Below are positions 1 through 64,000 of a DNA stretch of 64,000 nucleotides, piece by piece; position 1 is the first letter of the stretch; each line of letters opens with the position of its first letter. Below the pieces are notes generated by a model. That model had not been told where the DNA came from. It did no database searches and saw only the letters and a list, made by a program, of their open reading frames with translations. The stretch covers positions 6,487 through 70,486 of the forward strand of contig CAUPON010000021.1 of assembly GCA_963513025.1 (NCBI GenBank), given 5' to 3'. The translations under genes and the position numbers were made by a program. The DNA comes from an uncultured Albidiferax sp. Lineage in GTDB: Bacteria > Pseudomonadota > Gammaproteobacteria > Burkholderiales > Burkholderiaceae_C.

Positions 1-34
1 CCCCCGCCGGGGGAGAGGGGGATTGGGTGCGAGT

Positions 35-1207
35 TTAGAGGGCGCGGATGGCCGCGGCCAGGGCCTTGATGCCAATATTGATCTGTTCCACGCTGGCGGT
101 GACGAAGGATAGGCGGATGGTGTGCGGATCGGCGTTGTCTGCGTAAAACGCGGTGCCAGGCACAAAGGCCACGCCCTGGTCCACCGCCTTGGGCAGCAGG
201 TCCACGGCGTGAATGCCTTCGGGCAGGCGGGCCCACAGGAACATGCCGCCGTCAGGGGTGTTCCAGGTCACGCCGGCCGGCATTTCGCGGGTCAAAGCGG
301 CAAGCATGGCGTCGCGCTGGGCTTTGTACAGCGTGCGGATGGTCGGCACGTGGCGGGCCAGGAAGCCGTCCTGCATCACCGCCACCACCATGCGCTGGTT
401 GAAGCTGGGGCTGTGCAGGTCGGCCGCCTGTTTGGCTTGCAGCAGCTTGGGCATGATCGCCTTGGGGGCGATCACATAGCCCAGGCGCAGGCCGGGCGCC
501 AGGACCTGGGAGAACGAGCCCATGTACCGGCGGCCCTCGGGGTTGCGCGCGGTCAGCGGCGCGGCGGGGGGCGCGTCGAACCACAGGTCGCCGTAGGGGT
601 TGTCTTCCACCAGCGGCAGGCCCAAGGCTGCGGCCCGTTCGACCAGGGCGGCACGGCGGGCTTCGGGCATGGTGCGCCCGGTGGGGTTCTGGAAGTTGGG
701 CAGCACGTAGAGGAAGCGGCCGCCGGCGGCTTTGGCGGTCAGGTCGTCCAGGTCCACGCCTTGGTCGTCACAGTTCACACCCACCACCTGGGGCTCCATG
801 GGGGCGAAGGCCTGCAGCGCGCCCAGGTAGGTGGGGGTTTCGACCAGCACTTTGCTGTCTTTGTCGATCAGCACCTTGCCGATCAGGTCCAGTGCCTGCT
901 GCGAGCCGGTGGTGACCAGCACCTGGGCCGGGTCCACCTTCCAGGGCAGGTCGGCGGCGATGATTTCGCGCAGCGGGCCATAGCCTTCGCTGGCAGCGTA
1001 CTGCAGCGCGCCCTTGCCGTCTTCGCGCAGCACTTTTTCGCAGGCTGCGGCGAATTCAGCCACCGGGAAGGTCTTGGGTGAGGGCAGGCCGCCGGCAAAG
1101 CTGATGATGCCGGGGCGTTCGGTCACTTTAAGGATTTCACGGATCACCGAGGAATTCATCTTCTCGGTGCGGGCGGCCAAGGTCCAGGGGTTGGCGGGGA
1201 TGCTCAT
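35..1207 (-). CDS. Class I/II PLP-dependent aminotransferase (LysN/MocR-like, no HTH); Schiff-base Lys appears as Gln
   Basis: 390 aa; motifs IISFAGGLP, NFQNPTG, EDNPYGDL, GSFSQVLAPGLRLGY (normally GSFSK), IRLSF. Confidence 0.85.
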   Translation of the reverse strand: MSIPANPWTLAARTEKMNSSVIREILKVTERPGIISFAGGLPSPKTFPVAEFAAACEKVLREDGKGALQYAASEGYGPLREIIAADLPWKVDPAQVLVTTGSQQALDLIGKVLIDKDSKVLVETPTYLGALQAFAPMEPQVVGVNCDDQGVDLDDLTAKAAGGRFLYVLPNFQNPTGRTMPEARRAALVERAAALGLPLVEDNPYGDLWFDAPPAAPLTARNPEGRRYMGSFSQVLAPGLRLGYVIAPKAIMPKLLQAKQAADLHSPSFNQRMVVAVMQDGFLARHVPTIRTLYKAQRDAMLAALTREMPAGVTWNTPDGGMFLWARLPEGIHAVDLLPKAVDQGVAFVPGTAFYADNADPHTIRLSFVTASVEQINIGIKALAAAIRAL

Positions 1208-1273
1208 GGTGCTCTTTCAGGGGGCCGTACAGCACGGCAGGGGGTTATGTTTCGGGTTAACTCAGATTGTCGG

Positions 1274-1864
1274 CTAGGACAGCATGGGCGCGAGCGAAGC
1301 GACCAGTAAAACTGCCATCAAACCGTTGAAAATGCGCCGGTAGTGGGGGACGCGCAACCAGTGGCGCAGGCGGCTACCGAACAATGCCCACAGGCTGATG
1401 GTCGGCAGGTTCACCAAGGCGAACAAGATCGCCGTGCCCAGCACCAGAGCGCCACCGCTGTGGGCGGGCAGGTAGCTGCTGAACGCACCCACGGCCATGA
1501 CCCAGGCTTTCGGATTCACCCACTGGAAGCCGGCAGCGCCCCAGAAGCTGATGGGGCGCTTGGCTTCAGCGTCCTTCGGGGCGCCGGCGGTAGCCACGCC
1601 CCAGGCTAGGTACAGCAGGTAGGCCGCACCCAGCCACTTCAGCACCAGGTACAGCTGCGGTATCTGTTCCAACAGCAGGCCCAGACCCATGCCGACGGCG
1701 GTCAGCAGAATAAAGACGCCGACCGAAATGCCTGCCATGTGCGGCAAGGTAGCGCGAAAGCCATGGTTCACGCCCGAAGCCAGCAGCATCAGGTTGTTCG
1801 GGCCCGGCGTAATGGAGCTGACGAAGGCAAACAGCGTCAGCGCGAAGAAGAGTTGGGTGGTCAT
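1274..1864 (-). CDS. LysE/RhtB family translocator
   Basis: SITPGPNNLMLLASG and FQWVNPKAW motifs, hydrophobic; start re-called to ATG 1864 (MTTQLFF). Confidence 0.85.
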   Translation of the reverse strand: MTTQLFFALTLFAFVSSITPGPNNLMLLASGVNHGFRATLPHMAGISVGVFILLTAVGMGLGLLLEQIPQLYLVLKWLGAAYLLYLAWGVATAGAPKDAEAKRPISFWGAAGFQWVNPKAWVMAVGAFSSYLPAHSGGALVLGTAILFALVNLPTISLWALFGSRLRHWLRVPHYRRIFNGLMAVLLVASLAPMLS

Positions 1865-1880
1865 GGGGTCTCCCGGAAAA

Positions 1881-2798
1881 TCAATGCACTGGCATGCGCT
1901 TGCCGATGAAGACCACGGCGATGACCGCCAGGCCGAAGCCGACGGTGAACGCGTCCAGCGTCTCGCCCAGCAGCGGCACGGCAAACAGCATGCTCAAAAA
2001 GGGCTGCACCAGCTGCACCTGGCTGACGCGCACCGTGCCACCCAGCGCCAGGCCGCGGTACCAGGCGAAGAAGCCCAGCCACTGCGAGAACACCGCCAGG
2101 TAGCCAAACGCCAGCCAACTGGTAGGTTGCAGTGCGGCCGCTGGCCAGGTGAACGCCGCGCCCGGCACGGTCAGCGGCAGCGAGATCACCAAGGCCCAGC
2201 AGATCACGTGGTCGGCCCGCATGCGCCGCGACAGCAGGCCGCCAAACCCGTAGCCCACGGCGCCAAACAGCATGGCCAGCAACAGCAGTACATCGGCGGA
2301 CTGGATGGCCAGGCCGCTGCCCGAGCGCAGCATGGCAAAGCCCACCACCAGTGCACTGCCCAGAGCGGCACAAAGCCAGAAGCCGGTGGACGGGCGTTGG
2401 CGGTGCAGCAGCGCACCGGCCGCCGCCGTGGTCAGCGGCAGCACACCGATGATCACGCTGGCGTGTACCGCTTCCACATGCCGCATGGCGATGGAGGTCA
2501 GCAGCGGAAAGCCGAACACCGCGCCCGAGGCGGTCAGGGCCAGCGGCCACCAGTCGGCGCGCTGCGGTAGCGGGGCCCGGGTGGCGAGCAGAAAGGCGAT
2601 GGACAGCAGCCCGGCCGCAGCGGCGCGGGCCATGGCGATGAACACGCCGGACATCTGCGGGTCGGCCGGCGTGCCCACGGCCAAGCGCGTCATCGGCAGG
2701 GTCAGCGCAAAAATCACCACCCCCAGCAGGCCCAGCCACAGGCCACGGCGCTCGGCGGAGGTGGGTGCGAGGGGGGCGGTGGCGTGCAAGGTAGTCAT
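1881..2798 (-). CDS. DMT/EamA family transporter
   Basis: About 10 hydrophobic segments, two EamA-like halves, ends VSQVQLVQPF...LLGE; start re-called to ATG 2798. Confidence 0.85.
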   Translation of the reverse strand: MTTLHATAPLAPTSAERRGLWLGLLGVVIFALTLPMTRLAVGTPADPQMSGVFIAMARAAAAGLLSIAFLLATRAPLPQRADWWPLALTASGAVFGFPLLTSIAMRHVEAVHASVIIGVLPLTTAAAGALLHRQRPSTGFWLCAALGSALVVGFAMLRSGSGLAIQSADVLLLLAMLFGAVGYGFGGLLSRRMRADHVICWALVISLPLTVPGAAFTWPAAALQPTSWLAFGYLAVFSQWLGFFAWYRGLALGGTVRVSQVQLVQPFLSMLFAVPLLGETLDAFTVGFGLAVIAVVFIGKRMPVH

Positions 2799-2832
2799 GC
2801 GGCGGCAGGTACAGAGTGGACATCCAATGTAG

Positions 2833-2890
2833 TGGCAATACCAGCACACTGGCAGTACACTTTGACCAGCCAGTTTTTTGTCTGTATTGG
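2833..2890. promoter_or_regulatory. Candidate MocR operator: two direct repeats plus one inverted copy
   Basis: TGGCAATAC 2833-2841, TGGCAGTAC 2850-2858, inverted GTATTGG 2884-2890 in the divergent intergenic region. Confidence 0.45.
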
Positions 2891-2911
2891 TCTTGAGGCC
2901 AGCACACAGGA

Positions 2912-4330
2912 GTGCATTCCATGTTGATGAAAGCCGCCGCCCAGTCGCTCACCGAGCAGCTTGCCAGCCATTTCGCCGAGCGCATCCGCAGCCGCCTGCT
3001 GGCCGGCGGTGCGCGTTTGCCCTCGGTGCGCCAGTGCGCGCAACAGCACCAGGTCAGCGCGTCCACCGTGGTGGCGGCCTACGACCGGCTGCTGGCGCTG
3101 GGCCTGGTCGAAGCCCGCAAGAACCGTGGGTTTTATGTAAGAGAAACGGCTCCAGCGCATGATGCACTTGCGCGAGCAGCTACACATTCAGGAGCAAGCG
3201 AGGGCCCGCCACGCCGCCCCATCGACGCCACCGCCCTGATGCGCGGCATGTTCCAGGGCGACAGCGACAAGCCCCAGCCGGGCATGGGAGTGTTGCCGCC
3301 CGACTGGCTGGAGAACAGCTTCATGCCCGCCGCCGTGCGCCGGGTGGCGGCTGGCACGGCAGACTTTTCGCGCCGCTACGGCGACCCTGCCGGCGATCCG
3401 GGCCTGCGCCAGAGCTTGTCGAAAAAGCTGGCCGGCCTGCATGTGCACGCCGGACCCGAGCAGATCATCACCACCGTGGGCGCCACCCATGCGCTGGACA
3501 TTGCCAGCCGCACCCTGCTGCGCGCCGGCGATTACGTGATGGTCGAGGAGCCGGGCTGGGCGGTGGAATTTGCCCGGCTCGAAGCCATGGGCATGCGCAT
3601 CCTGCCGGTGCCGCGCCATGCCGACGGGCCGGACCTGGAGGTGATGGCGCGCTACTGCGAGGCGCATGCGCCTAAGCTGTTCGTCAGCGTCAGCGTGCTG
3701 CACAACCCCACCGGCTTCAGCCTGACGCCGGGCAGCGCGCACCGGGTGCTGACCCTGGCGAACGCGCACAACTTCTACATCCTGGAAGACGATACCTACA
3801 GCCACCTGGCGCCTGAGCACGCGACCCGGCTGTGTGTATTGGACGGCCTGCAGCGCACCCTGTACGCCAGCGGCTTTTCCAAGATCCTGGCGCCGGGCTG
3901 GCGCGTCGGCTTTCTGGCGGCGCCGCTGGCGCTGGTCGAGCGGCTGACCGACACCAAGCTGCTGGCGACTCTGACCACCCCGGCCCTATTGGAGAAAGCC
4001 CTGGCCTGGTGTATCGACCAGGGCCAGCTGCGCCGCCACTCCGAGCGGGTGCGCGAGCGGCTCGACCAGGCGCGTGCCCGCAGCACCAAGCTGGCGCTGG
4101 CGGCCGGCTGCCGGTTTGCTTCAGAGCCCGCTGGCCTATTTGGCTGGGTGGATACCGGCGTGGACACCGACGCGCTGGCCCAGCGCATGCTGGACGAGGG
4201 CTATATGCTGGCCCCCGGCGCGCTGTTCCACGCCAGCCGCCAGCCCAGCAGCCTGATGCGTATCAACTTTGCCAACGCCCAGGATGCAGCTTTCTGGAAG
4301 GTGTTTATGCGGGTGCGGGATGGAGCTTGA
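2912..4330 (+). CDS. MocR/GabR family regulator (GntR wHTH + aminotransferase-like domain)
   Basis: N-terminal RLPSVRQCAQQHQVSASTVVAAYDRL; C-terminal LHNPTG, EDDTY, SGFSKILAPGWRVG; true start may be 2921 or 2927. Confidence 0.9.
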   Translation: MHSMLMKAAAQSLTEQLASHFAERIRSRLLAGGARLPSVRQCAQQHQVSASTVVAAYDRLLALGLVEARKNRGFYVRETAPAHDALARAATHSGASEGPPRRPIDATALMRGMFQGDSDKPQPGMGVLPPDWLENSFMPAAVRRVAAGTADFSRRYGDPAGDPGLRQSLSKKLAGLHVHAGPEQIITTVGATHALDIASRTLLRAGDYVMVEEPGWAVEFARLEAMGMRILPVPRHADGPDLEVMARYCEAHAPKLFVSVSVLHNPTGFSLTPGSAHRVLTLANAHNFYILEDDTYSHLAPEHATRLCVLDGLQRTLYASGFSKILAPGWRVGFLAAPLALVERLTDTKLLATLTTPALLEKALAWCIDQGQLRRHSERVRERLDQARARSTKLALAAGCRFASEPAGLFGWVDTGVDTDALAQRMLDEGYMLAPGALFHASRQPSSLMRINFANAQDAAFWKVFMRVRDGA

Positions 4331-4342
4331 TATGCTGGCGCG

Positions 4343-5332
4343 ATGTATTCAAGAATGCCGCTGCCCCGTTTCTTTTGTGCCGCTTTGGCGGCCTGCCTTA
4401 TGGCTCCGCTGCTGGCCTGGGCCCAGCCGTCCAGCGCAGATGAGCTGCCCGCCGACTGCGCCAGCCGTTACCCACCGTTGGTGGCCATGCCAGACAGCCC
4501 GGTGCGCGACCGCGGTTTTCTGTGGCGTATCAGCAAGGGCGGCCATACCTCCTACCTGTACGGCACCATGCATATAGGCAAACCCGAGTGGGCCCAGCCA
4601 GGTCCGCAGACCCAGGCCGCGCTGGACGCGAGCCAGCAGCTGGCGCTGGAGATGGACACTGTGCCCGCCACCATCCAGGCCCTGATGTCAGGCTTGGCGC
4701 GCCAGCCCGACCAGGTGCTGGCGCCCACCTTGGAGGCGCGTTTGCGCCAAGCCATTGCCCAATCTTGCCTGCCCCCCGCTTTGAGCGATATGTTGGCGCC
4801 GGAAATGCAGGTGACCATGTTGGCCATTGGCATGCTGCGCACCGATGGATATTCGGGAGATTGGGGCGCAGACTTCCAGCTAGCCGCCATCGCCCACGCG
4901 CGTGCCATGCCGGTGGTGGGACTGGAAAAACCGCAAGACCAAGTGCGGTTGCTGCTGGCCACCAATGCCGAGGAACGTAACGAGGGTGTCCAAGAGCAAT
5001 TGGACGATATGGCCTCGGGCAAAGCACGGCGTATCACTTCGCGCATGGTCCGCATGTGGGACGAGGCCGACTACGCCACTTTGCAGGGCTACAAGGCCTG
5101 GTGCGAATGCTCGCCGAAGAACGACCGCGAGCGCCGCGCAATGAAAGCCCTGCTGGACGACCGCAACCTCGGCATGGCGCAGGCCATAGACCGTCTGCAT
5201 GGGCAGGGCACCGCTGTCTTCGCAGCGGTCGGTAGCCTGCACATGGTTGGCCCCACCGGTATTCCGGCCTGGATGGCCCGGCATGGCTACCGGGTGCAGC
5301 GCGTGGCGTTTGGCCGTGCTGGCAAAAATTAA
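4343..5332 (+). CDS. TraB/GumN family exported protein
   Basis: Signal peptide; FLWRISK, SYLYGTMH, ALEMD, VGLE, DRNLGM, AVGSLHM motifs. Confidence 0.8.
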   Translation: MYSRMPLPRFFCAALAACLMAPLLAWAQPSSADELPADCASRYPPLVAMPDSPVRDRGFLWRISKGGHTSYLYGTMHIGKPEWAQPGPQTQAALDASQQLALEMDTVPATIQALMSGLARQPDQVLAPTLEARLRQAIAQSCLPPALSDMLAPEMQVTMLAIGMLRTDGYSGDWGADFQLAAIAHARAMPVVGLEKPQDQVRLLLATNAEERNEGVQEQLDDMASGKARRITSRMVRMWDEADYATLQGYKAWCECSPKNDRERRAMKALLDDRNLGMAQAIDRLHGQGTAVFAAVGSLHMVGPTGIPAWMARHGYRVQRVAFGRAGKN

Positions 5333-5365
5333 GTTGCTGCAGACACGGCGCACGTACCGGCTCGA

Positions 5366-5422
5366 TTTGCTATAAGTTATGTAGCTTCTTGCGCATATAT
5401 TTCGTGCGCTGGAGGCACTTTT
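5366..5422 (+). repeat. REP-like intergenic repeat, copy 1
   Basis: GCTAT-aagttat-GTAGC-ttctt-GCGC-atatatttcgt-GCGC-TGGAGGC. Confidence 0.75.
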
Positions 5423-5473
5423 CTTATGTCTTTTCGTAGACTTTAGGCGTAGCGAGGAACACACGTGTGCGCA

Positions 5474-5491
5474 GTTTGATGCGCATCAAAC
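5474..5491. promoter_or_regulatory. FNR/Anr-type box inside a perfect 18-bp palindrome
   Basis: GTTTGATGCGCATCAAAC; TTGAT-N4-ATCAA at 5476-5489. Confidence 0.7.
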
Positions 5492-5598
5492 TTTGCCGAG
5501 TTGGGCGTAGTTCCGGTGGAGTGGGCTGCAGTTTGTTACCCATGGGCTGGGGCATCCAACCTACACTCAAGGCTGCTACTTTTCACGGGAGTGGACTT

Positions 5599-5838
5599 AT
5601 GCCTACACATGCATTCGGCCTCGATGGTCTGTTGGATGACCTTCGCAGCCGTTATGGAGAGGGTGATGCGGTCGTGGTGCTGATCAGGTCTGAGTTGGAC
5701 AAGCGGCTGCAGGAAGAGCAGTCGCGTCCCCTGGTGGAGCGGCGCGCCAAGAACTCCCCGGCCAAGTCCCATTCGCGGGCCGGCTGGCAGGATAAGTTCA
5801 AGTCATCCCTTGACGCGCCGCCCAGCTTTTTGCACTAG
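5599..5838 (+). CDS. Hypothetical small protein (79 aa)
   Basis: ATG 5599 preceded by GGAG/GGA; only plausible gene between two repeat copies. Confidence 0.55.
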   Translation: MPTHAFGLDGLLDDLRSRYGEGDAVVVLIRSELDKRLQEEQSRPLVERRAKNSPAKSHSRAGWQDKFKSSLDAPPSFLH

Positions 5839-5891
5839 TAGCCTGCCGCCGCTCTGGTGCTGGCCTTCGGCCGGGCTATGGATTGTTTGGG

Positions 5892-5948
5892 TTTGCTATG
5901 TTTAATATAGCTACTAGTGCAGGTTTTATATGCTCTGGAGTGGCTTTT
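5892..5948 (+). repeat. REP-like intergenic repeat, copy 2 (degenerate)
   Basis: GCTAT-gtttaat-ATAGC-tacta-GTGC-aggttttatat-GCTC-TGGAGTG. Confidence 0.65.
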
Positions 5949-5971
5949 TATGCCTGCTCATCGGACGGAAC

Positions 5972-6838
5972 TTAAAGGTAAGCAGCAGACACCAGGTCGG
6001 CCAGCTGTTGGGCCGCCTCGCCCATGCTGCGGCGGGCGCGGTGCACCAGGCCAATGTCCCGGTGGAAGGTGTGCTGCCCCAGGTTGATCGCGCGCACTGC
6101 GGCAGGCCAGCGCCGGTTGGTGCTGGTCTGCGGTACCAGCGCGATGCCGACCCCGTTCGCCACCAGGCGCACGATGGCTTCCAGCTCGTCCACCTCGCAG
6201 ACCTCTTGCACCCGCAGGTGTGCTGCACGCAAGAAGCGGTCGACCTGCCGGCCGCCGAATGAGGCACGGTCGTAGCGCACGAACGGCTGGCTGGCCAGCA
6301 GTTCAGACCAGTCATTGCCCTCCACCGCGCGGGGTACCAGCAGGCGGAAGGGCTCGCGCGACAGCGTGGTCCAGCGCAGGTCCGAATGCAGCGAAAAAGG
6401 CGGACGGATGATCACCGCCATGTCGATATCCCCGGCATCCACCCGGTTCACCAAATCCATCGAAAGACCGGGTATCACGCGGGAGCGGCAATCGGGGAAC
6501 TGCTTGTGGAATTTGGCCAGCACGTCGGGCAGCAGGGTTCTTTGCACCGATGCAATCGCGCCGATGCGGACCAACACTGTCGCCGCCCGACCCTTCTGGC
6601 GGGAACCGAGGTCGCTGTAGAGGCGTATCAGCTCCTGCGCCCGGTCGAGAGTCTGGTGCCCCATGGCGTTAAGCCGCGCCGACCGGCCCGTGCGGTCGAA
6701 GAGCGCAAAGCCCAGCTCGGCCTCTAGGCGCTGCATCTGCGCACTGACCGCGGCCTGGGTGAGGCCGATGGCCTCGCCCGCCGCCGCAAATGTGCCCTGC
6801 CTCGCCACTGAGACGAAGGTCTTGAGTTCGCGAATCAT
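5972..6838 (-). CDS. LysR family transcriptional regulator
   Basis: MIRELKTFVSVARQGTFAAAGEAIGLTQAAVSAQMQRLE HTH; start re-called to ATG 6838. Confidence 0.9.
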   Translation of the reverse strand: MIRELKTFVSVARQGTFAAAGEAIGLTQAAVSAQMQRLEAELGFALFDRTGRSARLNAMGHQTLDRAQELIRLYSDLGSRQKGRAATVLVRIGAIASVQRTLLPDVLAKFHKQFPDCRSRVIPGLSMDLVNRVDAGDIDMAVIIRPPFSLHSDLRWTTLSREPFRLLVPRAVEGNDWSELLASQPFVRYDRASFGGRQVDRFLRAAHLRVQEVCEVDELEAIVRLVANGVGIALVPQTSTNRRWPAAVRAINLGQHTFHRDIGLVHRARRSMGEAAQQLADLVSAAYL

Positions 6839-6973
6839 GCGTCTGCTCCCCGGTGGTGGATGGGCCGCAGCCAATCACAAAGAATATTTGTACTCAGACT
6901 AAATATATATTGATTTTATTATTTTCATCGGGGATTCACACTTGCGCGTCTTTCCTCACCACCAAGGTCAAAA

Positions 6974-7417
6974 ATGCAAACTCCCCAAACGAATCCCGCG
7001 ATGCTCTCCCCGTTTCACCTGGCTTTCCCGGTGGATGATCTGGCTAAGGCGCGCCAGTTTTACGGCGAGGTTCTGGGCTGCCCCGAAGGCCGCAGTTCTG
7101 AAGACTGGATCGACTTCAACTTCTACGGACACCAGATCGTCGCGCATCTGGCACCCAGCCAAACCGGCCTGGCCCAGCGCAATGCGGTGGATGGCCATGG
7201 GGTGCCGGTACGCCATTTCGGCATCGTGCTGCCGATGTCCGATTGGGACGGAATGGCGGACCGGCTGAAGTCGCAGGGCATTGAATTCATCATCGAACCC
7301 TACACCCGCTTCAAGGGCGAGCCCGGCGAGCAGGCCACCATGTTCTTCCTCGATCCATCGGGCAATGCGCTGGAGCTCAAGGCGTTCGGCGACATCACCA
7401 ATCTGTTTGCCAAGTAA
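6974..7417 (+). CDS. VOC/glyoxalase superfamily protein (extradiol dioxygenase-like)
   Basis: [27 protein letters not shown] with His/His/Glu metal ligands; start may be 7001. Confidence 0.85.
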
Positions 7418-7453
7418 AGCCCCCGCAGCGATACCCCCACGAGAAAAACCACC

Positions 7454-8365
7454 ATGAAGAACCTGGCTCTGACCCTCATCGCCGCCTGCGCGGGCCTTAC
7501 GGCCTTTACGGCCCTCACGGCGCAGGCGGACACATTGCAGAAAATCAAATCGACCGGTGCCGTCACGATGGGCGTGCGGGATTCGTCCGGCGTACTGTCG
7601 TACACCCTGGGCAAGGAGCAGTACGTCGGCTTCCACATCGAGCTGTGCCAACGCGCGCTGGCTGATATCCAGAAGCAGCTCGGGCTTCCCAAGCTGGACA
7701 TACGCTATGTTCCGGTCACCTCCACCAACCGCATCCCGCTGCTGCAGAACGGAACCATCGATCTGGAGTGCGGTTCCACCACCAACAACGCGACGCGCAA
7801 GCAGCAGGTGGCCTTTGCCGTCACCACCTACATTGAAGAGATCCGTATTGCCGTCAAGGCCAATTCCGGCATCCAGTCGATCGGCCAGTTGAACGGCAAA
7901 AAGGTGGCTACCACCAGCGGCACGACCAGCGTGCAGGTGTTGCGCAAACACCAGCGGGCGCAGGGTGTCGAGTTCCAGGAAGTGTTTGGCAAGGACCACG
8001 CTGAGAGTCTGCTCAACCTGGAGTCAGGACGCGCCGACGCCTTCGTGATGGATGCCCAGGTGCTGGCCGGCAACATCGCCAACGCGCGCAATCCCGCCGA
8101 CTACAAGATCGTGGGCGAGGTGCTGGGTGTAGAGCCCATCGCCATCATGGTGCGCAAGGATGATCCGGCTTTCAAGCAGAGCATCGATAGCAGCTTGCGT
8201 GGGCTGATGAAGAGCGGCGAGATCGCAAGCATCTACGACAAATGGTTCATGAAGCCGATTCCGCCGACGGGTGCCGTCATCAACCTGCCGGCGTCGCAGG
8301 CCACCAAGGCCGCCTGGGCCAGTCCCAACGACAAGTCGACAGAAGAGTACACCGCCACGCGCTGA
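7454..8365 (+). CDS. Amino-acid ABC substrate-binding protein (GltI-like, family 3)
   Basis: Signal peptide; VTSTNRIPLLQNGTIDLECGSTTN, GRADAFVMD. Confidence 0.85.
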   Translation: MKNLALTLIAACAGLTAFTALTAQADTLQKIKSTGAVTMGVRDSSGVLSYTLGKEQYVGFHIELCQRALADIQKQLGLPKLDIRYVPVTSTNRIPLLQNGTIDLECGSTTNNATRKQQVAFAVTTYIEEIRIAVKANSGIQSIGQLNGKKVATTSGTTSVQVLRKHQRAQGVEFQEVFGKDHAESLLNLESGRADAFVMDAQVLAGNIANARNPADYKIVGEVLGVEPIAIMVRKDDPAFKQSIDSSLRGLMKSGEIASIYDKWFMKPIPPTGAVINLPASQATKAAWASPNDKSTEEYTATR

Positions 8366-8404
8366 GGCCGTGCGCCACCCTCATCCATCCATCAGGAGCA
8401 AACC

Positions 8405-8782
8405 ATGCCAAGCCAAAGCTATATCCAGGATTACCAAGCCATCGTCCAGGTGGTGGGCCACTACATCAACGGCAACCAACAAGGCTGCGGTGCCAGCATG
8501 CGGCCGGCCTTCCATGCGCAGGCCACCATCTTCGGGCTCAACGGCAGCGAGGTGTTCGGCCCCGAGATCGAGAAGCTGTTTGACGTAGTCGACCAGTTCG
8601 AACCCTCACCAGAAGCCACGGCCGTCTTTGCACGCGTTGACATTGTCGGCACGGCCGCGAGTGTGCGCCTCGACAGCGACAAGGTAGCCGGCTCCCGCTT
8701 CACCGACTTCTTCAATCTGCTGAAGATCGACGGCAGCTGGACCATCGTCAACAAGATCTATTACACGCACCCGCAAGCCTAG
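8405..8782 (+). CDS. NTF2-like / putative lumazine-binding family protein
   Basis: 125 aa; AFHAQATIFG, VDIVGTAASVRL, FTDFFNLLKIDGSWTIVNK. Confidence 0.75.
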   Translation: MPSQSYIQDYQAIVQVVGHYINGNQQGCGASMRPAFHAQATIFGLNGSEVFGPEIEKLFDVVDQFEPSPEATAVFARVDIVGTAASVRLDSDKVAGSRFTDFFNLLKIDGSWTIVNKIYYTHPQA

Positions 8783-8808
8783 TTTGCTTAGTTTCTAGAT
8801 GGTGCTAT

Positions 8809-8866
8809 GGTGCTATCAAAATAAAAGCAAGTTGTGTAATAAGAATAAGCGCTAGAGGCTGATTTG
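8809..8866 (+). repeat. REP-like intergenic repeat, copy 3
   Basis: GCTAT-caaaata-AAAGC-aagtt-GTGT-aataagaataa-GCGC-TAGAGGC; begins inside a GGTGCTAT tandem duplication (8801-8816). Confidence 0.7.
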
Positions 8867-8875
8867 TTGTAGGGC

Positions 8876-10102
8876 TTACTTATCAGCTTTCAGCGCAGCC
8901 AGGGTGCGCAGCAGCGCGCGGTTCACTTCTTCAAGGCCCATGCCGTGTTCATGGCATAGGTGGCGCATGGCGGCATGGTTGCTGTCCGACTCCATAGCGC
9001 TAGCGATCTCCAGCAGCGGCGCATACGGGCCGCTGTTGCGCACCGTGGCGTTGTAGATGCGGCTGGACAGCGGCACGCGGTGCAGCGCGCTGCCCAGGGG
9101 CTCGCCCATCAGTACGTCGATCTGCGAGAACAGGCCGCAGAGGTAGATTTCGCGGGCCAGCTCGTGCTCGGCGCCGGCGTCCATCAGGTTTTCCATCAGC
9201 CGGGCCCGCACCACCATGGCGGCCTTGACCGGCTGCAGATTGGCGTCGCGCGAGGACTGGGACAGCTGCGCGCTGAGCCAGCGGCGCAGCTCGGTATAGC
9301 CGAGCATCATCAGCCCGTGGCGCAGCGATTCGATGCCATTGCGCAGGCCCACAGCCGCCGAGTTCGCATAGGCCAGGAAGCGGTAGGTGAGGATGGGCTC
9401 TTCGCCCAGCATGGCTTCGATTCGCTCGACCGCCAGGTCGTCATCGATGGCCCGGATCAGCTGCACCATGGCCTGGTGGTCAGGTGCGGTGGCCTTGTGC
9501 TGCAGCGCGTGCAGGATGTCTTCGTCGGGCCAGCCCAGCAGGCCAGTGGCGTTGCGCTGGTCAAGGCAGTGCTCCATCAGCAGCCGGCTGGCCACGCCTT
9601 CGTAGATGCAGCCGGCCAGCACCGGGCTGGGTTCGGGTTGCTTGGAGCCGGCGCGTTGGCGGGCCGCGGCCTGTAGCGCGGCCAGTGCATCCTGCGGGCC
9701 CAGGCGCAGCACCTGGGTGAAGAAGCAGGCGGCGACCTCGGGATCGGGGCGCTGCTCGGCCTCGCCGCGCCAGACCAGGCGCAGACCACGGCGGTGGGCG
9801 CGCTGTATGCGTTGGGGCATGGCGTGGCTGTGCATCCAGTCGCTACGGACTTCGATCCAGTGGCGACTGGGTGGCGCGTGGTCGAGCAGGTCACGCAGCA
9901 GTTGCGGTGAGGAGGTGACGGACAGCAGCAGGGGCGGGCTGCGCGGGCTGTCCTGCTCTTGCAGGATGGCCATCAGATGGGCGGCGTCCAGCGCCGCATC
10001 GGGCGGTGCAGTGATGCACAGCTGGACGGCCACCAGCGCGCGCTGGCGGTTCCATATGGGCCTGTAGCCCAGGGTCACGCTGCCAAGAATGGTTTGGGCC
10101 AT
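8876..10102 (-). CDS. Degenerate EAL-like + HDOD domain protein (YuxH-like architecture)
   Basis: N-terminal GYRPIWNR...VAVQL (EAL motif eroded); C-terminal EPILTYRFLAYANSAA, IESLRHGLMMLG, YLCGLFSQIDVL. Confidence 0.75.
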   Translation of the reverse strand: MAQTILGSVTLGYRPIWNRQRALVAVQLCITAPPDAALDAAHLMAILQEQDSPRSPPLLLSVTSSPQLLRDLLDHAPPSRHWIEVRSDWMHSHAMPQRIQRAHRRGLRLVWRGEAEQRPDPEVAACFFTQVLRLGPQDALAALQAAARQRAGSKQPEPSPVLAGCIYEGVASRLLMEHCLDQRNATGLLGWPDEDILHALQHKATAPDHQAMVQLIRAIDDDLAVERIEAMLGEEPILTYRFLAYANSAAVGLRNGIESLRHGLMMLGYTELRRWLSAQLSQSSRDANLQPVKAAMVVRARLMENLMDAGAEHELAREIYLCGLFSQIDVLMGEPLGSALHRVPLSSRIYNATVRNSGPYAPLLEIASAMESDSNHAAMRHLCHEHGMGLEEVNRALLRTLAALKADK

Positions 10103-10122
10103 AGCAGCTAGCTTAGTCCAAC

Positions 10123-11412
10123 TTACCCGATGTAGTTAAACAAAGACAGCTTCTGGATCGAGGCATACGACTGCAGCGCAGCCTGGTAGGCGGTTTGCTG
10201 GTTCTTCTGGTCGGCGATGGCGGCGATCATGTCCAGATCTTCGGCGTTCGATCGGTCGGATTCCGACTGGATGGTGTTTTTGGACTGGGTGTCTGTGATG
10301 CGGTCGGCGCGGGTCAGCAGGTCGCCAGCTTTGCCGCGGCTGGAGCTGATTTTTTCCAGGCTGGTGTCGATCTGGGCCAGCGAGATCGCCTGCTCATGGT
10401 TGAAGTTGGCGTCGGTGCTGTTGGCACCTTTGGTGGTGGTGTTGCCGGCCGCGTCTTTGGCGTACATGCTGGCAATGGCGCGGTCGAGTACGCCAAAAAT
10501 GCTGGGCCGGCTGGCGGCGACGTTGGCGTTGATTTCCAGTGTGTCGCCATTGGCGGGCACACCCTTGACCACCACCGAGATGCCGCCCATGGTGATGCTT
10601 TGGCCAGCGGTGTAGGTTTGCGCCGCAGAGGTGGTGCCGGTGGTGTTGTTGGTCACTGCGTACGTGGTGGCCCCGGTGGCGGGAGCAACCGGCGCGGTGA
10701 AGCTGATGCTGTAGTCGTAGCCGTTGGTGGGCAAGGCGGCGGTGGTGGCGTCGGTCACCAGTCCAATATCGGCAAATGCCTTGCCTGTATTGGCCGTACC
10801 CAGGGAGACGTTGAACACGCCATTGCTTTCCGGCACGTCCATCCAGGCGGCACGGCCATCCAGGGTGAACGGTATGGCCACGGTGCTGGCGGCGGATTGT
10901 CCGGGCAGGCCGTTGTAGGTGTAGTCGGGGTCCGGCGGTGCGCCGTCGACACTGGTTTCGAACGGTGCGGCCGTGCTGCCCAGGCCGTTGAACAAGGGCA
11001 TGCCATTGCTGTCCTTGCGGTTCGCCAGGTCGAGCAGCTCATCGCGTATGCCGATCAGCTGCTTGGCGATGGTTTCGCGCTCGGTCGGGCTGTTGGCGCC
11101 GTTGCCGGCCTGTACCACCAGATCGCGGAAGCTCTGCAGCAGCGTGGTGGCGCTGCCCAGGGTGGATTCGGCCTGGGTGATGGCGCTCTTTTGCACTTCC
11201 AGTGCGCGTTGCTCGGTTTTGATGCGTTCGATGCGGGTGGTGGCGCGTTCGGCCGCCCCGGCGCCTGTGGGGTCGTCGCTGGCGCGCAAGATTTTCTTGC
11301 CAGAGGTGACGTTTTCTTGCAGGCCCGACAGTGCGTTCTGCCGCGAGGTGAGGTTGCGCAGCGCGTTGTCGTAGCTGTTGGCGGTACCCATGCGGGTGAA
11401 GGTATTGCTCAT
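10123..11412 (-). CDS. flgL: Flagellar hook-associated protein 3
   Basis: VTSGKKILRASDDP, LANRKDSNG, AYQAALQSYASIQKLSLFNYI. Confidence 0.95.
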   Translation of the reverse strand: MSNTFTRMGTANSYDNALRNLTSRQNALSGLQENVTSGKKILRASDDPTGAGAAERATTRIERIKTEQRALEVQKSAITQAESTLGSATTLLQSFRDLVVQAGNGANSPTERETIAKQLIGIRDELLDLANRKDSNGMPLFNGLGSTAAPFETSVDGAPPDPDYTYNGLPGQSAASTVAIPFTLDGRAAWMDVPESNGVFNVSLGTANTGKAFADIGLVTDATTAALPTNGYDYSISFTAPVAPATGATTYAVTNNTTGTTSAAQTYTAGQSITMGGISVVVKGVPANGDTLEINANVAASRPSIFGVLDRAIASMYAKDAAGNTTTKGANSTDANFNHEQAISLAQIDTSLEKISSSRGKAGDLLTRADRITDTQSKNTIQSESDRSNAEDLDMIAAIADQKNQQTAYQAALQSYASIQKLSLFNYIG

Positions 11413-11443
11413 CAAGCGCTCCTAAGGGGGGCGGTTCGGGCGG

Positions 11444-13342
11444 TCAACGGCCGACGCTGGCCATCAGACTGTCAAAAATGGTTTGGGCGATCTGGATCAT
11501 CTTGGACGAAGCCTGGTAGGCCTGCTGGTATTGCAGCAGCTTAGCGGCTTCTTCGTCCAGATTCACACCGGACACGCCGGTGCGCGAGGTTTCCAGGTTG
11601 TCTGCAATCGACTTGGAGACTTCAGCGGTGTATTGCACGCTTTGGACGCGCACACCGACCTGCGACATCAGCGAGGCGTAGCCGTCGGCCAGACTGGCAC
11701 CGTCGAACAAGGCTAGATCGCGCAGGTCCATCAGTGCATCGGCATTGCCGGCATTGAGCTTGGCGTAGCTGGTGTTGGACGGGCCGAGGGTGATGGTGTC
11801 ACCGACTTGCGCAGCCCCCGACATCGTGAGCGACCAGCCCGACGCGGTGTTGGCTGCGTCGTAGGGAATGGCTGTGCCGGGGTTGTAGGTGAAGGTGCCG
11901 GCTATATCCGAACGGGTATAGGTGTTGGCCCCGGTGAAGGTAAGGGTCACGGCAGCCGGCATCGGCACCGATTTGGCCGTCAGGTTGGCCACCGACAGGC
12001 TGCCGGTATTGGTGGTGCCCATGGCCGCTTGCACTGGGCTGGCCACGGCGAGCTGGCGCGGCGAGGCAAACGCAATGCCGATGTCTGCCGCTGCATTGCT
12101 GTAGGGCCGTAGCAAGAAGCTGTCGCCGGAGTTGGGCGTGCCGCCGGGCGTGATCAACAGGCCGTCGTAGCTGCCGGTCACCGGGTCGGGCGTGACCACG
12201 GTGTTGTCGGAGTTGCGCGTCACGGTAAAGGTGGCGGCCGAGGTGTAGGTGACGGTGTAGTCCGACGCCGCCAGCTTGGCCACATTGGCCGGGTCGACGC
12301 TGATGCCTATGGTGCCCGTACCGGTATTGAAGGTGGCGCCCACGCCGTTGGGCATGTTGACCTGGCTGAACAGGTTGCCGCCCGCATTGCCGTCCAGGTC
12401 CAGGCCCAGCTGGTGCTGTGCGTTCAGCACGGTGGTGATGCTGACCGCCATCCGACCCAGCAGGTTTACGCCTTCGGCCAGATCCTTGTTCTGGAACTTC
12501 AGCATGCCGGCGATCTCGCCGCCGCCCATCATGTCCTCGGACAGCACGGCTGTCTGGCTGCCGAAATTGATGGCAACCTGGGTCTTGGTGTTGTCCTGCG
12601 GGTCGGTTTGCACCGACAGCGGATTGGACTTGGTACCCAGCACCAGGGGCTGGCTGCTGGACGCAAACAGTGTGACGGTGCCGTCTCCGCCATCGATGGA
12701 TGTGGTCTGGATGTACTGGTTGAGCTGGCTTATCAGGTTATCGCGCTTGTCCAGCAGGTCGTTGGGCGACTGGCCGTTGCCCTTTGCCTGTTGCAGCTGC
12801 AGGTTGACGGCGGCGATGCTGCTGGTCAGGGTGTTGACTGCAGCGACGGAGTTTTCGAGTTCGGTGCGCAGGCCGCTCTGCAGGTTGGTGAGCTGGGTAG
12901 CGGCATCATTGAAGCGGGCTGCGGCTTCGTCGGCGCGGGTCAGCACCACGGTGCGCGCAGTTAGGTCGGTCGGGGCGCTGGCCACGTCCGAAAACGCGTT
13001 CATCATGTCGGTGACGGCGGCACCCAGGCCGTTTTTGCCACCGGTGAATATGTCTTCCAGCTGCAGCAGCTTGTTGGCGCGGGCAATGTCGGAGGCCGAG
13101 ACCGACTTGGACAGCGCGGCCTGCCGGGTCAGGTATTCGTTGTGGTTGCGCTGGATGGTGGCAATGTCCACGCCCTTGCCGATGTAGCCGCCGCCGCTGA
13201 ACTGGCCTTCGACGGTCTGCAGCACCGTGGTTTGGCGCGAGTAGCCAACGGTACTGGCGTTGGCAATATTGTTGCCAATGGTTTGCAGTGCGACTTCATT
13301 GGCGACCAGGGCCCGCGTGCCGACGTTGAGTAGATTGCTCAT
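11444..13342 (-). CDS. flgK: Flagellar hook-associated protein 1
   Basis: GNNIANASTVGYSRQ, NDLLDKRD, VSGVNLDEEAAKLLQYQQAYQAS. Confidence 0.95.
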   Translation of the reverse strand: MSNLLNVGTRALVANEVALQTIGNNIANASTVGYSRQTTVLQTVEGQFSGGGYIGKGVDIATIQRNHNEYLTRQAALSKSVSASDIARANKLLQLEDIFTGGKNGLGAAVTDMMNAFSDVASAPTDLTARTVVLTRADEAAARFNDAATQLTNLQSGLRTELENSVAAVNTLTSSIAAVNLQLQQAKGNGQSPNDLLDKRDNLISQLNQYIQTTSIDGGDGTVTLFASSSQPLVLGTKSNPLSVQTDPQDNTKTQVAINFGSQTAVLSEDMMGGGEIAGMLKFQNKDLAEGVNLLGRMAVSITTVLNAQHQLGLDLDGNAGGNLFSQVNMPNGVGATFNTGTGTIGISVDPANVAKLAASDYTVTYTSAATFTVTRNSDNTVVTPDPVTGSYDGLLITPGGTPNSGDSFLLRPYSNAAADIGIAFASPRQLAVASPVQAAMGTTNTGSLSVANLTAKSVPMPAAVTLTFTGANTYTRSDIAGTFTYNPGTAIPYDAANTASGWSLTMSGAAQVGDTITLGPSNTSYAKLNAGNADALMDLRDLALFDGASLADGYASLMSQVGVRVQSVQYTAEVSKSIADNLETSRTGVSGVNLDEEAAKLLQYQQAYQASSKMIQIAQTIFDSLMASVGR

Positions 13343-13351
13343 GGCGGTCTG

Positions 13352-14239
13352 TTACGCGTAGGCCCGGCGCAACTGCTGGGTGGTGCTGATGGCCCGCGTC
13401 AGCTTGGCGGCGTAGTCGGGGTCGGTGGCATAGCCGGCGCGCTTGAGCTCGGTTGCATAGGCCTGCGATGAGCCAGTTTGCTGACGGGCCTGGGCATAGC
13501 GCGGGCTTTCATTGATCAGCTTGGCGTAGTCCTTGAACGAGTCTTCGTAGGAGTCGTAAGCTCGGAATTTGGCGCTGACTTTGCGCGATTCGCCGTTGAT
13601 CACCTCGGTGGTGGTGATGGTAGTGGTCTTGCCAGTCCAGTTGGAGCCTGCCTTGATGCCGAACAGGTTGAACGAGGTGCTACCGTCCTTATTCAAAATC
13701 TCTTTGCGGCCCCAGCCGGTTTCATGGCCTGCCTGGCCCAGCAGGTAGCTGGCGGGGAGGCCGGTGTCTTTTTCAACCTGCATGGCCGTACCGTTATGGC
13801 GCTGCACAAAATCGCTTTGGCTGGTGGTTCGGCTTACCGGCCCGGTCGCCGGTGCAGCGGAAGGACGGCTGGCTGGCGTGCCCAGTTGCAGGGTGCTGGT
13901 ATCCGCGGGCACGGTCTGGCGCGACAGCTGGCGTTCGATGGCCTCCGATAAGCCGCCGGGCCGGCCCGACATGGTGACCGACAGCTGCTGGTCGAGCAGG
14001 TCGGTGCCCAGGTCGCCCTGGGGGCTGTCGAACATGCCGGATTTGGTGGTGGCCTCGCGCATGCTTTTGATCAGCTCGCGCATGAACAGCGACTCTAGCT
14101 GCTTGGCGGTTTCCTTGATGGCAGCCGGGCTGTCTTGTCCGGCTTGCTGCTTCAGTGCGTTCAGCGATTTGACGTCTGCCGCAAGCGCATTGGAGGAGAC
14201 TTGCGAGGCCTGGTTCAGTGGGTTCAGAGATAGCGACAT
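13352..14239 (-). CDS. flgJ: Rod assembly protein / peptidoglycan hydrolase
   Basis: KQLESLFMRELIKSMR rod domain; GHETGWG, FNLFGIKA, FRAYDS, GYATDPDYA. Confidence 0.95.
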   Translation of the reverse strand: MSLSLNPLNQASQVSSNALAADVKSLNALKQQAGQDSPAAIKETAKQLESLFMRELIKSMREATTKSGMFDSPQGDLGTDLLDQQLSVTMSGRPGGLSEAIERQLSRQTVPADTSTLQLGTPASRPSAAPATGPVSRTTSQSDFVQRHNGTAMQVEKDTGLPASYLLGQAGHETGWGRKEILNKDGSTSFNLFGIKAGSNWTGKTTTITTTEVINGESRKVSAKFRAYDSYEDSFKDYAKLINESPRYAQARQQTGSSQAYATELKRAGYATDPDYAAKLTRAISTTQQLRRAYA

Positions 14240-14240
14240 G

Positions 14241-15392
14241 TCAGATCACCTCCAGCTCGGCGTTGAGGGCACCTGCGGCCTTGATGGCTTGCAGAATGGC
14301 CAGCAAATCCTGGGGGGTCGCGCCCAGGGCGTTCAAGGCGCGCACCACGTCAGACAGCTGGGGCGCGGGCGGAACCTGGATCAGGATGCCGGGTTCTTGC
14401 TTGATCTGGATATTGCTTTTTTCCGTCACCACGGTCTGCCCTTGCGACAAGGGGTTAGGTTGGCTGACCGACGGTGTCGTGCTGATGCTGATGGACAAAT
14501 TGCCATGCGCAATCGCGCAAGGGCCGAGTGTCACAGCCTGGTTCAGCACAATGGAGCCGGTGCGGGAGTTAATGACCACCTTGGCAGCCGGCGTAGAGGC
14601 TTCCAGCGGCAGCTCCTCCAGATCGGCCAAAAAGTTGACGCGGGCATTCGGGTCGTTGGGCGCACGCACCCGGACGGTACGGCCGTCCATCGCGTTTGCG
14701 AGGCCGCTGCCCAGCTTGTTATTGACGGCTGCAGCCACTCGGCGGGCGGTCTGGAAGTCGGAGGAGTTCAGGTCCAGGGTGATGTAGTCGCCCTCTTGTA
14801 GCGGCGTGGGCACGCTGCGCTCGACCTGGGCACCGGAGGGGATGCGGCCGGCACTGAGGTGGTTGATCTGCACCTTGCTGCCGCCGGCAGCAGCGCCGGC
14901 ACCAGCCACCACCATATTGCCCTGGGCCATGGCGTAGATCTCGCCGTCGGCACCGCGCAGCGGGGTGGTGATGAGCATGCCGCCCTTCAGCGACTTGGAG
15001 TTGCCCATGGATGCCACGTTCACGTCGATGGTCTGGCCAGGTTGGGCGAATGCGGGTAATTGGGCGGTGACGATGACCGCGGCCACGTTTTTCAGCTGCA
15101 GCGATGACGCCAGGCTGGCCGGCAGGGTGATACCCATTTGCTGCAAGTAGCTGGACAGGCTTTGGGAGGTGTAAGGCATCTGGGTGGTCTGGTCACCCGT
15201 GCCGTCCAGGCCGACCACCAGGCCGTAGCCGGTTAACTGGTTGCTGCGCACGCCTTGGATGGCGGCGATTTCTTTGATGCGCAAGGCCTGGGCGGGGCTG
15301 GCTGCGAGCACGCCCAGCACCATGCATAGCGCCGAGACCCAGGTCACGGCACGGCGTGTCGGCAGGTGGCGGAAAAAATGCATGGCGAACAA
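14241..15392 (-). CDS. flgI: Flagellar P-ring protein
   Basis: GVRSNQLTGYGLVVGLDGTGD, KAAGALNAELEVI; start may be 15383. Confidence 0.95.
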   Translation of the reverse strand: MFAMHFFRHLPTRRAVTWVSALCMVLGVLAASPAQALRIKEIAAIQGVRSNQLTGYGLVVGLDGTGDQTTQMPYTSQSLSSYLQQMGITLPASLASSLQLKNVAAVIVTAQLPAFAQPGQTIDVNVASMGNSKSLKGGMLITTPLRGADGEIYAMAQGNMVVAGAGAAAGGSKVQINHLSAGRIPSGAQVERSVPTPLQEGDYITLDLNSSDFQTARRVAAAVNNKLGSGLANAMDGRTVRVRAPNDPNARVNFLADLEELPLEASTPAAKVVINSRTGSIVLNQAVTLGPCAIAHGNLSISISTTPSVSQPNPLSQGQTVVTEKSNIQIKQEPGILIQVPPAPQLSDVVRALNALGATPQDLLAILQAIKAAGALNAELEVI

Positions 15393-15451
15393 CCCGTTCT
15401 ACGTATGGTTCGACCGAATTGGTCCAACCTTTAGCATTATTTTCCTGCGCG

Positions 15452-16159
15452 CTAGAACGGGAGAACGGTTAAAAAGAACCGGGACAACCAGCCTATTGTT
15501 TGGGCTTCACCCTGGGCGCCGCGCCCCTTGGACTCGATGCGCGCATTCGCCACCTGGGTGGAGCTGACGATGCTGCCGGGTTGCACGGCGCGGGGGTCGA
15601 CGGTGCCCGAGAAGCGCAGCACGTCGACGTTCTGGTTCACGCCAATCTGCTTCTCGCCAGCCACAACCAGGTGGCCGTTGGCGAGCACCTCCACCACGGT
15701 CACGGTAATTGCACCGGAAAAGGTGTTAGCGCTTTCGGTGCCGCCTTTGCCGGAGAAATCGCTGCTGGAGCTGGCGCCGACCGACAGCTTGTTCAGAAGC
15801 GGCGTTTTCAGGAATGGCAAGGCCGTGATGCCGGCTTCGTTTTCAGCCGAGCGGTTGACGGTGCTGGAGGATTTCTGGCTGGCACTGACGTTTTCCACGA
15901 TCTGGATCGTCAGGCTGTCGCCCACCAGGCGCGGGCGCCGGTCTTCGAAAACCGGCCGGTAGGCCGACGAGGTGAACAGGCTGCCGGTGGGGCGCGCCGT
16001 CGTCGCCGCTGCGGTCGGGGGGAGTGCCCGGGGCAGGGTGGATTCGACGAAATCCACCTTAGGTGCGGGCTGCAGGGTTTCGCAGCCAGTGCAGAGCAGG
16101 CCGATGGCCGCCACGACGGCATACCAGCGCAGAGCAGCAGTAAGGGATGCGGTGTACAT
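15452..16159 (-). CDS. flgH: Flagellar L-ring lipoprotein
   Basis: Lipobox-like LCTGC, FEDRRPRLVGDSLTI, GEKQIGVNQ; start re-called to ATG 16159. Confidence 0.93.
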   Translation of the reverse strand: MYTASLTAALRWYAVVAAIGLLCTGCETLQPAPKVDFVESTLPRALPPTAAATTARPTGSLFTSSAYRPVFEDRRPRLVGDSLTIQIVENVSASQKSSSTVNRSAENEAGITALPFLKTPLLNKLSVGASSSSDFSGKGGTESANTFSGAITVTVVEVLANGHLVVAGEKQIGVNQNVDVLRFSGTVDPRAVQPGSIVSSTQVANARIESKGRGAQGEAQTIGWLSRFFLTVLPF

Positions 16160-16169
16160 GGCCTGGTTC

Positions 16170-16952
16170 CTAGAGCTGGGCAAGCTTTTGCAGCATCTGG
16201 TCGGAGGTCTGCACGGCCTTGGAATTCATTTCATAGGCGCGCTGGGTCTGGATCATGGTGACCAGCTCCTGCACCACGTTGACGTTAGAGGTTTCTACAA
16301 AGCCCTGTTTGACCACGCCCATGCCGCTAACGCCGGGCGTGCCGGTGGTTGGTTGGCCGGAGGCTGGCGTTTCGGTGTAGAGGTTGCCACCTTTGGGCTC
16401 CAGGCCAGCCGGGTTGATGAAATTGGCCAGCGCAATATTGCCGGCGGGTTGCGGCGTGCTGTTGCCCGGCAGCATGACGGTGACCGAGCCGTCGGTGCTG
16501 ATGGTGACGCTTTGGGCGGTAACTGGAATGGTCACGCCGCTGGCGACCGTCAGGCCGGCGGCGGTGACCAGGCGGCCTTGGGAGTCGACCTGGAAAGAGC
16601 CATCTCGGGTGTAGCCAATCGTGCCATCGGTCTGGTTGATCTGAAAGAAGCCGTTGCCGTTGATCGCTACGTCCAGCGCATTCCCAGACGATTGCAGACT
16701 GCCCTGGGCAAAGGATCGGGTAGTGGCCACGGTGCGCACGCCCAGGCCCAGGTGCAGGCCGGTGGGCAGCTGGTTTTGTTCGGTGCTGTTGGCGCCAACC
16801 TGGCGCAGGTTTTGGTAGATCAGGTCTTCAAACACCGCATTGGCGCGCTTGTAGCCGGTGGTGGAGACGTTCGCCAGATTGTGCGAGATCACGTCCAGCT
16901 GGGTTTGCTGGGCTTCCATACCCGTCTTGGAGATCCACAGGGAGTTGATCAT
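16170..16952 (-). CDS. flgG: Distal rod protein
   Basis: [47 protein letters not shown]. Confidence 0.96.
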
Positions 16953-16977
16953 GGCGATTCCTTTTCTTGGGGGGCGA

Positions 16978-17718
16978 TTAGCCCTGTACGTTCAGCAACT
17001 GGCTGGCCGATTTGTCGTTGGTCTCTGCGGTTTGCAGCAGGCGCATCTGGGTTTCGAACTGGCGGGCGACCTGGATCATGCCAACCATGGTTTCCACGGC
17101 GTTGACGTTGGAGCCTTCTACGGCACCGGAGAGCAGCTTGGCATTGGCATCGGCAGGCAGCGGGTCGCCGGTGGCGCCCCGGAACAGGCCGTCGTCGCCG
17201 CGTTTGATGGGGTTGTCCGCATCGGGCGTGACCATCTTCAGCCGGCCCAGGTTGGTGGGTGCCTGGCCTGCGACCTTGGCGCTGATAGTGCCGTCGCTGC
17301 CGAATGTGATCTCGGAATTGGCAGGCACATCGATGGGGGCGCCGCCGTCGGACAGCACGGGCAGGCCCATGGGCGTGACCAGGGTGTTGTTCGGTGAAAC
17401 CTCGAAGGAGCCGGCGCGCGTATAGGCTTCGGTGCCGTCCAGGCCTTGCACGGTGAACCAGGCATTGCCTTGGGCCATGGCATCCAGGTTGCGGCCTGTG
17501 CGCTGTATCGGGCCAGGCGTTTCAGAATGGCCTGCTGTGGCCTCCAGTGCGAAGACCCGGGTGCTGGCGCCGGGGCCATTCAGGGGCACGGAGCGGTAGG
17601 TGGACAGTTCAGCGCGAAACCCGCTGGTAGAGACGTTTGCCAGATTGTTGGCCAGCACAGCCTGCCGGTTGGCAGCCGTGTTGGCCCCCGTCATCGAGGT
17701 GTAAATGATGTGGTCCAT
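16978..17718 (-). CDS. flgF: Proximal rod protein
   Basis: [39 protein letters not shown]. Confidence 0.95.
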
Positions 17719-17756
17719 GGCGGGGCTTTCTCAGGCGGGCGCTGCGCTCAGCGGGC

Positions 17757-18992
17757 TTAGCGCAGATTGACCAGGGTGGACATCACCTGGTCCTGGGTCT
17801 TGATGGTCTGGGCATTGGCCTGGTAGGCACGCTGGGCGGTCATCATGTTGACCAGCTCTTTGGTGAGGTCGACGTTGGAGTCTTCCAGCGATCCGGCGCG
17901 CAGGCTTCCCAGGTTGCCGGTGCCGGGCGCGCCTTTGACCGAGGGCTCGCCGCTGGACACGGTGGCTTGCCAGTAGTTGCCGCCAATCGGCGCCAGGCCT
18001 TGCACGTTGGTGAAGGTGGCTAGCTGGATCTGCCCTGCAGCAAGCGACTTGCCGTTCGAATAGGTACCCTGGATGATGCCGCTTTCATCGATGTTGATGG
18101 CGGTCAGCGTACCAGGTGCCTGGCCGTCGCCCTTGGCTTTGGTGACAGAAAACTTGGAGCCCTGCTGCGTCGCGTCGGCGATATTGATGTCGACAGAGAA
18201 CGTGCCGGCCGGTGGCGGGGTGGCAGCGCTGGGCAGTGCAATCGAACCCAGGGTGAACGAGGCGGGCGTGATCGTGCCATTGGTGGCAAACGTCAGAGGC
18301 GTTGGTACCAGGGTGGGGGTGGCTCCGTCTACGCTGGTGTATACGTTCCAGGTATTTACCGCAGTTTTTGTGAAATAGAAGCTGACGGGAATCGCCACGC
18401 CTTGCTCGTTGTAGGCCAGGGCCGACGTTCCGTAGGTGGCCAGCGGCGGTACCAGGGCGCTGGGCGCGGTACCGGTGGCAACGGCTGCTTCAGTGTCCAG
18501 GTTGAAGGTCAGGTCGATCTTGGTGCTGACCTCGGCCGGAATTTCACCGCCGGCAGGCAGCAGCAGGGGGGCGATGACGCCACCCGTAGGAATGCTGCCA
18601 TCCGCGGCGGAAGCCAGGCCCATCAGGTGACCGCCACTGTTGGTGATGATCTCGCCGTCGTTGTTGAGCTTGAAGGCTCCGTCGCGGCTGTAGGCGGTGC
18701 TGCCATTGGGCAGCTGGACCTGGAAGAAACCGTTGCCGTTGATGGCAACGTCCAGCGAGTTGTTGGTAATGCTGATGTTGCCCTGGGTGAACTGCTGCGA
18801 CACGGTGGAAACCTCGACGCCGATGCCGTTGCTGATACCGCCGGAGCTGCCCAGCGAAGAGGCGTACAACTCGGCAAACTCGGCCCGCGAGGCCTTCATG
18901 CCCGTGGTGTTCGCGTTGGCGATGTTGTGGCCAATAACGTCCAGATTCTGGCTGGATGCGTTCAGACCGGACAGACCTTGTTGAAAGCTCAT
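17757..18992 (-). CDS. flgE: Flagellar hook protein
   Basis: MSFQQGLSGLN, GHNIANANTTG, LEDSNVDLTKELVNMMTAQRAYQANAQ. Confidence 0.96.
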   Translation of the reverse strand: MSFQQGLSGLNASSQNLDVIGHNIANANTTGMKASRAEFAELYASSLGSSGGISNGIGVEVSTVSQQFTQGNISITNNSLDVAINGNGFFQVQLPNGSTAYSRDGAFKLNNDGEIITNSGGHLMGLASAADGSIPTGGVIAPLLLPAGGEIPAEVSTKIDLTFNLDTEAAVATGTAPSALVPPLATYGTSALAYNEQGVAIPVSFYFTKTAVNTWNVYTSVDGATPTLVPTPLTFATNGTITPASFTLGSIALPSAATPPPAGTFSVDINIADATQQGSKFSVTKAKGDGQAPGTLTAINIDESGIIQGTYSNGKSLAAGQIQLATFTNVQGLAPIGGNYWQATVSSGEPSVKGAPGTGNLGSLRAGSLEDSNVDLTKELVNMMTAQRAYQANAQTIKTQDQVMSTLVNLR

Positions 18993-19028
18993 GGGGTGCT
19001 CCTGAAAATGCGGAAGGGGTGTGCGGTC

Positions 19029-19679
19029 TTAGAGAATGGCTTTGACGGCGCTGTACGCGACCGATTCGCCGTTCTGCAGTTGCAGGTTGAGGACGTTGTT
19101 GTCGTTGCTGACCGACACCACCTTGTTACGTTCCAGGGCCGTGCTGGTGACGGCAGTGCTGCCATTGGTGGCCACTACCTTGAAGGTGAGTTCTCCTGCA
19201 TTGGCGTGCTGTGATGCGTCCCAGGTAAACGATTGGCGGCCAGATTCGAGGGCGCCCATGTTCACGGTGCCGAGCAGGGTGCCGCCGGAGTTGCGCACTT
19301 CAACCTTGACGGTGTCGGCAGTGCCACTCAGGTCGAACGCGCCTTTGCCCACGCCATCGGTGATGCTGACGGTGGAGCCCTCGGTTAGGACCTCGTGGCC
19401 AATGGTGGTGCTGCCTTGTAGCGACTGCAGTGCCGCGATTTGCGAGGCCATGCTGGTCATGGTGTCGTTCAGAGTCTGGATGCCGGACACGGTATTGATC
19501 TGCGCTAGCTGGCTGGTCATCTGCGCGTTGTCCATAGGATTCATCGGATCCTGGTTGTTCAATTGGGCGACCAGCAGTTTCAGGAAGCGGTCTTGCGAGG
19601 CTTCTGATGTGGTGGCGTTCTTGTTGCTGGCTGCGGAGGCCAGCGAGCTGCTGGTGGCATTGATGGTGTTGAAATCCAT
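19029..19679 (-). CDS. flgD: Hook capping protein
   Basis: FLKLLVAQLNNQDPMNPMDN. Confidence 0.96.
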   Translation of the reverse strand: MDFNTINATSSSLASAASNKNATTSEASQDRFLKLLVAQLNNQDPMNPMDNAQMTSQLAQINTVSGIQTLNDTMTSMASQIAALQSLQGSTTIGHEVLTEGSTVSITDGVGKGAFDLSGTADTVKVEVRNSGGTLLGTVNMGALESGRQSFTWDASQHANAGELTFKVVATNGSTAVTSTALERNKVVSVSNDNNVLNLQLQNGESVAYSAVKAIL

Positions 19680-19698
19680 GGTGTGGCTTTCTTAAAAA

Positions 19699-20103
19699 TT
19701 ATTGACCCATCTGCAGCGTCTTGAGCAGCAGGGATTTGGCGGTGTTCATGACTTCCACGTTGTTTTGGTACGAGCGGGAGGCTGAAATCATGTTCACCAT
19801 TTCGTCTACCGCATTCACGTTGGAGTGGGTGACATAGCCATCCGCATCGGCGGAGGGGTGGTTGGGGTCCAGCACCTTGCGGCCAGGCTGCTGGCTTTCG
19901 GTGACTTCTTTGACCCGTACCCCTGCCGAACTCTCGGCCCCCATTAAGGTAGTCTGGAATACGACTTGGCGCGCTTTGTAGGCTTGCCCGTCTGGCCCGG
20001 CCACAGCGTCCACGTTGGCCAGATTGCTGGCCACGACGTTGAGGCGTTGCGATTGGGCACTGATGGCGCTGCCAGAGACGCCGAAGATGGAAAACATGGA
20101 CAT
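19699..20103 (-). CDS. flgC: Rod protein
   Basis: AQSQRLNVVASNLAN, SNVNAVDEMVNMISASRSYQNN. Confidence 0.96.
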   Translation of the reverse strand: MSMFSIFGVSGSAISAQSQRLNVVASNLANVDAVAGPDGQAYKARQVVFQTTLMGAESSAGVRVKEVTESQQPGRKVLDPNHPSADADGYVTHSNVNAVDEMVNMISASRSYQNNVEVMNTAKSLLLKTLQMGQ

Positions 20104-20128
20104 GGTGATCCTTTAGGTACGGTGCGGC

Positions 20129-20539
20129 TTACTGCCCGGTAATGGCGGCGAGCATGGTCTTGGCTTGGCCGTTGATAAAGCGCAGGGTGGCTTCGTAGCG
20201 CACGGAGTTGTCAACAAAATTGGCCCGCTCTCGGTCTAGATCGACCGTGTTGTTGTCCATATTGGGCTGGCTTTGCACGCTGTAGCCCAGCTTCTGGGCG
20301 TTGCTCAGGCTGCTATCCAGCCCGGGGAGATCCATGTGCTGGGCGTTGGTTTTCTCGCCTGCCATCAATTTCTGGCCCGACGTTGCGGCCGTCATTGCGT
20401 CTTTGAAGTTGTAGTCGCGGGCTACGTAGCCAGGGGTGTCCACGTTGGCGATATTGCTGGCGATGGCACGCTGGCGCTCAGCGCGTAGCACCAATGCCTT
20501 GCTCTGGAAGTCCATTCCACCGACCATTTTGTCCAACAT
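20129..20539 (-). CDS. flgB: Rod protein
   Basis: ASNIANVDTPGY, DNNTVDLDRE. Confidence 0.96.
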   Translation of the reverse strand: MLDKMVGGMDFQSKALVLRAERQRAIASNIANVDTPGYVARDYNFKDAMTAATSGQKLMAGEKTNAQHMDLPGLDSSLSNAQKLGYSVQSQPNMDNNTVDLDRERANFVDNSVRYEATLRFINGQAKTMLAAITGQ

Positions 20540-20601
20540 GCGACACCTCGCGTTATCTCTGGCGAGGCAGCCGGTGCCATCCCGGTTCTCGCGTTGGGCA
20601 A

Positions 20602-20644
20602 ATTATGGGAAAACTTGAGTGTTTTTAGCCGCTAAAGAAGCGGG
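20602..20644 (-). promoter_or_regulatory. Class-2-like (putative FlhDC/sigma70) promoter of flgB
   Basis: Minus strand CCCGCTTCTT-N27-CATAAT. Confidence 0.55.
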
Positions 20645-20757
20645 TGATTCGTGGTTAGTTCGGCCCTTTGCCAAGGCCGGTGCTGCCTATAGTTTGTTGT
20701 GTCAAGGAGCGTCTGGGCGCAGCTAGCTGCGCAGTGCTCTTCAGGCAAGGAGTTTTT

Positions 20758-21495
20758 ATGTTTCAAAATTTGTCGAAGTTGTGGCCCTACGGCACGAGGG
20801 CTATAGGCCTTGTTTTGTGCGCGCAGGCTTTCGGGGCCGTGGCGCAGGTAGAGGCGGACGTGGTGCAGGTCGGCCAGCGTTGGCTGGAGTCCACCGTGAC
20901 CCATGTGTCGCCTATGGCGTCTGCGAATGGTGTAGCGCTGCGCATGGAGGTCGCCGTGGGGGCGCTGGATGCGCGTCTGCGCTTGTCTCCTTGCGCCAAA
21001 GTAGAGCCTTTTGTGCCGCAGGGCACCCGTTTGTGGGGCCGGAGCCGTGTGGGTTTGCGCTGCCTGGATGGGGCTACCCGCTGGAGCGTGTTCTTGCCGG
21101 TCACGGTCAAGGCCTTTGGTCCGGCGTGGGTGGCCAAGAGCAATATCAATGCCGGTGCGGTGTTGATGCCGGATGACGCCATGGAGGCGGAGGTGGATTG
21201 GGCCGACGATGCATCGCCGGTGGTTGCGCTACCTGAGCAATGGATAGGCCAGGTGGCTACGCGCTCCTGGGTGGCTGGCCAGGCCATTCGCCAATCGATG
21301 GTCAGGGCGCCCCAGGTGTTCCAGGCCGGTACCCAGATTAGAGTTTTGGCCCAGGGGCCTGGTTTTCAGGTGACATCGGACGGTCAGGCCATGACCGCCG
21401 GGGTGGTGGGCCAGCCCGCTCGGGTGCGGATGGAGAGCGGCCGGGTCATGTCGGGCGTAGTGCAGGACGCGCGCACCATCCGTGTCGACATGTAA
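20758..21495 (+). CDS. flgA: P-ring assembly chaperone
   Basis: LDARLRLSPC, WSVFLPV, SAF region, GQAMTAGVVGQPARVRM; start re-called to ATG 20758. Confidence 0.9.
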   Translation: MFQNLSKLWPYGTRAIGLVLCAQAFGAVAQVEADVVQVGQRWLESTVTHVSPMASANGVALRMEVAVGALDARLRLSPCAKVEPFVPQGTRLWGRSRVGLRCLDGATRWSVFLPVTVKAFGPAWVAKSNINAGAVLMPDDAMEAEVDWADDASPVVALPEQWIGQVATRSWVAGQAIRQSMVRAPQVFQAGTQIRVLAQGPGFQVTSDGQAMTAGVVGQPARVRMESGRVMSGVVQDARTIRVDM

Positions 21496-21532
21496 AGAGT
21501 AGTTTCTTTTTGGCGTTGCGCAGGAATTGGGC

Positions 21533-21559
21533 TAAAGAAAATGATGGATCGGTCGAAAC
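21533..21559 (+). promoter_or_regulatory. Sigma28 promoter of flgMN
   Basis: TAAA-N15-GTCGAAAC. Confidence 0.65.
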
Positions 21560-21601
21560 CATTGCTACGATGCCTTAACTTCAAGGCTGTTGGAGAGTGT
21601 G

Positions 21602-21928
21602 ATGAAAATTGGACAAGGGCTAGAGTTGCCGGTAGCAGTCAGTTCTGCAAACGTCAAAAAGACCGAGCAGGACAAGGAAGCTGCGGCCGCCAGCTTGGCG
21701 CAAAAGGGCGCACGTGCGACCCCTTCGGCGGGGGCCTCGGTGTCGGTTTCTACACTGGCACGTACGCTGGAACAGACCGATCGGGGCGTTGGAGCCGATT
21801 TCGACGCCAAGAAAGTCGCGGATATCCGTGCGGCGATCAAGGGTGGCACTTATGCAGTAAATCCAGAGGCGATTGCCGACAAATTGCTGGCCAATGCCCA
21901 GGAGATGCTGGACGTAACGGAAAAGTAA
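21602..21928 (+). CDS. flgM: Anti-sigma28 factor
   Basis: FDAKKVADIRAAIKGGTYAVNPEAIADKLL; start at ATG 21602. Confidence 0.92.
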   Translation: MKIGQGLELPVAVSSANVKKTEQDKEAAAASLAQKGARATPSAGASVSVSTLARTLEQTDRGVGADFDAKKVADIRAAIKGGTYAVNPEAIADKLLANAQEMLDVTEK

Positions 21929-21965
21929 GCTTTTCAGGTCTGGTTTTGGAGCAGGGTCTTTAAAT

Positions 21966-22361
21966 ATGGCTGCTAACTATTCTTCCGTTGGCTTAGAAGC
22001 CAGTTTGTCTTCTGTCGAGCGTTTGCTGGATGACGTCTCTGCCGCATTGCTTGCCGGCGAGCCGCTGGTGCTGCAAGCTGCCAGCACCTCATTGCGCCAG
22101 GCAATGATGGATATGGCGCGTTTGGCGCCGGCTGCGACGGGCTTGAAGTCTTTGGATGAGAATATGCGCAAACGGCTGGCGAAGATTTCGCTGACCCTGA
22201 CGCAGCAGCGCGAAAGCCTGATCAGGCGAGCGGTAGTTGTGGATCGCACCTTGTTGACTGTATTGCCCCAGGCACAGCCGCTGGCAACTTATTCAGGAGG
22301 CGCCAAGGCGGGTGCCTACCGTGGCGGTGCCGCCCGTATCTATGCGGCGATTGCAACTTGA
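21966..22361 (+). CDS. FlgN-like export chaperone (putative)
   Basis: Helical 131-aa protein directly after flgM; sequence too divergent for a firm name. Confidence 0.55.
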   Translation: MAANYSSVGLEASLSSVERLLDDVSAALLAGEPLVLQAASTSLRQAMMDMARLAPAATGLKSLDENMRKRLAKISLTLTQQRESLIRRAVVVDRTLLTVLPQAQPLATYSGGAKAGAYRGGAARIYAAIAT

Positions 22362-22375
22362 TATGACTTGGCTTT

Positions 22376-22415
22376 GCCCATAAAAAATCGCCCATCGGGG
22401 CGATTTTTTATGGGC
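22376..22415. terminator. Bidirectional intrinsic terminator between convergent genes
   Basis: Perfect 18-bp arms GCCCATAAAAAATCGCCC / GGGCGATTTTTTATGGGC with a 4-nt loop. Confidence 0.8.
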
Positions 22416-22435
22416 GGGCGTAAAAGCAAAACGCC

Positions 22436-23152
22436 TTAATGGCTGCGCATCTTGGCACGGAGTCTGGCAATGGACTGGCTGTGCAATTGGCAGACCCGAG
22501 ATTCTGTAATCTCCAGTACAGCCGCAATTTCCTTGAGATTCAAGTCGTTTTCGTAGTACATGCTCATGATGTACTGTTCCCGCTCTGGCAGGGTTTTGAT
22601 GGCTTCTACCAGGGACGCGCGCAGCCGGTGGTCGCGTAACAGATGGATAGGGTCTGCGCTTTCGTCGGCGATATGCCGGTCCAGAAAACTGGATTCCTCG
22701 TCCGAGCCGCCTGTCATGTCTTCCAGATAGACCAACTGGGTGCCGCGGACTTTGCCCAGCAGCTCTTGGTAGTCGGCCAACGCCATGTCCAGCTCGGCGG
22801 CGATTTCTGACTCCAGCGGACTGCGGCCTAGCTTTTGCTCCAGGCGCTGCACCGCACGCTCGATTTCCTTTTGGCTCTTGCGTGAGCCGCGGGACATCCA
22901 GTCACCCTCGCGCAACTCATCAATCATGGCGCCGCGGATACGTTGCGTCGCAAAGGTTTCGAACTGTACGCCTTGGGCTACCTCGTAGCGTGTCAGGGCT
23001 TCCGACAATCCGATCATGCCCACCTGGATCAGATCATCGAGCTCGATATTCGGCGGCAGCTTGGCGATCATGTGGTGCGCCAACCGTCTAACCAGAGGGA
23101 CATACTGGCGGATCATGTGCTCCCGGTCCATATGGCCTTTCGCGGTGTACAT
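22436..23152 (-). CDS. fliA: RNA polymerase sigma28
   Basis: DDLIQVGMIGL, FETFATQRIRGAMIDELR, LEITESRVCQLH. Confidence 0.97.
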   Translation of the reverse strand: MYTAKGHMDREHMIRQYVPLVRRLAHHMIAKLPPNIELDDLIQVGMIGLSEALTRYEVAQGVQFETFATQRIRGAMIDELREGDWMSRGSRKSQKEIERAVQRLEQKLGRSPLESEIAAELDMALADYQELLGKVRGTQLVYLEDMTGGSDEESSFLDRHIADESADPIHLLRDHRLRASLVEAIKTLPEREQYIMSMYYENDLNLKEIAAVLEITESRVCQLHSQSIARLRAKMRSH

Positions 23153-23952
23153 CAATATGCCCCCGCCCGATAGCCTAAAGAGGTGTGTGAAGGTGCTCTT
23201 GCTGCATCTGCCAAGCTATGCGCTATCGGAATGGCATTGGCCATTAGCCGCAGTGCGAGCGGATGGGCATCGTTCCAATGCTTGTGCTGCTGCGGAAAGG
23301 TGCGAACTGTCATGAATTCTGTATGGCAGCCCAGATGTAGTTGGGCGCAGCGCTGTAGCGCGCGGCCGGTGGTCTTAGCCAAATTCTCCGCATTTTTGAC
23401 CGGATTGCTCACTACGGACGCGATCAAAGGCACCAATTGGGCCTCCAGCAGTAATTTTTTGAAGCTTTTATAGGCGCCAATGATAGAAGCTCTATGGGGT
23501 GTAACCGCCAGCAATGGCCGAACTTGGCTGCCCGGCAGCAAGGCGGCCAGCATGTGGGCGTCCGCGTACACCACGACGAGGTCGCAGTTGCGAAACAAGT
23601 GGCCCAAGGGTTGCAGCGGCATGCGGTGTCCCCGACTGTGTTGGCTTGCTATGCGGCCAAGCCCTAAACGGGCTGGCACGATATGCCATGGAGATGTGTC
23701 TGCTGGCACAGCTTCCAGCCAGTGTGCGTGATCCAGTAGGTTCTGTAAACCCGGATTGTCATCGGTTTCCGTTGAGCTTGCGTCCAGTACGGTGATACGG
23801 TAGTTGAAGCTTTGTAACACTGCACAGATTTGCCATAGCAGGGGCAGCTCTGTGTCGGAGTCCCCGCGGGTCACCATGGAAATCACACTCCAGGCGGCCT
23901 GCGGCGCCATTCGGCGCAAGCTCTCGCCTTGGTCGACGCAGGACTCAAGCAT
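23152..23952 (-). CDS. flhG: FlhG/FleN-like protein lacking a recognisable P-loop
   Basis: Position between flhF and fliA; N-terminal DQGESLRR; ITVLDAS; no KGGVGK. Confidence 0.6.
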   Translation of the reverse strand: MLESCVDQGESLRRMAPQAAWSVISMVTRGDSDTELPLLWQICAVLQSFNYRITVLDASSTETDDNPGLQNLLDHAHWLEAVPADTSPWHIVPARLGLGRIASQHSRGHRMPLQPLGHLFRNCDLVVVYADAHMLAALLPGSQVRPLLAVTPHRASIIGAYKSFKKLLLEAQLVPLIASVVSNPVKNAENLAKTTGRALQRCAQLHLGCHTEFMTVRTFPQQHKHWNDAHPLALRLMANAIPIAHSLADAARAPSHTSLGYRAGAY

Positions 23953-25384
23953 GTACCCGTTCCTTGCGGGCAGGGGAAGGCGATGCAGGGGTGAAGAAGA
24001 AGTTCAAATCCACGGCTTTGGGGTCGAATGCGGATTTGGTGGTGGAACGCATGGAAGCCCGAACCAATTTTTTGGCGTCAGCAGCCTCCCAGTCCTCGGG
24101 GACGCGCTGGCCGTTGCACACGCCTCGCAGCACCAGCTGGTGTCGGATGATGGCGTCCAATGCGGGGCCCAACTTGGCTGCTTCGTCGATTTTGGACAGG
24201 ATGGCCTGTTGTACGCCCCGGGTCTTGAAAGAGGTGAGCACTTCGTCCATGGTGTCGCCATGGCTGCCTGCATTGAGCACGAGCAGGCGATTGACGCCGG
24301 GCAAGTCCAGCACATCCATCATGTCACGCTTACGCGGATCTTTGGGGGCGATGCCTGTGGTATCGATCAGCACCATCTTTTTGTTGCCCAGCAAGCCCAG
24401 CAGGTCTTGCAGTGCGGCCCGGTCATGGGCCAGATGCGCCACGACGCCCAGCATGCGACCAAAAGCGCGTAGCTGTTCGTGTGCGGCAATACGGTACGTG
24501 TCCAGCGTGATCAGGCCCACGCTATTGGCACCATGGACCCGCACGCAATGGGCTGCTAGCTTGGCAGCCGTGGTGGTTTTACCCACGCCGGTGGCACCGA
24601 CCAGTGCATAGATGCCACCTTGGTCAAACAAGGGTTTAGCGCCGGCATCGGTACGCAGATTGCGCTCCAGCACCTCCATCAGCCAACGCACAGCCTCTGC
24701 AGGGTTGGCATCCTCTGGCAGTCGTTCGATGACGGCTCGGGCCAAGGCTGGTGAGTAGCCTGCGCGGATCATTTTGAGCATCAGATTGGACTGGATGGGA
24801 TCCTGCTTGGTTTTGCCCAGCCAGGCCATGGTGTTGAAGCGCTCTTCAATCATGTCCTTCATGGCTTGCAGTTCATCCACGATGCCCTTGGAGCTCATCA
24901 CGGCCGATGCGGGCGCTGGCTTGGGGCGAGCCACCGGGGCCGTTGCAAAGGGGGCCGCATGCTGCGTGCGCTGGGGTTGCGACACCGGTGTTGCAACGCT
25001 GGGTTGTGCATCCACTTTGGGCGGGAAGATTTCGTCACGCAAACCCGTGCTGGTTTCATGGCGGCGGCGGAGCATGCGTTCGCGCACATAGTCCTGGAAC
25101 GACAGTGTGCTCATGGCCAGTTGTTCGGTGTCTTCCTCCACAGGAATCTGCGCCATGGCTTGGGTGGCTGCAGAAGACGAGGCTGGCGCTGCATGGGTCT
25201 GTCCCAGGGCATAGGGCTCTGATGCCCGGTCCAGTGAGGACAGGGCATCTTCTGCGGTCGCAACCACTTCGACTCCTGTGGAGGTTGGGCGGTTGGACAG
25301 GATGAGCGTGCCCTCACCAAAAACCGCGCGGGCCTTGGCCAAAGCTTCGCGGGACGTAGCAGCGTGAAAGCGTTGGATGTTCAT
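23945..25384 (-). CDS. flhF: SRP-family flagellar GTPase
   Basis: GATGVGKTTTAAKLA, DTYRIAA, IDTTG, SKIDE. Confidence 0.95.
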   Translation of the reverse strand: MNIQRFHAATSREALAKARAVFGEGTLILSNRPTSTGVEVVATAEDALSSLDRASEPYALGQTHAAPASSSAATQAMAQIPVEEDTEQLAMSTLSFQDYVRERMLRRRHETSTGLRDEIFPPKVDAQPSVATPVSQPQRTQHAAPFATAPVARPKPAPASAVMSSKGIVDELQAMKDMIEERFNTMAWLGKTKQDPIQSNLMLKMIRAGYSPALARAVIERLPEDANPAEAVRWLMEVLERNLRTDAGAKPLFDQGGIYALVGATGVGKTTTAAKLAAHCVRVHGANSVGLITLDTYRIAAHEQLRAFGRMLGVVAHLAHDRAALQDLLGLLGNKKMVLIDTTGIAPKDPRKRDMMDVLDLPGVNRLLVLNAGSHGDTMDEVLTSFKTRGVQQAILSKIDEAAKLGPALDAIIRHQLVLRGVCNGQRVPEDWEAADAKKLVRASMRSTTKSAFDPKAVDLNFFFTPASPSPARKERVHA

Positions 25385-27462
25385 GTGAGTGCACCTTTGA
25401 GAATGGGGCCAATGCGGATGGTGTGGGTTTCTGGAATTTCACTGTGTGCCAGCACTTGCAGGCGGGGGGCTACCCTGCGCACCAGCCGCGAAATTGCATT
25501 GCGAATTTGGTCTGGCACCAGCAGGCAGGCGGGTACACCCAGTTCTTCCTGCTGGAGAGCTACGTCTGCCACATTGCGGGTCAGCAGGTCGGCCACGCCG
25601 GGGTCCAGCGCGGGGCCGGCGGCATTACCGAGAGCTTGCACCAGCATCCGCTCCAGGCCGGGCTCGATGGCGATGACGTTCAGTTCGCGGGTCGGGCCGT
25701 AAATCTGTTGCACGATGGCGGGGGCCAAGGCAATGCGCACACGGCGGGCCAGATCGGCCGGATCGGTGGTGCTGCCGGCATGCTCGGCCAGGCATTCCAC
25801 AATGGTTCGGATATCGCGGATGTGCACAGACTCTTCCAGCAAGAGCTGCAAGACTTTCTGGAACGTGGCGATAGACACCATTTTGGGAACCACTTCTTCG
25901 ATCAGTTTGGGGGCCAGTTTGCTGACATGCTCCACCAGTTGTTGTGTCTCTGTGCGGCTCAGCAGCCTGGCCGCCTGCACTTGCATCAAGTGTGACAAAT
26001 GTGTGGCCATCACGGTTTCCGAATCAACCACGGTAAAGCCGGCCATTTGTGCCGCTTCCTTTTGCCGCTCGTCGATCCAATGTGCGGGCAGGCCGAAGGC
26101 CGGATCGGTGGTGGCCGTGCCAATCAGTGGGGTGGTAATGCCCCCAGGGTTGATGGCCAGGTACATCCCCGGGAAGGCCTCGCCTTCGCCCACCACAACG
26201 CCGCGTAAGGTGATGCGGTAAGCACTTGGTTTGAGGTCGAGGTTGTCGCGCACGTGAACGGGGGGAGGCAGAAAGCCAACCTCCTGAGCGAACTTGCGCC
26301 GTACCCCTTTGATCCGGGTCAGCAGATCACCAGGCCGGGTTTTATCTACCAGCGTAATCAGGCGGTAACCCAGTTCCAGTCCCAGCAGATCGACGGGCTG
26401 GAGATCGTCCCAGGTGGCTTCACCATCGGTCGGGGGCGGCGCCACGATGGCGGTGGCGTCCACCGGGGCAGGGCGCTTGGAGATGGTCCAGGCGCTATAG
26501 CCCAAGACGGCGGCCATGGACAAAAACACCGTGTGTGGCATGTTGGGGATGATGCCCATGAACGCCAAAATGCCAGCTGTAATGCCCAATACCTTGGGGG
26601 AGTCGAACAGTTGGTGGATGATCTGCTTGCCAATGTCGTCGTCTTTGCCCACCCGCGAAACCACCATGGCGGCTGCGATGGAGATCAGTAAGCCGGGGAT
26701 CTGCGCAACCAGCGCGTCACCCACCGCCAGTAGGATGTAGGTGTCGGCGGCTTTGGATGCGGTCAAGCCGTGCTGCAAAACGCCGATGGTGAAGCCGCCG
26801 ACGATGTTGATCAACAGAATCAAGATGCCGGCAATCGCATCGCCCCGGACAAACTTGGATGCACCGTCCATTGAGCCAAAAAAGTCGGCTTCTTCGCCCA
26901 CTTCGGCCCGGCGGCGTTTGGCCTCCGCGTCATTGATCAAGCCTGCATTCAGGTCGGCGTCCACGGCCATTTGCTTGCCTGGCATCGCGTCCAGCGTAAA
27001 GCGTGCAGAGACTTCCGCAATACGCTCTGCGCCTTTGGTCACGACGATGAAGTTGATGACCACCAAAATGGCGAAAACAATCAAACCAACCGCAAAGTTG
27101 CCTCCGATCAGGAAATGCCCAAAGGCCTCAATCACCGCGCCCGCAGCGCCCGCACCGGTATGGCCTTCCAGCAGCACAACCCGGGTGGATGCCACGTTGA
27201 GCGACAAGCGCATCAGCGTGGTCAGCAGCAGAACCGAAGGGAAGGCGGCAAAGTCTAGTGGCCGCACCATGTAGGCTGCGACCATCATCACCATCAGCGC
27301 AACGGCGATATTGATGGTGAAAAACGTGTCCAGCAGCCATGCGGGCATGGGCAGGACCATCATGGCCAAAATGGTCATCACCATGATGGGCGCAGACACG
27401 CCCTGCATCAGTGACCGATTGGTGTTGAACCACTGTTGGGCTGATTTGAGTTGCGGGTTCAC
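25381..27462 (-). CDS. flhA: Flagellar export gate protein
   Basis: GAERIAEVSARFTLDAMPGKQMAVDADL, FFGSMDGASKFVRGDA; GTG start overlaps the flhB stop. Confidence 0.97.
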   Translation of the reverse strand: MNPQLKSAQQWFNTNRSLMQGVSAPIMVMTILAMMVLPMPAWLLDTFFTINIAVALMVMMVAAYMVRPLDFAAFPSVLLLTTLMRLSLNVASTRVVLLEGHTGAGAAGAVIEAFGHFLIGGNFAVGLIVFAILVVINFIVVTKGAERIAEVSARFTLDAMPGKQMAVDADLNAGLINDAEAKRRRAEVGEEADFFGSMDGASKFVRGDAIAGILILLINIVGGFTIGVLQHGLTASKAADTYILLAVGDALVAQIPGLLISIAAAMVVSRVGKDDDIGKQIIHQLFDSPKVLGITAGILAFMGIIPNMPHTVFLSMAAVLGYSAWTISKRPAPVDATAIVAPPPTDGEATWDDLQPVDLLGLELGYRLITLVDKTRPGDLLTRIKGVRRKFAQEVGFLPPPVHVRDNLDLKPSAYRITLRGVVVGEGEAFPGMYLAINPGGITTPLIGTATTDPAFGLPAHWIDERQKEAAQMAGFTVVDSETVMATHLSHLMQVQAARLLSRTETQQLVEHVSKLAPKLIEEVVPKMVSIATFQKVLQLLLEESVHIRDIRTIVECLAEHAGSTTDPADLARRVRIALAPAIVQQIYGPTRELNVIAIEPGLERMLVQALGNAAGPALDPGVADLLTRNVADVALQQEELGVPACLLVPDQIRNAISRLVRRVAPRLQVLAHSEIPETHTIRIGPILKGALT

Positions 27463-28616
27463 GGTGTGACCTCGGCCAGAATGGTTTTACTCAGGGGGTC
27501 CAGCTCAGGCGGAACATCGGGTTGCGGGAAGCTATCGGGCATGGTGCCCTCGCCCCGCATGGCCGCTTTGACCCGGTACACATAGGCCAGTACCTGGGCT
27601 ACCGCGGTGTACAGGGCCGACGGAATCTCGCCATTGATTTCGGCATGGGCATACAGTGCGCGGGCCAGCATGGGAGACTGGAATACAGGCACGGCGTTGG
27701 CGTTGGCCACGTCTCGTATTTTCATGGCCACCAGATCGGCGCCTTTGGCAATGACTTGCGGTGCGCGCATGGTTTTTTCGTCATAGCGCAGGGCGACCGC
27801 AAAGTGCGTTGGGTTCATGAGTACGAAGTCCGCCTTGGGTACCGCGCCGACACTGCTGCGCTGGGCCACTTCACGTGCTCGGGCGCGCATCTTGCCCTTC
27901 ATCTGTGGATTGCCATCGGACTCTTTGTGCTCCTGTTTCACCTCCTGGTGCGACATTTTCAGCCGCGACTTCATCAGAAAGGTCTGCAAAGGCACGTCGA
28001 TGGCTGCTAATGCAAATACGACCAGCAGCAAAAGGCTCATGCCCGAGGTAATCCAGTTGGCCAACTGCTGTATCGAAGCGGCTGAAGGCTGCAGCACCAT
28101 GAGTGCAACTGTGTTCAGGCTATTGGATAAAAATGTCCACGCAACTGCTATAAGTACTGCGGTGATTGCTATCAATTTGATAACTTCGGTCACTTGCTCT
28201 TTGGAGAACAGGCGGCCGAATCCGGAGATCGGGTTCAGGCGGCTCAAGTCTGGCATGATGGGTTTCAGGCTGGTCACCCATCCGCCGGCGGCTACGGCAC
28301 TTCCCACCGCGGCAACCATCACGATGCCAGCGAAAACAGCGCTGGCAATCATGCCGATCAGGACCATGTCTTGCAGACGGTCCAGCATACTGCCGTTGTT
28401 TGCCAGCGTGCTAGCGGTGAAGGAGAGTTGTTGGCCCATGGCCAACTTGAAGCGCTCCATGAAGGTCGGAGCCAAAACCAGCAATGCTGCCGAGCCCGCA
28501 CCCAGAACTGCCAGATGCGACAAGTCTTTGGATCGTGACGCTTGCCCGTCCTTGCGCGCTTGCTGCAGCTTGCGCTCGGTCGCGGGTAGGCTTTTGTCTT
28601 GGCTGGATGAGTCCAT
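27459..28616 (-). CDS. flhB: Export specificity switch protein
   Basis: QEHKESDGNPQMK, autocleavage motif LMNPTHFAVAL. Confidence 0.97.
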   Translation of the reverse strand: MDSSSQDKSLPATERKLQQARKDGQASRSKDLSHLAVLGAGSAALLVLAPTFMERFKLAMGQQLSFTASTLANNGSMLDRLQDMVLIGMIASAVFAGIVMVAAVGSAVAAGGWVTSLKPIMPDLSRLNPISGFGRLFSKEQVTEVIKLIAITAVLIAVAWTFLSNSLNTVALMVLQPSAASIQQLANWITSGMSLLLLVVFALAAIDVPLQTFLMKSRLKMSHQEVKQEHKESDGNPQMKGKMRARAREVAQRSSVGAVPKADFVLMNPTHFAVALRYDEKTMRAPQVIAKGADLVAMKIRDVANANAVPVFQSPMLARALYAHAEINGEIPSALYTAVAQVLAYVYRVKAAMRGEGTMPDSFPQPDVPPELDPLSKTILAEVTP

Positions 28617-28640
28617 GGCAGTGGAGTTTTAGGAAACCCC

Positions 28641-28682
28641 ATTGTCTGCAGCCGGCCATTTTTCTAAAGCCCGATAAACGGG
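28641..28682 (-). promoter_or_regulatory. Class-2-like promoter of flhB
   Basis: Minus strand CCCGTTTATC-N26-GACAAT. Confidence 0.6.
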
Positions 28683-28706
28683 ATTTAGAAGGGTTTGTTA
28701 GCAGAG

Positions 28707-29327
28707 TTAGAAGCCCAAGCTTGCTAGCAAGTCATCTACTTGTGACTGGTCGGTTACAACATCAGTGCGCGTGCTGGGATCTACGACCGGACCTGTTAAG
28801 CCTTCGGGGACTTTAGGTGCTACAGGCGCTGCACTTGGGGCGGTTTGAATCAGCAACTCAATTAATTGCTTTTCGATTGTTGCTGTGAGGTTGATAACTC
28901 GCGCGATGACTTGACCCGTCAAATCATGAAAGTCTTGCGCCATCATGATTTCTGTCAGATGGGAGTCAATCTCTTTGCTGGCACGCTCCACATCTGCTAC
29001 GAAGTTGTACACGGCACCTGTTGCTACGGCTGCAACAGGGTCTTTGACGATCAGAGCGGCCAATCGAGTGGTTTCTGCTGCAATAAAGTCATGCTGGATT
29101 TTGGCTAAATCGACACGACTCAGTACCTTTTCTGCCGCTTCGCCCGTCAGGCGGGCGATGTAGGTGAGCCGGCTTTGCGCGTCGGGCAGCTCATCGACGC
29201 TGTCTTTGAGTTTGTCGGTATAGCCTAGTTCGTTCAAGGAGTCGTGCAGCTGCCGCGTCAGCATGCCCAGTTTCTGGTGTACTACTGGTTGGAGGTCTCC
29301 GTCTGCGGGAATAGCTGCGGCGCTCAT
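28707..29327 (-). CDS. cheZ: CheY-P phosphatase
   Basis: [26 protein letters not shown]. Confidence 0.95.
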
Positions 29328-29722
29328 GCTGGAATCAACCCATTCTTTTTGAGAATGTGCACCAGCTTTTCTTCGAGAGTTGCTTTGGTGAATGGCTTGA
29401 CGATATAGCCTGCAGCCCCGCCCTGGGCTGCTGCCACGATGTCTTCTTTGCGGGCCTCGGCGGTGACCATCAGTACAGGGAGATGCTTGAGCTTCTCATC
29501 TGCCTTGATCTCCGCAAGGAGTTGAAAGCCGTTCATGTTCGGCATATTGATGTCGCTGACAACAAAGTCGAAATGTACGCCGCTGCGAAGCTTTTGCATG
29601 GCTGCAACACCATCTTCTGCTTCGTCGGCATCAGGAAAGCCGCTTTCCTTTAGCAGGTTGCGGACAATACGACGCATGGTTGAAAAGTCGTCAACAATGA
29701 GAAAACGCAGGTCAGTTGCCAC
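29324..29722 (-). CDS. cheY: Chemotaxis response regulator
   Basis: [31 protein letters not shown]; GTG start. Confidence 0.95.
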
Positions 29723-29782
29723 GTGTGACCCTTTCGATGGAAGTTACTGAAATAAGACGCATTTTTTTGGGGCTTGGCGTTT

Positions 29783-30745
29783 TCATGGTTTCTGCACGTC
29801 TCTTGACGAGGTTGTTGCGGATTTCATGTCGGTAACGGTAGGTGTTTCAATTGTTACAGGATCCGCTATTGTGTCATTGCCCATGAGTCGTTCCTCCGCC
29901 TCTTTTGTCATGATCGTAATACTGATGCGCCTATTTACTGGCGCTAACGGATTTTTGGTGTCCATGAGGTTGCTGGCGGCCAAGCCGACCACGCGGGCCA
30001 TTTTCTCATCTGGCATGCCAGCTGCAACCAGTTCGCGGCGCGAGGCATTGGCCCGGTCTGCAGACAACTCCCAGTTACTGTAGCCGCGTTCACCATTTCC
30101 ATAGGGCGTGCGGTCAGTGTGCCCTGCGAGGCTAATTCGGTTCTCAACCTCATTTAGCGCACTGCCAATCTCTCGCAAAATTTCACGCATATACGGTTTT
30201 ACTAATGCGCTGCCGCTGTCAAACATGGGGCGATTCTGCTCGTCTACGATCTGGATTTGTAAACCATCCGGTGTGGTTTCCATGCGAATTTGCGAGCGGT
30301 ATTCGCTTAATTTGGGATTGCTCGTAATGAGGGAGTCTATTTTCGCGCGCAAAGTGGACATCCGCTTGGCATCTTGCTTGGCTATTTCTGCCTTGGCCGC
30401 CTTTTCATCCATCTTCTTCTTGGCTGGGTCGTCCCCTGTTCCGCGCGTACCCTGACCCGCTGATTTGGTCAGATCTGAGCCGCCGCCAGACAAAATGCTA
30501 TTGCTCGCCCCTGCGCCGCTACCGCCTTGCATGGCAACTTTCAAGGGTGTATTGAAGAAGTCGGACAAGCCTTTTTTGTCGCCTTCGGAAGTAGAGCCCA
30601 GCAGCCACATCAGCAAAAAGAACGCCATCATTGCTGTCACAAAGTCGGCGTACGCAATCTTCCAGGCGCCGCCATGCACGGCGTGGCCGCCTTTCTTGAT
30701 CTTCTTGACGATGATCGGCTGGAGCTTTTTACCGTCGGCTGCCAT
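29783..30745 (-). CDS. motB: Stator protein B
   Basis: WKIAYADFVTAMMAFFLLMWL, GHTD, NWELSADRANA. Confidence 0.96.
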   Translation of the reverse strand: MAADGKKLQPIIVKKIKKGGHAVHGGAWKIAYADFVTAMMAFFLLMWLLGSTSEGDKKGLSDFFNTPLKVAMQGGSGAGASNSILSGGGSDLTKSAGQGTRGTGDDPAKKKMDEKAAKAEIAKQDAKRMSTLRAKIDSLITSNPKLSEYRSQIRMETTPDGLQIQIVDEQNRPMFDSGSALVKPYMREILREIGSALNEVENRISLAGHTDRTPYGNGERGYSNWELSADRANASRRELVAAGMPDEKMARVVGLAASNLMDTKNPLAPVNRRISITIMTKEAEERLMGNDTIADPVTIETPTVTDMKSATTSSRDVQKP

Positions 30746-30765
30746 GGTGTACTTAGTCTAAAGAC

Positions 30766-31626
30766 CTACTTCTTGCCCTTGACATGGCCTTCCAGCTCGG
30801 AAAAGCTGGGGCGGTCAGTCGAGAATAAAACCTTGCGACCGAATTCGATCGCTGTGGCGGGGTTGTAGCCCTGCATACTGGCCAGCAAGGTGGATTTCAT
30901 GCATTGCAGCTCTTTGGCGCCGTCTTCGGTTTTTTGCTCCAACAGCCCGCCAAGAGGTTCTACCACGCCATATGCGAGCAAGATCCCCAGGAAAGTACCC
31001 ACCAACGCAGACGCGATCATGCCGCCCAGCACCGCTGGCGGTTGTCCCACCGAACCCATGGTGTTTACCACCCCCAGCACCGCCGCCACAATTCCGAAAG
31101 CGGGCAAAGCGCCAGCCAGCCGTGCAATGGCGGCGATCGGGGCGTGGGCTTCTGCGTGGTGGGTGTCAATCTCGCTGTCCATCAGCGACTCGATTTCATG
31201 GGCGTTCAGGTTGCCTGACACCATCATTCGCAGGTAGTCGGTCATGAACTCCACCACGTGGTGGTCGCTGCCGACCGTGGGGTATTTTTTGAAAAGCTCC
31301 GACTCGTGCGGGGATTCCACGTCACCTTCGATGGCCATCAGCCCTTCTTTGCGGGCTTTTTGCAGGATGTCATACAGCAGCGATAGCAGTTCCAGGTAGC
31401 GGGTCTTGGTGTACTTCGAGCCTTTGAGCGCCTGCGGCAGCAGTGCCATGGTGGCTTTGAGTACTTTGGGTTGGTTGTTTACCGCAAAAGCCCCGAGTGC
31501 GCCGCCGAAAATGGTGATCAGCTCGAACGGCAAGGCCTTCAAAATCACAGCAATGTTGCCACCGTGGAAGATGTAAACACCGAAGATGCAACCCATGGAG
31601 ACGGCATAGCCGATAAGGACGATCAT
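30766..31626 (-). CDS. motA: Stator protein A
   Basis: DYLRMMV, PAFGIVAAVLG, ALVGTFLGILLAYG. Confidence 0.96.
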   Translation of the reverse strand: MIVLIGYAVSMGCIFGVYIFHGGNIAVILKALPFELITIFGGALGAFAVNNQPKVLKATMALLPQALKGSKYTKTRYLELLSLLYDILQKARKEGLMAIEGDVESPHESELFKKYPTVGSDHHVVEFMTDYLRMMVSGNLNAHEIESLMDSEIDTHHAEAHAPIAAIARLAGALPAFGIVAAVLGVVNTMGSVGQPPAVLGGMIASALVGTFLGILLAYGVVEPLGGLLEQKTEDGAKELQCMKSTLLASMQGYNPATAIEFGRKVLFSTDRPSFSELEGHVKGKK

Positions 31627-31700
31627 GTCTGGGGGCGCGCAGGAGTTGGGGCGGTGTAGGGGTGCATCGTTATCAAAAGCGGCTTTTAACCTATCTAAAT

Positions 31701-31727
31701 GTATCGGATATGTTGGACCTTACTTTA
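31701..31727 (-). promoter_or_regulatory. Sigma28 promoter of motAB-cheYZ
   Basis: Minus strand TAAA-N15-TCCGATAC. Confidence 0.7.
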
Positions 31728-31840
31728 AAAATAAGGACCACAAAAGGTCATTTAATCGGGCCTTGCTGCAGGGGGTGAAGGTTTATCCTCCCACGAGACG
31801 GATGTCCTGTAAACCATCTCTTACGCAAGGCTGATTGACT

Positions 31841-34800
31841 ATGACTGATTTGACGGACGCTGCCAGTCTTGTCTTGCCCGATGTTGATGCGATGCAGGAT
31901 ACCTTGCAGCAGGCGTTGGAGGCCCATAAAAAATGGGAGTTCGTGTCCGCGGAAGCCTTGTACCGCGCGGTGCTGGAGCTTGATCCTCTGCATGCGGATG
32001 CGCACCACAATCTGGGGGTTTTGCTGGCCGTGCAATTGCTGCGACCACAAGAGGCATTGCCGCACTTCGAGGCCGCACTCAATGCGGATGCAGGGCGCCC
32101 GCAGTTCTGGTTCAGTTACATCGACGCCCTGATCCGCTGCCAGCATTTCGATCTGGCGCGCGAGGTGCTTCCGCTGGCCCAGGCCCAGGGTTTGCAGCTG
32201 GCTGCCGTGAATGCCCTGAGTGAACGGTTGCCTCATCTGTCTCTGAATACCGCCCCGCCGGCGCCTTCCGAACCCTCTGCCGAAGAGATGCAAGCCTTGG
32301 TTCAGCTATTCAATCAGGGTGACTATGCACAGGGCGAAGCGCGCGCCCGTGCACTGGTCCAGCGCTGCCCAGAAAATGGTTTCGCCTGGAAGGCGCTGGG
32401 CACCATGCTACAGCCGCAGGGCAAGAAGGAAGAGGCGTTGGCAGCCAAGTTAAAAGCCGTACAGCTTTTGCCAGAGGATGCAGAAGGCCTGTGCAATTTG
32501 GGCCGCTCGTATTTCGAGCTGGGCCAGACCCAGCAGGCCATCGAAGTGTTGCAGGCCTGTGTGTCCGTCAAGCCGGATTACGCTGAGGCTTTCAATAACT
32601 TGGGCTTGGCCTTGAACGCAGACGGCCAGGTGGATGCTGCGCACCGCTGTTTTGAGCGTGCGATCGCCATACAACCCGGTTTCGCGGAAGCGTTGAACAA
32701 TCTGAGTGGCATTTTTAATGTCCATGGCCTGGTGGACGAGGCTGTCGCAGTGCTGCAAAAAGCGGTGGCGGCCAAGGCCGACTACCGCATCGCCTTCGAC
32801 AACCTGCTGTTTGTATTGAATTACCACCCCGACAAGAGCGCGGAAGACATATTTCAAACCTATGGCGAGTACGAGAAGCGCTTTGGACTGCCGCACCGCG
32901 CCAGTTGGGCCCGGCACCAAAACTCGCGCAATGCCCAGCGGCGCTTGAAGGTCGGTTATGTGTCGCCCGACTTCAAAGGCCATGCCTGCACCTTCTTCAT
33001 GGAGCCGCTGCTGTCCAAGCATGACCGCAACCTGATAGATGTCTATGCCTACGCCGAGTTGACCCAAGAAGACGCTGCAACCCAGCGCTACAAGCAATAT
33101 GTAGAGCATTGGGTGCCCACCCGCGGCATGAGCGACGACGCACTGGCCCAGCGCATCCGGGCCGACGGCATCGACATCTTGGTCGACCTGGCGGGCCACA
33201 CCGCCGGCAACCGCCTGGGCGTGTTTGCGCGCAAGCCAGCTCCGGTGTCGCTAAGCTGGATGGGCTTTGGCTACACCACTGGCCTGAAAGCCATCGACTA
33301 CTACCTGACCGACGATGCCAGCGCTCCGGTTGGCTGCGAGCATGTGTTCTCTGAACAACCATGGCGCCTGCCTGATAGCAGCTACGCCGTGTACCGCCCA
33401 GGGGCCGGCATGGGAGAAGTCAGTACGCTGCCCGCGCAGGAACGCGGCTATGTCACCTTGGGCACCTTAACCCGCGGCGTTCGTATCAACCACCACACCA
33501 TCCGCGTCTGGGCCCAAATACTGCAACGCCTGCCCACGGCCCATATTGTCATCGACAGCAGTTCTTTTAAGGACACAACGGTGCGCGACGCCGCGATAGG
33601 CAAATTCGGCGTTTATGGAGTAGCAGCCGAGCGCCTGCACATCGGCTTTAATAGCCCCCCCTGGGATGTGCTGCGCGGAATCGATATCGGCCTGGACTGC
33701 TTCCCGCATAATTCGGGCACCACCTTGTTCGAGACCCTGTACATGGGGCTGCCCTTCATCACCCTGGCCGGTCGGCCCAGCGTAGGCCGCATCGGCAGCG
33801 CCATTCTGCAAGGTCTCGGCCGGCCGGAGTGGATTGCCCAGACGGAAGAAGAATATGTAAACAAGGTGGTCGCCCTGGCATCAGACCTGCCAGCCCTGGC
33901 CCAACTGCGCACCACACTGCGTGCCCAGATGCAGGCCAGCCAGCTGATGGACGAAGTGGGTTTTACGCGCAAGGTCGAGCAAGCCTATGGCCAGATGTTC
34001 GCGCGCTGGGCACAGCAGAACCCTGTATCGCAGGTGGACACCACACCGGCGCTGGTGACGCGCCGCCATGCGCCTAGCGCGGACGAGATGCGCTTGCTGG
34101 CCTCGTTCTTCGAGTCGCGTGACTTTGTCGCCGGCGCTGCGGCCGCGCGCGAAGTGGTGCGTTTGTATCCCCGCGAAGGCTTTGGCTGGAAGGCGCTGGG
34201 CGCCATGCTGCACCCTCTGGGTCTGGTGGATGAGGCGCTGGCGGCCAAAAAGAAGGCCGTGGAGCTGATGCCGCAGGACGCCGAGGCGGCCTGTAACCTG
34301 GGCCAGTCGCTGCAAGACCAGGGGCACTACATGCTGGCCGAGGCCGCCTTGCAGCGGGCTCTGGTGCTGAATCCCGATTACGCGGAGGCCTATAACAACC
34401 TCGCCATCACGTACCAAAAAATGGGCCGTATTGCCGAGTCGGAAACCAACTTCCGGGCCGCTCTGGCGCTGAAACCCCAGCATAAATGGGTGTACGACAA
34501 CTTTTTGTTCACGCTGAACTACCACCCGGAGCACAGCGCCGAAACCATTTTTGAAGCCTACCGCGAATACGAGCGGCGCTTTGGCGATCCGTACCGGGGT
34601 GACTGGGTCGCGCATGGCAATGACCGCAGCCTGGGCCGGCGCTTACGGGTCGGCTATGTGTCGCCCGACTTCCGCAGCCATTCCTGCACTTTCTTCATGG
34701 AGCCCTTGCTGGCCTGGCACGACCCGGCCGTGGTCGAGGTCACTGCCTACGCCGAGCTGAACAAGGAGGATGCCGTCACCCAGCGTTACCAGCGCCATGT

Positions 34801-37800
34801 GGCGCACTGGGTGCCCACGCGCGGCATGAGCGATGCCGATCTGGCCCAGCGTATCCGGGCCGACGGCATCGACATCCTGGTCGACCTGGCTGGCCATACC
34901 GTCGGCAACCGTTTGGGCGTGTTTGCGCGCAAACCGGCCCCGGTGTCGCTGAGCTGGATGGGCTATGGCTACACCACCGGCCTGCGCGCCATCGATTACT
35001 ACCTGACCGACGAGGCCAGCGCCCCTGTAGGCAGCGAAGCGCTGTTCTCCGAGGAACCCTGGCGCCTGCCGGACAGCTGCTACGCTGTGTACCGCCCGGG
35101 CGACGGCATGGGCGAGGTGAACTCCTTGCCGGCGCTGCAGCGCGGGTACGTCACGTTGGGCACCCTGACCCGCGGTGTGCGCATCAACCACCACACGGTC
35201 AGCGTCTGGGCGCGGGTGCTGCAGCGCCTGCCGACTGCCCATCTGGTGGTTGACAGCCGGTCTTTCCAGGACGCGGCGGTACAGGAAGATGTGATGCAGA
35301 AATTTGTGGCCCTGGGCATAGAGCGCGAGCGCCTGCACATTGGCTTCAACAGCCCCCCCTGGGATGTGCTGCGCGGCATCGACATAGGCCTGGACTGCTT
35401 CCCGCACAACTCCGGCACCACCTTGTTCGAGACTCTGTACATGGGCCTGCCGTATGTGACCCTGGCCGGCCGGCCCAGCGTGGGCCGCATCGGCAGCGCC
35501 ATCCTGCACGGTCTCGGCCGTCCGGAGTGGATTGCCACCACCGAAGACGAATACGTGGATAAAGTGGTCGCCCTGGCATCCGATCTACCGGCCTTGGCCC
35601 GGCTGCGTGCTGGTTTGCGTGCGGAGATGCAGGCCAGCCAGTTGATGGATGAAGAGCGCTTCACCCGCAAGATGGAGCAGGCCTATGGCCAGATGTTCGA
35701 ACGCTGGGTCACCCGCACCGCAGCGGGGGCGGTAGAGGTAGTGCCCAGTGCAGACGCTATGAACGGTCTGGTGCGCCTGTACCAAGAGCAGGCTTTTGCA
35801 GAAGGCGAGCAAGCCGCGCAAGCCCTTGTCGCCCGCTATCCTCGCCACGGCTACAGCTGGAAGCTGCTGGGCTCGTTTGCGCAAAAATGCGGCCATGTCG
35901 ACGCGGCTTTGCAGGCCAAGCAACGCGCTGTGCAGCTCCTGCCTGACGATACCGAGGCGTTGTTCAACCTGGCCATGGCCTATGAGCAGCAGGGCCTGAT
36001 GCGGCAAGCCGAGCCCTGCTACCGCGCGCTGATTGCCTTGCAGCCGGGCGATGCCGAGGCGCACCACAACCTCGGCAACACCCTGGTGGGCCAGGGGCGG
36101 CGCAACGAGGCCATTCCTTGTTACCGCGAAGCCTTGCGGCTCAAGCCCGACTTTGAAGCATCGCACCAAAGCCTTGGGGGCTTGTTGCAGGAGTCGGGTG
36201 GCCTAGTCGAGGCGGAATCGGTCTGGCGCAGCCTGCTGCAGCTCAAGCCCGACGATATGCAGGCAGCCTTGCAACTGGGCCGGGTCTTGCAGCAGCAAGG
36301 ACGGCGGGCCGAGGCCGAGGTCAGCTTCCGCAAGGCGGTCGATGTGTCGGACGACAGCCATGTGGGTTACTTCCACCGCGGCAACTTCCTGGGTGAACTG
36401 GGCTTGCTGGCCGAAGCCGAGGCGGATTTGCGCCGGGCTGTGGAGATCGAACCCCAGGCCGCCGAGGCCTGGAGCAATCTTTGCGGCATCCTCAAGGAGC
36501 AGTGCCGGCTGGTGGAGGCCGAGGCCTGCGCCGTCAAAGCCTTGGAGATCAAGCCCGAGTTTGTCGCCGGCTGGGCCAACCATGCGGTGGTCCTGCTGAT
36601 GCAGGGGCGCCTGGCCGAGGCCGAGGTGAGTTTTCGGCGTGCCATGGCCTTGGAGCCGCAGCTGGTGGGCATTTTCTCCAGCCTTCTGTTTGCGCTGAAC
36701 TACGACGCCGATAAAACGGCGGAGGAGATCTACGCCAACTACGCTGAGTTCGACCGGCTTTTTGGCGCTCCGCACCGGTCGGCTTGGCTCCCGCACAGCA
36801 ATCCGCCCGCAGCTGGGCGCCGGCTGAAGGTCGGGTACATGTCGCCCGATTTCAAAGGCCATGCGTGCACCTTCTTTATGGAGCCCCTGCTGTCCCAGCA
36901 CGACCGCAGCGTGGTGGATGTCTATGCCTACGCCGATCTAGTGAAGGAAGACGCTGCAACCCAGCGCTACAAGCAATATGTAGAGCATTGGGTGCCCACC
37001 CGTGGCATGAGCGACGACGCATTGGCCCAGCGTATCCGCGCCGACGGCATCGACATTTTGGTTGACCTGGCGGGCCACACCGCCGGCAACCGTCTGGGCG
37101 TGTTTGCGCGCAAGCCGGCGCCGGTATCTCTGAGCTGGATGGGCTTTGGCTACACCACCGGCCTGAAAGCCATCGACTACTACCTGACCGACGATGCCAG
37201 CGCTCCGGCGGGTTGCGAGCATCTCTTCTCAGAGCAACCCTGGCGCCTGCCCGACAGCAGCTATGCCTCCTACCGGCCCAGCACGAGCATGGGCGAAGTC
37301 AGTACGCTGCCCGCGCTGGAGCGCGGCTATGTCACCCTGGGCACCCTGACCCGCGGCGTGCGCATCAACCGCCACACCATCCGTGTGTGGGCCCAGATAC
37401 TGCAACGCTTGCCTACGGCCCACCTCGTGATGGACAGCAGCTCATTCAAAGACCAGGTAGTGCAGGAATCGGTGGCCCGGAAGTTTGTCGCCTACGGCAT
37501 AGACCGCGCGCGGCTGCACATCGACTACAGCAGCCCGCCGTGGAACGTGCTGCGCGGCATCGACATCGGGTTGGACTGCTTCCCGCACAATTCGGGCACC
37601 ACCTTGTTCGAAACCCTGTACATGGGGCTGCCGTTTGTCACCCTGGCCGGTCGGCCCAGCGTAGGCCGCATTGGCAGCGCCATCCTGCACGGAGTGGGGC
37701 ATCCGGAATGGATTGCCCAGACCGAAGAAGAGTATGTGGACAAGGTCGTCGCCCTGGCCTCGGACCTGCCTGCCTTGGCCCAGCTGCGCACCACACTACG

Positions 37801-37906
37801 TGCCCAGATGCAGGCCAGCCAGCTGATGGACGAGGTGGGCTTTACGCGCAAGGTTGAGCAGGCCTATGGCCAGATGTTCGCACGCTGGAAGGAGCAGCAA
37901 AAATGA
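31841..37906 (+). CDS. Giant TPR / GT41 (OGT/SPINDLY-like) glycosyltransferase with three catalytic modules
   Basis: TPR blocks ([16 protein letters not shown]) alternate with three copies of [60 protein letters not shown]; ATG 31841 (the ORF track starts at TTG 31835). Confidence 0.9.
32795..34009 (+). repeat. GT41 module 1 (1215 bp)
   Basis: [13 protein letters not shown]...YGQMFARW. Confidence 0.85.
34493..35707 (+). repeat. GT41 module 2 (1215 bp)
   Basis: [13 protein letters not shown]...YGQMFERW; offset 1698 bp from module 1. Confidence 0.85.
36674..37888 (+). repeat. GT41 module 3 (1215 bp)
   Basis: [13 protein letters not shown]...YGQMFARW; offset 3879 bp from module 1; 56-bp exact match 33068-33123 vs 36947-37002. 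Confidence 0.85.
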
Positions 37907-38673
37907 AAGCAGTGATATTGGCCGGGGGCTTGGGCACCCGGATTTCCGAAGAGACGCATCTGCGCCCCAAGCCCATGATCGAGATCGGCGGCAAGCCCAT
38001 ACTTTGGCACATCCTGAAGATGTATTCGGCCCACGGCGTGAACGACTTTGTGATCTGCTGCGGCTACAAGGGCTACATCATCAAGGAATACTTCGCCAAC
38101 TACTTTCTGCACATGTCCGACGTGACCTTCGACATGGCGCAGAACCGCATGGAAGTGCACCACAAGCACGCCGAACCCTGGAAGGTCACCCTGGTGGACA
38201 CGGGAGACGACTCCATGACCGGCGGCCGCCTCAAGCGCGTAGCCGACTACGTGAAAAACGAGCCTGCCTTCTGCTTCACCTATGGCGATGGCGTGTCTGA
38301 CGTGGACATCAGCGCCAGCATTGCCTTCCACCAGCAGCACGGCAAGCTGGCCACGGTGACGGCCGTACAGCCCCCGGGCCGCTATGGCGCGCTGCGCATG
38401 GAGGGCGACGTGGTGCAGGGTTTTACTGAGAAGCCGCGTGGCGACGGCGGCCTGATCAACGGTGGCTTCTTCGTGCTTTCACCCCAGGTGCTGGACCGCA
38501 TCGTCGGCGACAGCACCAGCTGGGAAGCCGAGCCGCTGGCCGGTCTGGCCGAGGAAGGCCAGCTGCGCGCCTACGAGCACACCGGCTTCTGGCAGCCAAT
38601 GGACACGCTGCGCGAGAAAAACCTGCTGGAAGAACTCTGGTCCTCCGGCAAAGCCCCCTGGAAAAAATGGTAA
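37903..38673 (+). CDS. rfbF: Glucose-1-phosphate cytidylyltransferase
   Basis: [46 protein letters not shown]; ATGA overlap with the GT gene. Confidence 0.95.
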
Positions 38674-39728
38674 CCAGCGTCTGGACAAATACCCCGGTTT
38701 TCTTGACCGGCCACACCGGCTTCAAAGGCGGCTGGTTGACCCTGGCCTTGCACGCCATGGGGGCCAAGGTCCACGGCTATGCGCTGGACCCGCACACCCA
38801 GCCCAGTCTGTTCGAGGTGGCGCGCGTGGCCGATGCCCTGGCCAGCGACACCCGGGCCGATTTGGCTGACCGAGCGGCGCTGCAGGCGGCCTTGGCCGCG
38901 GCCCAGCCCACGGTGGTGTTCCACCTGGCCGCCCAGCCCCTGGTGCGCGCCAGCTATGCCGACCCTTTGGGTACTTTTGCCACCAATGTGATGGGCACGG
39001 CCCATCTGCTGGAGGCCGTGCGCCAGGTGCCCAGCGTGCGCGCCGTGGTGGTGGTGACCACCGACAAGGTCTACGACAACCGCGAATGGGTCTACCCCTA
39101 CCGCGAAGCCGATGCCCTGGGCGGCCACGACCCCTACAGCGCCAGCAAGGGCGCCGCCGAGATCGTCGCCGCCAGCTACCGCGCCAGCTTCTTCCATGGC
39201 GCCGATGCGGCGCAGATCGCCACGGCGCGCGCCGGCAATGTGATCGGTGGCGGCGACTGGGCGGCAGACCGCCTGGTGCCCGACTGCCTGCAGGCCTTTG
39301 CCGCCGGCCAGCCGGTGCAGCTGCGCTACCCCGGCGCCGTGCGCCCCTGGCAGCACGTGCTAGAGCCCTTGTCCGGGTATGTTCGCTTGGCCGAACACCT
39401 GTTGGCCCGTGCGCCAGAGGCCGCCAGCGCCTGGAACTTTGGCCCCGACGCCCGCGGCGACGCCAGCGTGGGCCAATTGGCCCAGCGCCTGGCCAGCCTG
39501 TGGGGGCAGGGCGCCCGCGTGGACATGCCTGACGGCGGCGACCATCCCCACGAGGCCGGCCTGCTGCGCCTGGACATCACCCGCGCCCGCGCCCAGCTGG
39601 ACTGGCAGCCGCGCTGGAGCCTGGACCAGGCGCTGGAGCACACAGTGGCCTGGCACCGCGCCTGGCGTGCGGGTGAAGACATGGCCCAGCTCTGCCGCAG
39701 CCAGATGGAGGCCTATGGCCCGTTGTAA
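38667..39728 (+). CDS. rfbG: CDP-glucose 4,6-dehydratase
   Basis: [50 protein letters not shown]. Confidence 0.95.
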
Positions 39729-39732
39729 TTTT

Positions 39733-39790
39733 TTTGCTATTTTATTGATAGCTTCTCGCGCAGGTGATACCTGCGCTAGAGGCCAATTTT
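39733..39790 (+). repeat. REP-like repeat, copy 4 (inside the sugar operon)
   Basis: GCTAT-tttattg-ATAGC-ttctc-GCGCAGGT-gat-ACCTGCGC-TAGAGGC; perfect 8-bp stem 39758-39776. Confidence 0.8.
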
Positions 39791-39812
39791 GTTCAAAGAA
39801 AGTGGCGCAGCC

Positions 39813-40373
39813 ATGAGCCGCTTTGAATTGCAAGCCACCCCGCTGTCCGGTCTGTGGGTGGTGCAGCGCCAGCGCCTGGGCGATGCCCGGGGCTTTCTGT
39901 CGCGCTTGTTCTGCGCCGACGAGCTGGCTGCGGCCGGCTGGGTCGGTGCCATTGCCCAAATCAACCACACCCAGACGGCCGAGCCCGGCACCGTGCGCGG
40001 CCTGCACTTCCAGCACCCGCCGCATGCCGAGATGAAGCTGGTCAGCTGCATACGCGGCGCGGTGTGGGACGTGGCGGTGGACCTGCGGCCCGACTCGCCT
40101 ACCTATCTGCGCTGGCATGCCGAGACGCTGTCGGCCGACAACCAGCGTGCGCTGCTGATCCCCCCCGGCTTTGCCCACGGCTTCCAGGCGCTGGAGGCCG
40201 ATGTGGAAATGCTGTACTGCCATTCCCAGGCCTACGCCCCGCAGAGCGAGGCCGGCTTGCACCCGCAGGACCCGCGCCTGGCCATTGCTTGGCCGCTGCC
40301 GGTGCGCGGCCTGTCTGCCCGTGACGCCAGCCACCCGCCGATGGGCGATGATTTTGAAGGAGTTCGTTTGTGA
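39813..40373 (+). CDS. rfbC: NDP-4-keto-6-deoxyhexose 3,5-(or 5-)epimerase (RmlC/RfbC cupin family)
   Basis: DARGFL, VRGLHFQ, KLVSCIRGAVWDVAVDLR, GFAHGFQAL; start re-called to ATG 39813. Confidence 0.88.
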   Translation: MSRFELQATPLSGLWVVQRQRLGDARGFLSRLFCADELAAAGWVGAIAQINHTQTAEPGTVRGLHFQHPPHAEMKLVSCIRGAVWDVAVDLRPDSPTYLRWHAETLSADNQRALLIPPGFAHGFQALEADVEMLYCHSQAYAPQSEAGLHPQDPRLAIAWPLPVRGLSARDASHPPMGDDFEGVRL

Positions 40374-41599
40374 AATGCCGCCACTGTGGGGCCCTGCTGA
40401 GCCTGCCTTTTCTGGACCTGGGCAGCGCGCCGCCCAGCAATGCCTACCTGACCGACACCACACTGAACGCGCCCGAGGTCTGGTACCCGCTGCGCGTGCT
40501 GGTCTGCCAGCACTGCTGGTTGGTGCAAACCGAGGACCACGCCGGGCGCGAGGCCTTGTTTACCGCCGACTACGCCTACTTCAGCAGCATCTCCAGCTCC
40601 TGGCTGGCCCATGCCCAGGCCTATGTGGTCGAGATGCAGCAGCGCTTCGCACTCGGCGCGCAGAGCCGGGTGGTCGAGGTCGCCTCCAACGACGGCTATC
40701 TGCTGCAGTACGTGCAGGCCGCTGGCGTGCCTTGCTACGGAATCGAGCCCACGGCCAGCACGGCGGCCGCCGCCAAGGCCAAGGGTATTGCGGTGGTGGA
40801 GCGCTTCTTTGGCGTGGCGCTGGCGCAGGAGCTGGTGGCCCAGGGCCAGCAGGCCGACCTGACCGCCGCCAACAATGTGTTGGCCCATGTGCCCGACATC
40901 AACGACTTCGTTGCCGGCTTTGCCGCGCTGCTCAAGCCCCAGGGCGTGGCGACCTTCGAGTTCCCGCATGTGCAGCAGATGGTGCAGCAGTGCCAGTTCG
41001 ACACCGCTTACCACGAGCACTATTCCTACCTGTCGCTCACGGCGGTACAGCGCATCTTTGCCGCCAATGGTCTGCAGGTGTTCGACGTGCAAGAGCTGCC
41101 CACCCATGGCGGCAGCCTGCGCGTATTCGCCCAGCGGGCCGATACCGGCACCCAGCCTGTGGCACCCGCTGTGCAGCAGGTGCTGCTGGGCGAAGAAGCG
41201 GCCGGCATGCGCACGCCTGATTTCTACAGCCAATTTGGCGCCCAGAGCAGGCGCATCGCGCGTGAGCTGCTCTCATTTTTGGTAAACGCCGCACATGCGG
41301 GCACCTCTATCGCCGCCTATGGTGCCGCCGCCAAAGGCAACACTCTGCTGAACTTTGCCGGCGTGCGCCCGCACCTGCTGCCCTATGTGGTGGACCGTGC
41401 CCCGGCCAAGCAGGGCAAATACATGCCCGGCAGCCGTATCCCCATCGTGGACGAAGCCCAGCTGCGCGCGCAGCAGCCGCGCTATGTGCTTATCCTGCCG
41501 TGGAATCTGCAGGCCGAGGTGATGGAGCAGCTGGCTTACATCCGCGACTGGGGTGGTCGCTTTGTCACCGCCGTGCCCGGGCTGGTCGTGTGGCCGTGA
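40370..41599 (+). CDS. SAM-dependent NDP-hexose C-methyltransferase (TylCIII/EryBIII/NovU/TcaB9 family)
   Basis: Zn site CRHC...CQHC, YAYFSS, EVASNDGYLL, NVLAHV, YHEHYSY, PTHGGSLR, YGAAAKGNTLLN. Confidence 0.9.
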   Translation: MKCRHCGALLSLPFLDLGSAPPSNAYLTDTTLNAPEVWYPLRVLVCQHCWLVQTEDHAGREALFTADYAYFSSISSSWLAHAQAYVVEMQQRFALGAQSRVVEVASNDGYLLQYVQAAGVPCYGIEPTASTAAAAKAKGIAVVERFFGVALAQELVAQGQQADLTAANNVLAHVPDINDFVAGFAALLKPQGVATFEFPHVQQMVQQCQFDTAYHEHYSYLSLTAVQRIFAANGLQVFDVQELPTHGGSLRVFAQRADTGTQPVAPAVQQVLLGEEAAGMRTPDFYSQFGAQSRRIARELLSFLVNAAHAGTSIAAYGAAAKGNTLLNFAGVRPHLLPYVVDRAPAKQGKYMPGSRIPIVDEAQLRAQQPRYVLILPWNLQAEVMEQLAYIRDWGGRFVTAVPGLVVWP

Positions 41600-42480
41600 A
41601 GGTACTGCTCACCGGCGCCAGCGGCTACCTGGGCCGCTACGTGCTGGCCAGCCTGCGCGCGCAGGGCTGTGAGGTGGTGGTACTGGGTCGCAGCCTGCCT
41701 GCCGGCTTTGAGGATGTACCCCTGGTGCCCTGCGACCTGCTCGACGGCGCGGATCTGGCGGCAGCAGTGCAGCAGGCCGGCGCCACCCATCTCATGCACC
41801 TGGCCTGGACCACCGAATACGGCGTGTACTGGGCGTCGCCGTTGAACTTCCGCTGGGTCGATGCAACCTTGCGCCTGTTACAGGCCTTTTGCGACGCCGG
41901 TGGCCGGCATGTGGCCATCGCCGGCACCTGCGCCGAATACGACTGGGCCTCCGGTTATCTGCGCGAAGACGCCACGCCCTATGCGCCGGCCACGCTGTAC
42001 GGAGTGGCCAAGGACGCGACCCGCCGCATGGCCGCGGCGCTGTGTGCGGCCCGCGGCGTGTCGCTTGCCTGGGGCCATATCTTCTTCCCATTCGGTCCGG
42101 GCGAGGCCACCCAGCGCATGCTGCCCTCGCTGCTGCGGGTGTTCCGCGGCCAGGCGGAGCCTTTCGGGGTGAATCTGGCGGCTTACCGCGGCATGCTGTA
42201 TGTGCCGGATGCGGCGAATGCGCTGGCGACCGTGCTGCTGCAGGGCTGCAAGGGCAACTTCAATATCTGCTCGGGCCAGCCGGCGCTGATCGGCGACGTA
42301 GTGCAGACCCTGGCCCGTTTGTGCAATGCCGACCCCGTTCCGGTGCTGGCCCTTGCGACTGCCCGCCCCGGCGATCCACCGATGCTGGTGGGCGAAAACA
42401 CCCGCTTGCTGGCCACCGGCTGGCGACCTACTTTTACGCTGGAGCAGGGCCTGGCCGCCCTGGTCCGTTCAACAGCTTGA
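41596..42480 (+). CDS. NAD(P)-dependent NDP-4-ketosugar reductase/epimerase (extended SDR)
   Basis: VLLTGASGYLG, GTCAEY, LYGVAK; GTG start 41596 overlaps the previous stop. Confidence 0.88.
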   Translation: MKVLLTGASGYLGRYVLASLRAQGCEVVVLGRSLPAGFEDVPLVPCDLLDGADLAAAVQQAGATHLMHLAWTTEYGVYWASPLNFRWVDATLRLLQAFCDAGGRHVAIAGTCAEYDWASGYLREDATPYAPATLYGVAKDATRRMAAALCAARGVSLAWGHIFFPFGPGEATQRMLPSLLRVFRGQAEPFGVNLAAYRGMLYVPDAANALATVLLQGCKGNFNICSGQPALIGDVVQTLARLCNADPVPVLALATARPGDPPMLVGENTRLLATGWRPTFTLEQGLAALVRSTA

Positions 42481-42498
42481 TGCCAACAGGAGATCTCT

Positions 42499-43281
42499 AT
42501 GACCACCCCAGAACAACAATTTGCGGCCGAGCGCCAAGAGCGGCTCAGCGCCTACGCACAAGACAACGCGTTCAAAGACCTGTCGCGCCAATGGCTGCAA
42601 ATGTCGATGGACAAAAAGTATGTATACAACTTTGACTGGCTCGGCCGGCCCATCATCCAGTACCCGCAGGACATGGTCGCTATCCAGGAGCTGGTTTGGA
42701 CGGTGCGCCCTGATCTGATCATTGAAACCGGCATTGCCCACGGTGGCTCGTTGATCCTCAGTGCGTCCATGCTGGCCATGCTGGACATGTGCGATGCCAT
42801 TGAAAGCGGCACCAGCATTGATCCACGGGTGTCGGCGCGCAAGGTGATTGGCATCGACATCGACATCCGCGAGCACAACCGTGCCGCCATCCAAGCCCAC
42901 CCCATGGCCAGCCGCATCCAGATGGTGCAGGGCTCGTCGATTGCGGCGGATGTGGTGGCCCAGGTGCGGGAAGCGGCGCAGGGCTACAAAAAAGTGATGG
43001 TGTTCCTGGATTCCATGCACACCCACGACCACGTGCTGGGCGAGTTGGATGCATATGCGCCGCTGGTTAGCCCGGGCAGCTACTGCGTGGTGTTCGACAC
43101 CTTTGTGGAAGACATGCCGCCCAAATTCTTTGCCGACCGCCCCTGGGATATCGGCAACAACCCCAAGACCGCCACCCGCCAGTGGTTGAAGGGCCACCCG
43201 GAGTTTGTGGTGGACCCTGCGGCCGAATCGCGGCTGATGGTGACGGTGGCGCCCGAAGGCTTCCTGAAGCGCTTGGCCTAG
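42499..43281 (+). CDS. CmcI / cephalosporin-hydroxylase family protein (probable sugar O-methyltransferase)
   Basis: WLGRPIIQYPQDM, PDLIIETGIAHGGS, VFLDSMHTHDHV, YCVVFDT. Confidence 0.85.
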   Translation: MTTPEQQFAAERQERLSAYAQDNAFKDLSRQWLQMSMDKKYVYNFDWLGRPIIQYPQDMVAIQELVWTVRPDLIIETGIAHGGSLILSASMLAMLDMCDAIESGTSIDPRVSARKVIGIDIDIREHNRAAIQAHPMASRIQMVQGSSIAADVVAQVREAAQGYKKVMVFLDSMHTHDHVLGELDAYAPLVSPGSYCVVFDTFVEDMPPKFFADRPWDIGNNPKTATRQWLKGHPEFVVDPAAESRLMVTVAPEGFLKRLA

Positions 43282-43309
43282 GCCGGCGTTTGTATGCAAA
43301 AACGTCAGT

Positions 43310-43365
43310 CGCTATGCTATCTATAGCTGCTGGCGCAATCCAAATAAGCGATGGAGCCCTGTTTT
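43310..43365 (+). repeat. REP-like repeat, copy 5
   Basis: GCTAT-gctatct-ATAGC-tgctg-GCGC-aatccaaataa-GCGA-TGGAGCC. Confidence 0.7.
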
Positions 43366-43386
43366 ATCTAAAAGCTGAGCGGCAAT

Positions 43387-43414
43387 AAAAAAAGACCCCT
43401 AGGGGTCTTTTTTT
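43387..43414. terminator. Bidirectional intrinsic terminator
   Basis: Perfect 28-bp palindrome AAAAAAAGACCCCT/AGGGGTCTTTTTTT between the convergent CmcI-family gene and flagellin 1. Confidence 0.8.
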
Positions 43415-43431
43415 GTGGGCCCGGAGCCGGT

Positions 43432-44655
43432 TTATTGTTGCAGCAGGGTCAGCACGCTCTGTGGCAGCTTGTTGGCTTGGGCCACCATGGCGGTACCTGC
43501 CTGTTGCAGGATCTGGGTGCGCGACAGATTGGCGGTTTCCATTGCGAAGTCGGCGTCCACGATCCGGCCCTTGGCGGCAGCCAGGTTTTCGATCTGGATG
43601 CTGATGTTGCTGACCGCGCTTTCAAAGCGGCTTTGTAAGGCGCCGAGGCCGGCACGCGCCGAGTTCACCTGGTCGATGGCTTCGTCGATCTTCTTCAGCG
43701 CGACCCAGGAGTTACGCTGTGTATCCACCGTCAAGGTGTCGATGCCCAAGGCGTCGGTGGTTGTGTCGGTGGAGTTGATGTTGGAAGCCAATGCGCCGCC
43801 GGCCAAGCCGGTGGTGGCGGTGGTGAAGCCGGCCAGGGTCACGACCTTGGCGTCGCCAGCCGAGTCGAGCTCGGCGGACATCAGGTCGATGCGGTAGGTC
43901 TGGTCGTCGTTTTGCGACAGGAAGGCTGTCACACCAGTGTCCGCAGACTTACGGTTGATCGCCTCGATAACCTGTCCCATGCGTTCTTCGCCTGAATTGG
44001 CAGCGGAAATCGCGCCCAGATCAAAAGCCGCGGTGTCGCCGGTGACCGAAATCGTCAAGGTGTTGCTGGCGAGGGAGGTAAGTGTGCTGACGGCGGATGC
44101 GTCCACATTGCTAGCGGTCTGGTCGAATGCGTAGGCCACATCGGACAAACCCTTGGCGGTCGAGTTGGTCAAGGCGCCCAGCGATGCCACGTCGCCAGAG
44201 TTGGCGCCCACCTGGAACACCGCGCCAGCAAACGAGCCGTCGAGGATTTTTTTGCCGTTGAACGAGGTTTGCTTGGCAATCCGGTCGACTTCGTCTGTCA
44301 GCTGTGTAACTTCAGCCTGCAGCGCGGCACGGTCGGCTTTGCTATTGGTCGCATTGCTGGCCTGGACTGCCAGTTCACGCATACGTTGCAGCATGTCGCC
44401 CACCTTGCCCAACGCGCCTTCAGCGGTTTGCGCCAGCGAAATGCCGTCGTTGGCGTTACGCGCCCCGACGGTCAGGCCGCGCACCTGGGTGGTCATGCGT
44501 TCCGAAATGGCCAAACCGGCTGCATCGTCCTTGGCGCTATTGACCCGCAAGCCGGAAGACAGGCGTTGCATGGAGGTTGCCAGCGAGTTGGCCGAGGTAG
44601 CCAGGTTGCGCTGCGCATTGAGCGAATTGATGTTCGTGTTGATCGTTGCAGCCAT
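43432..44655 (-). CDS. fliC: Flagellin 1
   Basis: QRLSSGLRVNSAKDDAAGLAIS, LQRMRELAVQASN, RIVDADFAMETANLSRTQILQQAG. Confidence 0.97.
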   Translation of the reverse strand: MAATINTNINSLNAQRNLATSANSLATSMQRLSSGLRVNSAKDDAAGLAISERMTTQVRGLTVGARNANDGISLAQTAEGALGKVGDMLQRMRELAVQASNATNSKADRAALQAEVTQLTDEVDRIAKQTSFNGKKILDGSFAGAVFQVGANSGDVASLGALTNSTAKGLSDVAYAFDQTASNVDASAVSTLTSLASNTLTISVTGDTAAFDLGAISAANSGEERMGQVIEAINRKSADTGVTAFLSQNDDQTYRIDLMSAELDSAGDAKVVTLAGFTTATTGLAGGALASNINSTDTTTDALGIDTLTVDTQRNSWVALKKIDEAIDQVNSARAGLGALQSRFESAVSNISIQIENLAAAKGRIVDADFAMETANLSRTQILQQAGTAMVAQANKLPQSVLTLLQQ

Positions 44656-44738
44656 TACGGAGCTCCTTTTTCAGATGAAAGTTGGCCTATGCCAGTTCGG
44701 GTCAGCTCAGCTGGCCAACGACCATGAGCGGTAAGTAA

Positions 44739-44780
44739 ATTGTGGACATCGGGCAAAAATGCAGTGGCGCGATAAGCGGC
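44739..44780 (-). promoter_or_regulatory. Class-2-like promoter of flagellin 1
   Basis: Minus strand GCCGCTTATC-N26-CACAAT; the 10-mer is identical to the one upstream of fliL. Confidence 0.6.
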
Positions 44781-44810
44781 AGAAAAGCCGGGTTATTTAC
44801 ATGTCGGGCC

Positions 44811-44837
44811 TAAAGTTTTCTGTGGGGCACCCGAAAA
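44811..44837 (+). promoter_or_regulatory. Sigma28 promoter of flagellin 2
   Basis: TAAAGTTT-N11-CCCGAAAA. Confidence 0.7.
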
Positions 44838-44897
44838 CATACTCAACGGGCCTTTTCACTGGTTCGTCATTGAACTCAACCCTTCAGGAGCTTTGAA

Positions 44898-46118
44898 ATG
44901 TCCACCTCTATCAATACGAACATCAATTCGCTCAATGCGCAGCGCAATTTGATGTCGTCGGCCAACTCGTTGGCGACGTCTATGCAGCGTTTGTCCTCGG
45001 GTTTGCGGGTGAACAGCGCCAAGGATGATGCCGCCGGCTTGGCGATTTCCGAGCGCTTCCTGACCCAGGCCAAAGGTTTGACGGTCGGTGCCCGTAACTC
45101 CAACGACGGCATTTCGCTGGCGCAAACCGCTGAAGGCGCGTTGGGTAAGGTCGGCGACATGCTGCAGCGTATGCGTGAACTGGCAGTCCAGGCCAGCAAT
45201 GCAACCAACAGCAAGGCCGACCGCGCTGCACTTCAGTCCGAAGTTTCCCAGCTGACCGACGAAGTCGACCGGATTGCCAAGCAAACCACCTTCAACGGCA
45301 AAAAAGTGTTGGACGGTTCGTTCGCCGGTGCAGTGTTCCAGGTGGGCGCCAACGCTGGTGACAATATTTCTGTGGGTGCACTGACCAATTCCAGTGCCAA
45401 GGGTTTGTCCGATGTGTCATACGCCTTCGACCAAGCTGCCAGCAATGTGGATGCTTCTGCCGTCAGCACGCTGACTTCCATCGCCACCAACGTCTTGACG
45501 GTGTCGGTGACAGGCGATGCTGCTGCCTTTGATCTGGGGGCGATTGCCGCCGCCAGCTCTGGCGAAGAGCGTATGGGCCAGATCGTTGAAGCAATCAACC
45601 GTAAGTCTGCCGATACCGGTGTGACGGCCTTCTTGTCGCAAAACGACGACCAGACCTACCGTGTCGACCTGATGTCCAGTGAACTGGACTCGGCTGGCGA
45701 CGCCAAGGTTGTGACTCTGGCTGGTTTCACCACCGCCACCACCGGCTTGGCCGGCGGCGCATTGGCCTCTAATATCAATGCCACCAATACCACCACCGAT
45801 GCCCTGGGTATCGATACCTTGACGGTGGACACACAGCGCAACTCCTGGGTCGCGCTGAAGAAGATCGACGCCGCCATCGACCAGGTGAACTCGGCACGTG
45901 CGGATCTGGGTGCTTTGCAAAGCCGCTTTGAAAGCGCCGTGGGCAATATTGCGATCAGCGTGGAAAACATCTCTGCTGCACGTGGTCGGATTGTGGATGC
46001 TGACTTCGCGTCGGAAACCGCCAATCTGTCGCGTACCCAGATCCTGCAGCAGGCAGGTACCGCCATGGTGGCCCAGGCCAACAAGCTGCCACAGAGCGTG
46101 CTGTCTCTGCTGCAATAA
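44898..46118 (+). CDS. fliC: Flagellin 2
   Basis: Same conserved termini as flagellin 1; central region highly similar. Confidence 0.97.
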   Translation: MSTSINTNINSLNAQRNLMSSANSLATSMQRLSSGLRVNSAKDDAAGLAISERFLTQAKGLTVGARNSNDGISLAQTAEGALGKVGDMLQRMRELAVQASNATNSKADRAALQSEVSQLTDEVDRIAKQTTFNGKKVLDGSFAGAVFQVGANAGDNISVGALTNSSAKGLSDVSYAFDQAASNVDASAVSTLTSIATNVLTVSVTGDAAAFDLGAIAAASSGEERMGQIVEAINRKSADTGVTAFLSQNDDQTYRVDLMSSELDSAGDAKVVTLAGFTTATTGLAGGALASNINATNTTTDALGIDTLTVDTQRNSWVALKKIDAAIDQVNSARADLGALQSRFESAVGNIAISVENISAARGRIVDADFASETANLSRTQILQQAGTAMVAQANKLPQSVLSLLQ

Positions 46119-46208
46119 GTTTCTAAGCACCGCGGTCTGCTGGTTGGGGTTGCCAAGGCGACCCCGATATGCAGGTTCCTTATCGGTAAAAAGGTGCTAA
46201 AACTTGAA

Positions 46209-46237
46209 GGCGGATAAAGGAACCCCCTTTATCCGCC
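46209..46237. terminator. Hairpin after flagellin 2 (terminator and/or regulator site for fliD)
   Basis: GGCGGATAAAGG-aaccc-CCTTTATCCGCC followed by GTTTT; overlaps CCCCTTTATC-N26-TACAAA. Confidence 0.55.
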
Positions 46238-46313
46238 GTTTTGCCTTCTGGAATGCGGATACAAATACGGCTATTCGCATTCAGCGTGGCAAGCACCGCT
46301 CTCGGAGGTCATC

Positions 46314-47744
46314 ATGGGTATTTCATCATCAGGCATTGGCAGTGGTTTGGATGTCGAGTCCATCATCACCAAACTGGTGACTTTGGAAAAGCAGCCGCTA
46401 ACCACGCTGCAAACCAAGGCCACGATAATCCAGACCAAAATCTCGGACTATTCGCAGATCAAGTCGCTGGTGTCCACCTTGTCGGATGCGGCCTCCAAAA
46501 TGACGCTGGACAGCGGTTGGAGCAGCCTGTCGGTGTCGTCCTCGAATAGCTCGGCGGTGTCGGCCACGGTAACCGGGCTGGCCTCGGCAACCAGTTTCAA
46601 TGTGGGGGTGTCGCAGCTGGCCAAAGCCCAGTCTACGGTGTCCACGGCGGTGACTGCGGGTGCTGCGTTGGGGTCTTCGGGGACCCTGACCTTGCAGCTG
46701 GGCACCTGGGCCAGCAATGCTTTCACGGCAGGGTCGGCGGCTAGCGTGGCCGTGACCGTGGCAGCTACCGACACCATGGCCCAGATCGCAACCAAGATCA
46801 ACGACTCTGGCTCGGGCCTGGTGGCGACAGTGTTGACGGATGCATCTGGCGACCGTTTGATGCTGCGTTCATCCACGACGGGAGAGGCCGCAGGGTTCCG
46901 TGTACTGGCCACCGATGGAGACGGTAACGACACGGACAGCAGCGGTTTATCGCGCCTGGGCTTTGATTTGTCCGCGACTACCGCCTATGGCATGGGCGCT
47001 AACACCTACCAGGCCGGGCAAAACGCCAAGGCTACGATCAACGGCATTGCCGTGACCTCCACGACCAACAAGTTCACGGACGTGATTGCGGGGTTGACGA
47101 TTACTGCGTCCGAGGTGACCAGTAACAATGTGGAGATATCCGCCTCCAACGACAAAGAGGCATTGACGACCAATATTCAGGCCTTTGTGGATGCCTACAA
47201 CGCCATCAATAAATACCTGGCCGATGCCACGGCTTACGACGCCACCTCGAAAACATCAGGGGATTTGCAGGGCGATGCGACGGCGATTGGCCTGCGCAAT
47301 AGCTTGCGTTCGATGCTGGGGACGGCCACGACGGGCGGCAGTGTAACCCGTTTGTACGAAATCGGTATCAGTATGGGGCGTGACGGAAATTTGACCGTCG
47401 ATGCGGCTAAGCTGAGTACGGCGCTGGATACCCCGGGGAATGTAAAAACCTTTTTTGCCCAGAACAACAACGACCCCGCCAGCAATGGCTTGGCGCGCAA
47501 GGTGAAAACCTTTACGACGGATTTGCTGTCCTTTAGTGGTGCGATGAACAACAAGGCCGATGCGCTGGCCGCTGAGACCAAGCGCAATACAGCCGAGCAA
47601 GACAAGGTGACTGCACGTGCTGCGGCGGTGGAGAAGCGCTTGCGTGCCACCTATACCGCGCTGGACACCAAGATGGCCACCTTGAGTGCGCTCAGTACCT
47701 ACATCACGCAGCAGGTAGAGGTCTGGAATAGCAGCAGTAAATAG
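46314..47744 (+). CDS. fliD: Filament cap
   Basis: MGISSSGIGSGLDVESIITKLV, VSQLAKAQ, FVDAYN, YTALDTKMATL. Confidence 0.96.
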   Translation: MGISSSGIGSGLDVESIITKLVTLEKQPLTTLQTKATIIQTKISDYSQIKSLVSTLSDAASKMTLDSGWSSLSVSSSNSSAVSATVTGLASATSFNVGVSQLAKAQSTVSTAVTAGAALGSSGTLTLQLGTWASNAFTAGSAASVAVTVAATDTMAQIATKINDSGSGLVATVLTDASGDRLMLRSSTTGEAAGFRVLATDGDGNDTDSSGLSRLGFDLSATTAYGMGANTYQAGQNAKATINGIAVTSTTNKFTDVIAGLTITASEVTSNNVEISASNDKEALTTNIQAFVDAYNAINKYLADATAYDATSKTSGDLQGDATAIGLRNSLRSMLGTATTGGSVTRLYEIGISMGRDGNLTVDAAKLSTALDTPGNVKTFFAQNNNDPASNGLARKVKTFTTDLLSFSGAMNNKADALAAETKRNTAEQDKVTARAAAVEKRLRATYTALDTKMATLSALSTYITQQVEVWNSSSK

Positions 47745-47804
47745 GAGTGCTGCTCGCTGTTGTGTACCCAGGGATCTGAATTTTTCCAAATGCCAATTTT
47801 TGAT

Positions 47805-47831
47805 TTGAGTTTCTATGGGCCATGCCGATAA
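47805..47831 (+). promoter_or_regulatory. Sigma28 promoter of fliST
   Basis: TTGAGTTT-N11-GCCGATAA (perfect -10 element). Confidence 0.75.
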
Positions 47832-47863
47832 CTAAAGTATCAAGTCCAATGGAATCCACGACC

Positions 47864-48274
47864 ATGTTTACTCCAGTTAGCGCCCGAGCCGCATCTGCTT
47901 ACAAGCGAGTTGGCGCTCAAACCAGTGTAGAGGGAGCCAGTCCGCACCAAGTGGTTTGCTTGCTGTTTGAAGCCTTGATGCAATCCCTGTATGCCGCCCG
48001 CGGTTGTATTGACCGAGGCGACCTGGAAGGCAAGGGCAATGCGTTGTCCAAGGCGGTGCGCATTCTGGATGAGGGCCTGAAGTTGTCACTGGATATCGAG
48101 TCTGGTGGCGATCTAGCGCTCAACCTGCGCGGTGTATACAACTACAGCATCTTGCAGCTGACAACAGCCAATCTCAAAAATGACGCGGCTTTGGTTGACG
48201 AGGTCGTGCAATTGATTGCCCCTGTGTTTGATGCCTGGAAAAGCATCGCTGTGTCTCCTGTCGCAAAAATCTAA
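47864..48274 (+). CDS. fliS: Flagellin chaperone
   Basis: ASPHQVVCLLFEA, KAVRILDEGL, NLRGVYNY; start re-called to ATG 47864. Confidence 0.93.
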   Translation: MFTPVSARAASAYKRVGAQTSVEGASPHQVVCLLFEALMQSLYAARGCIDRGDLEGKGNALSKAVRILDEGLKLSLDIESGGDLALNLRGVYNYSILQLTTANLKNDAALVDEVVQLIAPVFDAWKSIAVSPVAKI

Positions 48275-48301
48275 ATTTACCTATCGTGCCGGACCCAGAC
48301 T

Positions 48302-48601
48302 ATGTCGCAAATTCTGATTGACTACTACAAAGCCATTGAAGACAGCAGCCACAAGATGCTGCAGGCTGCCCAGCATGAGAACTGGGATGAAGTCGTGCGC
48401 TATGAGGGGGCTTGTGCGGTGTTGATCGAGCAACTGCGCCACCAGTCTTTGGCGGAGCAGCTGACCCCCGAGCACAAAACAGAAAAGGCCCGCATCATGC
48501 AACGCATTTTGCGCAATGACGCGCAAATCCGTTGTTTGACCGAGCCGTGGATCCAGCAGTTTGAGCAGATTCTGGAGCGCAAACCGCAGTTGCTACATTG
48601 A
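48302..48601 (+). CDS. fliT: FliD chaperone
   Basis: MLQAAQHENWDEV, IMQRILRNDAQIRCL; position after fliS. Confidence 0.85.
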   Translation: MSQILIDYYKAIEDSSHKMLQAAQHENWDEVVRYEGACAVLIEQLRHQSLAEQLTPEHKTEKARIMQRILRNDAQIRCLTEPWIQQFEQILERKPQLLH

Positions 48602-48643
48602 AAAATGATAGCTTGTGGCGCTTATGCAGTAAGCGCCAGAGGC
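48591..48643 (+). repeat. REP-like repeat, copy 6
   Basis: GCTAC-N11-ATAGC-ttgtg-GCGC-ttatgcagtaa-GCGC-CAGAGGC; overlaps the fliT stop. Confidence 0.7.
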
Positions 48644-48655
48644 ATTTCGCCAATT

Positions 48656-48682
48656 AAAAAGCCCCTTTATGGGGCTTTTTTT
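48656..48682. terminator. Bidirectional intrinsic terminator (fliT / fliE)
   Basis: AAAAAGCCCC-tttat-GGGGCTTTTTTT. Confidence 0.8.
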
Positions 48683-48718
48683 ATGTGACTCGCAAAGACG
48701 GATGAAGCTGCTGTTCTA

Positions 48719-49036
48719 TTACACCTGCATGTTCATGATGTCGCTGTACGCCTGCACCATGCGGTTGCGCACATGCAACGTGGCCTGGAAGCCGATTTGC
48801 GCTTTCTGGATTGCCACCATGGTCTCTTCCAAGCTGACGTTCGGGTTTTCCATCTGCACTTCTTTTTGCAGCTGGGTGGCGTTGTTCTGCGCCGCGCTGA
48901 CCTCGGTGAGTGCGCCTTTCAGCGCGCCTGCAAAGCCTGCACTTTTGGTGTCTGGCGTGGCTGCAGGGCCGATGCGCGAAGTGGCCCCTGTGCGGCTGGG
49001 CAGGCTGGGAGAAATGGGTGACAAGCGGAGATCCAT
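48719..49036 (-). CDS. fliE: Hook-basal body protein
   Basis: LEETMVAIQKAQIGFQATLHVRNRMVQAYSDIMNMQV; start re-called to ATG 49036. Confidence 0.95.
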   Translation of the reverse strand: MDLRLSPISPSLPSRTGATSRIGPAATPDTKSAGFAGALKGALTEVSAAQNNATQLQKEVQMENPNVSLEETMVAIQKAQIGFQATLHVRNRMVQAYSDIMNMQV

Positions 49037-49121
49037 GGTGGTTCCTCCTGGTGATGGATGCAATGCCTGGATCGTAGCGACACCGACGCTGTAGCATTGC
49101 GGGGAAATGGTTGCCAAATCC

Positions 49122-49163
49122 CCAGCTTATTGGGTCGATGGATTGGCGGCCAGCCCGAATAAT
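49122..49163 (+). promoter_or_regulatory. Class-2-like promoter of fliF
   Basis: CCAGCTTATT-N26-AATAAT. Confidence 0.6.
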
Positions 49164-49209
49164 CTGCATTGTCCGTGGAGCAAGCTCGCGCCATACCGAT
49201 CCGGAAAGC

Positions 49210-50943
49210 ATGATGTCTGCAGTCGCCGAAATACCCGTTAGTTCACCGTTGACGCAAAGGCTGGCCAATTTGGACCGCCCGCAGCGCATGCGCTTGGGCG
49301 CGGGTGTTGCCTTGCTGGTGGTAGTGGTGATTGCGGCCCTCGTACTGGGGCGGCAACCCGACTACAAGGTGCTATACACCAACCTGGCGGACAAAGACGG
49401 CGGGGCCATCGTGGCGCAGCTGTCGCAAATGAATGTTCCCTACAAGTACACCGAGGGTGGTGGTGCCATCCTTGTGCCTACCGACCGGGTGCACGACACC
49501 CGGTTGCGTCTGGCGTCGCTGGGTTTGCCTAAGGGCTCGGTTTCCGGATTCGAGTTGATGGAAGCCAATCGTTTCGGGATGACTCAGTTCCAGGAGCGCT
49601 TGGCGTTTCAGCGCGGGCTCGAGGGTGAGCTGACCCGCTCTATACAGGCTTTGTCTTCGGTTTCCAGTGCCCGCGTGCACTTGGCGCTGCCCAACCAGAA
49701 TGGGTTCTTCAGGGAGCAGCAAAAGCCTTCGGCATCCATTTTGGTGAGCCTGCATCCCGGCCAGTCGCTGGACCGTACCCAGTTGGCGGGCATCGTGCAT
49801 CTGGTGGCGTCGAGCGTGCCAGAGATGCAGCCCAGTGCCGTGAGTGTGTTGGATGACACAGGCAAGCTGCTGTCTCAGTCGCCCGATAGCACTACCGGTG
49901 GCGCCGATGCAGAGCAACTGCAGTATGTGCAGCGCATAGAACAGCAATACAGCCGCCGCATTCTGGACATGCTGGAGCCCATTGTGGGGCGGCAGAATGT
50001 GAAGGCCCAAGTGACTGCGGAAGTTGATTTTTCGCAGACCGAGTCGACTGCCGAGATGCACAAGCCCAATCTGGCCAATGACGCAAGCGCGGTGCGGAGC
50101 CAGCAGGTAGTGGAAAGCAGCGGCAACGCGGCCAACGCGGGGCCGAGCGGCGTTCCCGGTGCAACCTCCAACCAGCCGCCAGCCTCGGCAGCGGCACCCA
50201 TTAATGGGGCGGCCGTGCCTTTGACGGCCGGGGGTGCCAATGCAGCGGCAGGTGCCAATGGCGGCACCATGAAGCGAGAGTCTGTTACCAATTACGAGGT
50301 GGACAAGACGGTGCGGGTGGTGCGGGGTGGCTCCGGTGCCATCAAGCGATTGAGCGCCGCCGTGGTGGTGAACCACGCTACCACCGAGGATGACAAGGGT
50401 AAACCCGTAACCAAGGCTCTTAGCGAGCAGCAAATCGAACAGATGACTGCTCTGGTGCGGGAGTCTATTGGCTTTAACAAAGACCGTGGTGACTCTGTGA
50501 ACTTGATGAATGCGCCGTTTATGGTGCAGGCCCCTGTGGTGGACGACACTCCCCTCTGGAAGCAACCGCAGACGCTGGAGATAGCGCGTAGCCTGGCTTG
50601 GCCTGTGGGCACCCTGTTGCTTGCGGCCCTGGTTATTCTGGGCTTGGTGCGCCCTGGTTTGAAGGCTATGGCGACTCCCAAGGCAGCCCCGGCAGGCGGC
50701 CCCCTGGGTGGTGGCTTCGGGCCCGATGGCTCGCCTGCAATGGGATCTCTTGGCGGGCCATTGGATGCCTTGGTTGCCAACGATACGCAGCGGCCAACGA
50801 CATTTAACGAAGATGGTGTGCAGGTACTGGCACCCACCGAGCACCAGCTGCGGCTGGAGGATGCGAGAGAACTGGCCCGAACCAACTCTACGGCAGTCGC
50901 CAATATCGTGAAAAACTGGATCAACGGGGAGTCCGCAGGCTGA
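49210..50943 (+). CDS. fliF: MS-ring protein
   Basis: RALEGEL-like QRGLEGELTRSI, ARVHLALP, NYEVDK; start re-called to ATG 49210. Confidence 0.96.
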   Translation: MMSAVAEIPVSSPLTQRLANLDRPQRMRLGAGVALLVVVVIAALVLGRQPDYKVLYTNLADKDGGAIVAQLSQMNVPYKYTEGGGAILVPTDRVHDTRLRLASLGLPKGSVSGFELMEANRFGMTQFQERLAFQRGLEGELTRSIQALSSVSSARVHLALPNQNGFFREQQKPSASILVSLHPGQSLDRTQLAGIVHLVASSVPEMQPSAVSVLDDTGKLLSQSPDSTTGGADAEQLQYVQRIEQQYSRRILDMLEPIVGRQNVKAQVTAEVDFSQTESTAEMHKPNLANDASAVRSQQVVESSGNAANAGPSGVPGATSNQPPASAAAPINGAAVPLTAGGANAAAGANGGTMKRESVTNYEVDKTVRVVRGGSGAIKRLSAAVVVNHATTEDDKGKPVTKALSEQQIEQMTALVRESIGFNKDRGDSVNLMNAPFMVQAPVVDDTPLWKQPQTLEIARSLAWPVGTLLLAALVILGLVRPGLKAMATPKAAPAGGPLGGGFGPDGSPAMGSLGGPLDALVANDTQRPTTFNEDGVQVLAPTEHQLRLEDARELARTNSTAVANIVKNWINGESAG

Positions 50944-50967
50944 AAGGCCGGCGCATGAAAGAGCACC

Positions 50968-51963
50968 ATGGACGAACAAGGTCTCACCGACGCCGCTATT
51001 TTTCTGATGTCTCTGGGCGAAGAAGAGGCGGCCGAGGTTTTTAAGCATTTGTCGCCGAAAGAGGTGCAGAAGCTGGGTGAAACGATTGCCAAGACCAAGG
51101 TAGTGACGCGGGACAAGGTTGACCAAGTGTTGGTGCGGTTCACAAGCGCAGCCGCAGCCCAAAGCTTGCTGGTCACCGATACCGCCGACTATGTCAAGGC
51201 GGTGCTGCGGCGCGCGCTGGGGGATGACAAGGCATCGCTGCTAATTGACCGCATTTTGCTGGGCGGTGATGTATCGGGGATTGAAAGCCTGAAGTGGATG
51301 GACCCGCTGTCTGTCGCCGAGCTGCTGCGCAATGAGCACCCCCAAATCGTTGCGGCTATCCTGGTACATCTGGACTACGAGCAGGCGGCGGCGGTGCTGA
51401 AGCAATTGACTGAACGTCAGCGTAACGAGGTGCTGCTACGGGTGGCCACCTTGGAGGGTATTCAGCCTACTGCGTTGAAGGATTTGAATGAGGTTTTGTT
51501 CAAAGTCCTGGCGGGTGGCGACAAGATCCGCAAGACCTCCCTGGGTGGTGTCAAGGCGGCGGCCGAAATCATCAACTTGTTGGGCGCCAATATCGAAGGC
51601 ACGGTCATCGAGTCGATCAAAGGCTTCGACTCGGACTTGGCGCAGAAGATTGTCGACAAGATGTTTGTCTTTGACGACGTCATCAGGCTGGATAACAAGT
51701 CGATCCAATTGGTGCTGAAAGAAGTGGCATCGGAGACCTTGATCGTGGCCTTGAAGGGTGCGGGCCCGGAGTTGAAGGAGAAAATCTTGGCCAATATGTC
51801 GTCCCGCGCGGCAGAAACGATGCGCGAAGATCTTGAATCCCGTGGCCCGATGCGCTTGTCAGAAGTCGAGACCCAGCAGAAGGAAGTGCTCAAAATAGTG
51901 CGTCGCCTAGTGGACGAAGGACAGGTTGTATTGGGAACTGGTGGCGATGACAGCTTCGTCTAA
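50968..51963 (+). CDS. fliG: Motor switch protein
   Basis: AAIFLMSLGEE, EHPQIVA, NMSSRAA, GPMRLSEVETQQ. Confidence 0.97.
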   Translation: MDEQGLTDAAIFLMSLGEEEAAEVFKHLSPKEVQKLGETIAKTKVVTRDKVDQVLVRFTSAAAAQSLLVTDTADYVKAVLRRALGDDKASLLIDRILLGGDVSGIESLKWMDPLSVAELLRNEHPQIVAAILVHLDYEQAAAVLKQLTERQRNEVLLRVATLEGIQPTALKDLNEVLFKVLAGGDKIRKTSLGGVKAAAEIINLLGANIEGTVIESIKGFDSDLAQKIVDKMFVFDDVIRLDNKSIQLVLKEVASETLIVALKGAGPELKEKILANMSSRAAETMREDLESRGPMRLSEVETQQKEVLKIVRRLVDEGQVVLGTGGDDSFV

Positions 51964-52654
51964 AGCCCGGACCCACTCCCGCTTCATTCGCAGTGAAGAA
52001 TTGGGTGTTGTATCGGAGTGGCAGTTTGGTTCCGTAGGCCCTCCGGCCTTGGTGGTAGACCAGCTTCCGGAGCCAGAACCAGAGCCGGAAGAGCCCGAGC
52101 AGGTTCGGCTGGACCGGGCCTGGGAAGATGGCCATGCAGCCGGGTATGCGCATGGCCATACCGAGGCGATGAACGAGGGAAACCAGCGTTTGGATGCGTT
52201 CGTACAGGGGCAGGGCGTGGAGACGGCGCGCGCGCTGGCACAAATATTGTCTGGCATGCAGGAACGGTTGACCCAGGCTGAACAGGGTATTGCGCAGCAG
52301 GTACTGGCGCTTGCATGCAGCTTGGCGCGCCAAGTGGTGCGGCGTGAGCTTGCCATCGATGAGTCCGCCTTGGAGCCGGTGATTCGAGAGGCGCTCGGTA
52401 TGCTGGTCATGGACGGCAAGCGAGCAATCATCAAATTGCATCCCTTGGACCTGGAGGTGCTGCGCGAACCATTGCAAGAAGCGTTTCCTTCTCCGACATT
52501 GACTTGGCTGGCCGATGAGGCGGTTGAGCGCGGGGGGTGTTTGGTGGAGTCTGGCGGTACGGTCATCGACGGGACCTTGTCTAAGCGTTGGGAGCGTGCG
52601 GTCGCCAATTTGGGGATGACATCGGCCTGGACGGATGTTGACGATGGAGCCTGA
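51947..52654 (+). CDS. fliH: Export ATPase regulator
   Basis: GxxxG repeats ([11 protein letters not shown]), [10 protein letters not shown]; start re-called to ATG 51947. Confidence 0.9.
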
Positions 52655-54056
52655 AGGCCTGCCACTGTGGTCACGCTTTATGGCGGATGCGCAGCAGCGC
52701 GTCGACAGTGGAAGCCCCTTGGAGGTGCGAGGCACGTTGACCCGTTTGGCCGGCTTGGTGTTGGAGGCGGTTGGTATCCGTAGTCCAGTGGGGTCGCAAT
52801 GCAACGTTTCCATGGAGGGTGGCCCCTCCGTATTGGTTGAGGTGGTGGGTTTTTCGAATGACCGTGCTTACCTGATGCCCGCTGGTGATGTGCATGGCCT
52901 GCGCAGTGGGGCCAGCGTGGTGCCTGCAGCGCCGTACATCGCGGTACCCCGGTTGGGGGATACGCAGCGCGAAAGAGTCGCGACGGCAGGTGTACTGCGT
53001 TTGCCACTGGGAGACGGTTTGCTGGGGCGTGTGGTAGACGCCCAAGGCCTACCTTTGGACCACGGTGGTCCGATACAAGATGTGATCGCCGTGCCTTTGG
53101 ATCGCCAGCCGATCAATGCCATGGACCGTGACCCGGTGCGTGAGCCGCTGGATACCGGGGTGCGTGCGATCAATGCCATGTTGACTGTAGGCCGGGGACA
53201 GCGGATTGGTTTGTTTGCCGGCTCTGGGGTGGGAAAGAGCGTCTTGCTGGGCATGATGGCCCGCTATACCAAGGCGGACGTGATTGTGGTCGGCCTAATT
53301 GGCGAGCGGGGCCGGGAAGTCAAAGAGTTTGTAGAAGATATTTTGGGCGTGGATGGGCGCGCCCGTTCCGTGGTCGTGGCTGCGCCGGCCGATGCGCCAC
53401 CTTTGCTGCGTTTACAGGGGGCGGCTTATGCGACGGCTGTAGCTGAGTATTTCCGGGACAAGGGCCAGCATGTTTTGTTGCTGATGGATTCGTTGACCCG
53501 GTTTGCCATGGCGCAGCGTGAAATTGCTTTGGCGATTGGCGAACCTCCGGCTACCAAGGGCTATCCACCTTCGTGCTTCGCTAAGTTGCCACAGTTGGTG
53601 GAGCGCAGTGGCAATGGGTTGAACGGTGTGGGATCAATCACTGCCTTCTATACCGTGCTGTCGGAGGGGGATGACCAGCAAGACCCGATTGCCGATGCGG
53701 CCCGGGCGATTCTGGACGGACATATTGTGTTGTCGCGCTCCCTGGCCGAGGCCGGGCATTTCCCGGCAATCGACATAGAGCAATCGGCATCGCGGGTGAT
53801 GCACAACGTAGTGTCGCCGGCGCATTTCGAGATTGCCCGAAAGTTCCGGGTGATCAATTCGCGCTACCAGAAGGGCCGGGATCTGGTGCAAATCGGGGCT
53901 TACGCGAGCGGCTCGGACCCTGGGCTGGACGAAGCCATTCGTCTGAATGGTGGTATGACTGATTTTCTGCAGCAGGGTATGTATGTATCCGCCTCTCTGC
54001 AGCAGAGTTTGACCGATATGGAGCGGAGCATCACCAAAGCCCCAGGTAGCCGATGA
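52635..54056 (+). CDS. fliI: Flagellar export ATPase
   Basis: [40 protein letters not shown]; start 52635 or 52644. Confidence 0.97.
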
Positions 54057-54084
54057 GCGCACAAAAGCGTAAATTGGGGCCACT

Positions 54085-54552
54085 ATGACGCTTCTGAAAA
54101 CACTGGCGGTGGCGATTGATGTGGCGCATCTCAAGCGCGATGAGGCAAGCCGTGCATTAGGGCAGGCGCAGCAGAAGTACCTGGGTGCGAAGAACCAGTT
54201 GGAGCAGCTGGAAACTTACGCCACCGAAACCGAGGATCGCTGGATGGCGCAGGCACAGAACTGTGCATTGCCCGAAATGATGCGCCACCACTACCAGTTT
54301 ATGGAGCGTTTGGCGCAGGCGATCCATATGCAGCAGGGTATTTTGGCCGACCAGGCCCGATGGGTTGACGTTGCAAAAAAGCAATTGGCGGATGCAGAGA
54401 TACGGGTCGCCACATTGAAGCAAGTATGCCGAAACAAGCAGCTGGATGCGGACCGCCTGCAGAGTCGCCGTGAACAAAAGCAAATTGATGAGTTTGCGGC
54501 GTTACGGTTTGGAAAGTCAATAGACCAGCAATTTGGTGAGGGATTGTCATGA
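54085..54552 (+). CDS. fliJ: Export chaperone
   Basis: Coiled coil after fliI; YQFMERLAQAI, EQKQIDEFA. Confidence 0.9.
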   Translation: MTLLKTLAVAIDVAHLKRDEASRALGQAQQKYLGAKNQLEQLETYATETEDRWMAQAQNCALPEMMRHHYQFMERLAQAIHMQQGILADQARWVDVAKKQLADAEIRVATLKQVCRNKQLDADRLQSRREQKQIDEFAALRFGKSIDQQFGEGLS

Positions 54553-55793
54553 GTATCGAAAGTGTTCCACTTGCGCTGGTGCCAAAGGCTAGTGAGGTCC
54601 AGCAAGGCGTTGCCAGGTCCAAAGCAGATGGCGCAAACGGCGACAAGGAGCCGGATGCGTTTTCCAGCCTGCTCAATGGGCTGGATAAAGAGCCGGAAGC
54701 TTCTTCGGAAAAAGTTGGAGAGGCTTCATCGGACGAGGATTCCGAGGCCAAAGGATTGGCACGCAGGAAGGCGGCGGGCACCAGCAAACCGACGAAGGAT
54801 GCAGTGGTGCCTGACGCTACCTGGCTTGTTCCAGCCGTGCCGGTGGTGATGCCGACAACAGTGCCGCAAGCTGGGGCGAGTCAGTCGGAGACTTCAAATC
54901 TGGTTAGTGAGCTTGATGCGGTCGCCTCGGGTGTGGCAGATACGGGTAAGGGCGGTCCGCAATTGACGGCGCCGGATAGCCGAGCCCAGTCTGCCAATTT
55001 GGCGAACTACGCCTCGGTTTTTGAGCAGATTCAAAGTCGCTTGGCCGCCGGCAGTACAGCGGCGACAGATGCCGGGCAGGCAACGGCCAGCCTGGCGGAG
55101 GCAGGTAAAAAGGGGGCTGCTAAACCCGTGCTGGGTACCGCGGTCGCGGATGTCCGTGCGGATCGCATGGCTAGCTTGGCGGAGGGCGGTATGTGGGTGA
55201 TGCCGGTGAAGGAGCCTTCGGCAACCCAGTTGGCATCAGATGCCGCCGGCGCACAGAAGGCTACCGCCCTGGAAACCAAGGATGTTTCGGCGGTAAAAGG
55301 GGAGCGGGGTCATGAAGGCGGCATAGGACAGCATCAATTTACCCCCACGGTGCAATTCGACAGCACGGCCGTGGCGGTGGAAGCCTCCCAGATAGCTCCT
55401 GAAGCAGCCATTGCGGATCAGGTCAATTATTGGATATCCCAGGGCATCCAGAATGCGGAATTGACGTTCGATGGCGCTGGTGCGGAGCCTGTGCAGGTCA
55501 GCATTTCCCTGTCTGGCAATGAGGCCCATGTTGAGTTTCGCACGGACCAGTTGGAAACTCGGGAGCTATTGACCGGAGCTGCGGCCCATCTCAAGGATTT
55601 GCTGCAGCAAGAGGGCATGGTGCTTTCCGGTCTTTCTGTGGGCTCCTCGGGGGCTGGTGGTGCCGGGGCCCGTGAGCGTCGTGCGCCTTCCGAGGATAGG
55701 CAGAATGCTGCCCGCAATGTGTCGGAGGAACTGGCGGTTCGGGCGGTGGTACCTGCGCGCACTTCTGGGCGTGCCGTTGATTTGTTTGTATAG
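54549..55793 (+). CDS. fliK: Hook-length control protein
   Basis: Low-complexity N-terminus; AELTFD...VQVSISLSGNEAHVEF; ends AVDLFV. Confidence 0.88.
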   Translation: MSIESVPLALVPKASEVQQGVARSKADGANGDKEPDAFSSLLNGLDKEPEASSEKVGEASSDEDSEAKGLARRKAAGTSKPTKDAVVPDATWLVPAVPVVMPTTVPQAGASQSETSNLVSELDAVASGVADTGKGGPQLTAPDSRAQSANLANYASVFEQIQSRLAAGSTAATDAGQATASLAEAGKKGAAKPVLGTAVADVRADRMASLAEGGMWVMPVKEPSATQLASDAAGAQKATALETKDVSAVKGERGHEGGIGQHQFTPTVQFDSTAVAVEASQIAPEAAIADQVNYWISQGIQNAELTFDGAGAEPVQVSISLSGNEAHVEFRTDQLETRELLTGAAAHLKDLLQQEGMVLSGLSVGSSGAGGAGARERRAPSEDRQNAARNVSEELAVRAVVPARTSGRAVDLFV

Positions 55794-55853
55794 CTGGGTG
55801 TGCCAGTAGTCCGTGCTCTTTTTTTCTGAGTGGTGTGAATGCGGCGGTTTCGT

Positions 55854-55895
55854 GCCGCTTATCTAGCTGCCGCTAAACTGGTTTGGATAAATAAT
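55854..55895 (+). promoter_or_regulatory. Class-2-like promoter of fliL
   Basis: GCCGCTTATC-N26-AATAAT. Confidence 0.62.
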
Positions 55896-55962
55896 GCATC
55901 CATACTTGTTGAGTTGATGGCGAATGCGGGCCGTAAAAAGCCCTACCCCGGAAGGAATTATT

Positions 55963-56547
55963 GTGTCTGCACCTGCTGCCGCTGAAGCGTCCGCGCCCCC
56001 TAAGGCCAAGGGGAAAAAAATGATCGTCATTATTGTGGCGGTCATTTTGTTATTGGTACTCGCTGGTGGTGGGTGGTTTGTCTTTTTGCGTGCTCCAGCC
56101 TCGGAGGATGGAGAGGATGCCGCTCCTGCAGCCCATGCCGATGCCAAGCATATGGTGCCTCCCGTATTTCTTCCCATGGACAATATGGTCGTGAACTTGG
56201 CCGATCCTGGAGGGGAGAAGTTTGTGCAGATTGGTATCACCATTGGCGTGGTGGACCAGAAGACTTCAGATGCTGTGAAGGCGAATTTGCCGACCATTCG
56301 TAGTGGTGTTTTGCTATTGATTTCGCAGCACACGTCGGATGAACTACTGACCAAAGAAGGCAAAGAGAAGCTGGCGCGCGATATTTTGCGCGAGGTGTCG
56401 ACGCCTCTGGGTTACGAGGTGGAAGGGCACGAGGAAGAGCCTGCCGCAGATGCCCCACCCAAGAAGAAGAGCGCGGCTAAGAAGAAATCCGCTGCAGCCG
56501 CCAATCCGGTGCTGAGCATTCTGTTCTCCAGTTTCATCATCCAATGA
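55963..56547 (+). CDS. fliL: Basal body-associated protein
   Basis: Single TM segment; VVNLADP, ILFSSFIIQ; GTG start after GAAGGA. Confidence 0.92.
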   Translation: MSAPAAAEASAPPKAKGKKMIVIIVAVILLLVLAGGGWFVFLRAPASEDGEDAAPAAHADAKHMVPPVFLPMDNMVVNLADPGGEKFVQIGITIGVVDQKTSDAVKANLPTIRSGVLLLISQHTSDELLTKEGKEKLARDILREVSTPLGYEVEGHEEEPAADAPPKKKSAAKKKSAAAANPVLSILFSSFIIQ

Positions 56548-56569
56548 TGGGCCACCATGGAGTCGCTTC

Positions 56570-57577
56570 ATGAGTGAATCATTCTTATCGCAAGAAGAAG
56601 TTGATGCCCTTTTGGAGGGGGTCACTGGCGAAAGCCAAAAGGCGGCAGAGGAGGTTTTTGAGGCGGGTGAAATCCGCAACTACGATATCTCCAGCCAGGA
56701 GCGTATTGTCCGGGGCCGCATGCCGACCATGGAGGTCGTCAACGAGCGGTTTGCACGTAATTTCCGCATTGGTCTGTTTAACTTCATTCGCAGAAGCCCT
56801 GAAATCTCCGTTGGGACGGTTTCGGTACAGCGCTACAGCGCGTTCTTGCGGGAGCTCGCGGTTCCCACGAATTTCAACATCATGGCGATCCGCCCCTTGC
56901 GTGGCAGCGGTTTGATCGTTTGTGAGCCCTCTTTGGTGTTTGGGGTGATCGATACCTTGTATGGCGGTGTCGGAAAGTTCCAAACCCGCATCGAAGGGCG
57001 AGAGTTTTCCATGACAGAGCAGCGGGTGATCAATCGCCTGGTGGATGTCGTCTGTGCAGAGTACAAAAAAGCCTGGCATGGCATCTACCCCTTGGAGCTT
57101 GACTACCAGCGCTCGGAGATGCAGCCCCAGTTTGCCAATATTGCAACGCCGAGCGAAATCGTAGTTTCGACTGTGTTCCAGCTCGAAATTGGTGATATTG
57201 CCGGCGCAATCCATATTTGCATGCCGTATTCGACACTGGAGCCCATTCGGGACGTGTTGTATTCGTCCACTCAGGGTGATTCCGTGGAGGTGGACCGGCG
57301 CTGGATCACCTTGCTGAGCCGGGAGATACAGTCGGCTGAAGTTACGTTGGTAGCGGAGTTGGCCCAGGCGGAAGCCACGGTAGAGCAGCTCTTGAGCATG
57401 AAGCCAGGCGATTTCATCGAGCTGGAGCGGGAGCCTCGGATTCGGGCTTCTATCGGCGGCGTTCCGATATTTGAGTGTCAGTACGGAACGCACAATTCAA
57501 AGTATGCGATTCGTATTGAAGAGTGTTTGCGTGGCAGTGAAAGCAATTCCGCAGGAGATTTAAATGGCAACGGATAA
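56570..57577 (+). CDS. fliM: Motor switch protein
   Basis: FLSQEEVDALL, RGRMPTMEVVNERFAR. Confidence 0.97.
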   Translation: MSESFLSQEEVDALLEGVTGESQKAAEEVFEAGEIRNYDISSQERIVRGRMPTMEVVNERFARNFRIGLFNFIRRSPEISVGTVSVQRYSAFLRELAVPTNFNIMAIRPLRGSGLIVCEPSLVFGVIDTLYGGVGKFQTRIEGREFSMTEQRVINRLVDVVCAEYKKAWHGIYPLELDYQRSEMQPQFANIATPSEIVVSTVFQLEIGDIAGAIHICMPYSTLEPIRDVLYSSTQGDSVEVDRRWITLLSREIQSAEVTLVAELAQAEATVEQLLSMKPGDFIELEREPRIRASIGGVPIFECQYGTHNSKYAIRIEECLRGSESNSAGDLNGNG

Positions 57578-57983
57578 CAAGAACGACGAAGCTGAAGATC
57601 CGATGGCTGCCTGGGCCGAGGCCTTGGAGGAGCAAAAGGTTTCCGATGCCAAGGTGGACGATATCGGGCAGGGCGGTCCTCTGTTTGGCGGAAACGTGCA
57701 GGCTAAAGATGGAACCTCCCAAGACATCAATATGGTCTTGGATATTCCTGTAACTTTGTCGGTGGAGTTGGGTCGTACGAAGGTTCCTATCAAGTACATC
57801 TTGCAACTGGCGCAAGGTTCGGTGGTTGAGCTGGATGCGCTGGCGGGTGAACCCATGGACGTTTTGATCAATGGATATCTGATTGCCCAGGGGGAAGTCG
57901 TCGTGGTGAATGACAAGTTCGGCATCCGTTTGACCGACGTGGTCACGCCTTCCGAGCGCTTGAAGCGCTTGAGCAAAGGCTGA
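57564..57983 (+). CDS. fliN: Motor switch protein
   Basis: LDIPVTLSVELGRT, GEVVVVNDKFGIR. Confidence 0.97.
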   Translation: MATDNKNDEAEDPMAAWAEALEEQKVSDAKVDDIGQGGPLFGGNVQAKDGTSQDINMVLDIPVTLSVELGRTKVPIKYILQLAQGSVVELDALAGEPMDVLINGYLIAQGEVVVVNDKFGIRLTDVVTPSERLKRLSKG

Positions 57984-57989
57984 TAGCGC

Positions 57990-58313
57990 ATGATGAGCCA
58001 GACGTTGCTCGCGGTGGTGTTGTTCGTCATTGTTTTGGCGATGCTTCCTTTCGCAGTTAAATGGATACAGCGGCGTGCCCTGGGCGGTGCAAATGCAACA
58101 TTAAATGCTTCGCGCCTGGTGTCTGTTTTAGCGGTGGGTCCGCAACAACGGGTGGTGACGGTCGAGGTGGGGCCTGAGGGTGCTAGGGCTTGGCTGGTGC
58201 TGGGGGTTACCGGGCAAGCTATCACCTGCCTGCATACCGCTCCTGTGGGGGGGCAAGCTGTGACTTATGCTGCCGTGGCATCTGCTGTGCAGAGTGGGAC
58301 GGCGAATGTTTAA
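57990..58313 (+). CDS. fliO: Export gate chaperone
   Basis: N-terminal TM segment; [20 protein letters not shown]. Confidence 0.88.
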
Positions 58314-59055
58314 GTTGCGCGTGCGTACCTGGGGGCTTGCATTGGCGGGTCTTATTCATGCTCCTGTATTTGCCCAGGCTGCCGGCACTTTGCCGCTGTT
58401 GATTGGCGCCCCGGGTCAAGGGGTCAGCTATTCCGTGCCCATTCAGACGCTGCTGTTCTTTACCGCGCTCTCGTTCCTGCCGGCGGTGTTACTGATGATG
58501 ACGGGCTTTACCCGCATCGTGATCGTGCTGTCGTTGCTTCGCCAAGCTCTGGGAACCCAGTCTGCGCCTCCTAATCAAATCGTGATCGGCTTGTCGTTGT
58601 TCCTCACTTTTTTTGTAATGGGGCCAACGCTGGACCGCGTGTACACCGATGCTTACGTCCCCTACACGACCAATGCCTTGTCGTTCGAGCAGGCGCTGGA
58701 GAAAGGCGAGGCGCCTGTGCGCCAGTTCATGCTTAAGCAGACCCGCCAGTCGGACTTCGCCTTGTTTGCCAAGTTGGCCAAACTCGATGCAGGCGTCACG
58801 GCTGAAACGGCGCCCTTGCGGGTGCTCGTGCCTTCGTTTGTGACCAGCGAGCTGAAATCGGCTTTCCAGATCGGCTTCATGATCTTCATCCCATTCCTTG
58901 TGATTGATATTGTTGTCGCCAGTGTGCTGATGTCATTGGGCATGATGATGCTGTCTCCGGTTTTGGTTGCTTTACCTTTCAAGCTGATGCTGTTTGTGCT
59001 GGCGGATGGATGGAATTTGTTGATCGGCTCCTTGGCTGCCAGCTTTGTCCAGTAG
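58306..59055 (+). CDS. fliP: Export gate protein
   Basis: [42 protein letters not shown]; start re-called to ATG 58306. Confidence 0.96.
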
Positions 59056-59070
59056 CAATAAGTAGATCGT

Positions 59071-59340
59071 ATGAACTCGCAAATGGTTCTCACCACAGGG
59101 CAGGAAGCCATGTGGTTGCTGCTGATGGTGTCGGCCCCGATTTTGGTGACTGTGCTGGTGGTGGGGCTGGTCGTTAGCATCTTCCAAGCCATCACGCAAA
59201 TTCATGAAGCCACGCTGTCCTTTGTGCCCAAGCTGATTGCCGCCGTATTGGTTTTTGCTATCGCCGGCCCGTGGATGCTCAGTACCTTGGTGGACTACAT
59301 CCGTCGCACCATCGAATCCATTCCTACCTTGGTGTTGTAG
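59071..59340 (+). CDS. fliQ: Export gate protein
   Basis: FQAITQIHEATLSFVPKL. Confidence 0.96.
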   Translation: MNSQMVLTTGQEAMWLLLMVSAPILVTVLVVGLVVSIFQAITQIHEATLSFVPKLIAAVLVFAIAGPWMLSTLVDYIRRTIESIPTLVL

Positions 59341-59354
59341 CGCAAGGCCTACCG

Positions 59355-60125
59355 GTGATTACTTTTACCGAAGCGCAGTTGGCGGGGTGGCTATCCCCCA
59401 TCGTCTGGCCATTCTTGCGCGTTCTGGCGATGTTCAGTGTGGCGCCCGTATTCTCATTGAAAGCCATACCGCAGCGTGCCAAAGTGGCATTGGCTTTTTT
59501 TGTCGCTTTGGCCGCACAAGCAACTCTGGCCGATCAGCCCATGATCAGCCTGAACAGCCCCCAGGCCTTGGCGGCGGTGGTTCAGCAGGTTGGTGTCGGT
59601 TTGGCGATCGGCTTCGCAGTACGCCTTGTATTCGCTTCCGTGGAACTGGCGGGCGAATTGGTTGGCTTGCAGATGGGGCTTAACTTCGCCTCCTTTTTTG
59701 ATCCCGCCAGCAATGCCCAGGTGAGCGCGGTATCCCGTTTTTTGGGCCACATGTCGATACTGCTGTTTGTGGTCATGAACGGGCACCTGATGGTGCTGAT
59801 GGCCGTCATCAAGAGTTTTGACAGCTTTCCAGTTGATGGTAACTTTCTGGTTACCTTGCAGCACATCAAGATGTACACCTTGGGGGCAGATCTGTTTGCC
59901 AGTGCTCTGTGGATGGCTCTGCCGATGGTGGGCATGCTGTTGTTCGTCAACTTGACGATGGGGGTGATCTCCCGGGTCGCGCCGCAGATGAATATTTACG
60001 CGATTGGCTTTCCTGTAACGTTGACCATGGGCCTTGTGGGGGTTACCGTTACCCTGCCCATGTTGGACCAGCCGACGATGGCTTTGATGGAGCGTGCTAT
60101 CGACCTGTTCTCCGCCCGGCGTTAG
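59355..60125 (+). CDS. fliR: Export gate protein
   Basis: QMGLNFASFFDP, RVAPQMNIYAIGFP; GTG start 59355. Confidence 0.95.
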   Translation: MITFTEAQLAGWLSPIVWPFLRVLAMFSVAPVFSLKAIPQRAKVALAFFVALAAQATLADQPMISLNSPQALAAVVQQVGVGLAIGFAVRLVFASVELAGELVGLQMGLNFASFFDPASNAQVSAVSRFLGHMSILLFVVMNGHLMVLMAVIKSFDSFPVDGNFLVTLQHIKMYTLGADLFASALWMALPMVGMLLFVNLTMGVISRVAPQMNIYAIGFPVTLTMGLVGVTVTLPMLDQPTMALMERAIDLFSARR

Positions 60126-60149
60126 GGCAGTCTCTATCGGTCATGTTGC

Positions 60150-60779
60150 TCAGACCAGATTGTTCCGAATAGCGTACACCGTCAGCTCCGCATTGTTCGT
60201 TAATTTCAGTTTTTCCAGTACCCGCGTGCGGTATACGCTGACTGTTTTCGGGCTCAGCAGCAATTCTTCTGCGATGTCAGACAGGCGTTTTCCGGAGGCA
60301 ATTTTCAACAGCGTCTGCATTTCCCGCTCCGACAGAGATGCATGCGGTACTTCAAGCACTGGTTTCGACAAGCTTTCCACCAGCATTTGCGCGACTTCGG
60401 GCGTTACATACTTGCGTCCTTGCATCACGGTGCGCACTGCCAGCACCAGCTCCTCGGGGTCGCCGGCTTTGTTCAAATAACCTTGTGCACCCGCCCTCAG
60501 GCATCGAATCGCATATTGGTCCTCTGGGAACATCGACACAATCAGTACCTTGATGGGCGAGTCTGCTTCCCGCAGGCTTGCGAGCACTTCCATGCCGCCC
60601 CGACCTGGCATACTCAAATCCAAGACCAGTACATCGCACGCTACGGTACGAAGCAACTCCCGGACTTCTGCGTAGCCCGATGCTTCCCCGGTGACCTGAA
60701 TATCTACTGCCTCGGACAAGGTGTCTCGGATACCGCGGCGGACCATGGCATGGTCATCGCATAAAACTACTTGGATCAT
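60150..60779 (-). CDS. NarL/UvrY family response regulator (REC + LuxR HTH)
   Basis: VLCDDH, LDLSMPG, LSEREMQ, LSPKTVSVYRTRVLEKL. Confidence 0.92.
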   Translation of the reverse strand: MIQVVLCDDHAMVRRGIRDTLSEAVDIQVTGEASGYAEVRELLRTVACDVLVLDLSMPGRGGMEVLASLREADSPIKVLIVSMFPEDQYAIRCLRAGAQGYLNKAGDPEELVLAVRTVMQGRKYVTPEVAQMLVESLSKPVLEVPHASLSEREMQTLLKIASGKRLSDIAEELLLSPKTVSVYRTRVLEKLKLTNNAELTVYAIRNNLV

Positions 60780-61888
60780 GGGGCATTCCCGTTGGCTGGG
60801 TCTGTTTTTTCTGAGGGCAGCGGCACAGACAGAATAATGGATGTGCCGACGCCACCCCGATTGCTGATGTCCAGCCAGCCCTGGACGGTCTTGGCTCTTT
60901 CGTGCAGGCCTCGCAGGCCAAAAGCCTTCGGTTTGTCGAGTTCGTTTTTTTGCACACCGCGGCCATTGTCGGTAACTTCGAGGGTCAAAACGCCTTCTCC
61001 GTCGGTCAGTTCGATGCTGACGGCGCTGCAGTCAGCGTGCTTCGATATGTTTGTTAAAGCCTCTTGTGCTGTGCGGTAGGCCACCAACTGAATTGCTTTG
61101 TTTGCGATGATCTTTTCATGGGTCGCATGAAACGTGGTGCTGATTCCGGTGCGCTTCTGAAAGCTTTGTGCCAGCCACTGTACCGCGGCGCTGAGGCCTT
61201 GGTCCAGGATGGGCGGGCGTAAATCCATCATGATGCGCTGGCTGGCGCCCAGCGCATGCTGCAGCATTTCCAAGGCCGATCCTATATGTGCGGCGGTGGG
61301 GGCGTCTTTGTGGTGCCGTGCCAGCCAGGCCAGATCGAGTTTGACTGCGGCCAATGAGCCCCCAATATCGTCATGCACTTCCCGGGCAATTGCTGCCCTT
61401 TCTTGTTCTATGGAGCTTTGCAGGTGTTCTGCAAGCTCTGCCAAACGGCGTTCGGAGGCGGCCAGGTCTTTGTCTGCGCGCTCTTTGGCTTGGCGGATCT
61501 CTCTTACTTCGATGGCCCGGGCGATGACGTGCGCCAGCTTATTGATGTCATCCTTGAGCAGGTAGTCGCTAAACCCCAGTCGAATCGCATCCACCGCCGC
61601 TGCCTCACCAATGGCGCCTGACAGCAACACAAACGGTGGCTGCTGTTCTTGCTGTTGGAGTGCATTCCAGGCATCAATAGCCGTGAAGCCCGGCAGACGG
61701 TAGTCGGCCAAGATGAGGTTGAAATGTGTGCTGCGTGTCAGCTGTTCGAAGGCGGGCAGTGTCTCAACCCGGTGGACCGTGCAGGCAAGCCCCTGTTTCT
61801 TCAAGGCATGCACCACAATTCGGTGGTCGATGACGGAATCCTCTAAGTGCAGTATGCGGATAGATTGAGCCTCAAGCCAGGGTGTCAT
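60776..61888 (-). CDS. REC + HisKA_3/HATPase histidine kinase without a sensor domain
   Basis: ILHLED, ILADYRLP, IAREVHDDIGG, QEALTNISKHA, DNGRG, FGLRGL. Confidence 0.9.
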   Translation of the reverse strand: MTPWLEAQSIRILHLEDSVIDHRIVVHALKKQGLACTVHRVETLPAFEQLTRSTHFNLILADYRLPGFTAIDAWNALQQQEQQPPFVLLSGAIGEAAAVDAIRLGFSDYLLKDDINKLAHVIARAIEVREIRQAKERADKDLAASERRLAELAEHLQSSIEQERAAIAREVHDDIGGSLAAVKLDLAWLARHHKDAPTAAHIGSALEMLQHALGASQRIMMDLRPPILDQGLSAAVQWLAQSFQKRTGISTTFHATHEKIIANKAIQLVAYRTAQEALTNISKHADCSAVSIELTDGEGVLTLEVTDNGRGVQKNELDKPKAFGLRGLHERAKTVQGWLDISNRGGVGTSIILSVPLPSEKTDPANGNAP

Positions 61889-62073
61889 GCCAACCTCAAA
61901 TCCATGGAAAAATGAACCACATAAAAATCAGATACCGCTAAGCTGGTGACTGTTATATGCTGGGGCCTTGCGAATCAATTTGCAGATTGTTCGTAACAGA
62001 ATGTGAAATAGAATTAACATCCGGCTTCAACGAGGCAATTTGTCTAGGGCTTTCCTGCAGCGACGGAGAATAC

Positions 62074-62520
62074 ATGCAAACAGAGCCTTCCATGTCTACG
62101 GGACCTGTCGTCCAGTTACCGGTGATGTTGATCGCCGAAGTACAGGACTCCCTGATGGTGGTGATGCACGACCTGAGTCGACTCGAAAGTTTGCTGAGCC
62201 ACACCATGGACAACCTAATGGCGCGCTTTAACAGCGTGAACCAAGGCCTGGATGCTGTGGCTTTACCCGATGTGCCCGCCGTGGACGACGTGCGCAGCAA
62301 CCTGCGCGCAGCAGTTACAGAGCTGCAGTTTCAAGATATGGCCTCGCAATTAATCGTGCACACAACGCTTATGCTGCAAGGCTGTGCGTTCCGCTTGGCA
62401 TCAGAAAGCATGGGACAAGAAGATGGTGAAGAGGCTGCGCCCTTTGGGGCGATGGTTCCCGACCGTCCTAATCCTGTGACCCAAAGCGAAATGGACGCAG
62501 GTTCCATTGAGCTGTTTTGA
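62074..62520 (+). CDS. Hypothetical chemotaxis-associated protein with a CheZ-like DxxxQ motif
   Basis: ELQFQDMASQLI; ends GSIELF; ATG 62074 after GGAG. Confidence 0.65.
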   Translation: MQTEPSMSTGPVVQLPVMLIAEVQDSLMVVMHDLSRLESLLSHTMDNLMARFNSVNQGLDAVALPDVPAVDDVRSNLRAAVTELQFQDMASQLIVHTTLMLQGCAFRLASESMGQEDGEEAAPFGAMVPDRPNPVTQSEMDAGSIELF

Positions 62521-62573
62521 CACGCCTATCATTCGAAATTTTCAAGCACACTCTTCTTTAGCTGGAGCTTTTC

Positions 62574-62936
62574 ATGCATTCGATTCTTGCCGTTGACGAT
62601 TCACCCTCAATGCGAAAGATGGTGTCATTCACGTTGACCGGAGCGGGTTACCAAGTGATTGAAGCGGTGGATGGGCAGGATGCTTTTGAGAAAGCGCAGT
62701 CGCACTCTATCGATTTGGTCCTTGCTGATCAAAACATGCCTAGGTTGGATGGCATTGGTTTGACGCGCCTGTTGCGGGAGCATCCAAAGTTCAAGACCAT
62801 CCCCATCCTCATCTTGACCACGGAATCCAGTGACCAGATGAAGCAGGCGGGGCGGAGCGCAGGTGCCACGGGCTGGCTGGTTAAGCCGTTTGATCCGGCA
62901 CGGTTGATTGAAGTGATCCAGAAAGTTATTCGCTAA
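62574..62936 (+). CDS. cheY: Second CheY-like single-domain response regulator
   Basis: ILAVDDSPSMR, ADQNMPRLDG, LTTES, GWLVKPF; directly upstream of cheA. Confidence 0.88.
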   Translation: MHSILAVDDSPSMRKMVSFTLTGAGYQVIEAVDGQDAFEKAQSHSIDLVLADQNMPRLDGIGLTRLLREHPKFKTIPILILTTESSDQMKQAGRSAGATGWLVKPFDPARLIEVIQKVIR

Positions 62937-62974
62937 ATTCGACGCGCTCGAATAGAGGCAACACAGGAGTCCCT

Positions 62975-64000
62975 ATGGCTGAAATGCACCAAGAGAGTTC
63001 AGGCGCTGATTTTGACCTGACCCAGTTTTACCAAATATTCTTTGAAGAGGCCGGGGAGAACCTGGACCAGATGGAGCAGATGTTGCTGGATCTGGACCTT
63101 GCGAATACAGATGACGAAGAGTTGAACGGTATTTTCCGTTGCGCCCATTCCATCAAGGGCGGAGCTGCCACTTTTGGTTTCTCGGATGTGGCCGAGTTGA
63201 CCCACCAGATGGAGTCGCTGCTAGATCGCTTGCGCCGCCATGAACTCAAGTTGATTTCTCCCATGGTCGATGCCTTACTGGAGTCGGCCGATGCTTCTCG
63301 CAGTTTGCTCGCTCGCCACCAGGCTGGTGGCGAAGGGGTTGCGGTGTCCACCTCGGCCTTGGTAAAGCGTATCAGTGTGTTGGCTGCTGGCGAGATTCCA
63401 GTCGCAGCGCCGGTCGTGGTAGCACCTCCGGCACCAGCGCCGGTGGCCGTAAGCAAAAAAGCTGGCGGTCCACGCTCTCTGGTGATCCACATTGGGCCGC
63501 TGGAGCGGCCTGACCAGGCAGATGCGGTCCAAGAGCTGTTCCGGGACATTCCAGGCTTGGGTAGTATGTCCAGCCTGCCTAGCGACCGCCCGGATACCCG
63601 TATTTTTGCGGTGGAGACAACTTCCTCGGATGAGGATTTGCTAGACCTTTTTGTTTTTCACGTCGCCAAAGAGATTGTGAAAATTTCCGACCGCGATGAT
63701 GAGATGGTTACTCCTGATACCGTGACTGTTGTTGCGCCAGAGCCAGAGCTGGCTGCTGTAGCTTCTTCGGCGGGCGAAGAGGAGTATGGATTCTTCGCTG
63801 GCGCGCCCGGCCATCCATCCGAGTCTCTGATTGTGGTGCCTGCGGCAGATGCTGCCGCCAAAGCCGTCAAAGCCGAGCCTAAAGCGGCTGCACAAACCCC
63901 GCTGGAAGCCACCACGATCCGGGTCGACATCAAAAAGGTTGATCAGTTGATTAACCTGGTGGGCGAATTGGTTATCACGCAAGCGATGTTGGCCCAAAAC
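62975..64000 (+). CDS. cheA: Chemotaxis histidine kinase, 5' part (runs off the window; absent from the ORF track)
   Basis: Read by hand: FFEEAGENL, IFRCAHSIKGGAATFGF (Hpt); last bases encode TIRVDIKKVDQLINLVGELVITQAMLAQN. Confidence 0.93.
   Translation, partial: MAEMHQESSGADFDLTQFYQIFFEEAGENLDQMEQMLLDLDLANTDDEELNGIFRCAHSIKGGAATFGFSDVAELTHQMESLLDRLRRHELKLISPMVDALLESADASRSLLARHQAGGEGVAVSTSALVKRISVLAAGEIPVAAPVVVAPPAPAPVAVSKKAGGPRSLVIHIGPLERPDQADAVQELFRDIPGLGSMSSLPSDRPDTRIFAVETTSSDEDLLDLFVFHVAKEIVKISDRDDEMVTPDTVTVVAPEPELAAVASSAGEEEYGFFAGAPGHPSESLIVVPAADAAAKAVKAEPKAAAQTPLEATTIRVDIKKVDQLINLVGELVITQAMLAQN

Follow-up and report, generated by a model that had tools for sequence, protein, structure and literature searches.

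A candidate flagellin O-glycosylation island with a three-module GT41 enzyme and a CDP-sugar cassette in an uncultured Albidiferax

Gene content of the region between motA and the flagellin genes

The 64,000-nt stretch of Albidiferax DNA analysed here (the window) contains seven translationally coupled genes on the plus strand between motA (30766–31626, minus strand) and two flagellin genes. The first, GT41x3 (31841–37906), codes for a protein of 2021 aa with an N-terminal TPR-like region (aa 1–140) followed by three TPR+GT41 modules (PF13844). Downstream genes code for a glucose-1-phosphate cytidylyltransferase (rfbF; 37903–38673, TIGR02623 equivalog), a CDP-glucose 4,6-dehydratase (rfbG; 38667–39728, TIGR02622 equivalog), an RmlC-family sugar epimerase (a 3,5-, 3- or 5-epimerase; 39813–40373, PF00908), a SAM-dependent sugar C-methyltransferase of the TylC3/TcaB9 family with a zinc-ribbon N-terminus (40370–41599, PF08421 and PF08484), an SDR nucleotide-sugar 4-ketoreductase (41596–42480, PF01370), and a sugar O-methyltransferase of the CmcI/rhamnosyl-O-methyltransferase family (42499–43281, PF04989). 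In gene order, the rfbF start codon overlaps the GT41x3 stop codon by 4 nt, the next junction is a 7-nt overlap, 84 nt separate rfbG from the epimerase gene, the two junctions after that overlap by 4 nt each, and an 18-nt gap precedes the O-methyltransferase gene. The epimerase open reading frame opens at 39789, with a likely start at ATG 39813. That of the reductase opens at 41500, and its real start is GTG 41596, which overlaps the C-methyltransferase stop codon and yields MKVLLTGASGYLG and a 294-aa product. A reading made earlier from the sequence alone (the sequence-only reading) had described a same-strand unit of seven overlapping or near-abutting genes lying between motA and two flagellins; both points held at the coordinates given here, with 84 nt as the largest gap.

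Flagellin A (43432–44655, minus strand, 407 aa) and flagellin B (44898–46118, plus strand, 406 aa) are the presumed acceptors. Both match PF00669 and PF00700, they are 89% identical, and they are the sole two flagellin genes in the genome; fliD and then fliS lie beyond flagellin B. The two had been called rich in Ser and Thr, which was not borne out. Ser+Thr makes up 19–20% of the proteins overall (19.4% in A) and 24–25% of the central domain (25% in A), values usual for flagellins and without diagnostic weight. A perfect GC-rich hairpin with an A-run and a T-run on its flanks (AAAAAAAGACCCCTAGGGGTCTTTTTTT, 43387–43414) forms a bidirectional intrinsic terminator common to the seven-gene operon and the convergent flagellin A gene. 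A sigma-28-like site (44811–44837, 14/16 matches) precedes flagellin B. The divergent intergenic region between motA and GT41x3 (31627–31840) contains a 14-mer, TAAATGTATCGGAT (31696–31709), that is invariant across the Albidiferax window, Comamonadaceae OS-1, and Rhodoferax koreense. The 14-mer belongs to the motA promoter, where it lies at the -10 element of a sigma-28-like minus-strand site (12/16 matches). No sigma-28-like (at least 12/16) or sigma-70-like site for the GT41x3 operon was found in the upstream region.

No transmembrane segments were predicted in the seven island proteins (no hydrophobic 19-mer scored above 1.58), and all seven products are predicted to be soluble and cytoplasmic. 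Flagellar and chemotaxis genes occupy the window throughout from 8.8 to 64 kb. The sequence-only reading had noted no flippase, polymerase, or ABC exporter in the seven-gene unit, and none was found in this 55-kb region; neither were lipid-carrier or oligosaccharyltransferase genes or membrane-associated glycan machinery. A genome search indicated that the CDP-sugar pathway is single-copy. Genes for dTDP-rhamnose occur elsewhere in the host genome, as does a second GT41 gene that is unlinked to the island.

A GT41 protein with three catalytic modules

GT41x3 matches PF13844 at 432.7 bits (cut-off 25) in six stretches, corresponding to three catalytic domains with two lobes each, and also matches TPR families. 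Module boundaries were set by hmmsearch, and all three modules are on the plus strand. Module 1 (32261–34015) has a TPR array at aa 141–320 and a catalytic domain at aa 321–725 (nt 32801–34015). Module 2 (34016–35713) has its array at aa 726–886 and its catalytic domain at aa 887–1291 (nt 34499–35713), and module 3 (35714–37894) has a long array at aa 1292–1613 and a catalytic domain at aa 1614–2018 (nt 36680–37894). The top PDB sequence match of module 1 is Arabidopsis SPINDLY (SPY; E 2.7e-70, about 40% identity over 410 aa). In an AF2 model of this module (mean pLDDT 81.7), 11 TPR helices lead into a GT-B fold with two Rossmann-like lobes, and the top 50 Foldseek matches to the model are all GT41 proteins (SPY, OGT, TtOGT, and XcOGT), with SPY first (E 1.9e-32).

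The catalytic domains resemble each other more than the arrays do. Across the catalytic domain, module 2 shares 77% identity with module 1 and 76% with module 3, and modules 3 and 1 share 83.5% of protein and 82.4% of DNA positions. The module 2 array is 42–46% identical to the other two, and the module 3 array, roughly double their length, is 38–42% identical to them. Catalytic domains evolve in concert, and in P0032 the three are nearly identical. The catalytic domains appear to be intact, near-identical, and homogenised by gene conversion, while the TPR arrays have diverged in sequence and length. An assembly artefact was considered as the origin of the three-module gene and rejected, because orthologues of the same architecture occur in other genomes, one a 2021-aa protein encoded on a 158-kb contig (97% identity) and the other in a complete genome (74% identity).

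SPINDLY is a GT41 protein O-fucosyltransferase that places a 6-deoxy-L-hexose on Ser/Thr of proteins (PMC9715652; PDB 7y4i, 8dtf-8dti). Like SPINDLY, GT41x3 places a GT-B catalytic domain after a TPR array, would act in the cytoplasm, and conserves H495, D491, and T748. Unlike GT41x3, with three modules and a linked CDP pathway, SPINDLY has a single module, uses GDP-fucose, and has eukaryotic regulatory targets. A SPINDLY-type protein O-fucosyltransferase was rejected as an assignment: T748 is the only GDP- or fucose-contacting residue kept (N661 is replaced by Thr, K665 by Arg, H728 by Pro, and Y744 by His), and the linked pathway is CDP-based. GT41x3 is thus SPY-like in fold and is not classed as a fucosyltransferase.

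Active-site positions in module 1 are H381, A382, R548, H623, and T627, and module 2 carries the motifs SPDFRSHS and TRGVRINHH. All three modules keep the active-site His (SPY H495, OGT H558). The SPY acceptor-positioning Ser is kept in module 2 and is Ala in modules 1 and 3. Each module has Arg where SPY (K665) and OGT (K842) have the phosphate-binding Lys, a conservative basic replacement, and catalytic activity of GT41x3 is putative. Loss of a Lys that is essential in characterised GT41 enzymes would fit modules that are catalytically dead, with the protein acting as a TPR scaffold, chaperone, or flagellin regulator by analogy with the Listeria anti-repressor GmaR, a flagellin glycosyltransferase with an added regulatory role (PMC9638930). 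We regard a dead enzyme as highly improbable. Of 400 modules in the multi-module GT41 subfamily, 364 have Arg at this position, together with the invariant His and an FPHNSGTT motif, a pattern that indicates purifying selection on an active site. GT41x3 is, moreover, coupled to six genes that form a dedicated donor pathway.

The CDP-sugar cassette and its counterpart in Azotobacter vinelandii

RfbF (478.9 bits to TIGR02623, cut-off 300.25) would convert glucose-1-phosphate and CTP to CDP-D-glucose, and RfbG (491.2 bits to TIGR02622, cut-off 278.45) would convert this to CDP-4-keto-6-deoxy-D-glucose; the assignment of both steps rests on equivalog-level matches. Matches for the remaining four enzymes are at the family level, from which regiochemistry, stereochemistry, and the position of the O-methyl group are inferred. 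The epimerase scores 198 bits to PF00908 and 148.4 bits to TIGR01221, slightly below the cut-off of 155.75, and has PDB matches to RmlC, NovW, EvaD, and ChmJ. It would epimerise beside the keto group to give the L-series. Full-length PDB matches of the TylC3/TcaB9-family enzyme are to the 3-C-methyltransferases MtmC, KijD1, and TcaB9 (E 4e-65 to 2e-62), and it would install a C-methyl branch, with C3 as the most likely position; sequence alone does not separate C3 from C5 (noviose-type) methylation, nor talo from manno configuration. The SDR enzyme, with GDP-6-deoxy-D-lyxo-4-hexulose reductase (Rmd, 2pk3) as top PDB match (E 2e-21), would reduce the 4-keto group. The CmcI-type enzyme would O-methylate the sugar. 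It scores 315.9 bits to PF04989 and 78.8 bits to NF045824, far under the cut-off of 400, and the CmcI-type match is therefore family-level only. Together, the six enzymes are predicted to yield a vinelose-type CDP-6-deoxy-3-C-methyl-O-methyl-L-hexose, with a sugar of 174.09 Da.

Vinelose is 6-deoxy-3-C-methyl-2-O-methyl-L-talose, and it also occurs as its 4-O-(O-methylglycolyl) ester. CDP-vinelose was reportedly described from A. vinelandii by Okuda, Suzuki and Suzuki (J Biol Chem 1967–68), and we take this species to be its source; to our knowledge, vinelose has not been linked to genes by experiment. The Albidiferax enzyme set fits vinelose chemistry step for step. Genome G090 is that of A. 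vinelandii: its GT41 protein is 100% identical to one named as from A. vinelandii CA, and it encodes VnfD. Its cassette has the same gene order as in Albidiferax (79% identity for RfbF, 71% for the C-methyltransferase, and 73% for CmcI) and adjoins a TPR-GT41-GT2 gene and a flagellin. Since an orthologous cassette is present in a CDP-vinelose maker, the Albidiferax product is probably a vinelose-type sugar. A. vinelandii has three additional genes, for a hexapeptide acyltransferase, a PhyH dioxygenase, and a TylF O-methyltransferase, which are lacking from the Albidiferax window and would fit the ester side chain of vinelose. Its transferase also differs, belonging to another GT41 subfamily with a single module, a retained Lys, and a fused GT2 domain.

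A related route to CDP-cereose and CDP-cillose in Bacillus cereus (Cyt-Deh-Cmt-Red), reportedly described by Li et al. (J Biol Chem 2017), is said to have been characterised biochemically from CDP-glucose through a 4,6-dehydratase, a 3-C-methyltransferase, and a reductase, with a product that decorates the protein-rich spore surface. By its description, it differs from the Albidiferax pathway in having no epimerase, O-methyltransferase, or GT41 enzyme, and its product is of the D-series, not O-methylated, and non-flagellar.

Distribution in relatives and the candidate acceptor

The order motA-GT41xN-rfbF-rfbG-...-CmcI-flagellin recurs in Comamonadaceae OS-1, R. koreense, and Herbaspirillum, and in Desulfomarina the GT41 and cassette unit has flagellins on its flanks. 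The arrangement of GT41, cassette, and flagellin extends across Comamonadaceae, Oxalobacteraceae, Pseudomonadaceae, and Desulfobacterota. Of 401 genomes sampled from the host's family, 17 (the host and 16 others) have the C-methyltransferase and a GT41 match no more than about 6 kb apart. The sugar cassette itself was found in at least 599 genomes, mostly in non-flagellar settings. Among 80 genomes with the C-methyltransferase, 18 loci are flagellar and 55 have a non-flagellar context, including a Wzx polysaccharide cluster; every complete locus with a flagellin among the 80 also has a GT41 or a Pseudomonas-type GT2. The cassette is a widespread portable module, and its combination with GT41 is therefore less singular than the sequence-only reading implied.

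These settings bear on whether the cassette and the transferase are partners at all. The CDP-sugar could instead enter LPS or EPS via an unlinked glycosyltransferase, with GT41x3 using a housekeeping donor such as UDP-GlcNAc, a GDP-sugar, or dTDP-rhamnose. In Methylophilus, the cassette lies inside a Wzx/GT2/GT11 polysaccharide cluster, 3-C-methyl-rhamnose is found in O-antigens (PMC7203242), the host has dTDP-rhamnose genes, and a Paraherbaspirillum GT41xN gene has no adjacent rfbF. We nevertheless consider separate roles quite unlikely, given the 4-nt overlap of GT41x3 and rfbF, the recurrence of the pairing in other phyla and in 16 or more further genomes of the family, the lack of membrane-associated glycan machinery in the 55-kb region, and the non-conservation in GT41x3 of the SPY residues that contact fucose and GDP.

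We assign a probability of about 0.7 to a cytoplasmic flagellin O-glycosylation island in which GT41x3 would attach a CDP-activated methyl-branched sugar to flagellin. The TPR arrays would bind unexported flagellin, and the sugar would be transferred to its Ser/Thr hydroxyls before export by the flagellar type III system. We favor this reading because GT41x3 is coupled to the sole copy of the CDP pathway beside the sole two flagellin genes, because the arrangement is conserved in relatives, because A. vinelandii has the same cassette beside a TPR-GT41-GT2 gene and a flagellin, because SPINDLY, the best match in sequence and fold, puts a 6-deoxy-L-hexose on protein Ser/Thr, and because all products are predicted to be soluble and the flagellar region has no exporter. 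A precedent for the binding step is Caulobacter crescentus FlmG, a GT-B flagellin O-glycosyltransferase with a TPR domain that binds flagellin (PMC7591256). The sequence-only reading had proposed the same transfer, and it is the best-supported account on comparative evidence. Counting against it are the ordinary Ser/Thr content of the flagellins, the lack of a flagellar-class promoter in the region upstream of the operon, the Arg in place of Lys, the non-flagellar context of 55 of 80 cassette loci, the GT41xN relatives beside giant proteins described below, and the C3/C5 and talo/manno alternatives that sequence leaves inseparable.

The donor may be as proposed and the acceptor another protein, such as FliD, hook proteins, adhesins, or many cytoplasmic proteins, with adjacency to flagellin reflecting co-regulation only. 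Hyphomicrobium and Ferrovibrio carry R-type GT41xN relatives next to giant proteins (>3900 and >5900 aa), with no flagellin nearby, which suggests that the acceptor is set by context and not by enzyme family. TPR arrays are generic protein binders, OGT and SPY glycosylate many cytoplasmic proteins, and the second GT41 gene of the host is unlinked. Such an acceptor is unlikely at this locus, however: the GT41xN gene lies within a flagellar cluster in five of seven contexts inspected, the island shares its terminator with flagellin A, and studied islands so placed usually target flagellin (PMC3958885, PMC4622738).

Within the flagellin reading, homogenised catalytic domains combined with diverged TPR arrays point to modules that use the same donor at different acceptor sites, and we lean modestly toward this (about three to two) over some modules extending sugar on sugar. 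A variant of the flagellin reading, compatible with it, has one module initiating on Ser/Thr and the others extending to a short homo-oligomer, and we hold it as a tentative possibility. Known flagellin islands have separate initiating and extending transferases, as in Pseudomonas Fgt1/Fgt2, and the acceptor-positioning Ser of module 2 is Ala in its neighbours. A. avenae glycans of about 550 Da per site (PMC4622738) would also fit. Homogenised domains, nearly identical in P0032, are hard to square with different acceptor chemistries, though, the divergence is located in the protein-binding arrays, and a 2-O-methyl, 3-C-methyl sugar has few free hydroxyls for extension.

Flagellin islands with GT41 enzymes are already known. 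GT41 enzymes occur in 14–15 island types in Enterobacteriaceae, one of which carries CDP-4-keto-6-deoxyglucose genes (De Maayer and Cowan 2016, PMC4875605). In further flagellin islands, deletion of A. avenae Fgt (PMC4622738) or B. cenocepacia FlmQ (PMC4462625) leaves flagellin unglycosylated. Like the Albidiferax locus, these islands are variable, lie beside fliC, and pair nucleotide-sugar genes with one transferase or a few. Unlike it, they have been described with neither a tandem GT41 nor a C-methyl CDP-sugar; the Enterobacteriaceae GT41s have one module, in most cases with a fused methyltransferase domain, and their glycans are viosamine- or rhamnose-based or uncharacterised. Five Pseudomonas genomes have the rfbF-rfbG-epimerase-C-methyltransferase-reductase-CmcI cassette directly after flgK-flgL, between flgL and fliC, but with two large GT2 proteins (1212 and 1007 aa) as transferases instead of GT41. 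The sequence-only reading knew of no characterised example of the combination. This stands insofar as we found no paper joining flagellin glycosylation and a CDP-glucose pathway in a specific system, and the pairing of GT41xN with a C-methyl CDP-sugar is widespread and, as far as we found, unstudied. It does not extend to the parts, given the GT41 islands (PMC4875605), FlmG (PMC7591256), and the cassettes in Wzx-type clusters and GT2-using Pseudomonas flagellin islands. What appears to be new here is the tandem three-module enzyme, its Arg at the position of the catalytic Lys, and the proposed use of a CDP donor by a GT41 enzyme.

FlmG, by its description, resembles GT41x3 in having an N-terminal TPR region, a C-terminal GT-B domain, and a cytidine-nucleotide donor (CMP-pseudaminic acid), and differs in being a single module of 596 aa that transfers a nonulosonic acid. 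It modifies several flagellins in the cytoplasm (PMC7591256). A PF13844 match was present in the Caulobacter control genome.

A soluble seven-gene operon among flagellar genes

The window is part of a 4.95-Mb draft genome with proteins nearest to those of Rhodoferax/Albidiferax (Comamonadaceae). Seven genes on the plus strand span positions 31841–43281. They code for GT41x3, a protein of 2021 aa built from three TPR+GT41 units (31841–37906; PF13844, 432.7 bits, six stretches), RfbF (TIGR02623 equivalog, 478.9 bits, above cut-off), RfbG (TIGR02622 equivalog, 491.2 bits, above cut-off), an RmlC-family epimerase (PF00908; ATG start probably at 39813), a zinc-ribbon C-methyltransferase (PF08421 and PF08484), an SDR reductase (corrected GTG start at 41596, MKVLLTGASGYLG, overlapping the preceding stop codon), and a CmcI-family O-methyltransferase (PF04989, 315.9 bits). 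With corrected starts, the junctions are overlaps of 4, 7, 4, and 4 nt and gaps of 84 and 18 nt; the GT41 stop and the rfbF start overlap by 4 nt. A perfect bidirectional hairpin at 43387–43414 closes the operon against a convergent flagellin gene (flagellin A, 43432–44655, minus strand). The operon is flanked by flhA-flhB-cheZ-cheY-motB-motA (motA, 30766–31626, minus strand) on one side and by flagellin, flagellin, fliD, fliS, fliT, and fliF onward on the other, and genes from 8.8 to 64 kb of the window are flagellar or chemotaxis genes throughout. Domain matches, junctions, and flanks thus agree with the sequence-only reading, which had described a seven-gene, same-strand unit between motA and two flagellins. 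That reading had also called the flagellins Ser/Thr-rich; both are present (flagellin B, 44898–46118, plus strand), but their Ser+Thr content of 19–20% is ordinary and was dropped as evidence.

Linkage of GT41, the six sugar genes (rfbF through CmcI, the cassette), and flagellin recurs in other genomes, and the operon is probably a flagellin glycosylation system (probability roughly 0.7). The CDP-sugar would be the donor used by GT41x3 and flagellins A and B the acceptors; like other flagellin systems (PMC7591256, PMC3958885), this one would complete transfer in the cytoplasm, prior to export. None of the seven operon proteins has a hydrophobic segment of membrane-spanning length, and no membrane glycan machinery occurs around the operon in the 8.8–64 kb region, so the seven genes make up a self-contained system of soluble proteins. 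Use of the sugar in LPS or EPS, unlinked to a GT41x3 that acts on another donor, is quite unlikely given this lack of membrane machinery, the 4-nt overlap of GT41 and rfbF, and the recurring pairing of GT41 with the cassette.

A sigma-28-like site (TAAAGTTT-N11-CCCGAAAA, 14/16) lies ahead of flagellin B at 44811–44837, with no comparable site before flagellin A or the glycosylation operon. A weaker one (12/16; 31701–31727, minus strand) lies ahead of motA and has a –10 region that is invariant in three genomes. With neither a sigma-28-like (≥12/16) nor a sigma-70-like site found ahead of the GT41 operon, and with motA accounting for the sole conserved intergenic block, a flagellar-class promoter was rejected.

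Within the operon, which is otherwise overlapping, an AT-rich 84-nt spacer (39729–39812) separates rfbG from the epimerase gene, and nearby GC content rises from ~0.62–0.64 to ~0.69. The window RfbG is 87% identical to the protein of Comamonadaceae OS-1 and only 56% identical to that of Rhodoferax koreense; for RfbF, the values are 92% and 88%. The region has the look of a seam left by recombination in a mosaic island.

A tandem GT41 transferase with a modified active site

Each catalytic domain of GT41x3 (~405 aa) has its best match in Arabidopsis SPINDLY (E 2.7e-70), followed by Thermobaculum, human, and Xanthomonas OGT. In an AlphaFold2 model of module 1 (pLDDT 81.7), a bilobal GT-B domain comes after eleven TPR helices, and the top 50 Foldseek matches to it are all GT41 structures, SPINDLY first. 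Residues defined by SPINDLY mutagenesis (PMC9715652) were placed on an alignment with the GT41x3 modules. The structural His (H495) is kept. All three modules carry Arg at the position of the essential Lys (K665), and the fucose-side Tyr (Y744) is replaced by His. Among 400 modules of multi-module relatives, Arg occurs in 364 and His in 362, whereas a single-module GT41 subfamily that includes the Azotobacter vinelandii and Pseudomonas proteins retains Lys and Tyr, which places GT41x3 in a distinct "R-type" GT41 clade. The Lys-to-Arg change could be taken as a sign that GT41x3 is a catalytically dead scaffold, but the Arg and its neighboring motifs are strongly conserved, making this highly improbable. 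Active-site motifs are intact and conserved in all three modules. Adaptation to a CDP donor was rejected as an explanation of the Arg because GT41 enzymes that retain Lys accompany the cassette at A. vinelandii and Acidovorax-type loci.

The three catalytic domains share 76–84% identity with each other; the TPR arrays (180, 161, and 322 aa) are only 38–46% identical. In a tree of modules from 14 proteins, catalytic domains group within proteins, one of which has all three nearly identical. The window's modules 1 and 3 pair, and position-specific clades persist in four-module proteins for modules 3 and 4 alone. These comparisons show an interchangeable catalytic unit in concerted evolution beside diverging acceptor-binding arrays. 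Within each tandem protein (window 31841–37906; homologs P0002, P0015, and P0032), catalytic domains have apparently been homogenized by gene conversion while TPR arrays diverge. Relatives with two to five modules are common: among the best 120 matches plus two added proteins, 22, 37, 57, and 3 have two, three, four, and five modules, respectively. Orthologs and 18–22% DNA divergence between modules led us to reject an assembly artifact or repeat expansion as the source of the three modules. If flagellin is the acceptor, the three TPR arrays would steer equivalent catalytic domains to different sites, and we lean modestly toward such multi-site targeting over initiation plus extension.

A second, single-module GT41 gene lies outside the window (contig C37, 6179–8200). 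Its product is 33% identical to the GT41x3 modules, and it adjoins pgi and transaldolase genes downstream of a low-complexity repeat region. It was rejected as part of the system, having no flagellar or sugar-pathway context.

A predicted vinelose-type sugar and the Azotobacter vinelandii locus

From end to end, the C-methyltransferase aligns with three sugar 3-C-methyltransferases of solved structure, MtmC, KijD1, and TcaB9 (E 4e-65 to 2e-62). The epimerase is nearest to RmlC, NovW, EvaD, and ChmJ, and the reductase to GDP-6-deoxy-4-hexulose reductase. The CDP genes are single-copy in the genome, and a separate dTDP-rhamnose locus occurs on another contig. Established chemistry of these enzyme families gives a six-step route in which CDP-glucose would be formed, converted to CDP-4-keto-6-deoxyglucose, epimerized, C-methylated adjacent to the keto group, reduced at C4, and O-methylated. 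By sequence, the first two steps are secure. The inferred route matches the composition of vinelose, although C3 versus C5 methylation and talo versus manno configuration are inseparable at this level. Vinelose, known as a CDP-sugar of A. vinelandii, is 6-deoxy-3-C-methyl-2-O-methyl-L-talose; CDP-vinelose has remained an orphan among nucleotide sugars since 1967. A CDP-based 3-C-methyl sugar pathway has reportedly been characterized in Bacillus cereus, and we know of no study of the cassette outside that species. 3-C-Methyl-rhamnose occurs in O-antigens (PMC7203242).

In a sample of 401 Pseudomonadaceae genomes, 56 have the C-methyltransferase and eight have the vanadium nitrogenase subunit VnfD, a marker of the Azotobacter group. 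Three of these eight have the best C-methyltransferase matches in Pseudomonadaceae (71–72% identity), and one of the three is A. vinelandii. The A. vinelandii locus (L125:7588–19078; genome G090, contig C55) has, on one strand, genes for a UDP-glucose dehydrogenase, RfbF, RfbG, an epimerase, a C-methyltransferase, a hexapeptide acyltransferase, an SDR, CmcI, a PhyH dioxygenase, and a TylF O-methyltransferase. Identity to the window proteins is 79% for RfbF, 71% for the C-methyltransferase, and 73% for CmcI. This cassette is convergent with a TPR-GT41-GT2 fusion and a flagellin, and the fusion protein is 100% identical to one named as coming from A. vinelandii CA. The nucleotide sugar of A. vinelandii, known since the 1960s, bears a 4-O-(O-methylglycolyl) ester. 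The acyltransferase, dioxygenase, and TylF O-methyltransferase fit this ester, which would arise by acyl transfer, hydroxylation, and O-methylation, and the cluster is a candidate gene assignment for CDP-4-O-(O-methylglycolyl)-vinelose. This locus is the strongest available argument for the two points we infer here, a vinelose-type product in the window and a role of such sugars in flagellin glycosylation.

Distribution of the transferase and the cassette

The layout of motA, a GT41 gene with a varying number of modules, rfbF-rfbG-epimerase through CmcI, two flagellins, and fliD is kept in several genomes. In R. koreense, the GT41 protein has four modules and the set of six sugar genes matches that of the window; OS-1 has three modules and, in place of the C-methyltransferase, a TylF methyltransferase and an acyltransferase. 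In Herbaspirillum ST 5-3, the unit immediately adjoins flagellin, and in Paraherbaspirillum the GT41 gene follows fliE and is accompanied by amino-sugar genes. All three other genomes of the window's genus have a close multi-module GT41; the C-methyltransferase is missing from one, in keeping with flagellin islands, whose sugars typically vary from strain to strain. In a different phylum, Desulfomarina profundi (L131:10001–21473) has GT41 genes followed by rfbF-rfbG-epimerase-C-methyltransferase, between flagellin genes, and we read this locus as the same system with its modules unfused or only partly fused. Its three consecutive GT41 genes code for 2063, 806, and 1014 aa, and upstream of them is a divergent block with CmcI and E1-type (transketolase-like) genes.

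R-type multi-module GT41 genes also occur directly downstream of giant open reading frames in Hyphomicrobium sp. DMF-1 (L012:1–8952; >5900 aa) and Ferrovibrio sp. MS7 (L132:1–9725; >3800 aa). At these loci the giant proteins have no Pfam match and no flagellin is nearby, which suggests that the R-type class may glycosylate giant adhesin-like or surface proteins, as HMW1C does HMW1. These relatives speak for an acceptor other than flagellin in the window as well; the 4-nt overlap, the recurring pairing, and the lack of membrane machinery noted for the LPS/EPS case tell against it, and we consider it unlikely.

Flagellin glycosylation islands are well known. Transferase deletions show that island enzymes glycosylate flagellin in Acidovorax avenae (PMC4622738), a member of the family to which the window belongs, and in Burkholderia cenocepacia (FlmQ; PMC4462625). 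FlmG, a flagellin transferase with TPR and GT-B domains, has been dissected (PMC7591256), and a catalogue of enterobacterial islands includes GT41 enzymes, with CDP-4-keto-6-deoxyglucose genes in one island type (PMC4875605). In the literature, we found no description of a tandem fusion of several complete GT41 modules, of the R-type active site, or of flagellin glycosylation tied to the CDP-glucose pathway in a specific system. Nor did we find any GT41 described as paired with a CDP-activated branched sugar.

We tentatively propose, at somewhat below even odds, that tandem R-type GT41 enzymes are a distinct protein glycosyltransferase class and the first GT41 to act on a CDP-linked branched-chain sugar, with Arg for Lys. 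Identical catalytic engines, each with its own TPR array, would address different Ser/Thr patches and thereby decorate flagellin (in some alphaproteobacteria, also giant adhesin-like proteins) in a fixed multi-site pattern, and CDP-vinelose would, as a corollary, be a flagellin-glycan donor. Known GT41 donors are UDP-GlcNAc, GDP-fucose, and UDP-hexose; confirmation would extend this range to a CDP-activated, C-methyl-branched deoxysugar, provide the first chain fusing several complete protein-glycosyltransferase modules, and give vinelose-type sugars both their genes and a biological role. The tandem modules would also be a natural system for site choice by TPR arrays, a live question for OGT and SPINDLY. 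Given that flagellin glycans influence motility, the adsorption of phages, and what plant and animal immune receptors recognize, filaments bearing a hydrophobic sugar with two methyl groups would be ecologically relevant in common freshwater and soil bacteria. The seven-gene soluble system should reconstitute directly in E. coli, as FlmG did.

Hundreds of species have the cassette, with at least 599 C-methyltransferase carriers among species-representative genomes. In the window's family, a GT41 of some kind was found in 175 and the C-methyltransferase in 53 of 401 genomes, with the two within ~6 kb in at least 17, the window's genome included; both 401-genome sets are samples, and related genomes among the carriers are not independent. 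Context was counted within 10 kb for the best 80 C-methyltransferase loci of the at least 599 carriers. The exact order rfbF-rfbG-epimerase-C-methyltransferase occurs in 65 of these 80 and a CmcI homolog in 48. Eighteen are flagellar (11 with GT41, six in Pseudomonas with large GT2 proteins right after flgK-flgL, and one on a truncated contig), six have GT41 only, one has a Pseudomonas-type GT2 only, and 55 have neither flagellar genes nor GT41. One of the 55 is a classical Wzx/GT2/GT11 polysaccharide cluster. Dedication of the cassette to flagella was rejected on these grounds, which instead identify it as a portable donor module. In Pseudomonas sp. GR12-2 (L084:58–15843; also L087, L089, L090, and L092), the six-gene cassette takes the classical island position after flgK-flgL, between two large GT2 proteins (1212 and 1007 aa) and not beside a GT41.

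Follow-up and report, generated by a model that had tools for sequence, protein, structure and literature searches.

A SPINDLY-like GT41 protein with three arm-and-head units in a predicted flagellin glycosylation island

Introduction

Why should a single polypeptide carry a complete TPR-GT41 enzyme three times over, and do the three copies act on the same sites in the same way? A Rhodoferax-like bacterium raises this question with a gene of its flagellar region, located between motA and two flagellin genes in the window analyzed here (the whole stretch of 64,000 nucleotides). How protein O-glycosyltransferases choose their sites is poorly understood. The rule in OGT, SPINDLY (SPY) and FlmG is that the acceptor is chosen by the TPR domain and the donor by the GT-B domain. 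Arabidopsis SPY is a GT41 protein O-fucosyltransferase (PDB 7Y4I, 8DTF-8DTI) with one catalytic module; it forms a homodimer and uses GDP-fucose to place a 6-deoxyhexose on Ser/Thr of proteins in the cytoplasm (PMC9715652, PMC10027727). In the GT41 OGTs the TPRs select the acceptor, and UDP-GlcNAc as the donor has been proven for the metazoan members alone. FlmG of Caulobacter crescentus and Brevundimonas is a soluble flagellin O-glycosyltransferase, and domain swaps assigned flagellin binding to its N-terminal TPR domain and donor specificity to its C-terminal GT-B domain (PMC7591256; bioRxiv 10.1101/2022.03.25.485807).

Results

The forward-strand reading frame is open from an in-frame TTG at 31835 or the ATG at 31841 to 37906 (2023 or 2021 codons, respectively), and the ATG start agrees with the length of P0002, an ortholog (2021 aa) with 97% identity. 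The first-pass annotation had described a TPR-GT41-TPR-GT41-TPR-GT41 protein with three catalytic modules of 1215 bp behind TPR blocks of unequal length. This description held in every part. The Pfam profile PF13844 (Glyco_transf_41) matched the frame with 432.7 bits (cut-off 25) in six stretches, and thus in three heads that each comprise an N-lobe and a C-lobe, and many TPR families matched as well. The heads are gapless blocks of 405 codons in constant register (spacings of 1698 and 2181 nt), and the blocks ahead of heads 1, 2 and 3 measure 951, 483 and 966 nt. The quoted motif differences of the second module (DFRSHSC/DFKGHAC, MGYGY/MGFGY and SRSFQD/SSSFKD) are likewise present. Positions are collected in Table 1.

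Table 1. Positions of the three-unit gene, its parts and the neighboring sugar and flagellin genes
Feature	Position	Strand	Remarks
Three-unit TPR-GT41 protein gene	31841..37906	+	ATG 31841 likely start; stop included
Arm 1	31841..32791	+	N-terminal TPR-like subdomain, then 5 TPRs (aa 148-316)
Head 1, GT41 catalytic domain	32792..34006	+	A type
Linker and arm 2	34007..34489	+	4 TPRs (aa 748-883)
Head 2, GT41 catalytic domain	34490..35704	+	B type; DFRSHSC, Ser at SPY-S496 position, Arg in DSRSFQD
Linker and arm 3	35705..36670	+	9 TPRs (aa 1305-1610)
Head 3, GT41 catalytic domain	36671..37885	+	A type
Glucose-1-phosphate cytidylyltransferase	37903..38673	+	TIGR02623, 478.9 bits (cut-off 300)
CDP-glucose 4,6-dehydratase	38667..39728	+	TIGR02622, 491 bits (cut-off 278)
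RmlC-type 3,5-epimerase-like protein	39789..40373	+	PF00908; TIGR01221, 148 bits, just below cut-off
Sugar C-methyltransferase	40370..41599	+	Methyltransf_13/14
SDR-type sugar reductase/epimerase	41500..42480	+	True start probably downstream of the listed GTG
RMNT/CmcI-family O-methyltransferase	42499..43281	+	PF04989, 315.9 bits
Flagellin 1	43432..44655	-	407 aa; presumed acceptor
Flagellin 2	44898..46118	+	406 aa; presumed acceptor

Since the source genome is a draft of 55 contigs, a gene with fewer units might have been inflated by its own repeats during assembly. The heads are 75–83% identical in protein but only 77–82% identical in DNA, with dS of 0.65–0.82 between them, and the longest exact repeat within the gene is 56 nt; because the copies have diverged this far, a collapsed or inflated repeat is very unlikely. 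Moreover, the 97%-identical ortholog, assembled independently, also has three heads, five chromosome-sized records of relatives show this layout or a larger one, and arm lengths are kept across 13 orthologs, leaving an assembly artefact with a negligible probability. The dN/dS ratio was 0.16–0.20 for every pair of heads, and the heads are under purifying selection.

The AlphaFold model of unit 3 (pLDDT 89.7, pTM 0.79) consists of nine TPRs followed by a GT-B domain. In a Foldseek search its top matches were Arabidopsis SPY, with a TMq of 0.72–0.76 over the whole unit, and Thermobaculum terrenum OGT (TtOGT; TMt 0.90); it also matched human OGT (hOGT; 0.55–0.59). SPY was also the best sequence match of the heads (E 1e-102), and the GT41 family profile (CAZy GT41 / Pfam) covers both catalytic lobes. 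The model thus joins a TPR superhelix to the N-terminus of a two-lobed GT-B domain, and, judged from the profiles and this model, every unit is by architecture a complete SPINDLY-like TPR+GT41 enzyme. A model of head 1, arm 2 and head 2 together, built from an alignment (A3) of 14 close orthologs, reached a pLDDT of 62.7 and a pTM of 0.34, with low confidence in the linker, and is too poor to show how the units are arranged.

All three heads have the histidine of DF(K/R)xH (hOGT H498, SPY H495) and the NSGTT loop, which carries the Thr-Thr phosphate loop (SPY T747/T748). Relative to SPY, D491/H495 and T748 are kept in every head, and four residues are replaced in every head: K665 by Arg, Y744 by His, H728 by Pro and N661 by Thr. 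The phosphate-binding Lys (hOGT K842, SPY K665) is therefore an Arg, in the motif TRGVRIN, and the 17 heads compared from 6 genomes all have this Arg; the other GT41 protein of the same genome keeps the Lys. Among 744 heads, R occupies the K665 position in 451 and K in 288. Within one protein the R/H and K/Y signatures are almost never combined (41 cases of RRR/HHH and 53 of RRRR/HHHH), though a few relatives mix donor-site signatures, for example P0046 (RRKK/HHVV). The Lys is a functional residue of the characterized members and lies outside the definition of the GT41 family. Its exchange for Arg is conservative and marks a distinct R/H subfamily whose GT41 membership stands by homology, although the donor type of these heads does not follow from that membership.

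One flank of the gene holds motAB/cheYZ/flhBAF, and the other holds a sugar operon, the two flagellin genes, fliD and fliS. The glycosyltransferase and the sugar-nucleotide genes thus lie in a flagellar locus with flagellins adjacent, as in a flagellin glycosylation island. The ATG of the cytidylyltransferase gene (37903) overlaps the stop of the glycosyltransferase gene (37906), and because of this overlap the two are probably co-transcribed. The six genes at 37903-43281 are predicted to form a pathway for a CDP-6-deoxy-C-methyl-hexose; the first two match their profiles at equivalog level, and the SDR-type reductase/epimerase has an ortholog of 297 aa in R. koreense. We saw no other glycosyltransferase among the annotated genes of the island and no NeuB/Pse-type gene among the ORFs annotated at 23.9-52 kb. 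The 214-bp spacer between motA and the glycosyltransferase gene contains no sigma-70-like promoter, and the window has no match to the sigma-28 pattern TAAA-N14-17-GCCGATAA; a GCCGATAA does lie at about 31610, with no -35 element at the proper spacing. The R/H signature and the linked CDP-sugar operon together suggest a type of donor for which no GT41 enzyme has yet been described.

Island synteny is shared with Rhodoferax koreense (4 heads), Comamonadaceae OS-1 (3), Herbaspirillum (3), Desulfomarina (3) and Pseudomonas xionganensis (1). The GT41 gene is present in 10 of the 12 flagellin-adjacent loci that have the sugar cassette, of 80 loci with the cassette 65 lack this GT41, and some homologs lie away from flagellin genes, for example in Hyphomicrobium. 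Azotobacter, the source of CDP-vinelose, is absent among the best 80 loci carrying the C-methyltransferase. The family is large, with 17,658 cluster representatives matching at E ≤ 1e-30. Of the 150 representatives with the best scores, a selection biased towards multi-head proteins, most have several heads; the GT41 ORFs of the host's family are mostly single-head proteins of 600–850 aa among the matches listed. GT41 domain counts in public data show that proteins with 2–6 heads are frequent, which contradicts the uniqueness implied by the first-pass annotation. The multi-head layout is real and common in environmental bacteria.

The arms and the heads have different histories. In a comparison of 14 orthologs, each arm was 55–73% identical to the same-numbered arm of the orthologs (64–66% in the mean by position) and about 40% identical to other arms, with lengths kept at about 318, 160 and 322 aa. 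Arm homology connects proteins with two, three and four heads: arm 1 is the ortholog of arm 1 in 3-head and 4-head relatives, arm 2 that of arm 3 in 4-head relatives, and arm 3 that of arm 4 in 4-head and arm 2 in 2-head relatives. Head phylogeny does not follow this homology, and the arms ahead of the Ser-type head are not orthologous between proteins with three and with four heads. In P0013, P0016, P0020 and P0033 the heads are 99% identical within the protein and the arms just 30–45% alike; all three heads of P0033 have this identity, head 1 of P0003 has been converted to the head-2 type, and the frames of both genes remain open. The arms are never homogenized, even in proteins with homogenized heads.

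Thirteen head-2 sequences of the 14 orthologs nonetheless fall, with the one converted head 1, in a separate starred clade (support 98/95). Head 2 has two conserved substitutions, S576R and A384S, the latter at the SPY-S496 position beside the DFxxH histidine; in heads 1 and 3 this residue is Ala. Patterns with one odd head at this position are frequent (ASA 9, AAAS 18, ASAA 9 and SSSA 10), and the heads of 4-head relatives are old and position-specific. Across the 14 orthologs the heads have been repeatedly homogenized by gene conversion, although head 2 keeps its own subtype; the heads may be non-equivalent, with head 2 as the conserved subtype.

Ala in heads 1 and 3 at a position where SPY S496 matters for activity could mean that only one head is catalytic and that the others are pseudo-enzymes serving as scaffolds or as modules that bind flagellin. 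We consider this highly improbable, given that every head keeps the Asp and His of DFxxH, the TRGVRIN Arg and the GTT phosphate loop, that dN/dS is low for each pair and that gene conversion keeps the heads alike. The heads could also be redundant, acting on the same sites in the same way, with copy number serving only to concentrate the enzyme locally or to make it more processive on a substrate with many sites. Near-interchangeable heads, homogenized in several lineages, agree with such redundancy, as does a unit number that ranges from 1 to 4 beside an unchanged sugar cassette and flagellin set. It is nevertheless unlikely, since equivalent arms would not be expected to conserve sequence and length by position and to escape homogenization throughout.

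The first-pass annotation had further suggested that each unit may recognize a different site, flagellin or growing glycan, and that the protein could work as an assembly line. The position-specific arms fit the first part. An assembly line with different donors is not supported: the donor-contact motifs are identical in all three heads, the gene shares its predicted transcript with only one donor pathway, several orthologs have 99%-identical heads, and the same sugar cassette accompanies a 4-head relative and the 1-head Pseudomonas relative. A sequential form, in which the first sugar is put on Ser/Thr by the A-type heads 1 and 3 and the B-type head 2 works on another acceptor, for instance lengthening the sugar that flagellin already bears, would let one polypeptide build a short chain. 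The separate clade and conserved substitutions of head 2 near the active-site His, the frequent one-odd-head patterns, the position-specific heads of 4-head relatives, the lack of another annotated glycosyltransferase in the island and the mixed donor signatures of a few relatives speak for it. The identical donor motifs, the open frames of P0033 and P0003, the Ser-type head behind non-orthologous arms and the single-head Pseudomonas enzyme that serves the same cassette weigh against it, and we rate sequential action as rather unlikely. Our reading is instead one chemistry that would be delivered through three different acceptor-docking arms.

Discussion

On balance, we lean towards a three-headed SPINDLY-type GT41 enzyme that O-glycosylates flagellin, in which the arms set where and the heads set what is transferred. 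The protein would be a cytoplasmic O-glycosyltransferase belonging to the flagellin glycosylation island, each unit having an arm, the TPR superhelix, followed by a catalytic head of two lobes with the GT-B fold. All three heads most likely transfer the same CDP-activated, C-methylated 6-deoxyhexose, which the probably co-transcribed six-gene operon would produce and to which the CmcI-type enzyme would supply an O-methyl group. The gene neighborhood, from which both donor and acceptor are deduced, points to Ser/Thr of both flagellins as putative acceptors, modified before export. The arms would be the specialized parts, docking the heads on distinct sites, or on distinct states, of the flagellin acceptor; they probably do not tell the two flagellins apart, because these are 89% identical. 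In-register recombination between similar heads would homogenize the heads and would also gain or lose arm-plus-head units, which would explain the relatives with two, three and four heads.

The protein shares with SPY the TPR superhelix, the two-lobed GT-B domain and the conserved D491/H495 and T748. It differs in having three modules per chain, in neighboring genes that make a CDP-sugar, and in the Pro and His that replace, in all heads, the guanine-stacking H728 and the Y744 of the fucose pocket. Human OGT, TtOGT (5DJS) and Xanthomonas XcOGT (2JLB/2VSN) have the same family, fold and TPRs, but they are single-module enzymes that keep the phosphate-binding Lys, in contrast to three modules with Arg here. 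The N-terminal TPR and C-terminal GT-B order of FlmG, an address plus a head, is found here three times per chain; FlmG itself has one unit and uses nonulosonic acid donors (Pse/Leg), whereas the operon here is of the CDP-hexose type.

HMW1C-type GT41 enzymes are more distant, matching the heads weakly (E about 1e-6), and have a single module, Asn acceptors and no TPR arm. HMW1C itself also forms a hexose-hexose bond. These enzymes are cytoplasmic N-glycosyltransferases that modify many sites on a surface protein, and HMW1 is reported to carry mono- and di-hexoses (PMC2877744, PMC3012730). Comparative genomics predicted flagellin glycosylation islands in enterobacteria with a SPINDLY-family GT41/COG3914 protein and sugar-biosynthesis genes (De Maayer and Cowan 2016, PMC4875605); the accessible sections of that survey present the donors as guessed GlcNAc derivatives and do not mention tandem heads in one polypeptide. 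Flagellin glycosyltransferases of relatives include FlmQ of B. cenocepacia (BCAL0111) and Fgt of Acidovorax. Acidovorax avenae is presumably of the same family as the host. Its flagellin glycosylation depends on the gene Fgt (PMC4622738). P. aeruginosa FgtA (PA1091) was rejected as a GT41 protein, being a GT2 fused to a phosphotransferase (PMC11833859).

A more specific and tentative proposal, which we regard as possible though on the doubtful side, is an address-and-head machine in which every one of the three TPR arms would bring its own flagellin site to a SPINDLY-type head, the heads being nearly identical. This head would be the first GT41 type for a CDP-linked branched sugar, marked by the Lys-to-Arg and Tyr-to-His switch, and in-register recombination between heads would allow bacteria to gain, lose or rearrange arms and thereby adjust the glycan pattern of the filament, for example under phage or host-recognition pressure.

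The GT41 kind is known already, and we found no description of or experimental work on its multi-head form in the searched literature. Several arms on interchangeable heads amount to a natural experiment on the rule that TPRs choose the acceptor and the GT-B domain the donor, and a multi-arm protein of this kind could be a template for programmable protein glycosylation.

Architecture and integrity of the glycosyltransferase gene

The GT gene is one open frame on the + strand that ends at 37906 and holds 2023 codons from a TTG at 31835, or 2021 from an ATG at 31841. A Pfam search of the ORF matched Glyco_transf_41 (432.7 bits) in six stretches, which correspond to the N-lobes and C-lobes of three GT41 heads; numerous TPR families matched as well. 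Direct repeats within the gene keep a constant register (spacings of 1698 and 2181 nt), and the heads, once aligned in register, form gapless 405-residue blocks (see table). The blocks that precede heads 1, 2 and 3, the TPR arms, measure 951, 483 and 966 nt. The open frame, the Pfam matches and the in-register heads confirm the three TPR-GT41 units in one polypeptide described in the first-pass annotation, and these coordinates and motifs show that its block lengths and quoted motif differences between modules were correct.

Positions of the heads and assignment of the downstream sugar genes
Feature	Residues (aa)	Position (nt)	Strand	Basis
Head 1	320-724	32792-34006	+	in-register alignment
Head 2	886-1290	34490-35704	+	in-register alignment
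Head 3	1613-2017	36671-37885	+	in-register alignment
Sugar gene 1, glucose-1-phosphate cytidylyltransferase				TIGR02623, 479 bits
Sugar gene 2, CDP-glucose 4,6-dehydratase				TIGR02622, 491 bits
Sugar gene 3, RmlC-like epimerase				
Sugar gene 4, C-methyltransferase				Methyltransf_13/14
Sugar gene 5, SDR reductase		41500-42480 (as listed)		
Sugar gene 6, O-methyltransferase				RMNT/CmcI

Pairwise identity of the heads is 77%, 83% and 75.5% in protein and 78%, 82% and 77% in DNA. Their dS of 0.65-0.82 and dN/dS of 0.16-0.20 indicated that the three heads are old copies under purifying selection. That misassembly produced the three-unit gene is extremely unlikely: the longest exact repeat is 56 nt and the head copies are only 77-82% identical in DNA, an independent assembly holds a 2021-aa ortholog (97% identical), and five chromosome-sized records of relatives carry 3- or 4-head genes.

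The best solved relative of unit 2 (arm plus head) by sequence was Arabidopsis SPINDLY (SPY), a protein O-fucosyltransferase (E 1e-102), followed by Thermobaculum OGT (1.6e-77), human OGT (1.4e-75) and XcOGT (about 1e-28). The structure prediction proposed in the first-pass annotation gave, for unit 3, a SPY-like AlphaFold model (733 aa, alignment A2; pLDDT 89.7, pTM 0.79) in which 9 TPRs are followed by a capping helix, a transitional helix and the GT-B domain. In Foldseek, SPY ranked first, with TMq 0.72-0.76 across the entire unit, and the TMt of TtOGT was 0.90. Our own repeat profile counted 5 TPRs in arm 1, which also has an N-terminal TPR-like subdomain, 4 in arm 2 and 9 in arm 3.

Distribution of multi-head proteins

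Counted with our own head profile, the 120 best homologs from a full-length search, which admits long proteins only, had four heads in 62 cases, three in 36, two in 18, five in 3 and one in 2. Species-representative genomes yielded 590 stretches coding for a relative; complete ORFs at the best 85 of these loci had one head (66), two (8), three (11) or four (6). With one head as query against 1.84 billion cluster representatives, 17,658 proteins were found at E ≤ 1e-30, and most of the 150 best-scoring had 2-6 matched stretches, a ranking that favors multi-head proteins. In a same-genus genome, one ORF of 2593 aa has at least three N-lobe matches among those listed and is similar in size to the 4-head relatives. 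The longest of the public proteins compared carry six (P0123, 3732 aa) and five (P0122, 3798 aa) heads in single chains. Carriers include Rhodoferax/Albidiferax, Variovorax, Pseudorhodoferax, Herbaspirillum, Hyphomicrobium, Caulobacteraceae, Acetobacteraceae, Desulfobulbales-like genomes and Gallionella. These counts and this range indicate that the architecture is widespread, not unique as the first-pass annotation had implied. We found no published description of it in the literature searched; a genomic study notes that enterobacterial flagellin glycosylation islands contain GT41/COG3914 genes (PMC4875605).

Arms and heads evolve differently

The main new result is that arms and heads have evolved differently. 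Across 13 close 3-head orthologs, each arm matched its counterpart along the full length (55-73% identity) and the other arms at about 40% over only 135-170 residues, and arm lengths were conserved (about 318, 160 and 322 aa). Within each of the homologs P0013, P0016 and P0020, heads 1 and 3 share 99% identity, as do all three heads of P0033, and heads 1 and 2 of P0003 are 91% identical; the arms within these proteins are 30-45% alike. In the window protein, the heads resemble one another (75-83%) as closely as orthologous heads do between species (mean 76-77%), and orthologous arms average 64-66%. Window arms 1, 2 and 3 are the counterparts of arms 1 (59-62%), 3 (50-55%) and 4 (about 40%) of 4-head proteins, and two-head proteins have arms 1 and 3. 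The head tree disagrees with this arm history, placing all heads of the 3-head clade beside head 1 of 4-head proteins. Near-identical heads on unlike arms, together with this discordance, indicate that heads were repeatedly overwritten by gene conversion, and arm homology across size classes indicates that units were gained and lost in register with arm identity kept. The simplest functional reading of these comparisons would be that heads are largely interchangeable and arms are not. Pure redundancy of the three heads, set beside such unlike arms, seems quite improbable.

Head 2 qualifies the picture of interchangeable heads. A careful tree grouped 13 of the 14 head-2 sequences with the converted head 1 of P0003 in a starred clade (98/95), and heads 1 and 3 were intermixed. 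Conserved head-2 substitutions include S576R and A384S, the latter next to the DFxxH histidine and equivalent to SPY S496; thus two of the three "pocket" differences that the first-pass annotation gave for module 2 are conserved features, and MGYGY versus MGFGY is not. In the wider family, patterns with one odd head in the S496 column are frequent (ASA 9, AAAS 18, ASAA 9, SSSA 10), alongside uniform ones (AAA 10, VVV 10, SSS 8), and the arm preceding the Ser-type head is not orthologous between 3-head and 4-head proteins. That head 2 performs a separate step in an assembly line is an unlikely but credible alternative.

The flagellin glycosylation island

By gene content, the locus is a flagellin glycosylation island. 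Upstream, on the opposite strand, lie motA, motB, cheY, cheZ, flhB, flhA and flhF. The GT stop overlaps the ATG of the following gene at 37903, the first of six sugar genes (37903-43281), beyond which come two flagellins (89% mutual identity) and then fliD, fliS, fliF and fliG. From its listed GTG start, the reductase ORF shares 100 nt with the C-methyltransferase gene; the length of the Rhodoferax koreense ortholog (297 aa) points to a probable true start near 41596. From gene neighborhood and homology, a CDP-activated, C-methylated 6-deoxyhexose is the most likely donor.

R. koreense has a 4-head GT with the same six sugar genes and two flagellins. Like arrangements occur with 3-head GTs in Comamonadaceae OS-1 (variant sugar set), Herbaspirillum and Desulfomarina (two further GT41 genes), and Pseudomonas xionganensis has the same downstream genes, in unchanged order, behind a single-head GT (944 aa). 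Desulfomarina profundi (AP024086, 10001-21473) has three GT41 genes in a row with overlapping ends (2063, 806 and 1014 aa), flanked on one side by flagellin genes and on the other by the same CDP-sugar genes; they could be a split or frameshifted form of a still longer multi-head gene. In Hyphomicrobium sp. DMF-1 (CP115706, 1-17641), a 4-head homolog adjoins an RMNT/CmcI methyltransferase and a >5975-aa protein without a Pfam match. No flagellin gene lies within 10 kb, and this GT may act on a giant surface protein instead of flagellin.

The six-gene CDP-6-deoxy-C-methyl-hexose cassette occurs widely, with many Pseudomonas among its carriers. At the best 80 loci collected via the C-methyltransferase, a GT41 of this subfamily was nearby in 15 and absent nearby in 65, which indicates a portable sugar module, presumably used elsewhere too; a flagellin gene was near the cassette in 12, and 10 of those had this GT41. 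The product could, we presume, resemble vinelose; Azotobacter was not among the carriers at these 80 loci.

Donor-site signature and functional reading

Residues tested in the SPY structure paper (PMC9715652) were mapped onto the window heads by sequence alignment. D491, H495 and T748 are retained in all three, and that only a single head is active we consider very improbable. The S496 position is Ser in head 2 and Ala in heads 1 and 3, and N661 is replaced by Thr. K665, which is essential, H728, which stacks on guanine, and Y744 at the fucose pocket (PMC9715652) are replaced by Arg, Pro and His, respectively. All 17 heads compared from six genomes have this Arg and His, and the other GT41 of the Albidiferax genome, a 771-aa single-head ORF on another contig, retains Lys (NNNYKYT), which defines the flagellin-island heads as a distinct R/H subfamily. 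That second gene (C37:5000-9000) contains DTFPFNAGTT and shares only 32% identity with the window heads; it probably encodes a housekeeping OGT/SPY-like enzyme that uses another donor. The R/H signature would fit, without proving, a donor other than UDP- or GDP-sugars.

The signature is nearly always common to all heads of a protein (at the K665/Y744 positions, RRR/HHH in 41, RRRR/HHHH in 53 and KKK/YYY in 22 proteins); the Lys/Arg column was non-uniform in 16 of 242 multi-head proteins, and about a dozen truly mix R and K heads. Mixed signatures occur in P0046 (RRKK/HHVV), P0047, P0151, P0198, P0235 and K-type 5-head proteins, some with Lys heads alternating Tyr and Phe at the sugar pocket. 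This minority offers better candidates for a multi-donor assembly line than the window protein, which is of the uniform kind. Of the first-pass interpretation, the differing arms are supported and the multi-donor line is not. Judging function, donor and acceptor from homology and neighborhood, we lean toward a three-headed flagellin O-glycosyltransferase whose heads would all use one donor and whose three unlike TPR arms would each address different acceptor sites or states.

Follow-up and report, generated by a model that had tools for sequence, protein, structure and literature searches.

Flagellin glycosylation islands with TPR/GT41 glycosyltransferases are present in Pseudomonas and Burkholderia. 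In the enterobacterial flagellin islands (De Maayer and Cowan 2016, PMC4875605), variable sugar genes lie in the flagellar cluster beside flagellin and GT41 genes, and one island type encodes the synthesis of CDP-4-keto-6-deoxyglucose (PMC4875605). The locus analysed here likewise places sugar genes among flagellar genes, but its sugar is predicted to be CDP-linked, C-methyl-branched and O-methylated, and its transferase consists of three GT41 modules in one chain. The published island for the flagellin glycan of Acidovorax avenae differs (methyltransferase, carbamoyl-phosphate synthase and transaminase; PMC4622738) and was rejected as a precedent. Literature searches revealed no branched-chain sugar among flagellin glycans, and nothing relevant to this enzyme set on flagellin.

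Branched-chain sugars of the predicted kind are known from other cell surfaces. GDP-virenose (6-deoxy-3-C-methyl-D-gulose), of Coxiella burnetii lipopolysaccharide, is also a surface 3-C-methyl-6-deoxyhexose, and 3-C-methyl-rhamnose occurs in the O-polysaccharides of Burkholderia andropogonis and Azorhizobium caulinodans (PMC7203242); these systems differ in having other carriers or unknown genes, in building polysaccharides rather than protein glycans, and, in some cases, in belonging to the D-series. The pathway of dTDP-L-noviose in novobiocin synthesis (NovV, NovT, NovW, NovU, NovS, then NovP) has the same enzyme logic step by step as this locus, but with dTDP, a methyl group at C5, a TylF-type O-methyltransferase acting after transfer, and a secondary-metabolite setting. 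Azotobacter vinelandii reportedly makes CDP-vinelose (CDP-6-deoxy-3-C-methyl-2-O-methyl-L-talose) from CDP-glucose, together with the 4-O-(O-methylglycolyl) ester of CDP-vinelose, the work being that of Okuda, Suzuki and Suzuki in J Biol Chem, 1967-68. CDP-vinelose bears its 2-O-methyl group already at the nucleotide stage and is, to our knowledge, an orphan among nucleotide sugars: neither genes nor a destination have been assigned to it since the 1960s. It shares with the predicted product of this locus the CDP, the 6-deoxy position, one C-methyl and one O-methyl group. A literature search on 'vinelose' gave no match, and one on A. vinelandii flagellin glycosylation gave nothing relevant.

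The window (the whole stretch of 64,000 nucleotides that was analysed) carries at 37903-43281 six intact genes, all on the + strand and most overlapping their neighbours. We consider it probable, at roughly 0.7, that this cassette forms the sugar-making half of an operon for flagellin O-glycosylation in a Rhodoferax-like bacterium, with CDP-vinelose or its 4-epimer as the product. The features of the island are:

31835..37906, + strand: glycosyltransferase of 2023 aa with three TPR-GT41 modules, first gene of the operon (PF13844, 432.7 bits in 6 stretches; many TPR families)
37903..38673, + strand: glucose-1-phosphate cytidylyltransferase, predicted to make CDP-glucose (TIGR02623 equivalog, 478.9 bits, cut-off 300, positions 1-255/255)
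38667..39728, + strand: CDP-glucose 4,6-dehydratase (TIGR02622 equivalog, 491.2 bits, cut-off 278)
39789..40373, + strand: RmlC-like (3,)5-epimerase, predicted to act on a CDP-4-keto sugar (PF00908, 198 bits)
40370..41599, + strand: sugar C-methyltransferase (SAM, Zn; TylC3/TcaB9/KijD1 family; PF08421, PF13489, PF08484)
41596..42480, + strand: extended SDR, probable 4-ketoreductase (PF01370, 108 bits; start revised from 41500)
42499..43281, + strand: CmcI-family SAM methyltransferase, probable sugar 2-O-methyltransferase (PF04989, 315.9 bits, positions 1-205/206)
43387..43414, no strand: GC-rich hairpin with flanking runs of A and T, located where the CmcI and fliC1 genes converge (read in sequence)
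43432..44655, - strand: flagellin 1 (fliC1), presumed sugar acceptor (PF00669, PF00700, PF07196)
44898..46118, + strand: flagellin 2 (fliC2), presumed sugar acceptor (PF00669, PF00700)

The stop codon of the GT41 gene overlaps the start codon of the cytidylyltransferase gene in the sequence ATGA (37903-37906), and the sugar genes are translationally coupled to this glycosyltransferase; further overlaps of start and stop codons occur at 38667/38673, 40370/40373 and 41596/41599, and a 60-nt AT-rich spacer precedes the RmlC-like gene (start at 39789). The order cytidylyltransferase-dehydratase-epimerase-C-methyltransferase at the head of the cassette is kept in 128-132 of the 134 related loci that have enough flanking sequence for gene-order comparison. 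Because of these codon overlaps and this conservation, the arrangement is not due to chance. The six enzyme families that the first-pass annotation had read here are all supported by profile matches, and, as it had also stated, there is no aminotransferase or 3-dehydrase among the ORFs of 31835-43281, nor any 2,3-dehydratase. A pathway to CDP-3,6-dideoxyhexoses (abequose, tyvelose, ascarylose) was ruled out because its E1 (PMP/Fe-S 3-dehydrase) and E3 reductase are missing, every ORF of the island being explained by other families.

Scores above the cut-offs of two curated equivalog models point to CDP, not dTDP, as the activating nucleotide. The dehydratase is the only match to TIGR02622 above the cut-off in the genome, and TDK and YSASK motifs, which together constitute a signature given in PMC8987622, were read in its sequence. 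The models for dTDP enzymes fall short: rmlA_long scores 52.5 bits (cut-off 320) and dTDP-glucose dehydratase 87.5 bits (cut-off 365). The epimerase belongs to the PF00908 fold family and scores just below the cut-off of the RmlC equivalog TIGR01221 (148.4 bits against 155.75); its matches in the PDB include RmlC 3RYK (5.5e-35) and NovW (7.5e-32), and a separate true rmlC (277 bits) is located on contig 4 of the genome.

The cassette is orthologous to an island of A. vinelandii DJ (CP001157.1, about 2,853,275-2,860,602) that encodes, in order, a cytidylyltransferase, a dehydratase, an RmlC-like protein, a C-methyltransferase, a hexapeptide acyltransferase, an SDR, a CmcI-family protein, a PhyH protein and a TylF protein, followed on the opposite strand by a TPR-GT41-GT2 protein and flagellin. 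Sequence identity to these proteins is 79% for the cytidylyltransferase, 53% for the dehydratase, 67% for the epimerase, 71% for the C-methyltransferase and 73% for CmcI. In an Azotobacter draft genome with the same island, the only CDP-glucose dehydratase above the cut-off and the only PF08484 C-methyltransferase are both encoded there. The window differs in having no hexapeptide acyltransferase, PhyH or TylF gene, and in the SDR subfamily of its 4-ketoreductase. The product had been described beforehand as vinelose- or noviose-like; because the nucleotide is predicted to be CDP rather than dTDP and an orthologous cassette is present in the CDP-vinelose producer A. vinelandii DJ, the vinelose half of this description is better supported than the noviose half.

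The ORF of the SDR gene spans 41500-42480, but the true start is most likely the GTG codon at 41596, which overlaps the stop codon of the C-methyltransferase gene as GTGA and gives a protein of 294 aa with the N-terminus MKVLLTGASGYLG. This protein has the motifs TGxxGxxG and YGVAK, and its best PDB match is the GDP-6-deoxy-D-lyxo-4-hexulose reductase Rmd (2PK3, 2.1e-21), itself a 4-ketoreductase. Its identity to the SDR of the A. vinelandii island is 22% (E 2e-5), and a tblastn search at 1e-5 gave no match. As judged from their sequences, the two 4-ketoreductases are not orthologous and belong to different SDR subfamilies, so the product may have the C4 configuration of vinelose or that of its 4-epimer. 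The earlier caution that methyl position and stereochemistry cannot be read from sequence was well placed.

In the proposed pathway, glucose-1-phosphate and CTP would be converted to CDP-glucose, which the dehydratase would turn into CDP-4-keto-6-deoxy-D-glucose by 4,6-dehydration. The RmlC-like enzyme would then epimerise C5 (and C3) to yield a probable L-series sugar; the TylC3-type enzyme would deprotonate the carbon beside the 4-keto group and place a SAM-derived methyl group on C3; the SDR would reduce the 4-keto group; and the CmcI-family enzyme would methylate O-2, presumably in this order. Finally, the triple TPR-GT41 enzyme would move the sugar to Ser/Thr residues of both flagellins. 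The likely product is CDP-6-deoxy-3-C-methyl-2-O-methyl-L-hexose, either CDP-vinelose or its 4-epimer, and every family assignment fits the first-pass annotation of a CDP-6-deoxy-C-methyl-hexose that is probably L-configured and O-methylated.

O-2 is the probable site of methylation by the CmcI-family protein. A mycobacterial member of this family is located in a locus for 2-O-methyl-L-rhamnosyl residues (PMC3594219). In the family tree, the proteins of the window and of A. vinelandii fall into one clade (96% support), and those from islands of the same genus that have no C-methyltransferase form a separate clade (100% support). CmcI is the O-methyltransferase most constantly tied to the cassette, being found in 107 of the 134 related loci. 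PhyH and TylF genes of related loci travel together as a pair, often with an acyltransferase. This grouping is consistent with a role in the O-methylglycolyl ester that marks the second nucleotide sugar of A. vinelandii, and CmcI would then remain as the enzyme for 2-O-methylation. It is rather improbable, though the strongest of the alternatives, that the nucleotide sugar ends at CDP-6-deoxy-3-C-methyl-L-hexose and that CmcI methylates later, on the flagellin-bound sugar or on another acceptor. The characterised mycobacterial CmcI-family enzyme and sugar O-methyltransferases of the TylF/NovP type act after glycosyl transfer, the nearest characterised relative of CmcI is thought to use a lipid-linked rather than a nucleotide sugar, and the window protein scores just 78.8 bits against the model of rhamnosyl O-methyltransferases (NF045824, cut-off 400). 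Against late methylation stand the nucleotide-stage 2-O-methyl group of CDP-vinelose, the constancy of CmcI in the related loci and the orthology of the window copy to the CmcI of A. vinelandii.

The C-methyltransferase gene, the only PF08484 match of the genome, encodes a protein with a Zn-binding domain (PF08421, 1-62/62), a SAM domain (PF13489) and a C-terminal domain (PF08484, 1-160/160), all three complete. Its matches in the PDB are the C3-methyltransferases of dTDP-L-mycarose and D-tetronitrose/kijanose synthesis TylC3 (4RV9, 4e-65), KijD1 (5T64, 1.9e-63) and TcaB9 (3NDI, 1.6e-62), with which it shares the three-domain fold, the Zn site and the YHEH motif; in alignment with 4RV9, the Zn cysteines (CxxC...CxxC), AH and YHEH are all conserved. 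The substrates of these three enzymes are dTDP-2,6-dideoxy or 3-amino sugars that require a 2,3-dehydratase or an aminotransferase, whereas this island has neither. All solved relatives found in the PDB search are C3 enzymes, but C3- and C5-methyltransferases share their Pfam architecture, so Pfam matches do not separate them, and the sequence offers no discriminator; it is orthology that suggests C3 rather than C5, the 71%-identical ortholog being the only such enzyme of Azotobacter, whose known sugar is 3-C-methylated. Action at C5 as by NovU, in which case the product would be a 6-deoxyhexose with a 5-C-methyl (gem-dimethyl) group and the RmlC-like enzyme a 3-epimerase, is unlikely: it would suit the one-for-one parallel with NovV/T/W/U/S and the comparatively good match of the epimerase to NovW, whose structure is solved, but it is opposed by the C3 activity of the solved relatives, by the Azotobacter ortholog and by the CDP nucleotide.

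The surroundings of the cassette indicate that it belongs to a flagellin O-glycosylation island. Upstream of the operon are motAB, cheZ, flhB, flhA, flhF and fliA, and directly downstream are fliC1, fliC2, fliD and fliS. The three modules of the GT41 protein have 62-67% mutual identity; flagellin 2 is 89% identical to flagellin 1, the central region of which is 25% Ser+Thr. The hairpin at 43387..43414 is probably a two-way terminator that closes the operon, and it was not listed by a simple terminator scan. One point against the flagellar reading is that the search for a sigma-28 promoter ahead of the operon was negative: the one good intergenic site points to motA. A sigma-70 scan also gave nothing. 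An antibiotic or secondary-metabolite setting was rejected because there are no polyketide, aminocoumarin or resistance genes and flagellar genes lie on both flanks; the earlier label of an antibiotic-type pathway is thus abandoned in favour of a GT41-coupled flagellar operon. A flagellin, FliD or GT41 gene is found within 10 kb of 48 to 55 of the 134 related cassettes, and about 60% are outside any visible flagellar setting, which indicates that the sugar is not intrinsically flagellar. Although these numbers and the 3-C-methyl-rhamnose of the two O-polysaccharides would agree with a sugar destined for a polysaccharide (O-antigen or capsule) in an incidental flagellar neighbourhood, such a destination is highly improbable given that the foremost of the sugar genes shares nucleotides with the stop codon of a protein-type TPR-GT41 glycosyltransferase gene, that neither Wzx/Wzy nor an ABC exporter or an initiating transferase is encoded in the island, which motA and fliC delimit, and that congeners hold variant sugar islands at the same genomic position.

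Within the genus, the C-methyltransferase is present in 10 of 15 congeners. One congener (L003) has an extra TylF methyltransferase gene in its island, and two others (G010 and G009) keep the GT41 protein, the cytidylyltransferase, the dehydratase and the epimerase, with other tailoring genes instead of the C-methyltransferase. Such swapping of modules suggests that the surface chemistry of the flagellum is under selection, with phages or grazers as examples of selective agents.

The six genes of the window match step for step what vinelose would require, and the nine-gene version of A. vinelandii matches the acylated form; both islands stand ahead of a presumed flagellin glycosyltransferase. 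More tentatively, the cassette may be the genetic basis of vinelose, vinelose-type O-glycans may be widespread on flagellins (and pilins), GT41 enzymes may use CDP-sugar donors, of which we know of no description, and closely related strains may differ in methylation pattern (C-methyl, one or two O-methyl groups, acyl), which would act as a surface code. The predicted glycan would represent a new class for flagella, and with the cassette present in at least about 600 species, the biochemistry of one would annotate many genomes.

Six intact sugar genes, all on the + strand, lie within positions 37903-43281 of the window:

Gene 1, + strand: glucose-1-phosphate cytidylyltransferase (TIGR02623, 478.9 bits; cut-off 300)
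Gene 2, + strand: CDP-glucose 4,6-dehydratase (TIGR02622, 491.2 bits; cut-off 278)
Gene 3, + strand: RmlC-fold epimerase (PF00908, 198 bits)
Gene 4, + strand: three-domain sugar C-methyltransferase (TylC3, KijD1 and TcaB9 relatives, E 4e-65 to 1.6e-62)
Gene 5, + strand: extended SDR (top solved relative the 4-ketoreductase Rmd, 2.1e-21)
Gene 6, + strand: CmcI-family methyltransferase (PF04989, 315.9 bits)

By these curated models the cytidylyltransferase and dehydratase are unambiguously identified, and inspection of the dehydratase sequence revealed the Asp-Lys and YxxxK signature of CDP-specific dehydratases (PMC8987622). The epimerase scores just below the cut-off of the dTDP-specific equivalog (148.4 versus 155.75), and the true rmlC of the source genome (277 bits) is on another contig. 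This rmlC, with weak SDR matches beside it on that contig, suggests that dTDP-rhamnose may also be available in the source cell. The C-methyltransferase retains all four zinc-binding cysteines and the YHEH motif, and its solved relatives are only the C3-methyltransferases TylC3, KijD1 and TcaB9. The gene set of 37903-43281 includes no aminotransferase and no 3-dehydrase, as the first-pass annotation had stated, and likewise no 2,3-dehydratase.

Genes overlap or nearly abut at four of the five junctions of the cassette; the start of the SDR is better placed at GTG 41596, overlapping the stop of the preceding gene, and a hairpin (43387-43414) probably closes the operon. Only one gap is sizeable, an AT-rich spacer of 60 nt (39729-39788) that separates the dehydratase from the epimerase. 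Identity to congeners falls across this spacer, from 84-86% for the dehydratase to only 61-79% for the epimerase, and it may be a recombination junction for swapping cassette tails.

At its 5' end the cassette overlaps the stop codon of a gene (31835-37906) encoding a 2023-aa protein with three modules of TPR-linked glycosyltransferase GT41, mutually 62-67% identical. Upstream of the island are motAB, cheZ, flhB, flhA, flhF and fliA; directly downstream are two flagellin genes, 89% identical and with Ser/Thr-rich centres, followed by fliD and fliS. The locus is not an antibiotic-type pathway but belongs to an established class, the flagellin glycosylation islands (PMC4875605). It has genes for a single dedicated sugar, yet three GT41 modules; the modules may share one donor at different sites, or may use other donors. 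The ORF that occupies the place of flhG, with flhF and fliA on either side (23152-23952, - strand), has no Pfam match, in agreement with the earlier observation of lost ATPase motifs. A search for a sigma-28 promoter of the glycosylation operon gave none; a sigma-28-like site with two mismatches (31701-31727, - strand) is directed at motA, and no comparable site is directed at the operon. The G+C content is 0.64-0.67 in the island (34000-42000), 0.53-0.55 in motAB/cheZ (28000-32000) and 0.57-0.58 in the flagellin region; the higher value of the island is compatible with acquisition by transfer.

To our knowledge, CDP-vinelose is known solely from Azotobacter vinelandii, and a literature search for vinelose returned no match. 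Azorhizophilus paspali has the C-methyltransferase, and among six species genomes from its genus three have the gene; one of these copies has a 100% identical counterpart encoded on CP001157.1, which we take to be A. vinelandii DJ and where the C-methyltransferase gene spans about 2,856,979-2,858,208. The DJ island comprises, in order, genes for UDP-glucose dehydrogenase, cytidylyltransferase, dehydratase, an RmlC-like protein, C-methyltransferase, hexapeptide acyltransferase, SDR, CmcI, PhyH and TylF, followed on the opposite strand by genes for a TPR-GT41-GT2 protein and a flagellin of 567 aa, with FliA and FlhE as upstream neighbours. Identity to the window is 79% for the cytidylyltransferase, 53% for the dehydratase, 67% for the RmlC-like protein, 71% for the C-methyltransferase and 73% for CmcI, whereas the SDRs belong to unrelated subfamilies (22% identity). 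In an Azotobacter draft genome with an identical island, the island contains the only above-cut-off CDP-glucose dehydratase and the only PF08484 domain; the single copies of both in the genome of the window are likewise in the cassette. Vinelose was reportedly derived from CDP-glucose in work of 1968, and if it is made from CDP-glucose it must arise from the cassette, because the island has the genome's only copies of these two components.

A. vinelandii also makes a 4-O-(O-methylglycolyl) ester of CDP-vinelose. The calculated monoisotopic mass of CDP-vinelose itself (C17H29N3O15P2) is 577.107. Its island possesses an acyltransferase, a 2-oxoglutarate-type hydroxylase (PhyH) and a second O-methyltransferase (TylF) that fit this ester, whereas the window island lacks all three. 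PhyH and TylF are adjacent in eight of the ten loci that have PhyH, five of which also have the acyltransferase. If these genes account for the ester, CmcI is left for the 2-O-methyl group, and the six genes of the window would exactly cover the unacylated sugar. A family tree, whose sampling is biased in that nearly all loci were gathered through the C-methyltransferase, places the CmcI proteins of the window and A. vinelandii in one clade (support 96) and those of same-genus islands without a C-methyltransferase in a separate clade (support 100). The mycobacterial CmcI-family gene Rv2959c lies within a locus for a 2-O-methyl-L-rhamnosyl residue (PMC3594219). Regiochemistry, stereochemistry, step order and the point in the pathway where CmcI works are inferences, as is the role of flagellin as acceptor.

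The window comes from a Rhodoferax-like bacterium of the family Comamonadaceae. The C-methyltransferase is present in 10 of 15 congeners, versus 2 of 21 genomes from other genera of the family, and the island recurs in Rhodoferax ferrireducens BE313 at 79-99% protein identity. Acidovorax sp. GW101-3H11 also carries the cassette. Rhodoferax sp. OV413 has the gene set of the window plus a TylF-type O-methyltransferase between the SDR and CmcI (L003, its locus, 12130-12888), and is otherwise 90-99% identical across the island. In complete congener genomes without a C-methyltransferase the motA-to-fliD slot is conserved, as in islands L223 (G010:C1:505300-519900) and L224 (G009:C1:734980-751600), with GT41 proteins of 2022 or 2582 aa. 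Such congeners retain a triple or larger GT41 protein, with 57-74% identity where it aligns. They also have the cytidylyltransferase at 86-91% and the dehydratase at 76-84% identity, together with an RmlC-like gene, followed by a tail of A. vinelandii-type SDR, a different CmcI, TylF and hexapeptide acyltransferase. Their sugar is predicted to be a di-O-methyl (acylated) 6-deoxyhexose; by mass, the di-O-methyl 6-deoxyhexose would be indistinguishable from the sugar predicted for the window, each residue adding a calculated 174.089 Da (C8H14O4). These module differences point to the island as combinatorial tailoring on a constant CDP-6-deoxy-L-hexose core.

The four head genes (cytidylyltransferase to C-methyltransferase) are syntenic in at least about 600 species of many phyla. 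Among 134 loci with enough flanking sequence, each other head gene accompanies the C-methyltransferase in 128-132, CmcI is present in 107, and 55 have a gene for flagellin, FliD or GT41 no more than 10 kb away. Tails vary: the window type has SDR and CmcI; an A. vinelandii type combines an acyltransferase with CmcI and another SDR, and may include PhyH and TylF; and an A. paspali type has a second C-methyltransferase paralog. This paralog has no zinc domain and is flanked by the SDR and a divergent CmcI in A. paspali (L085, 12108-13286) and many other loci. The cassette is a real and coherent finding: the window island is a further instance of a common, unstudied cassette, through which the old question of vinelose is now testable.
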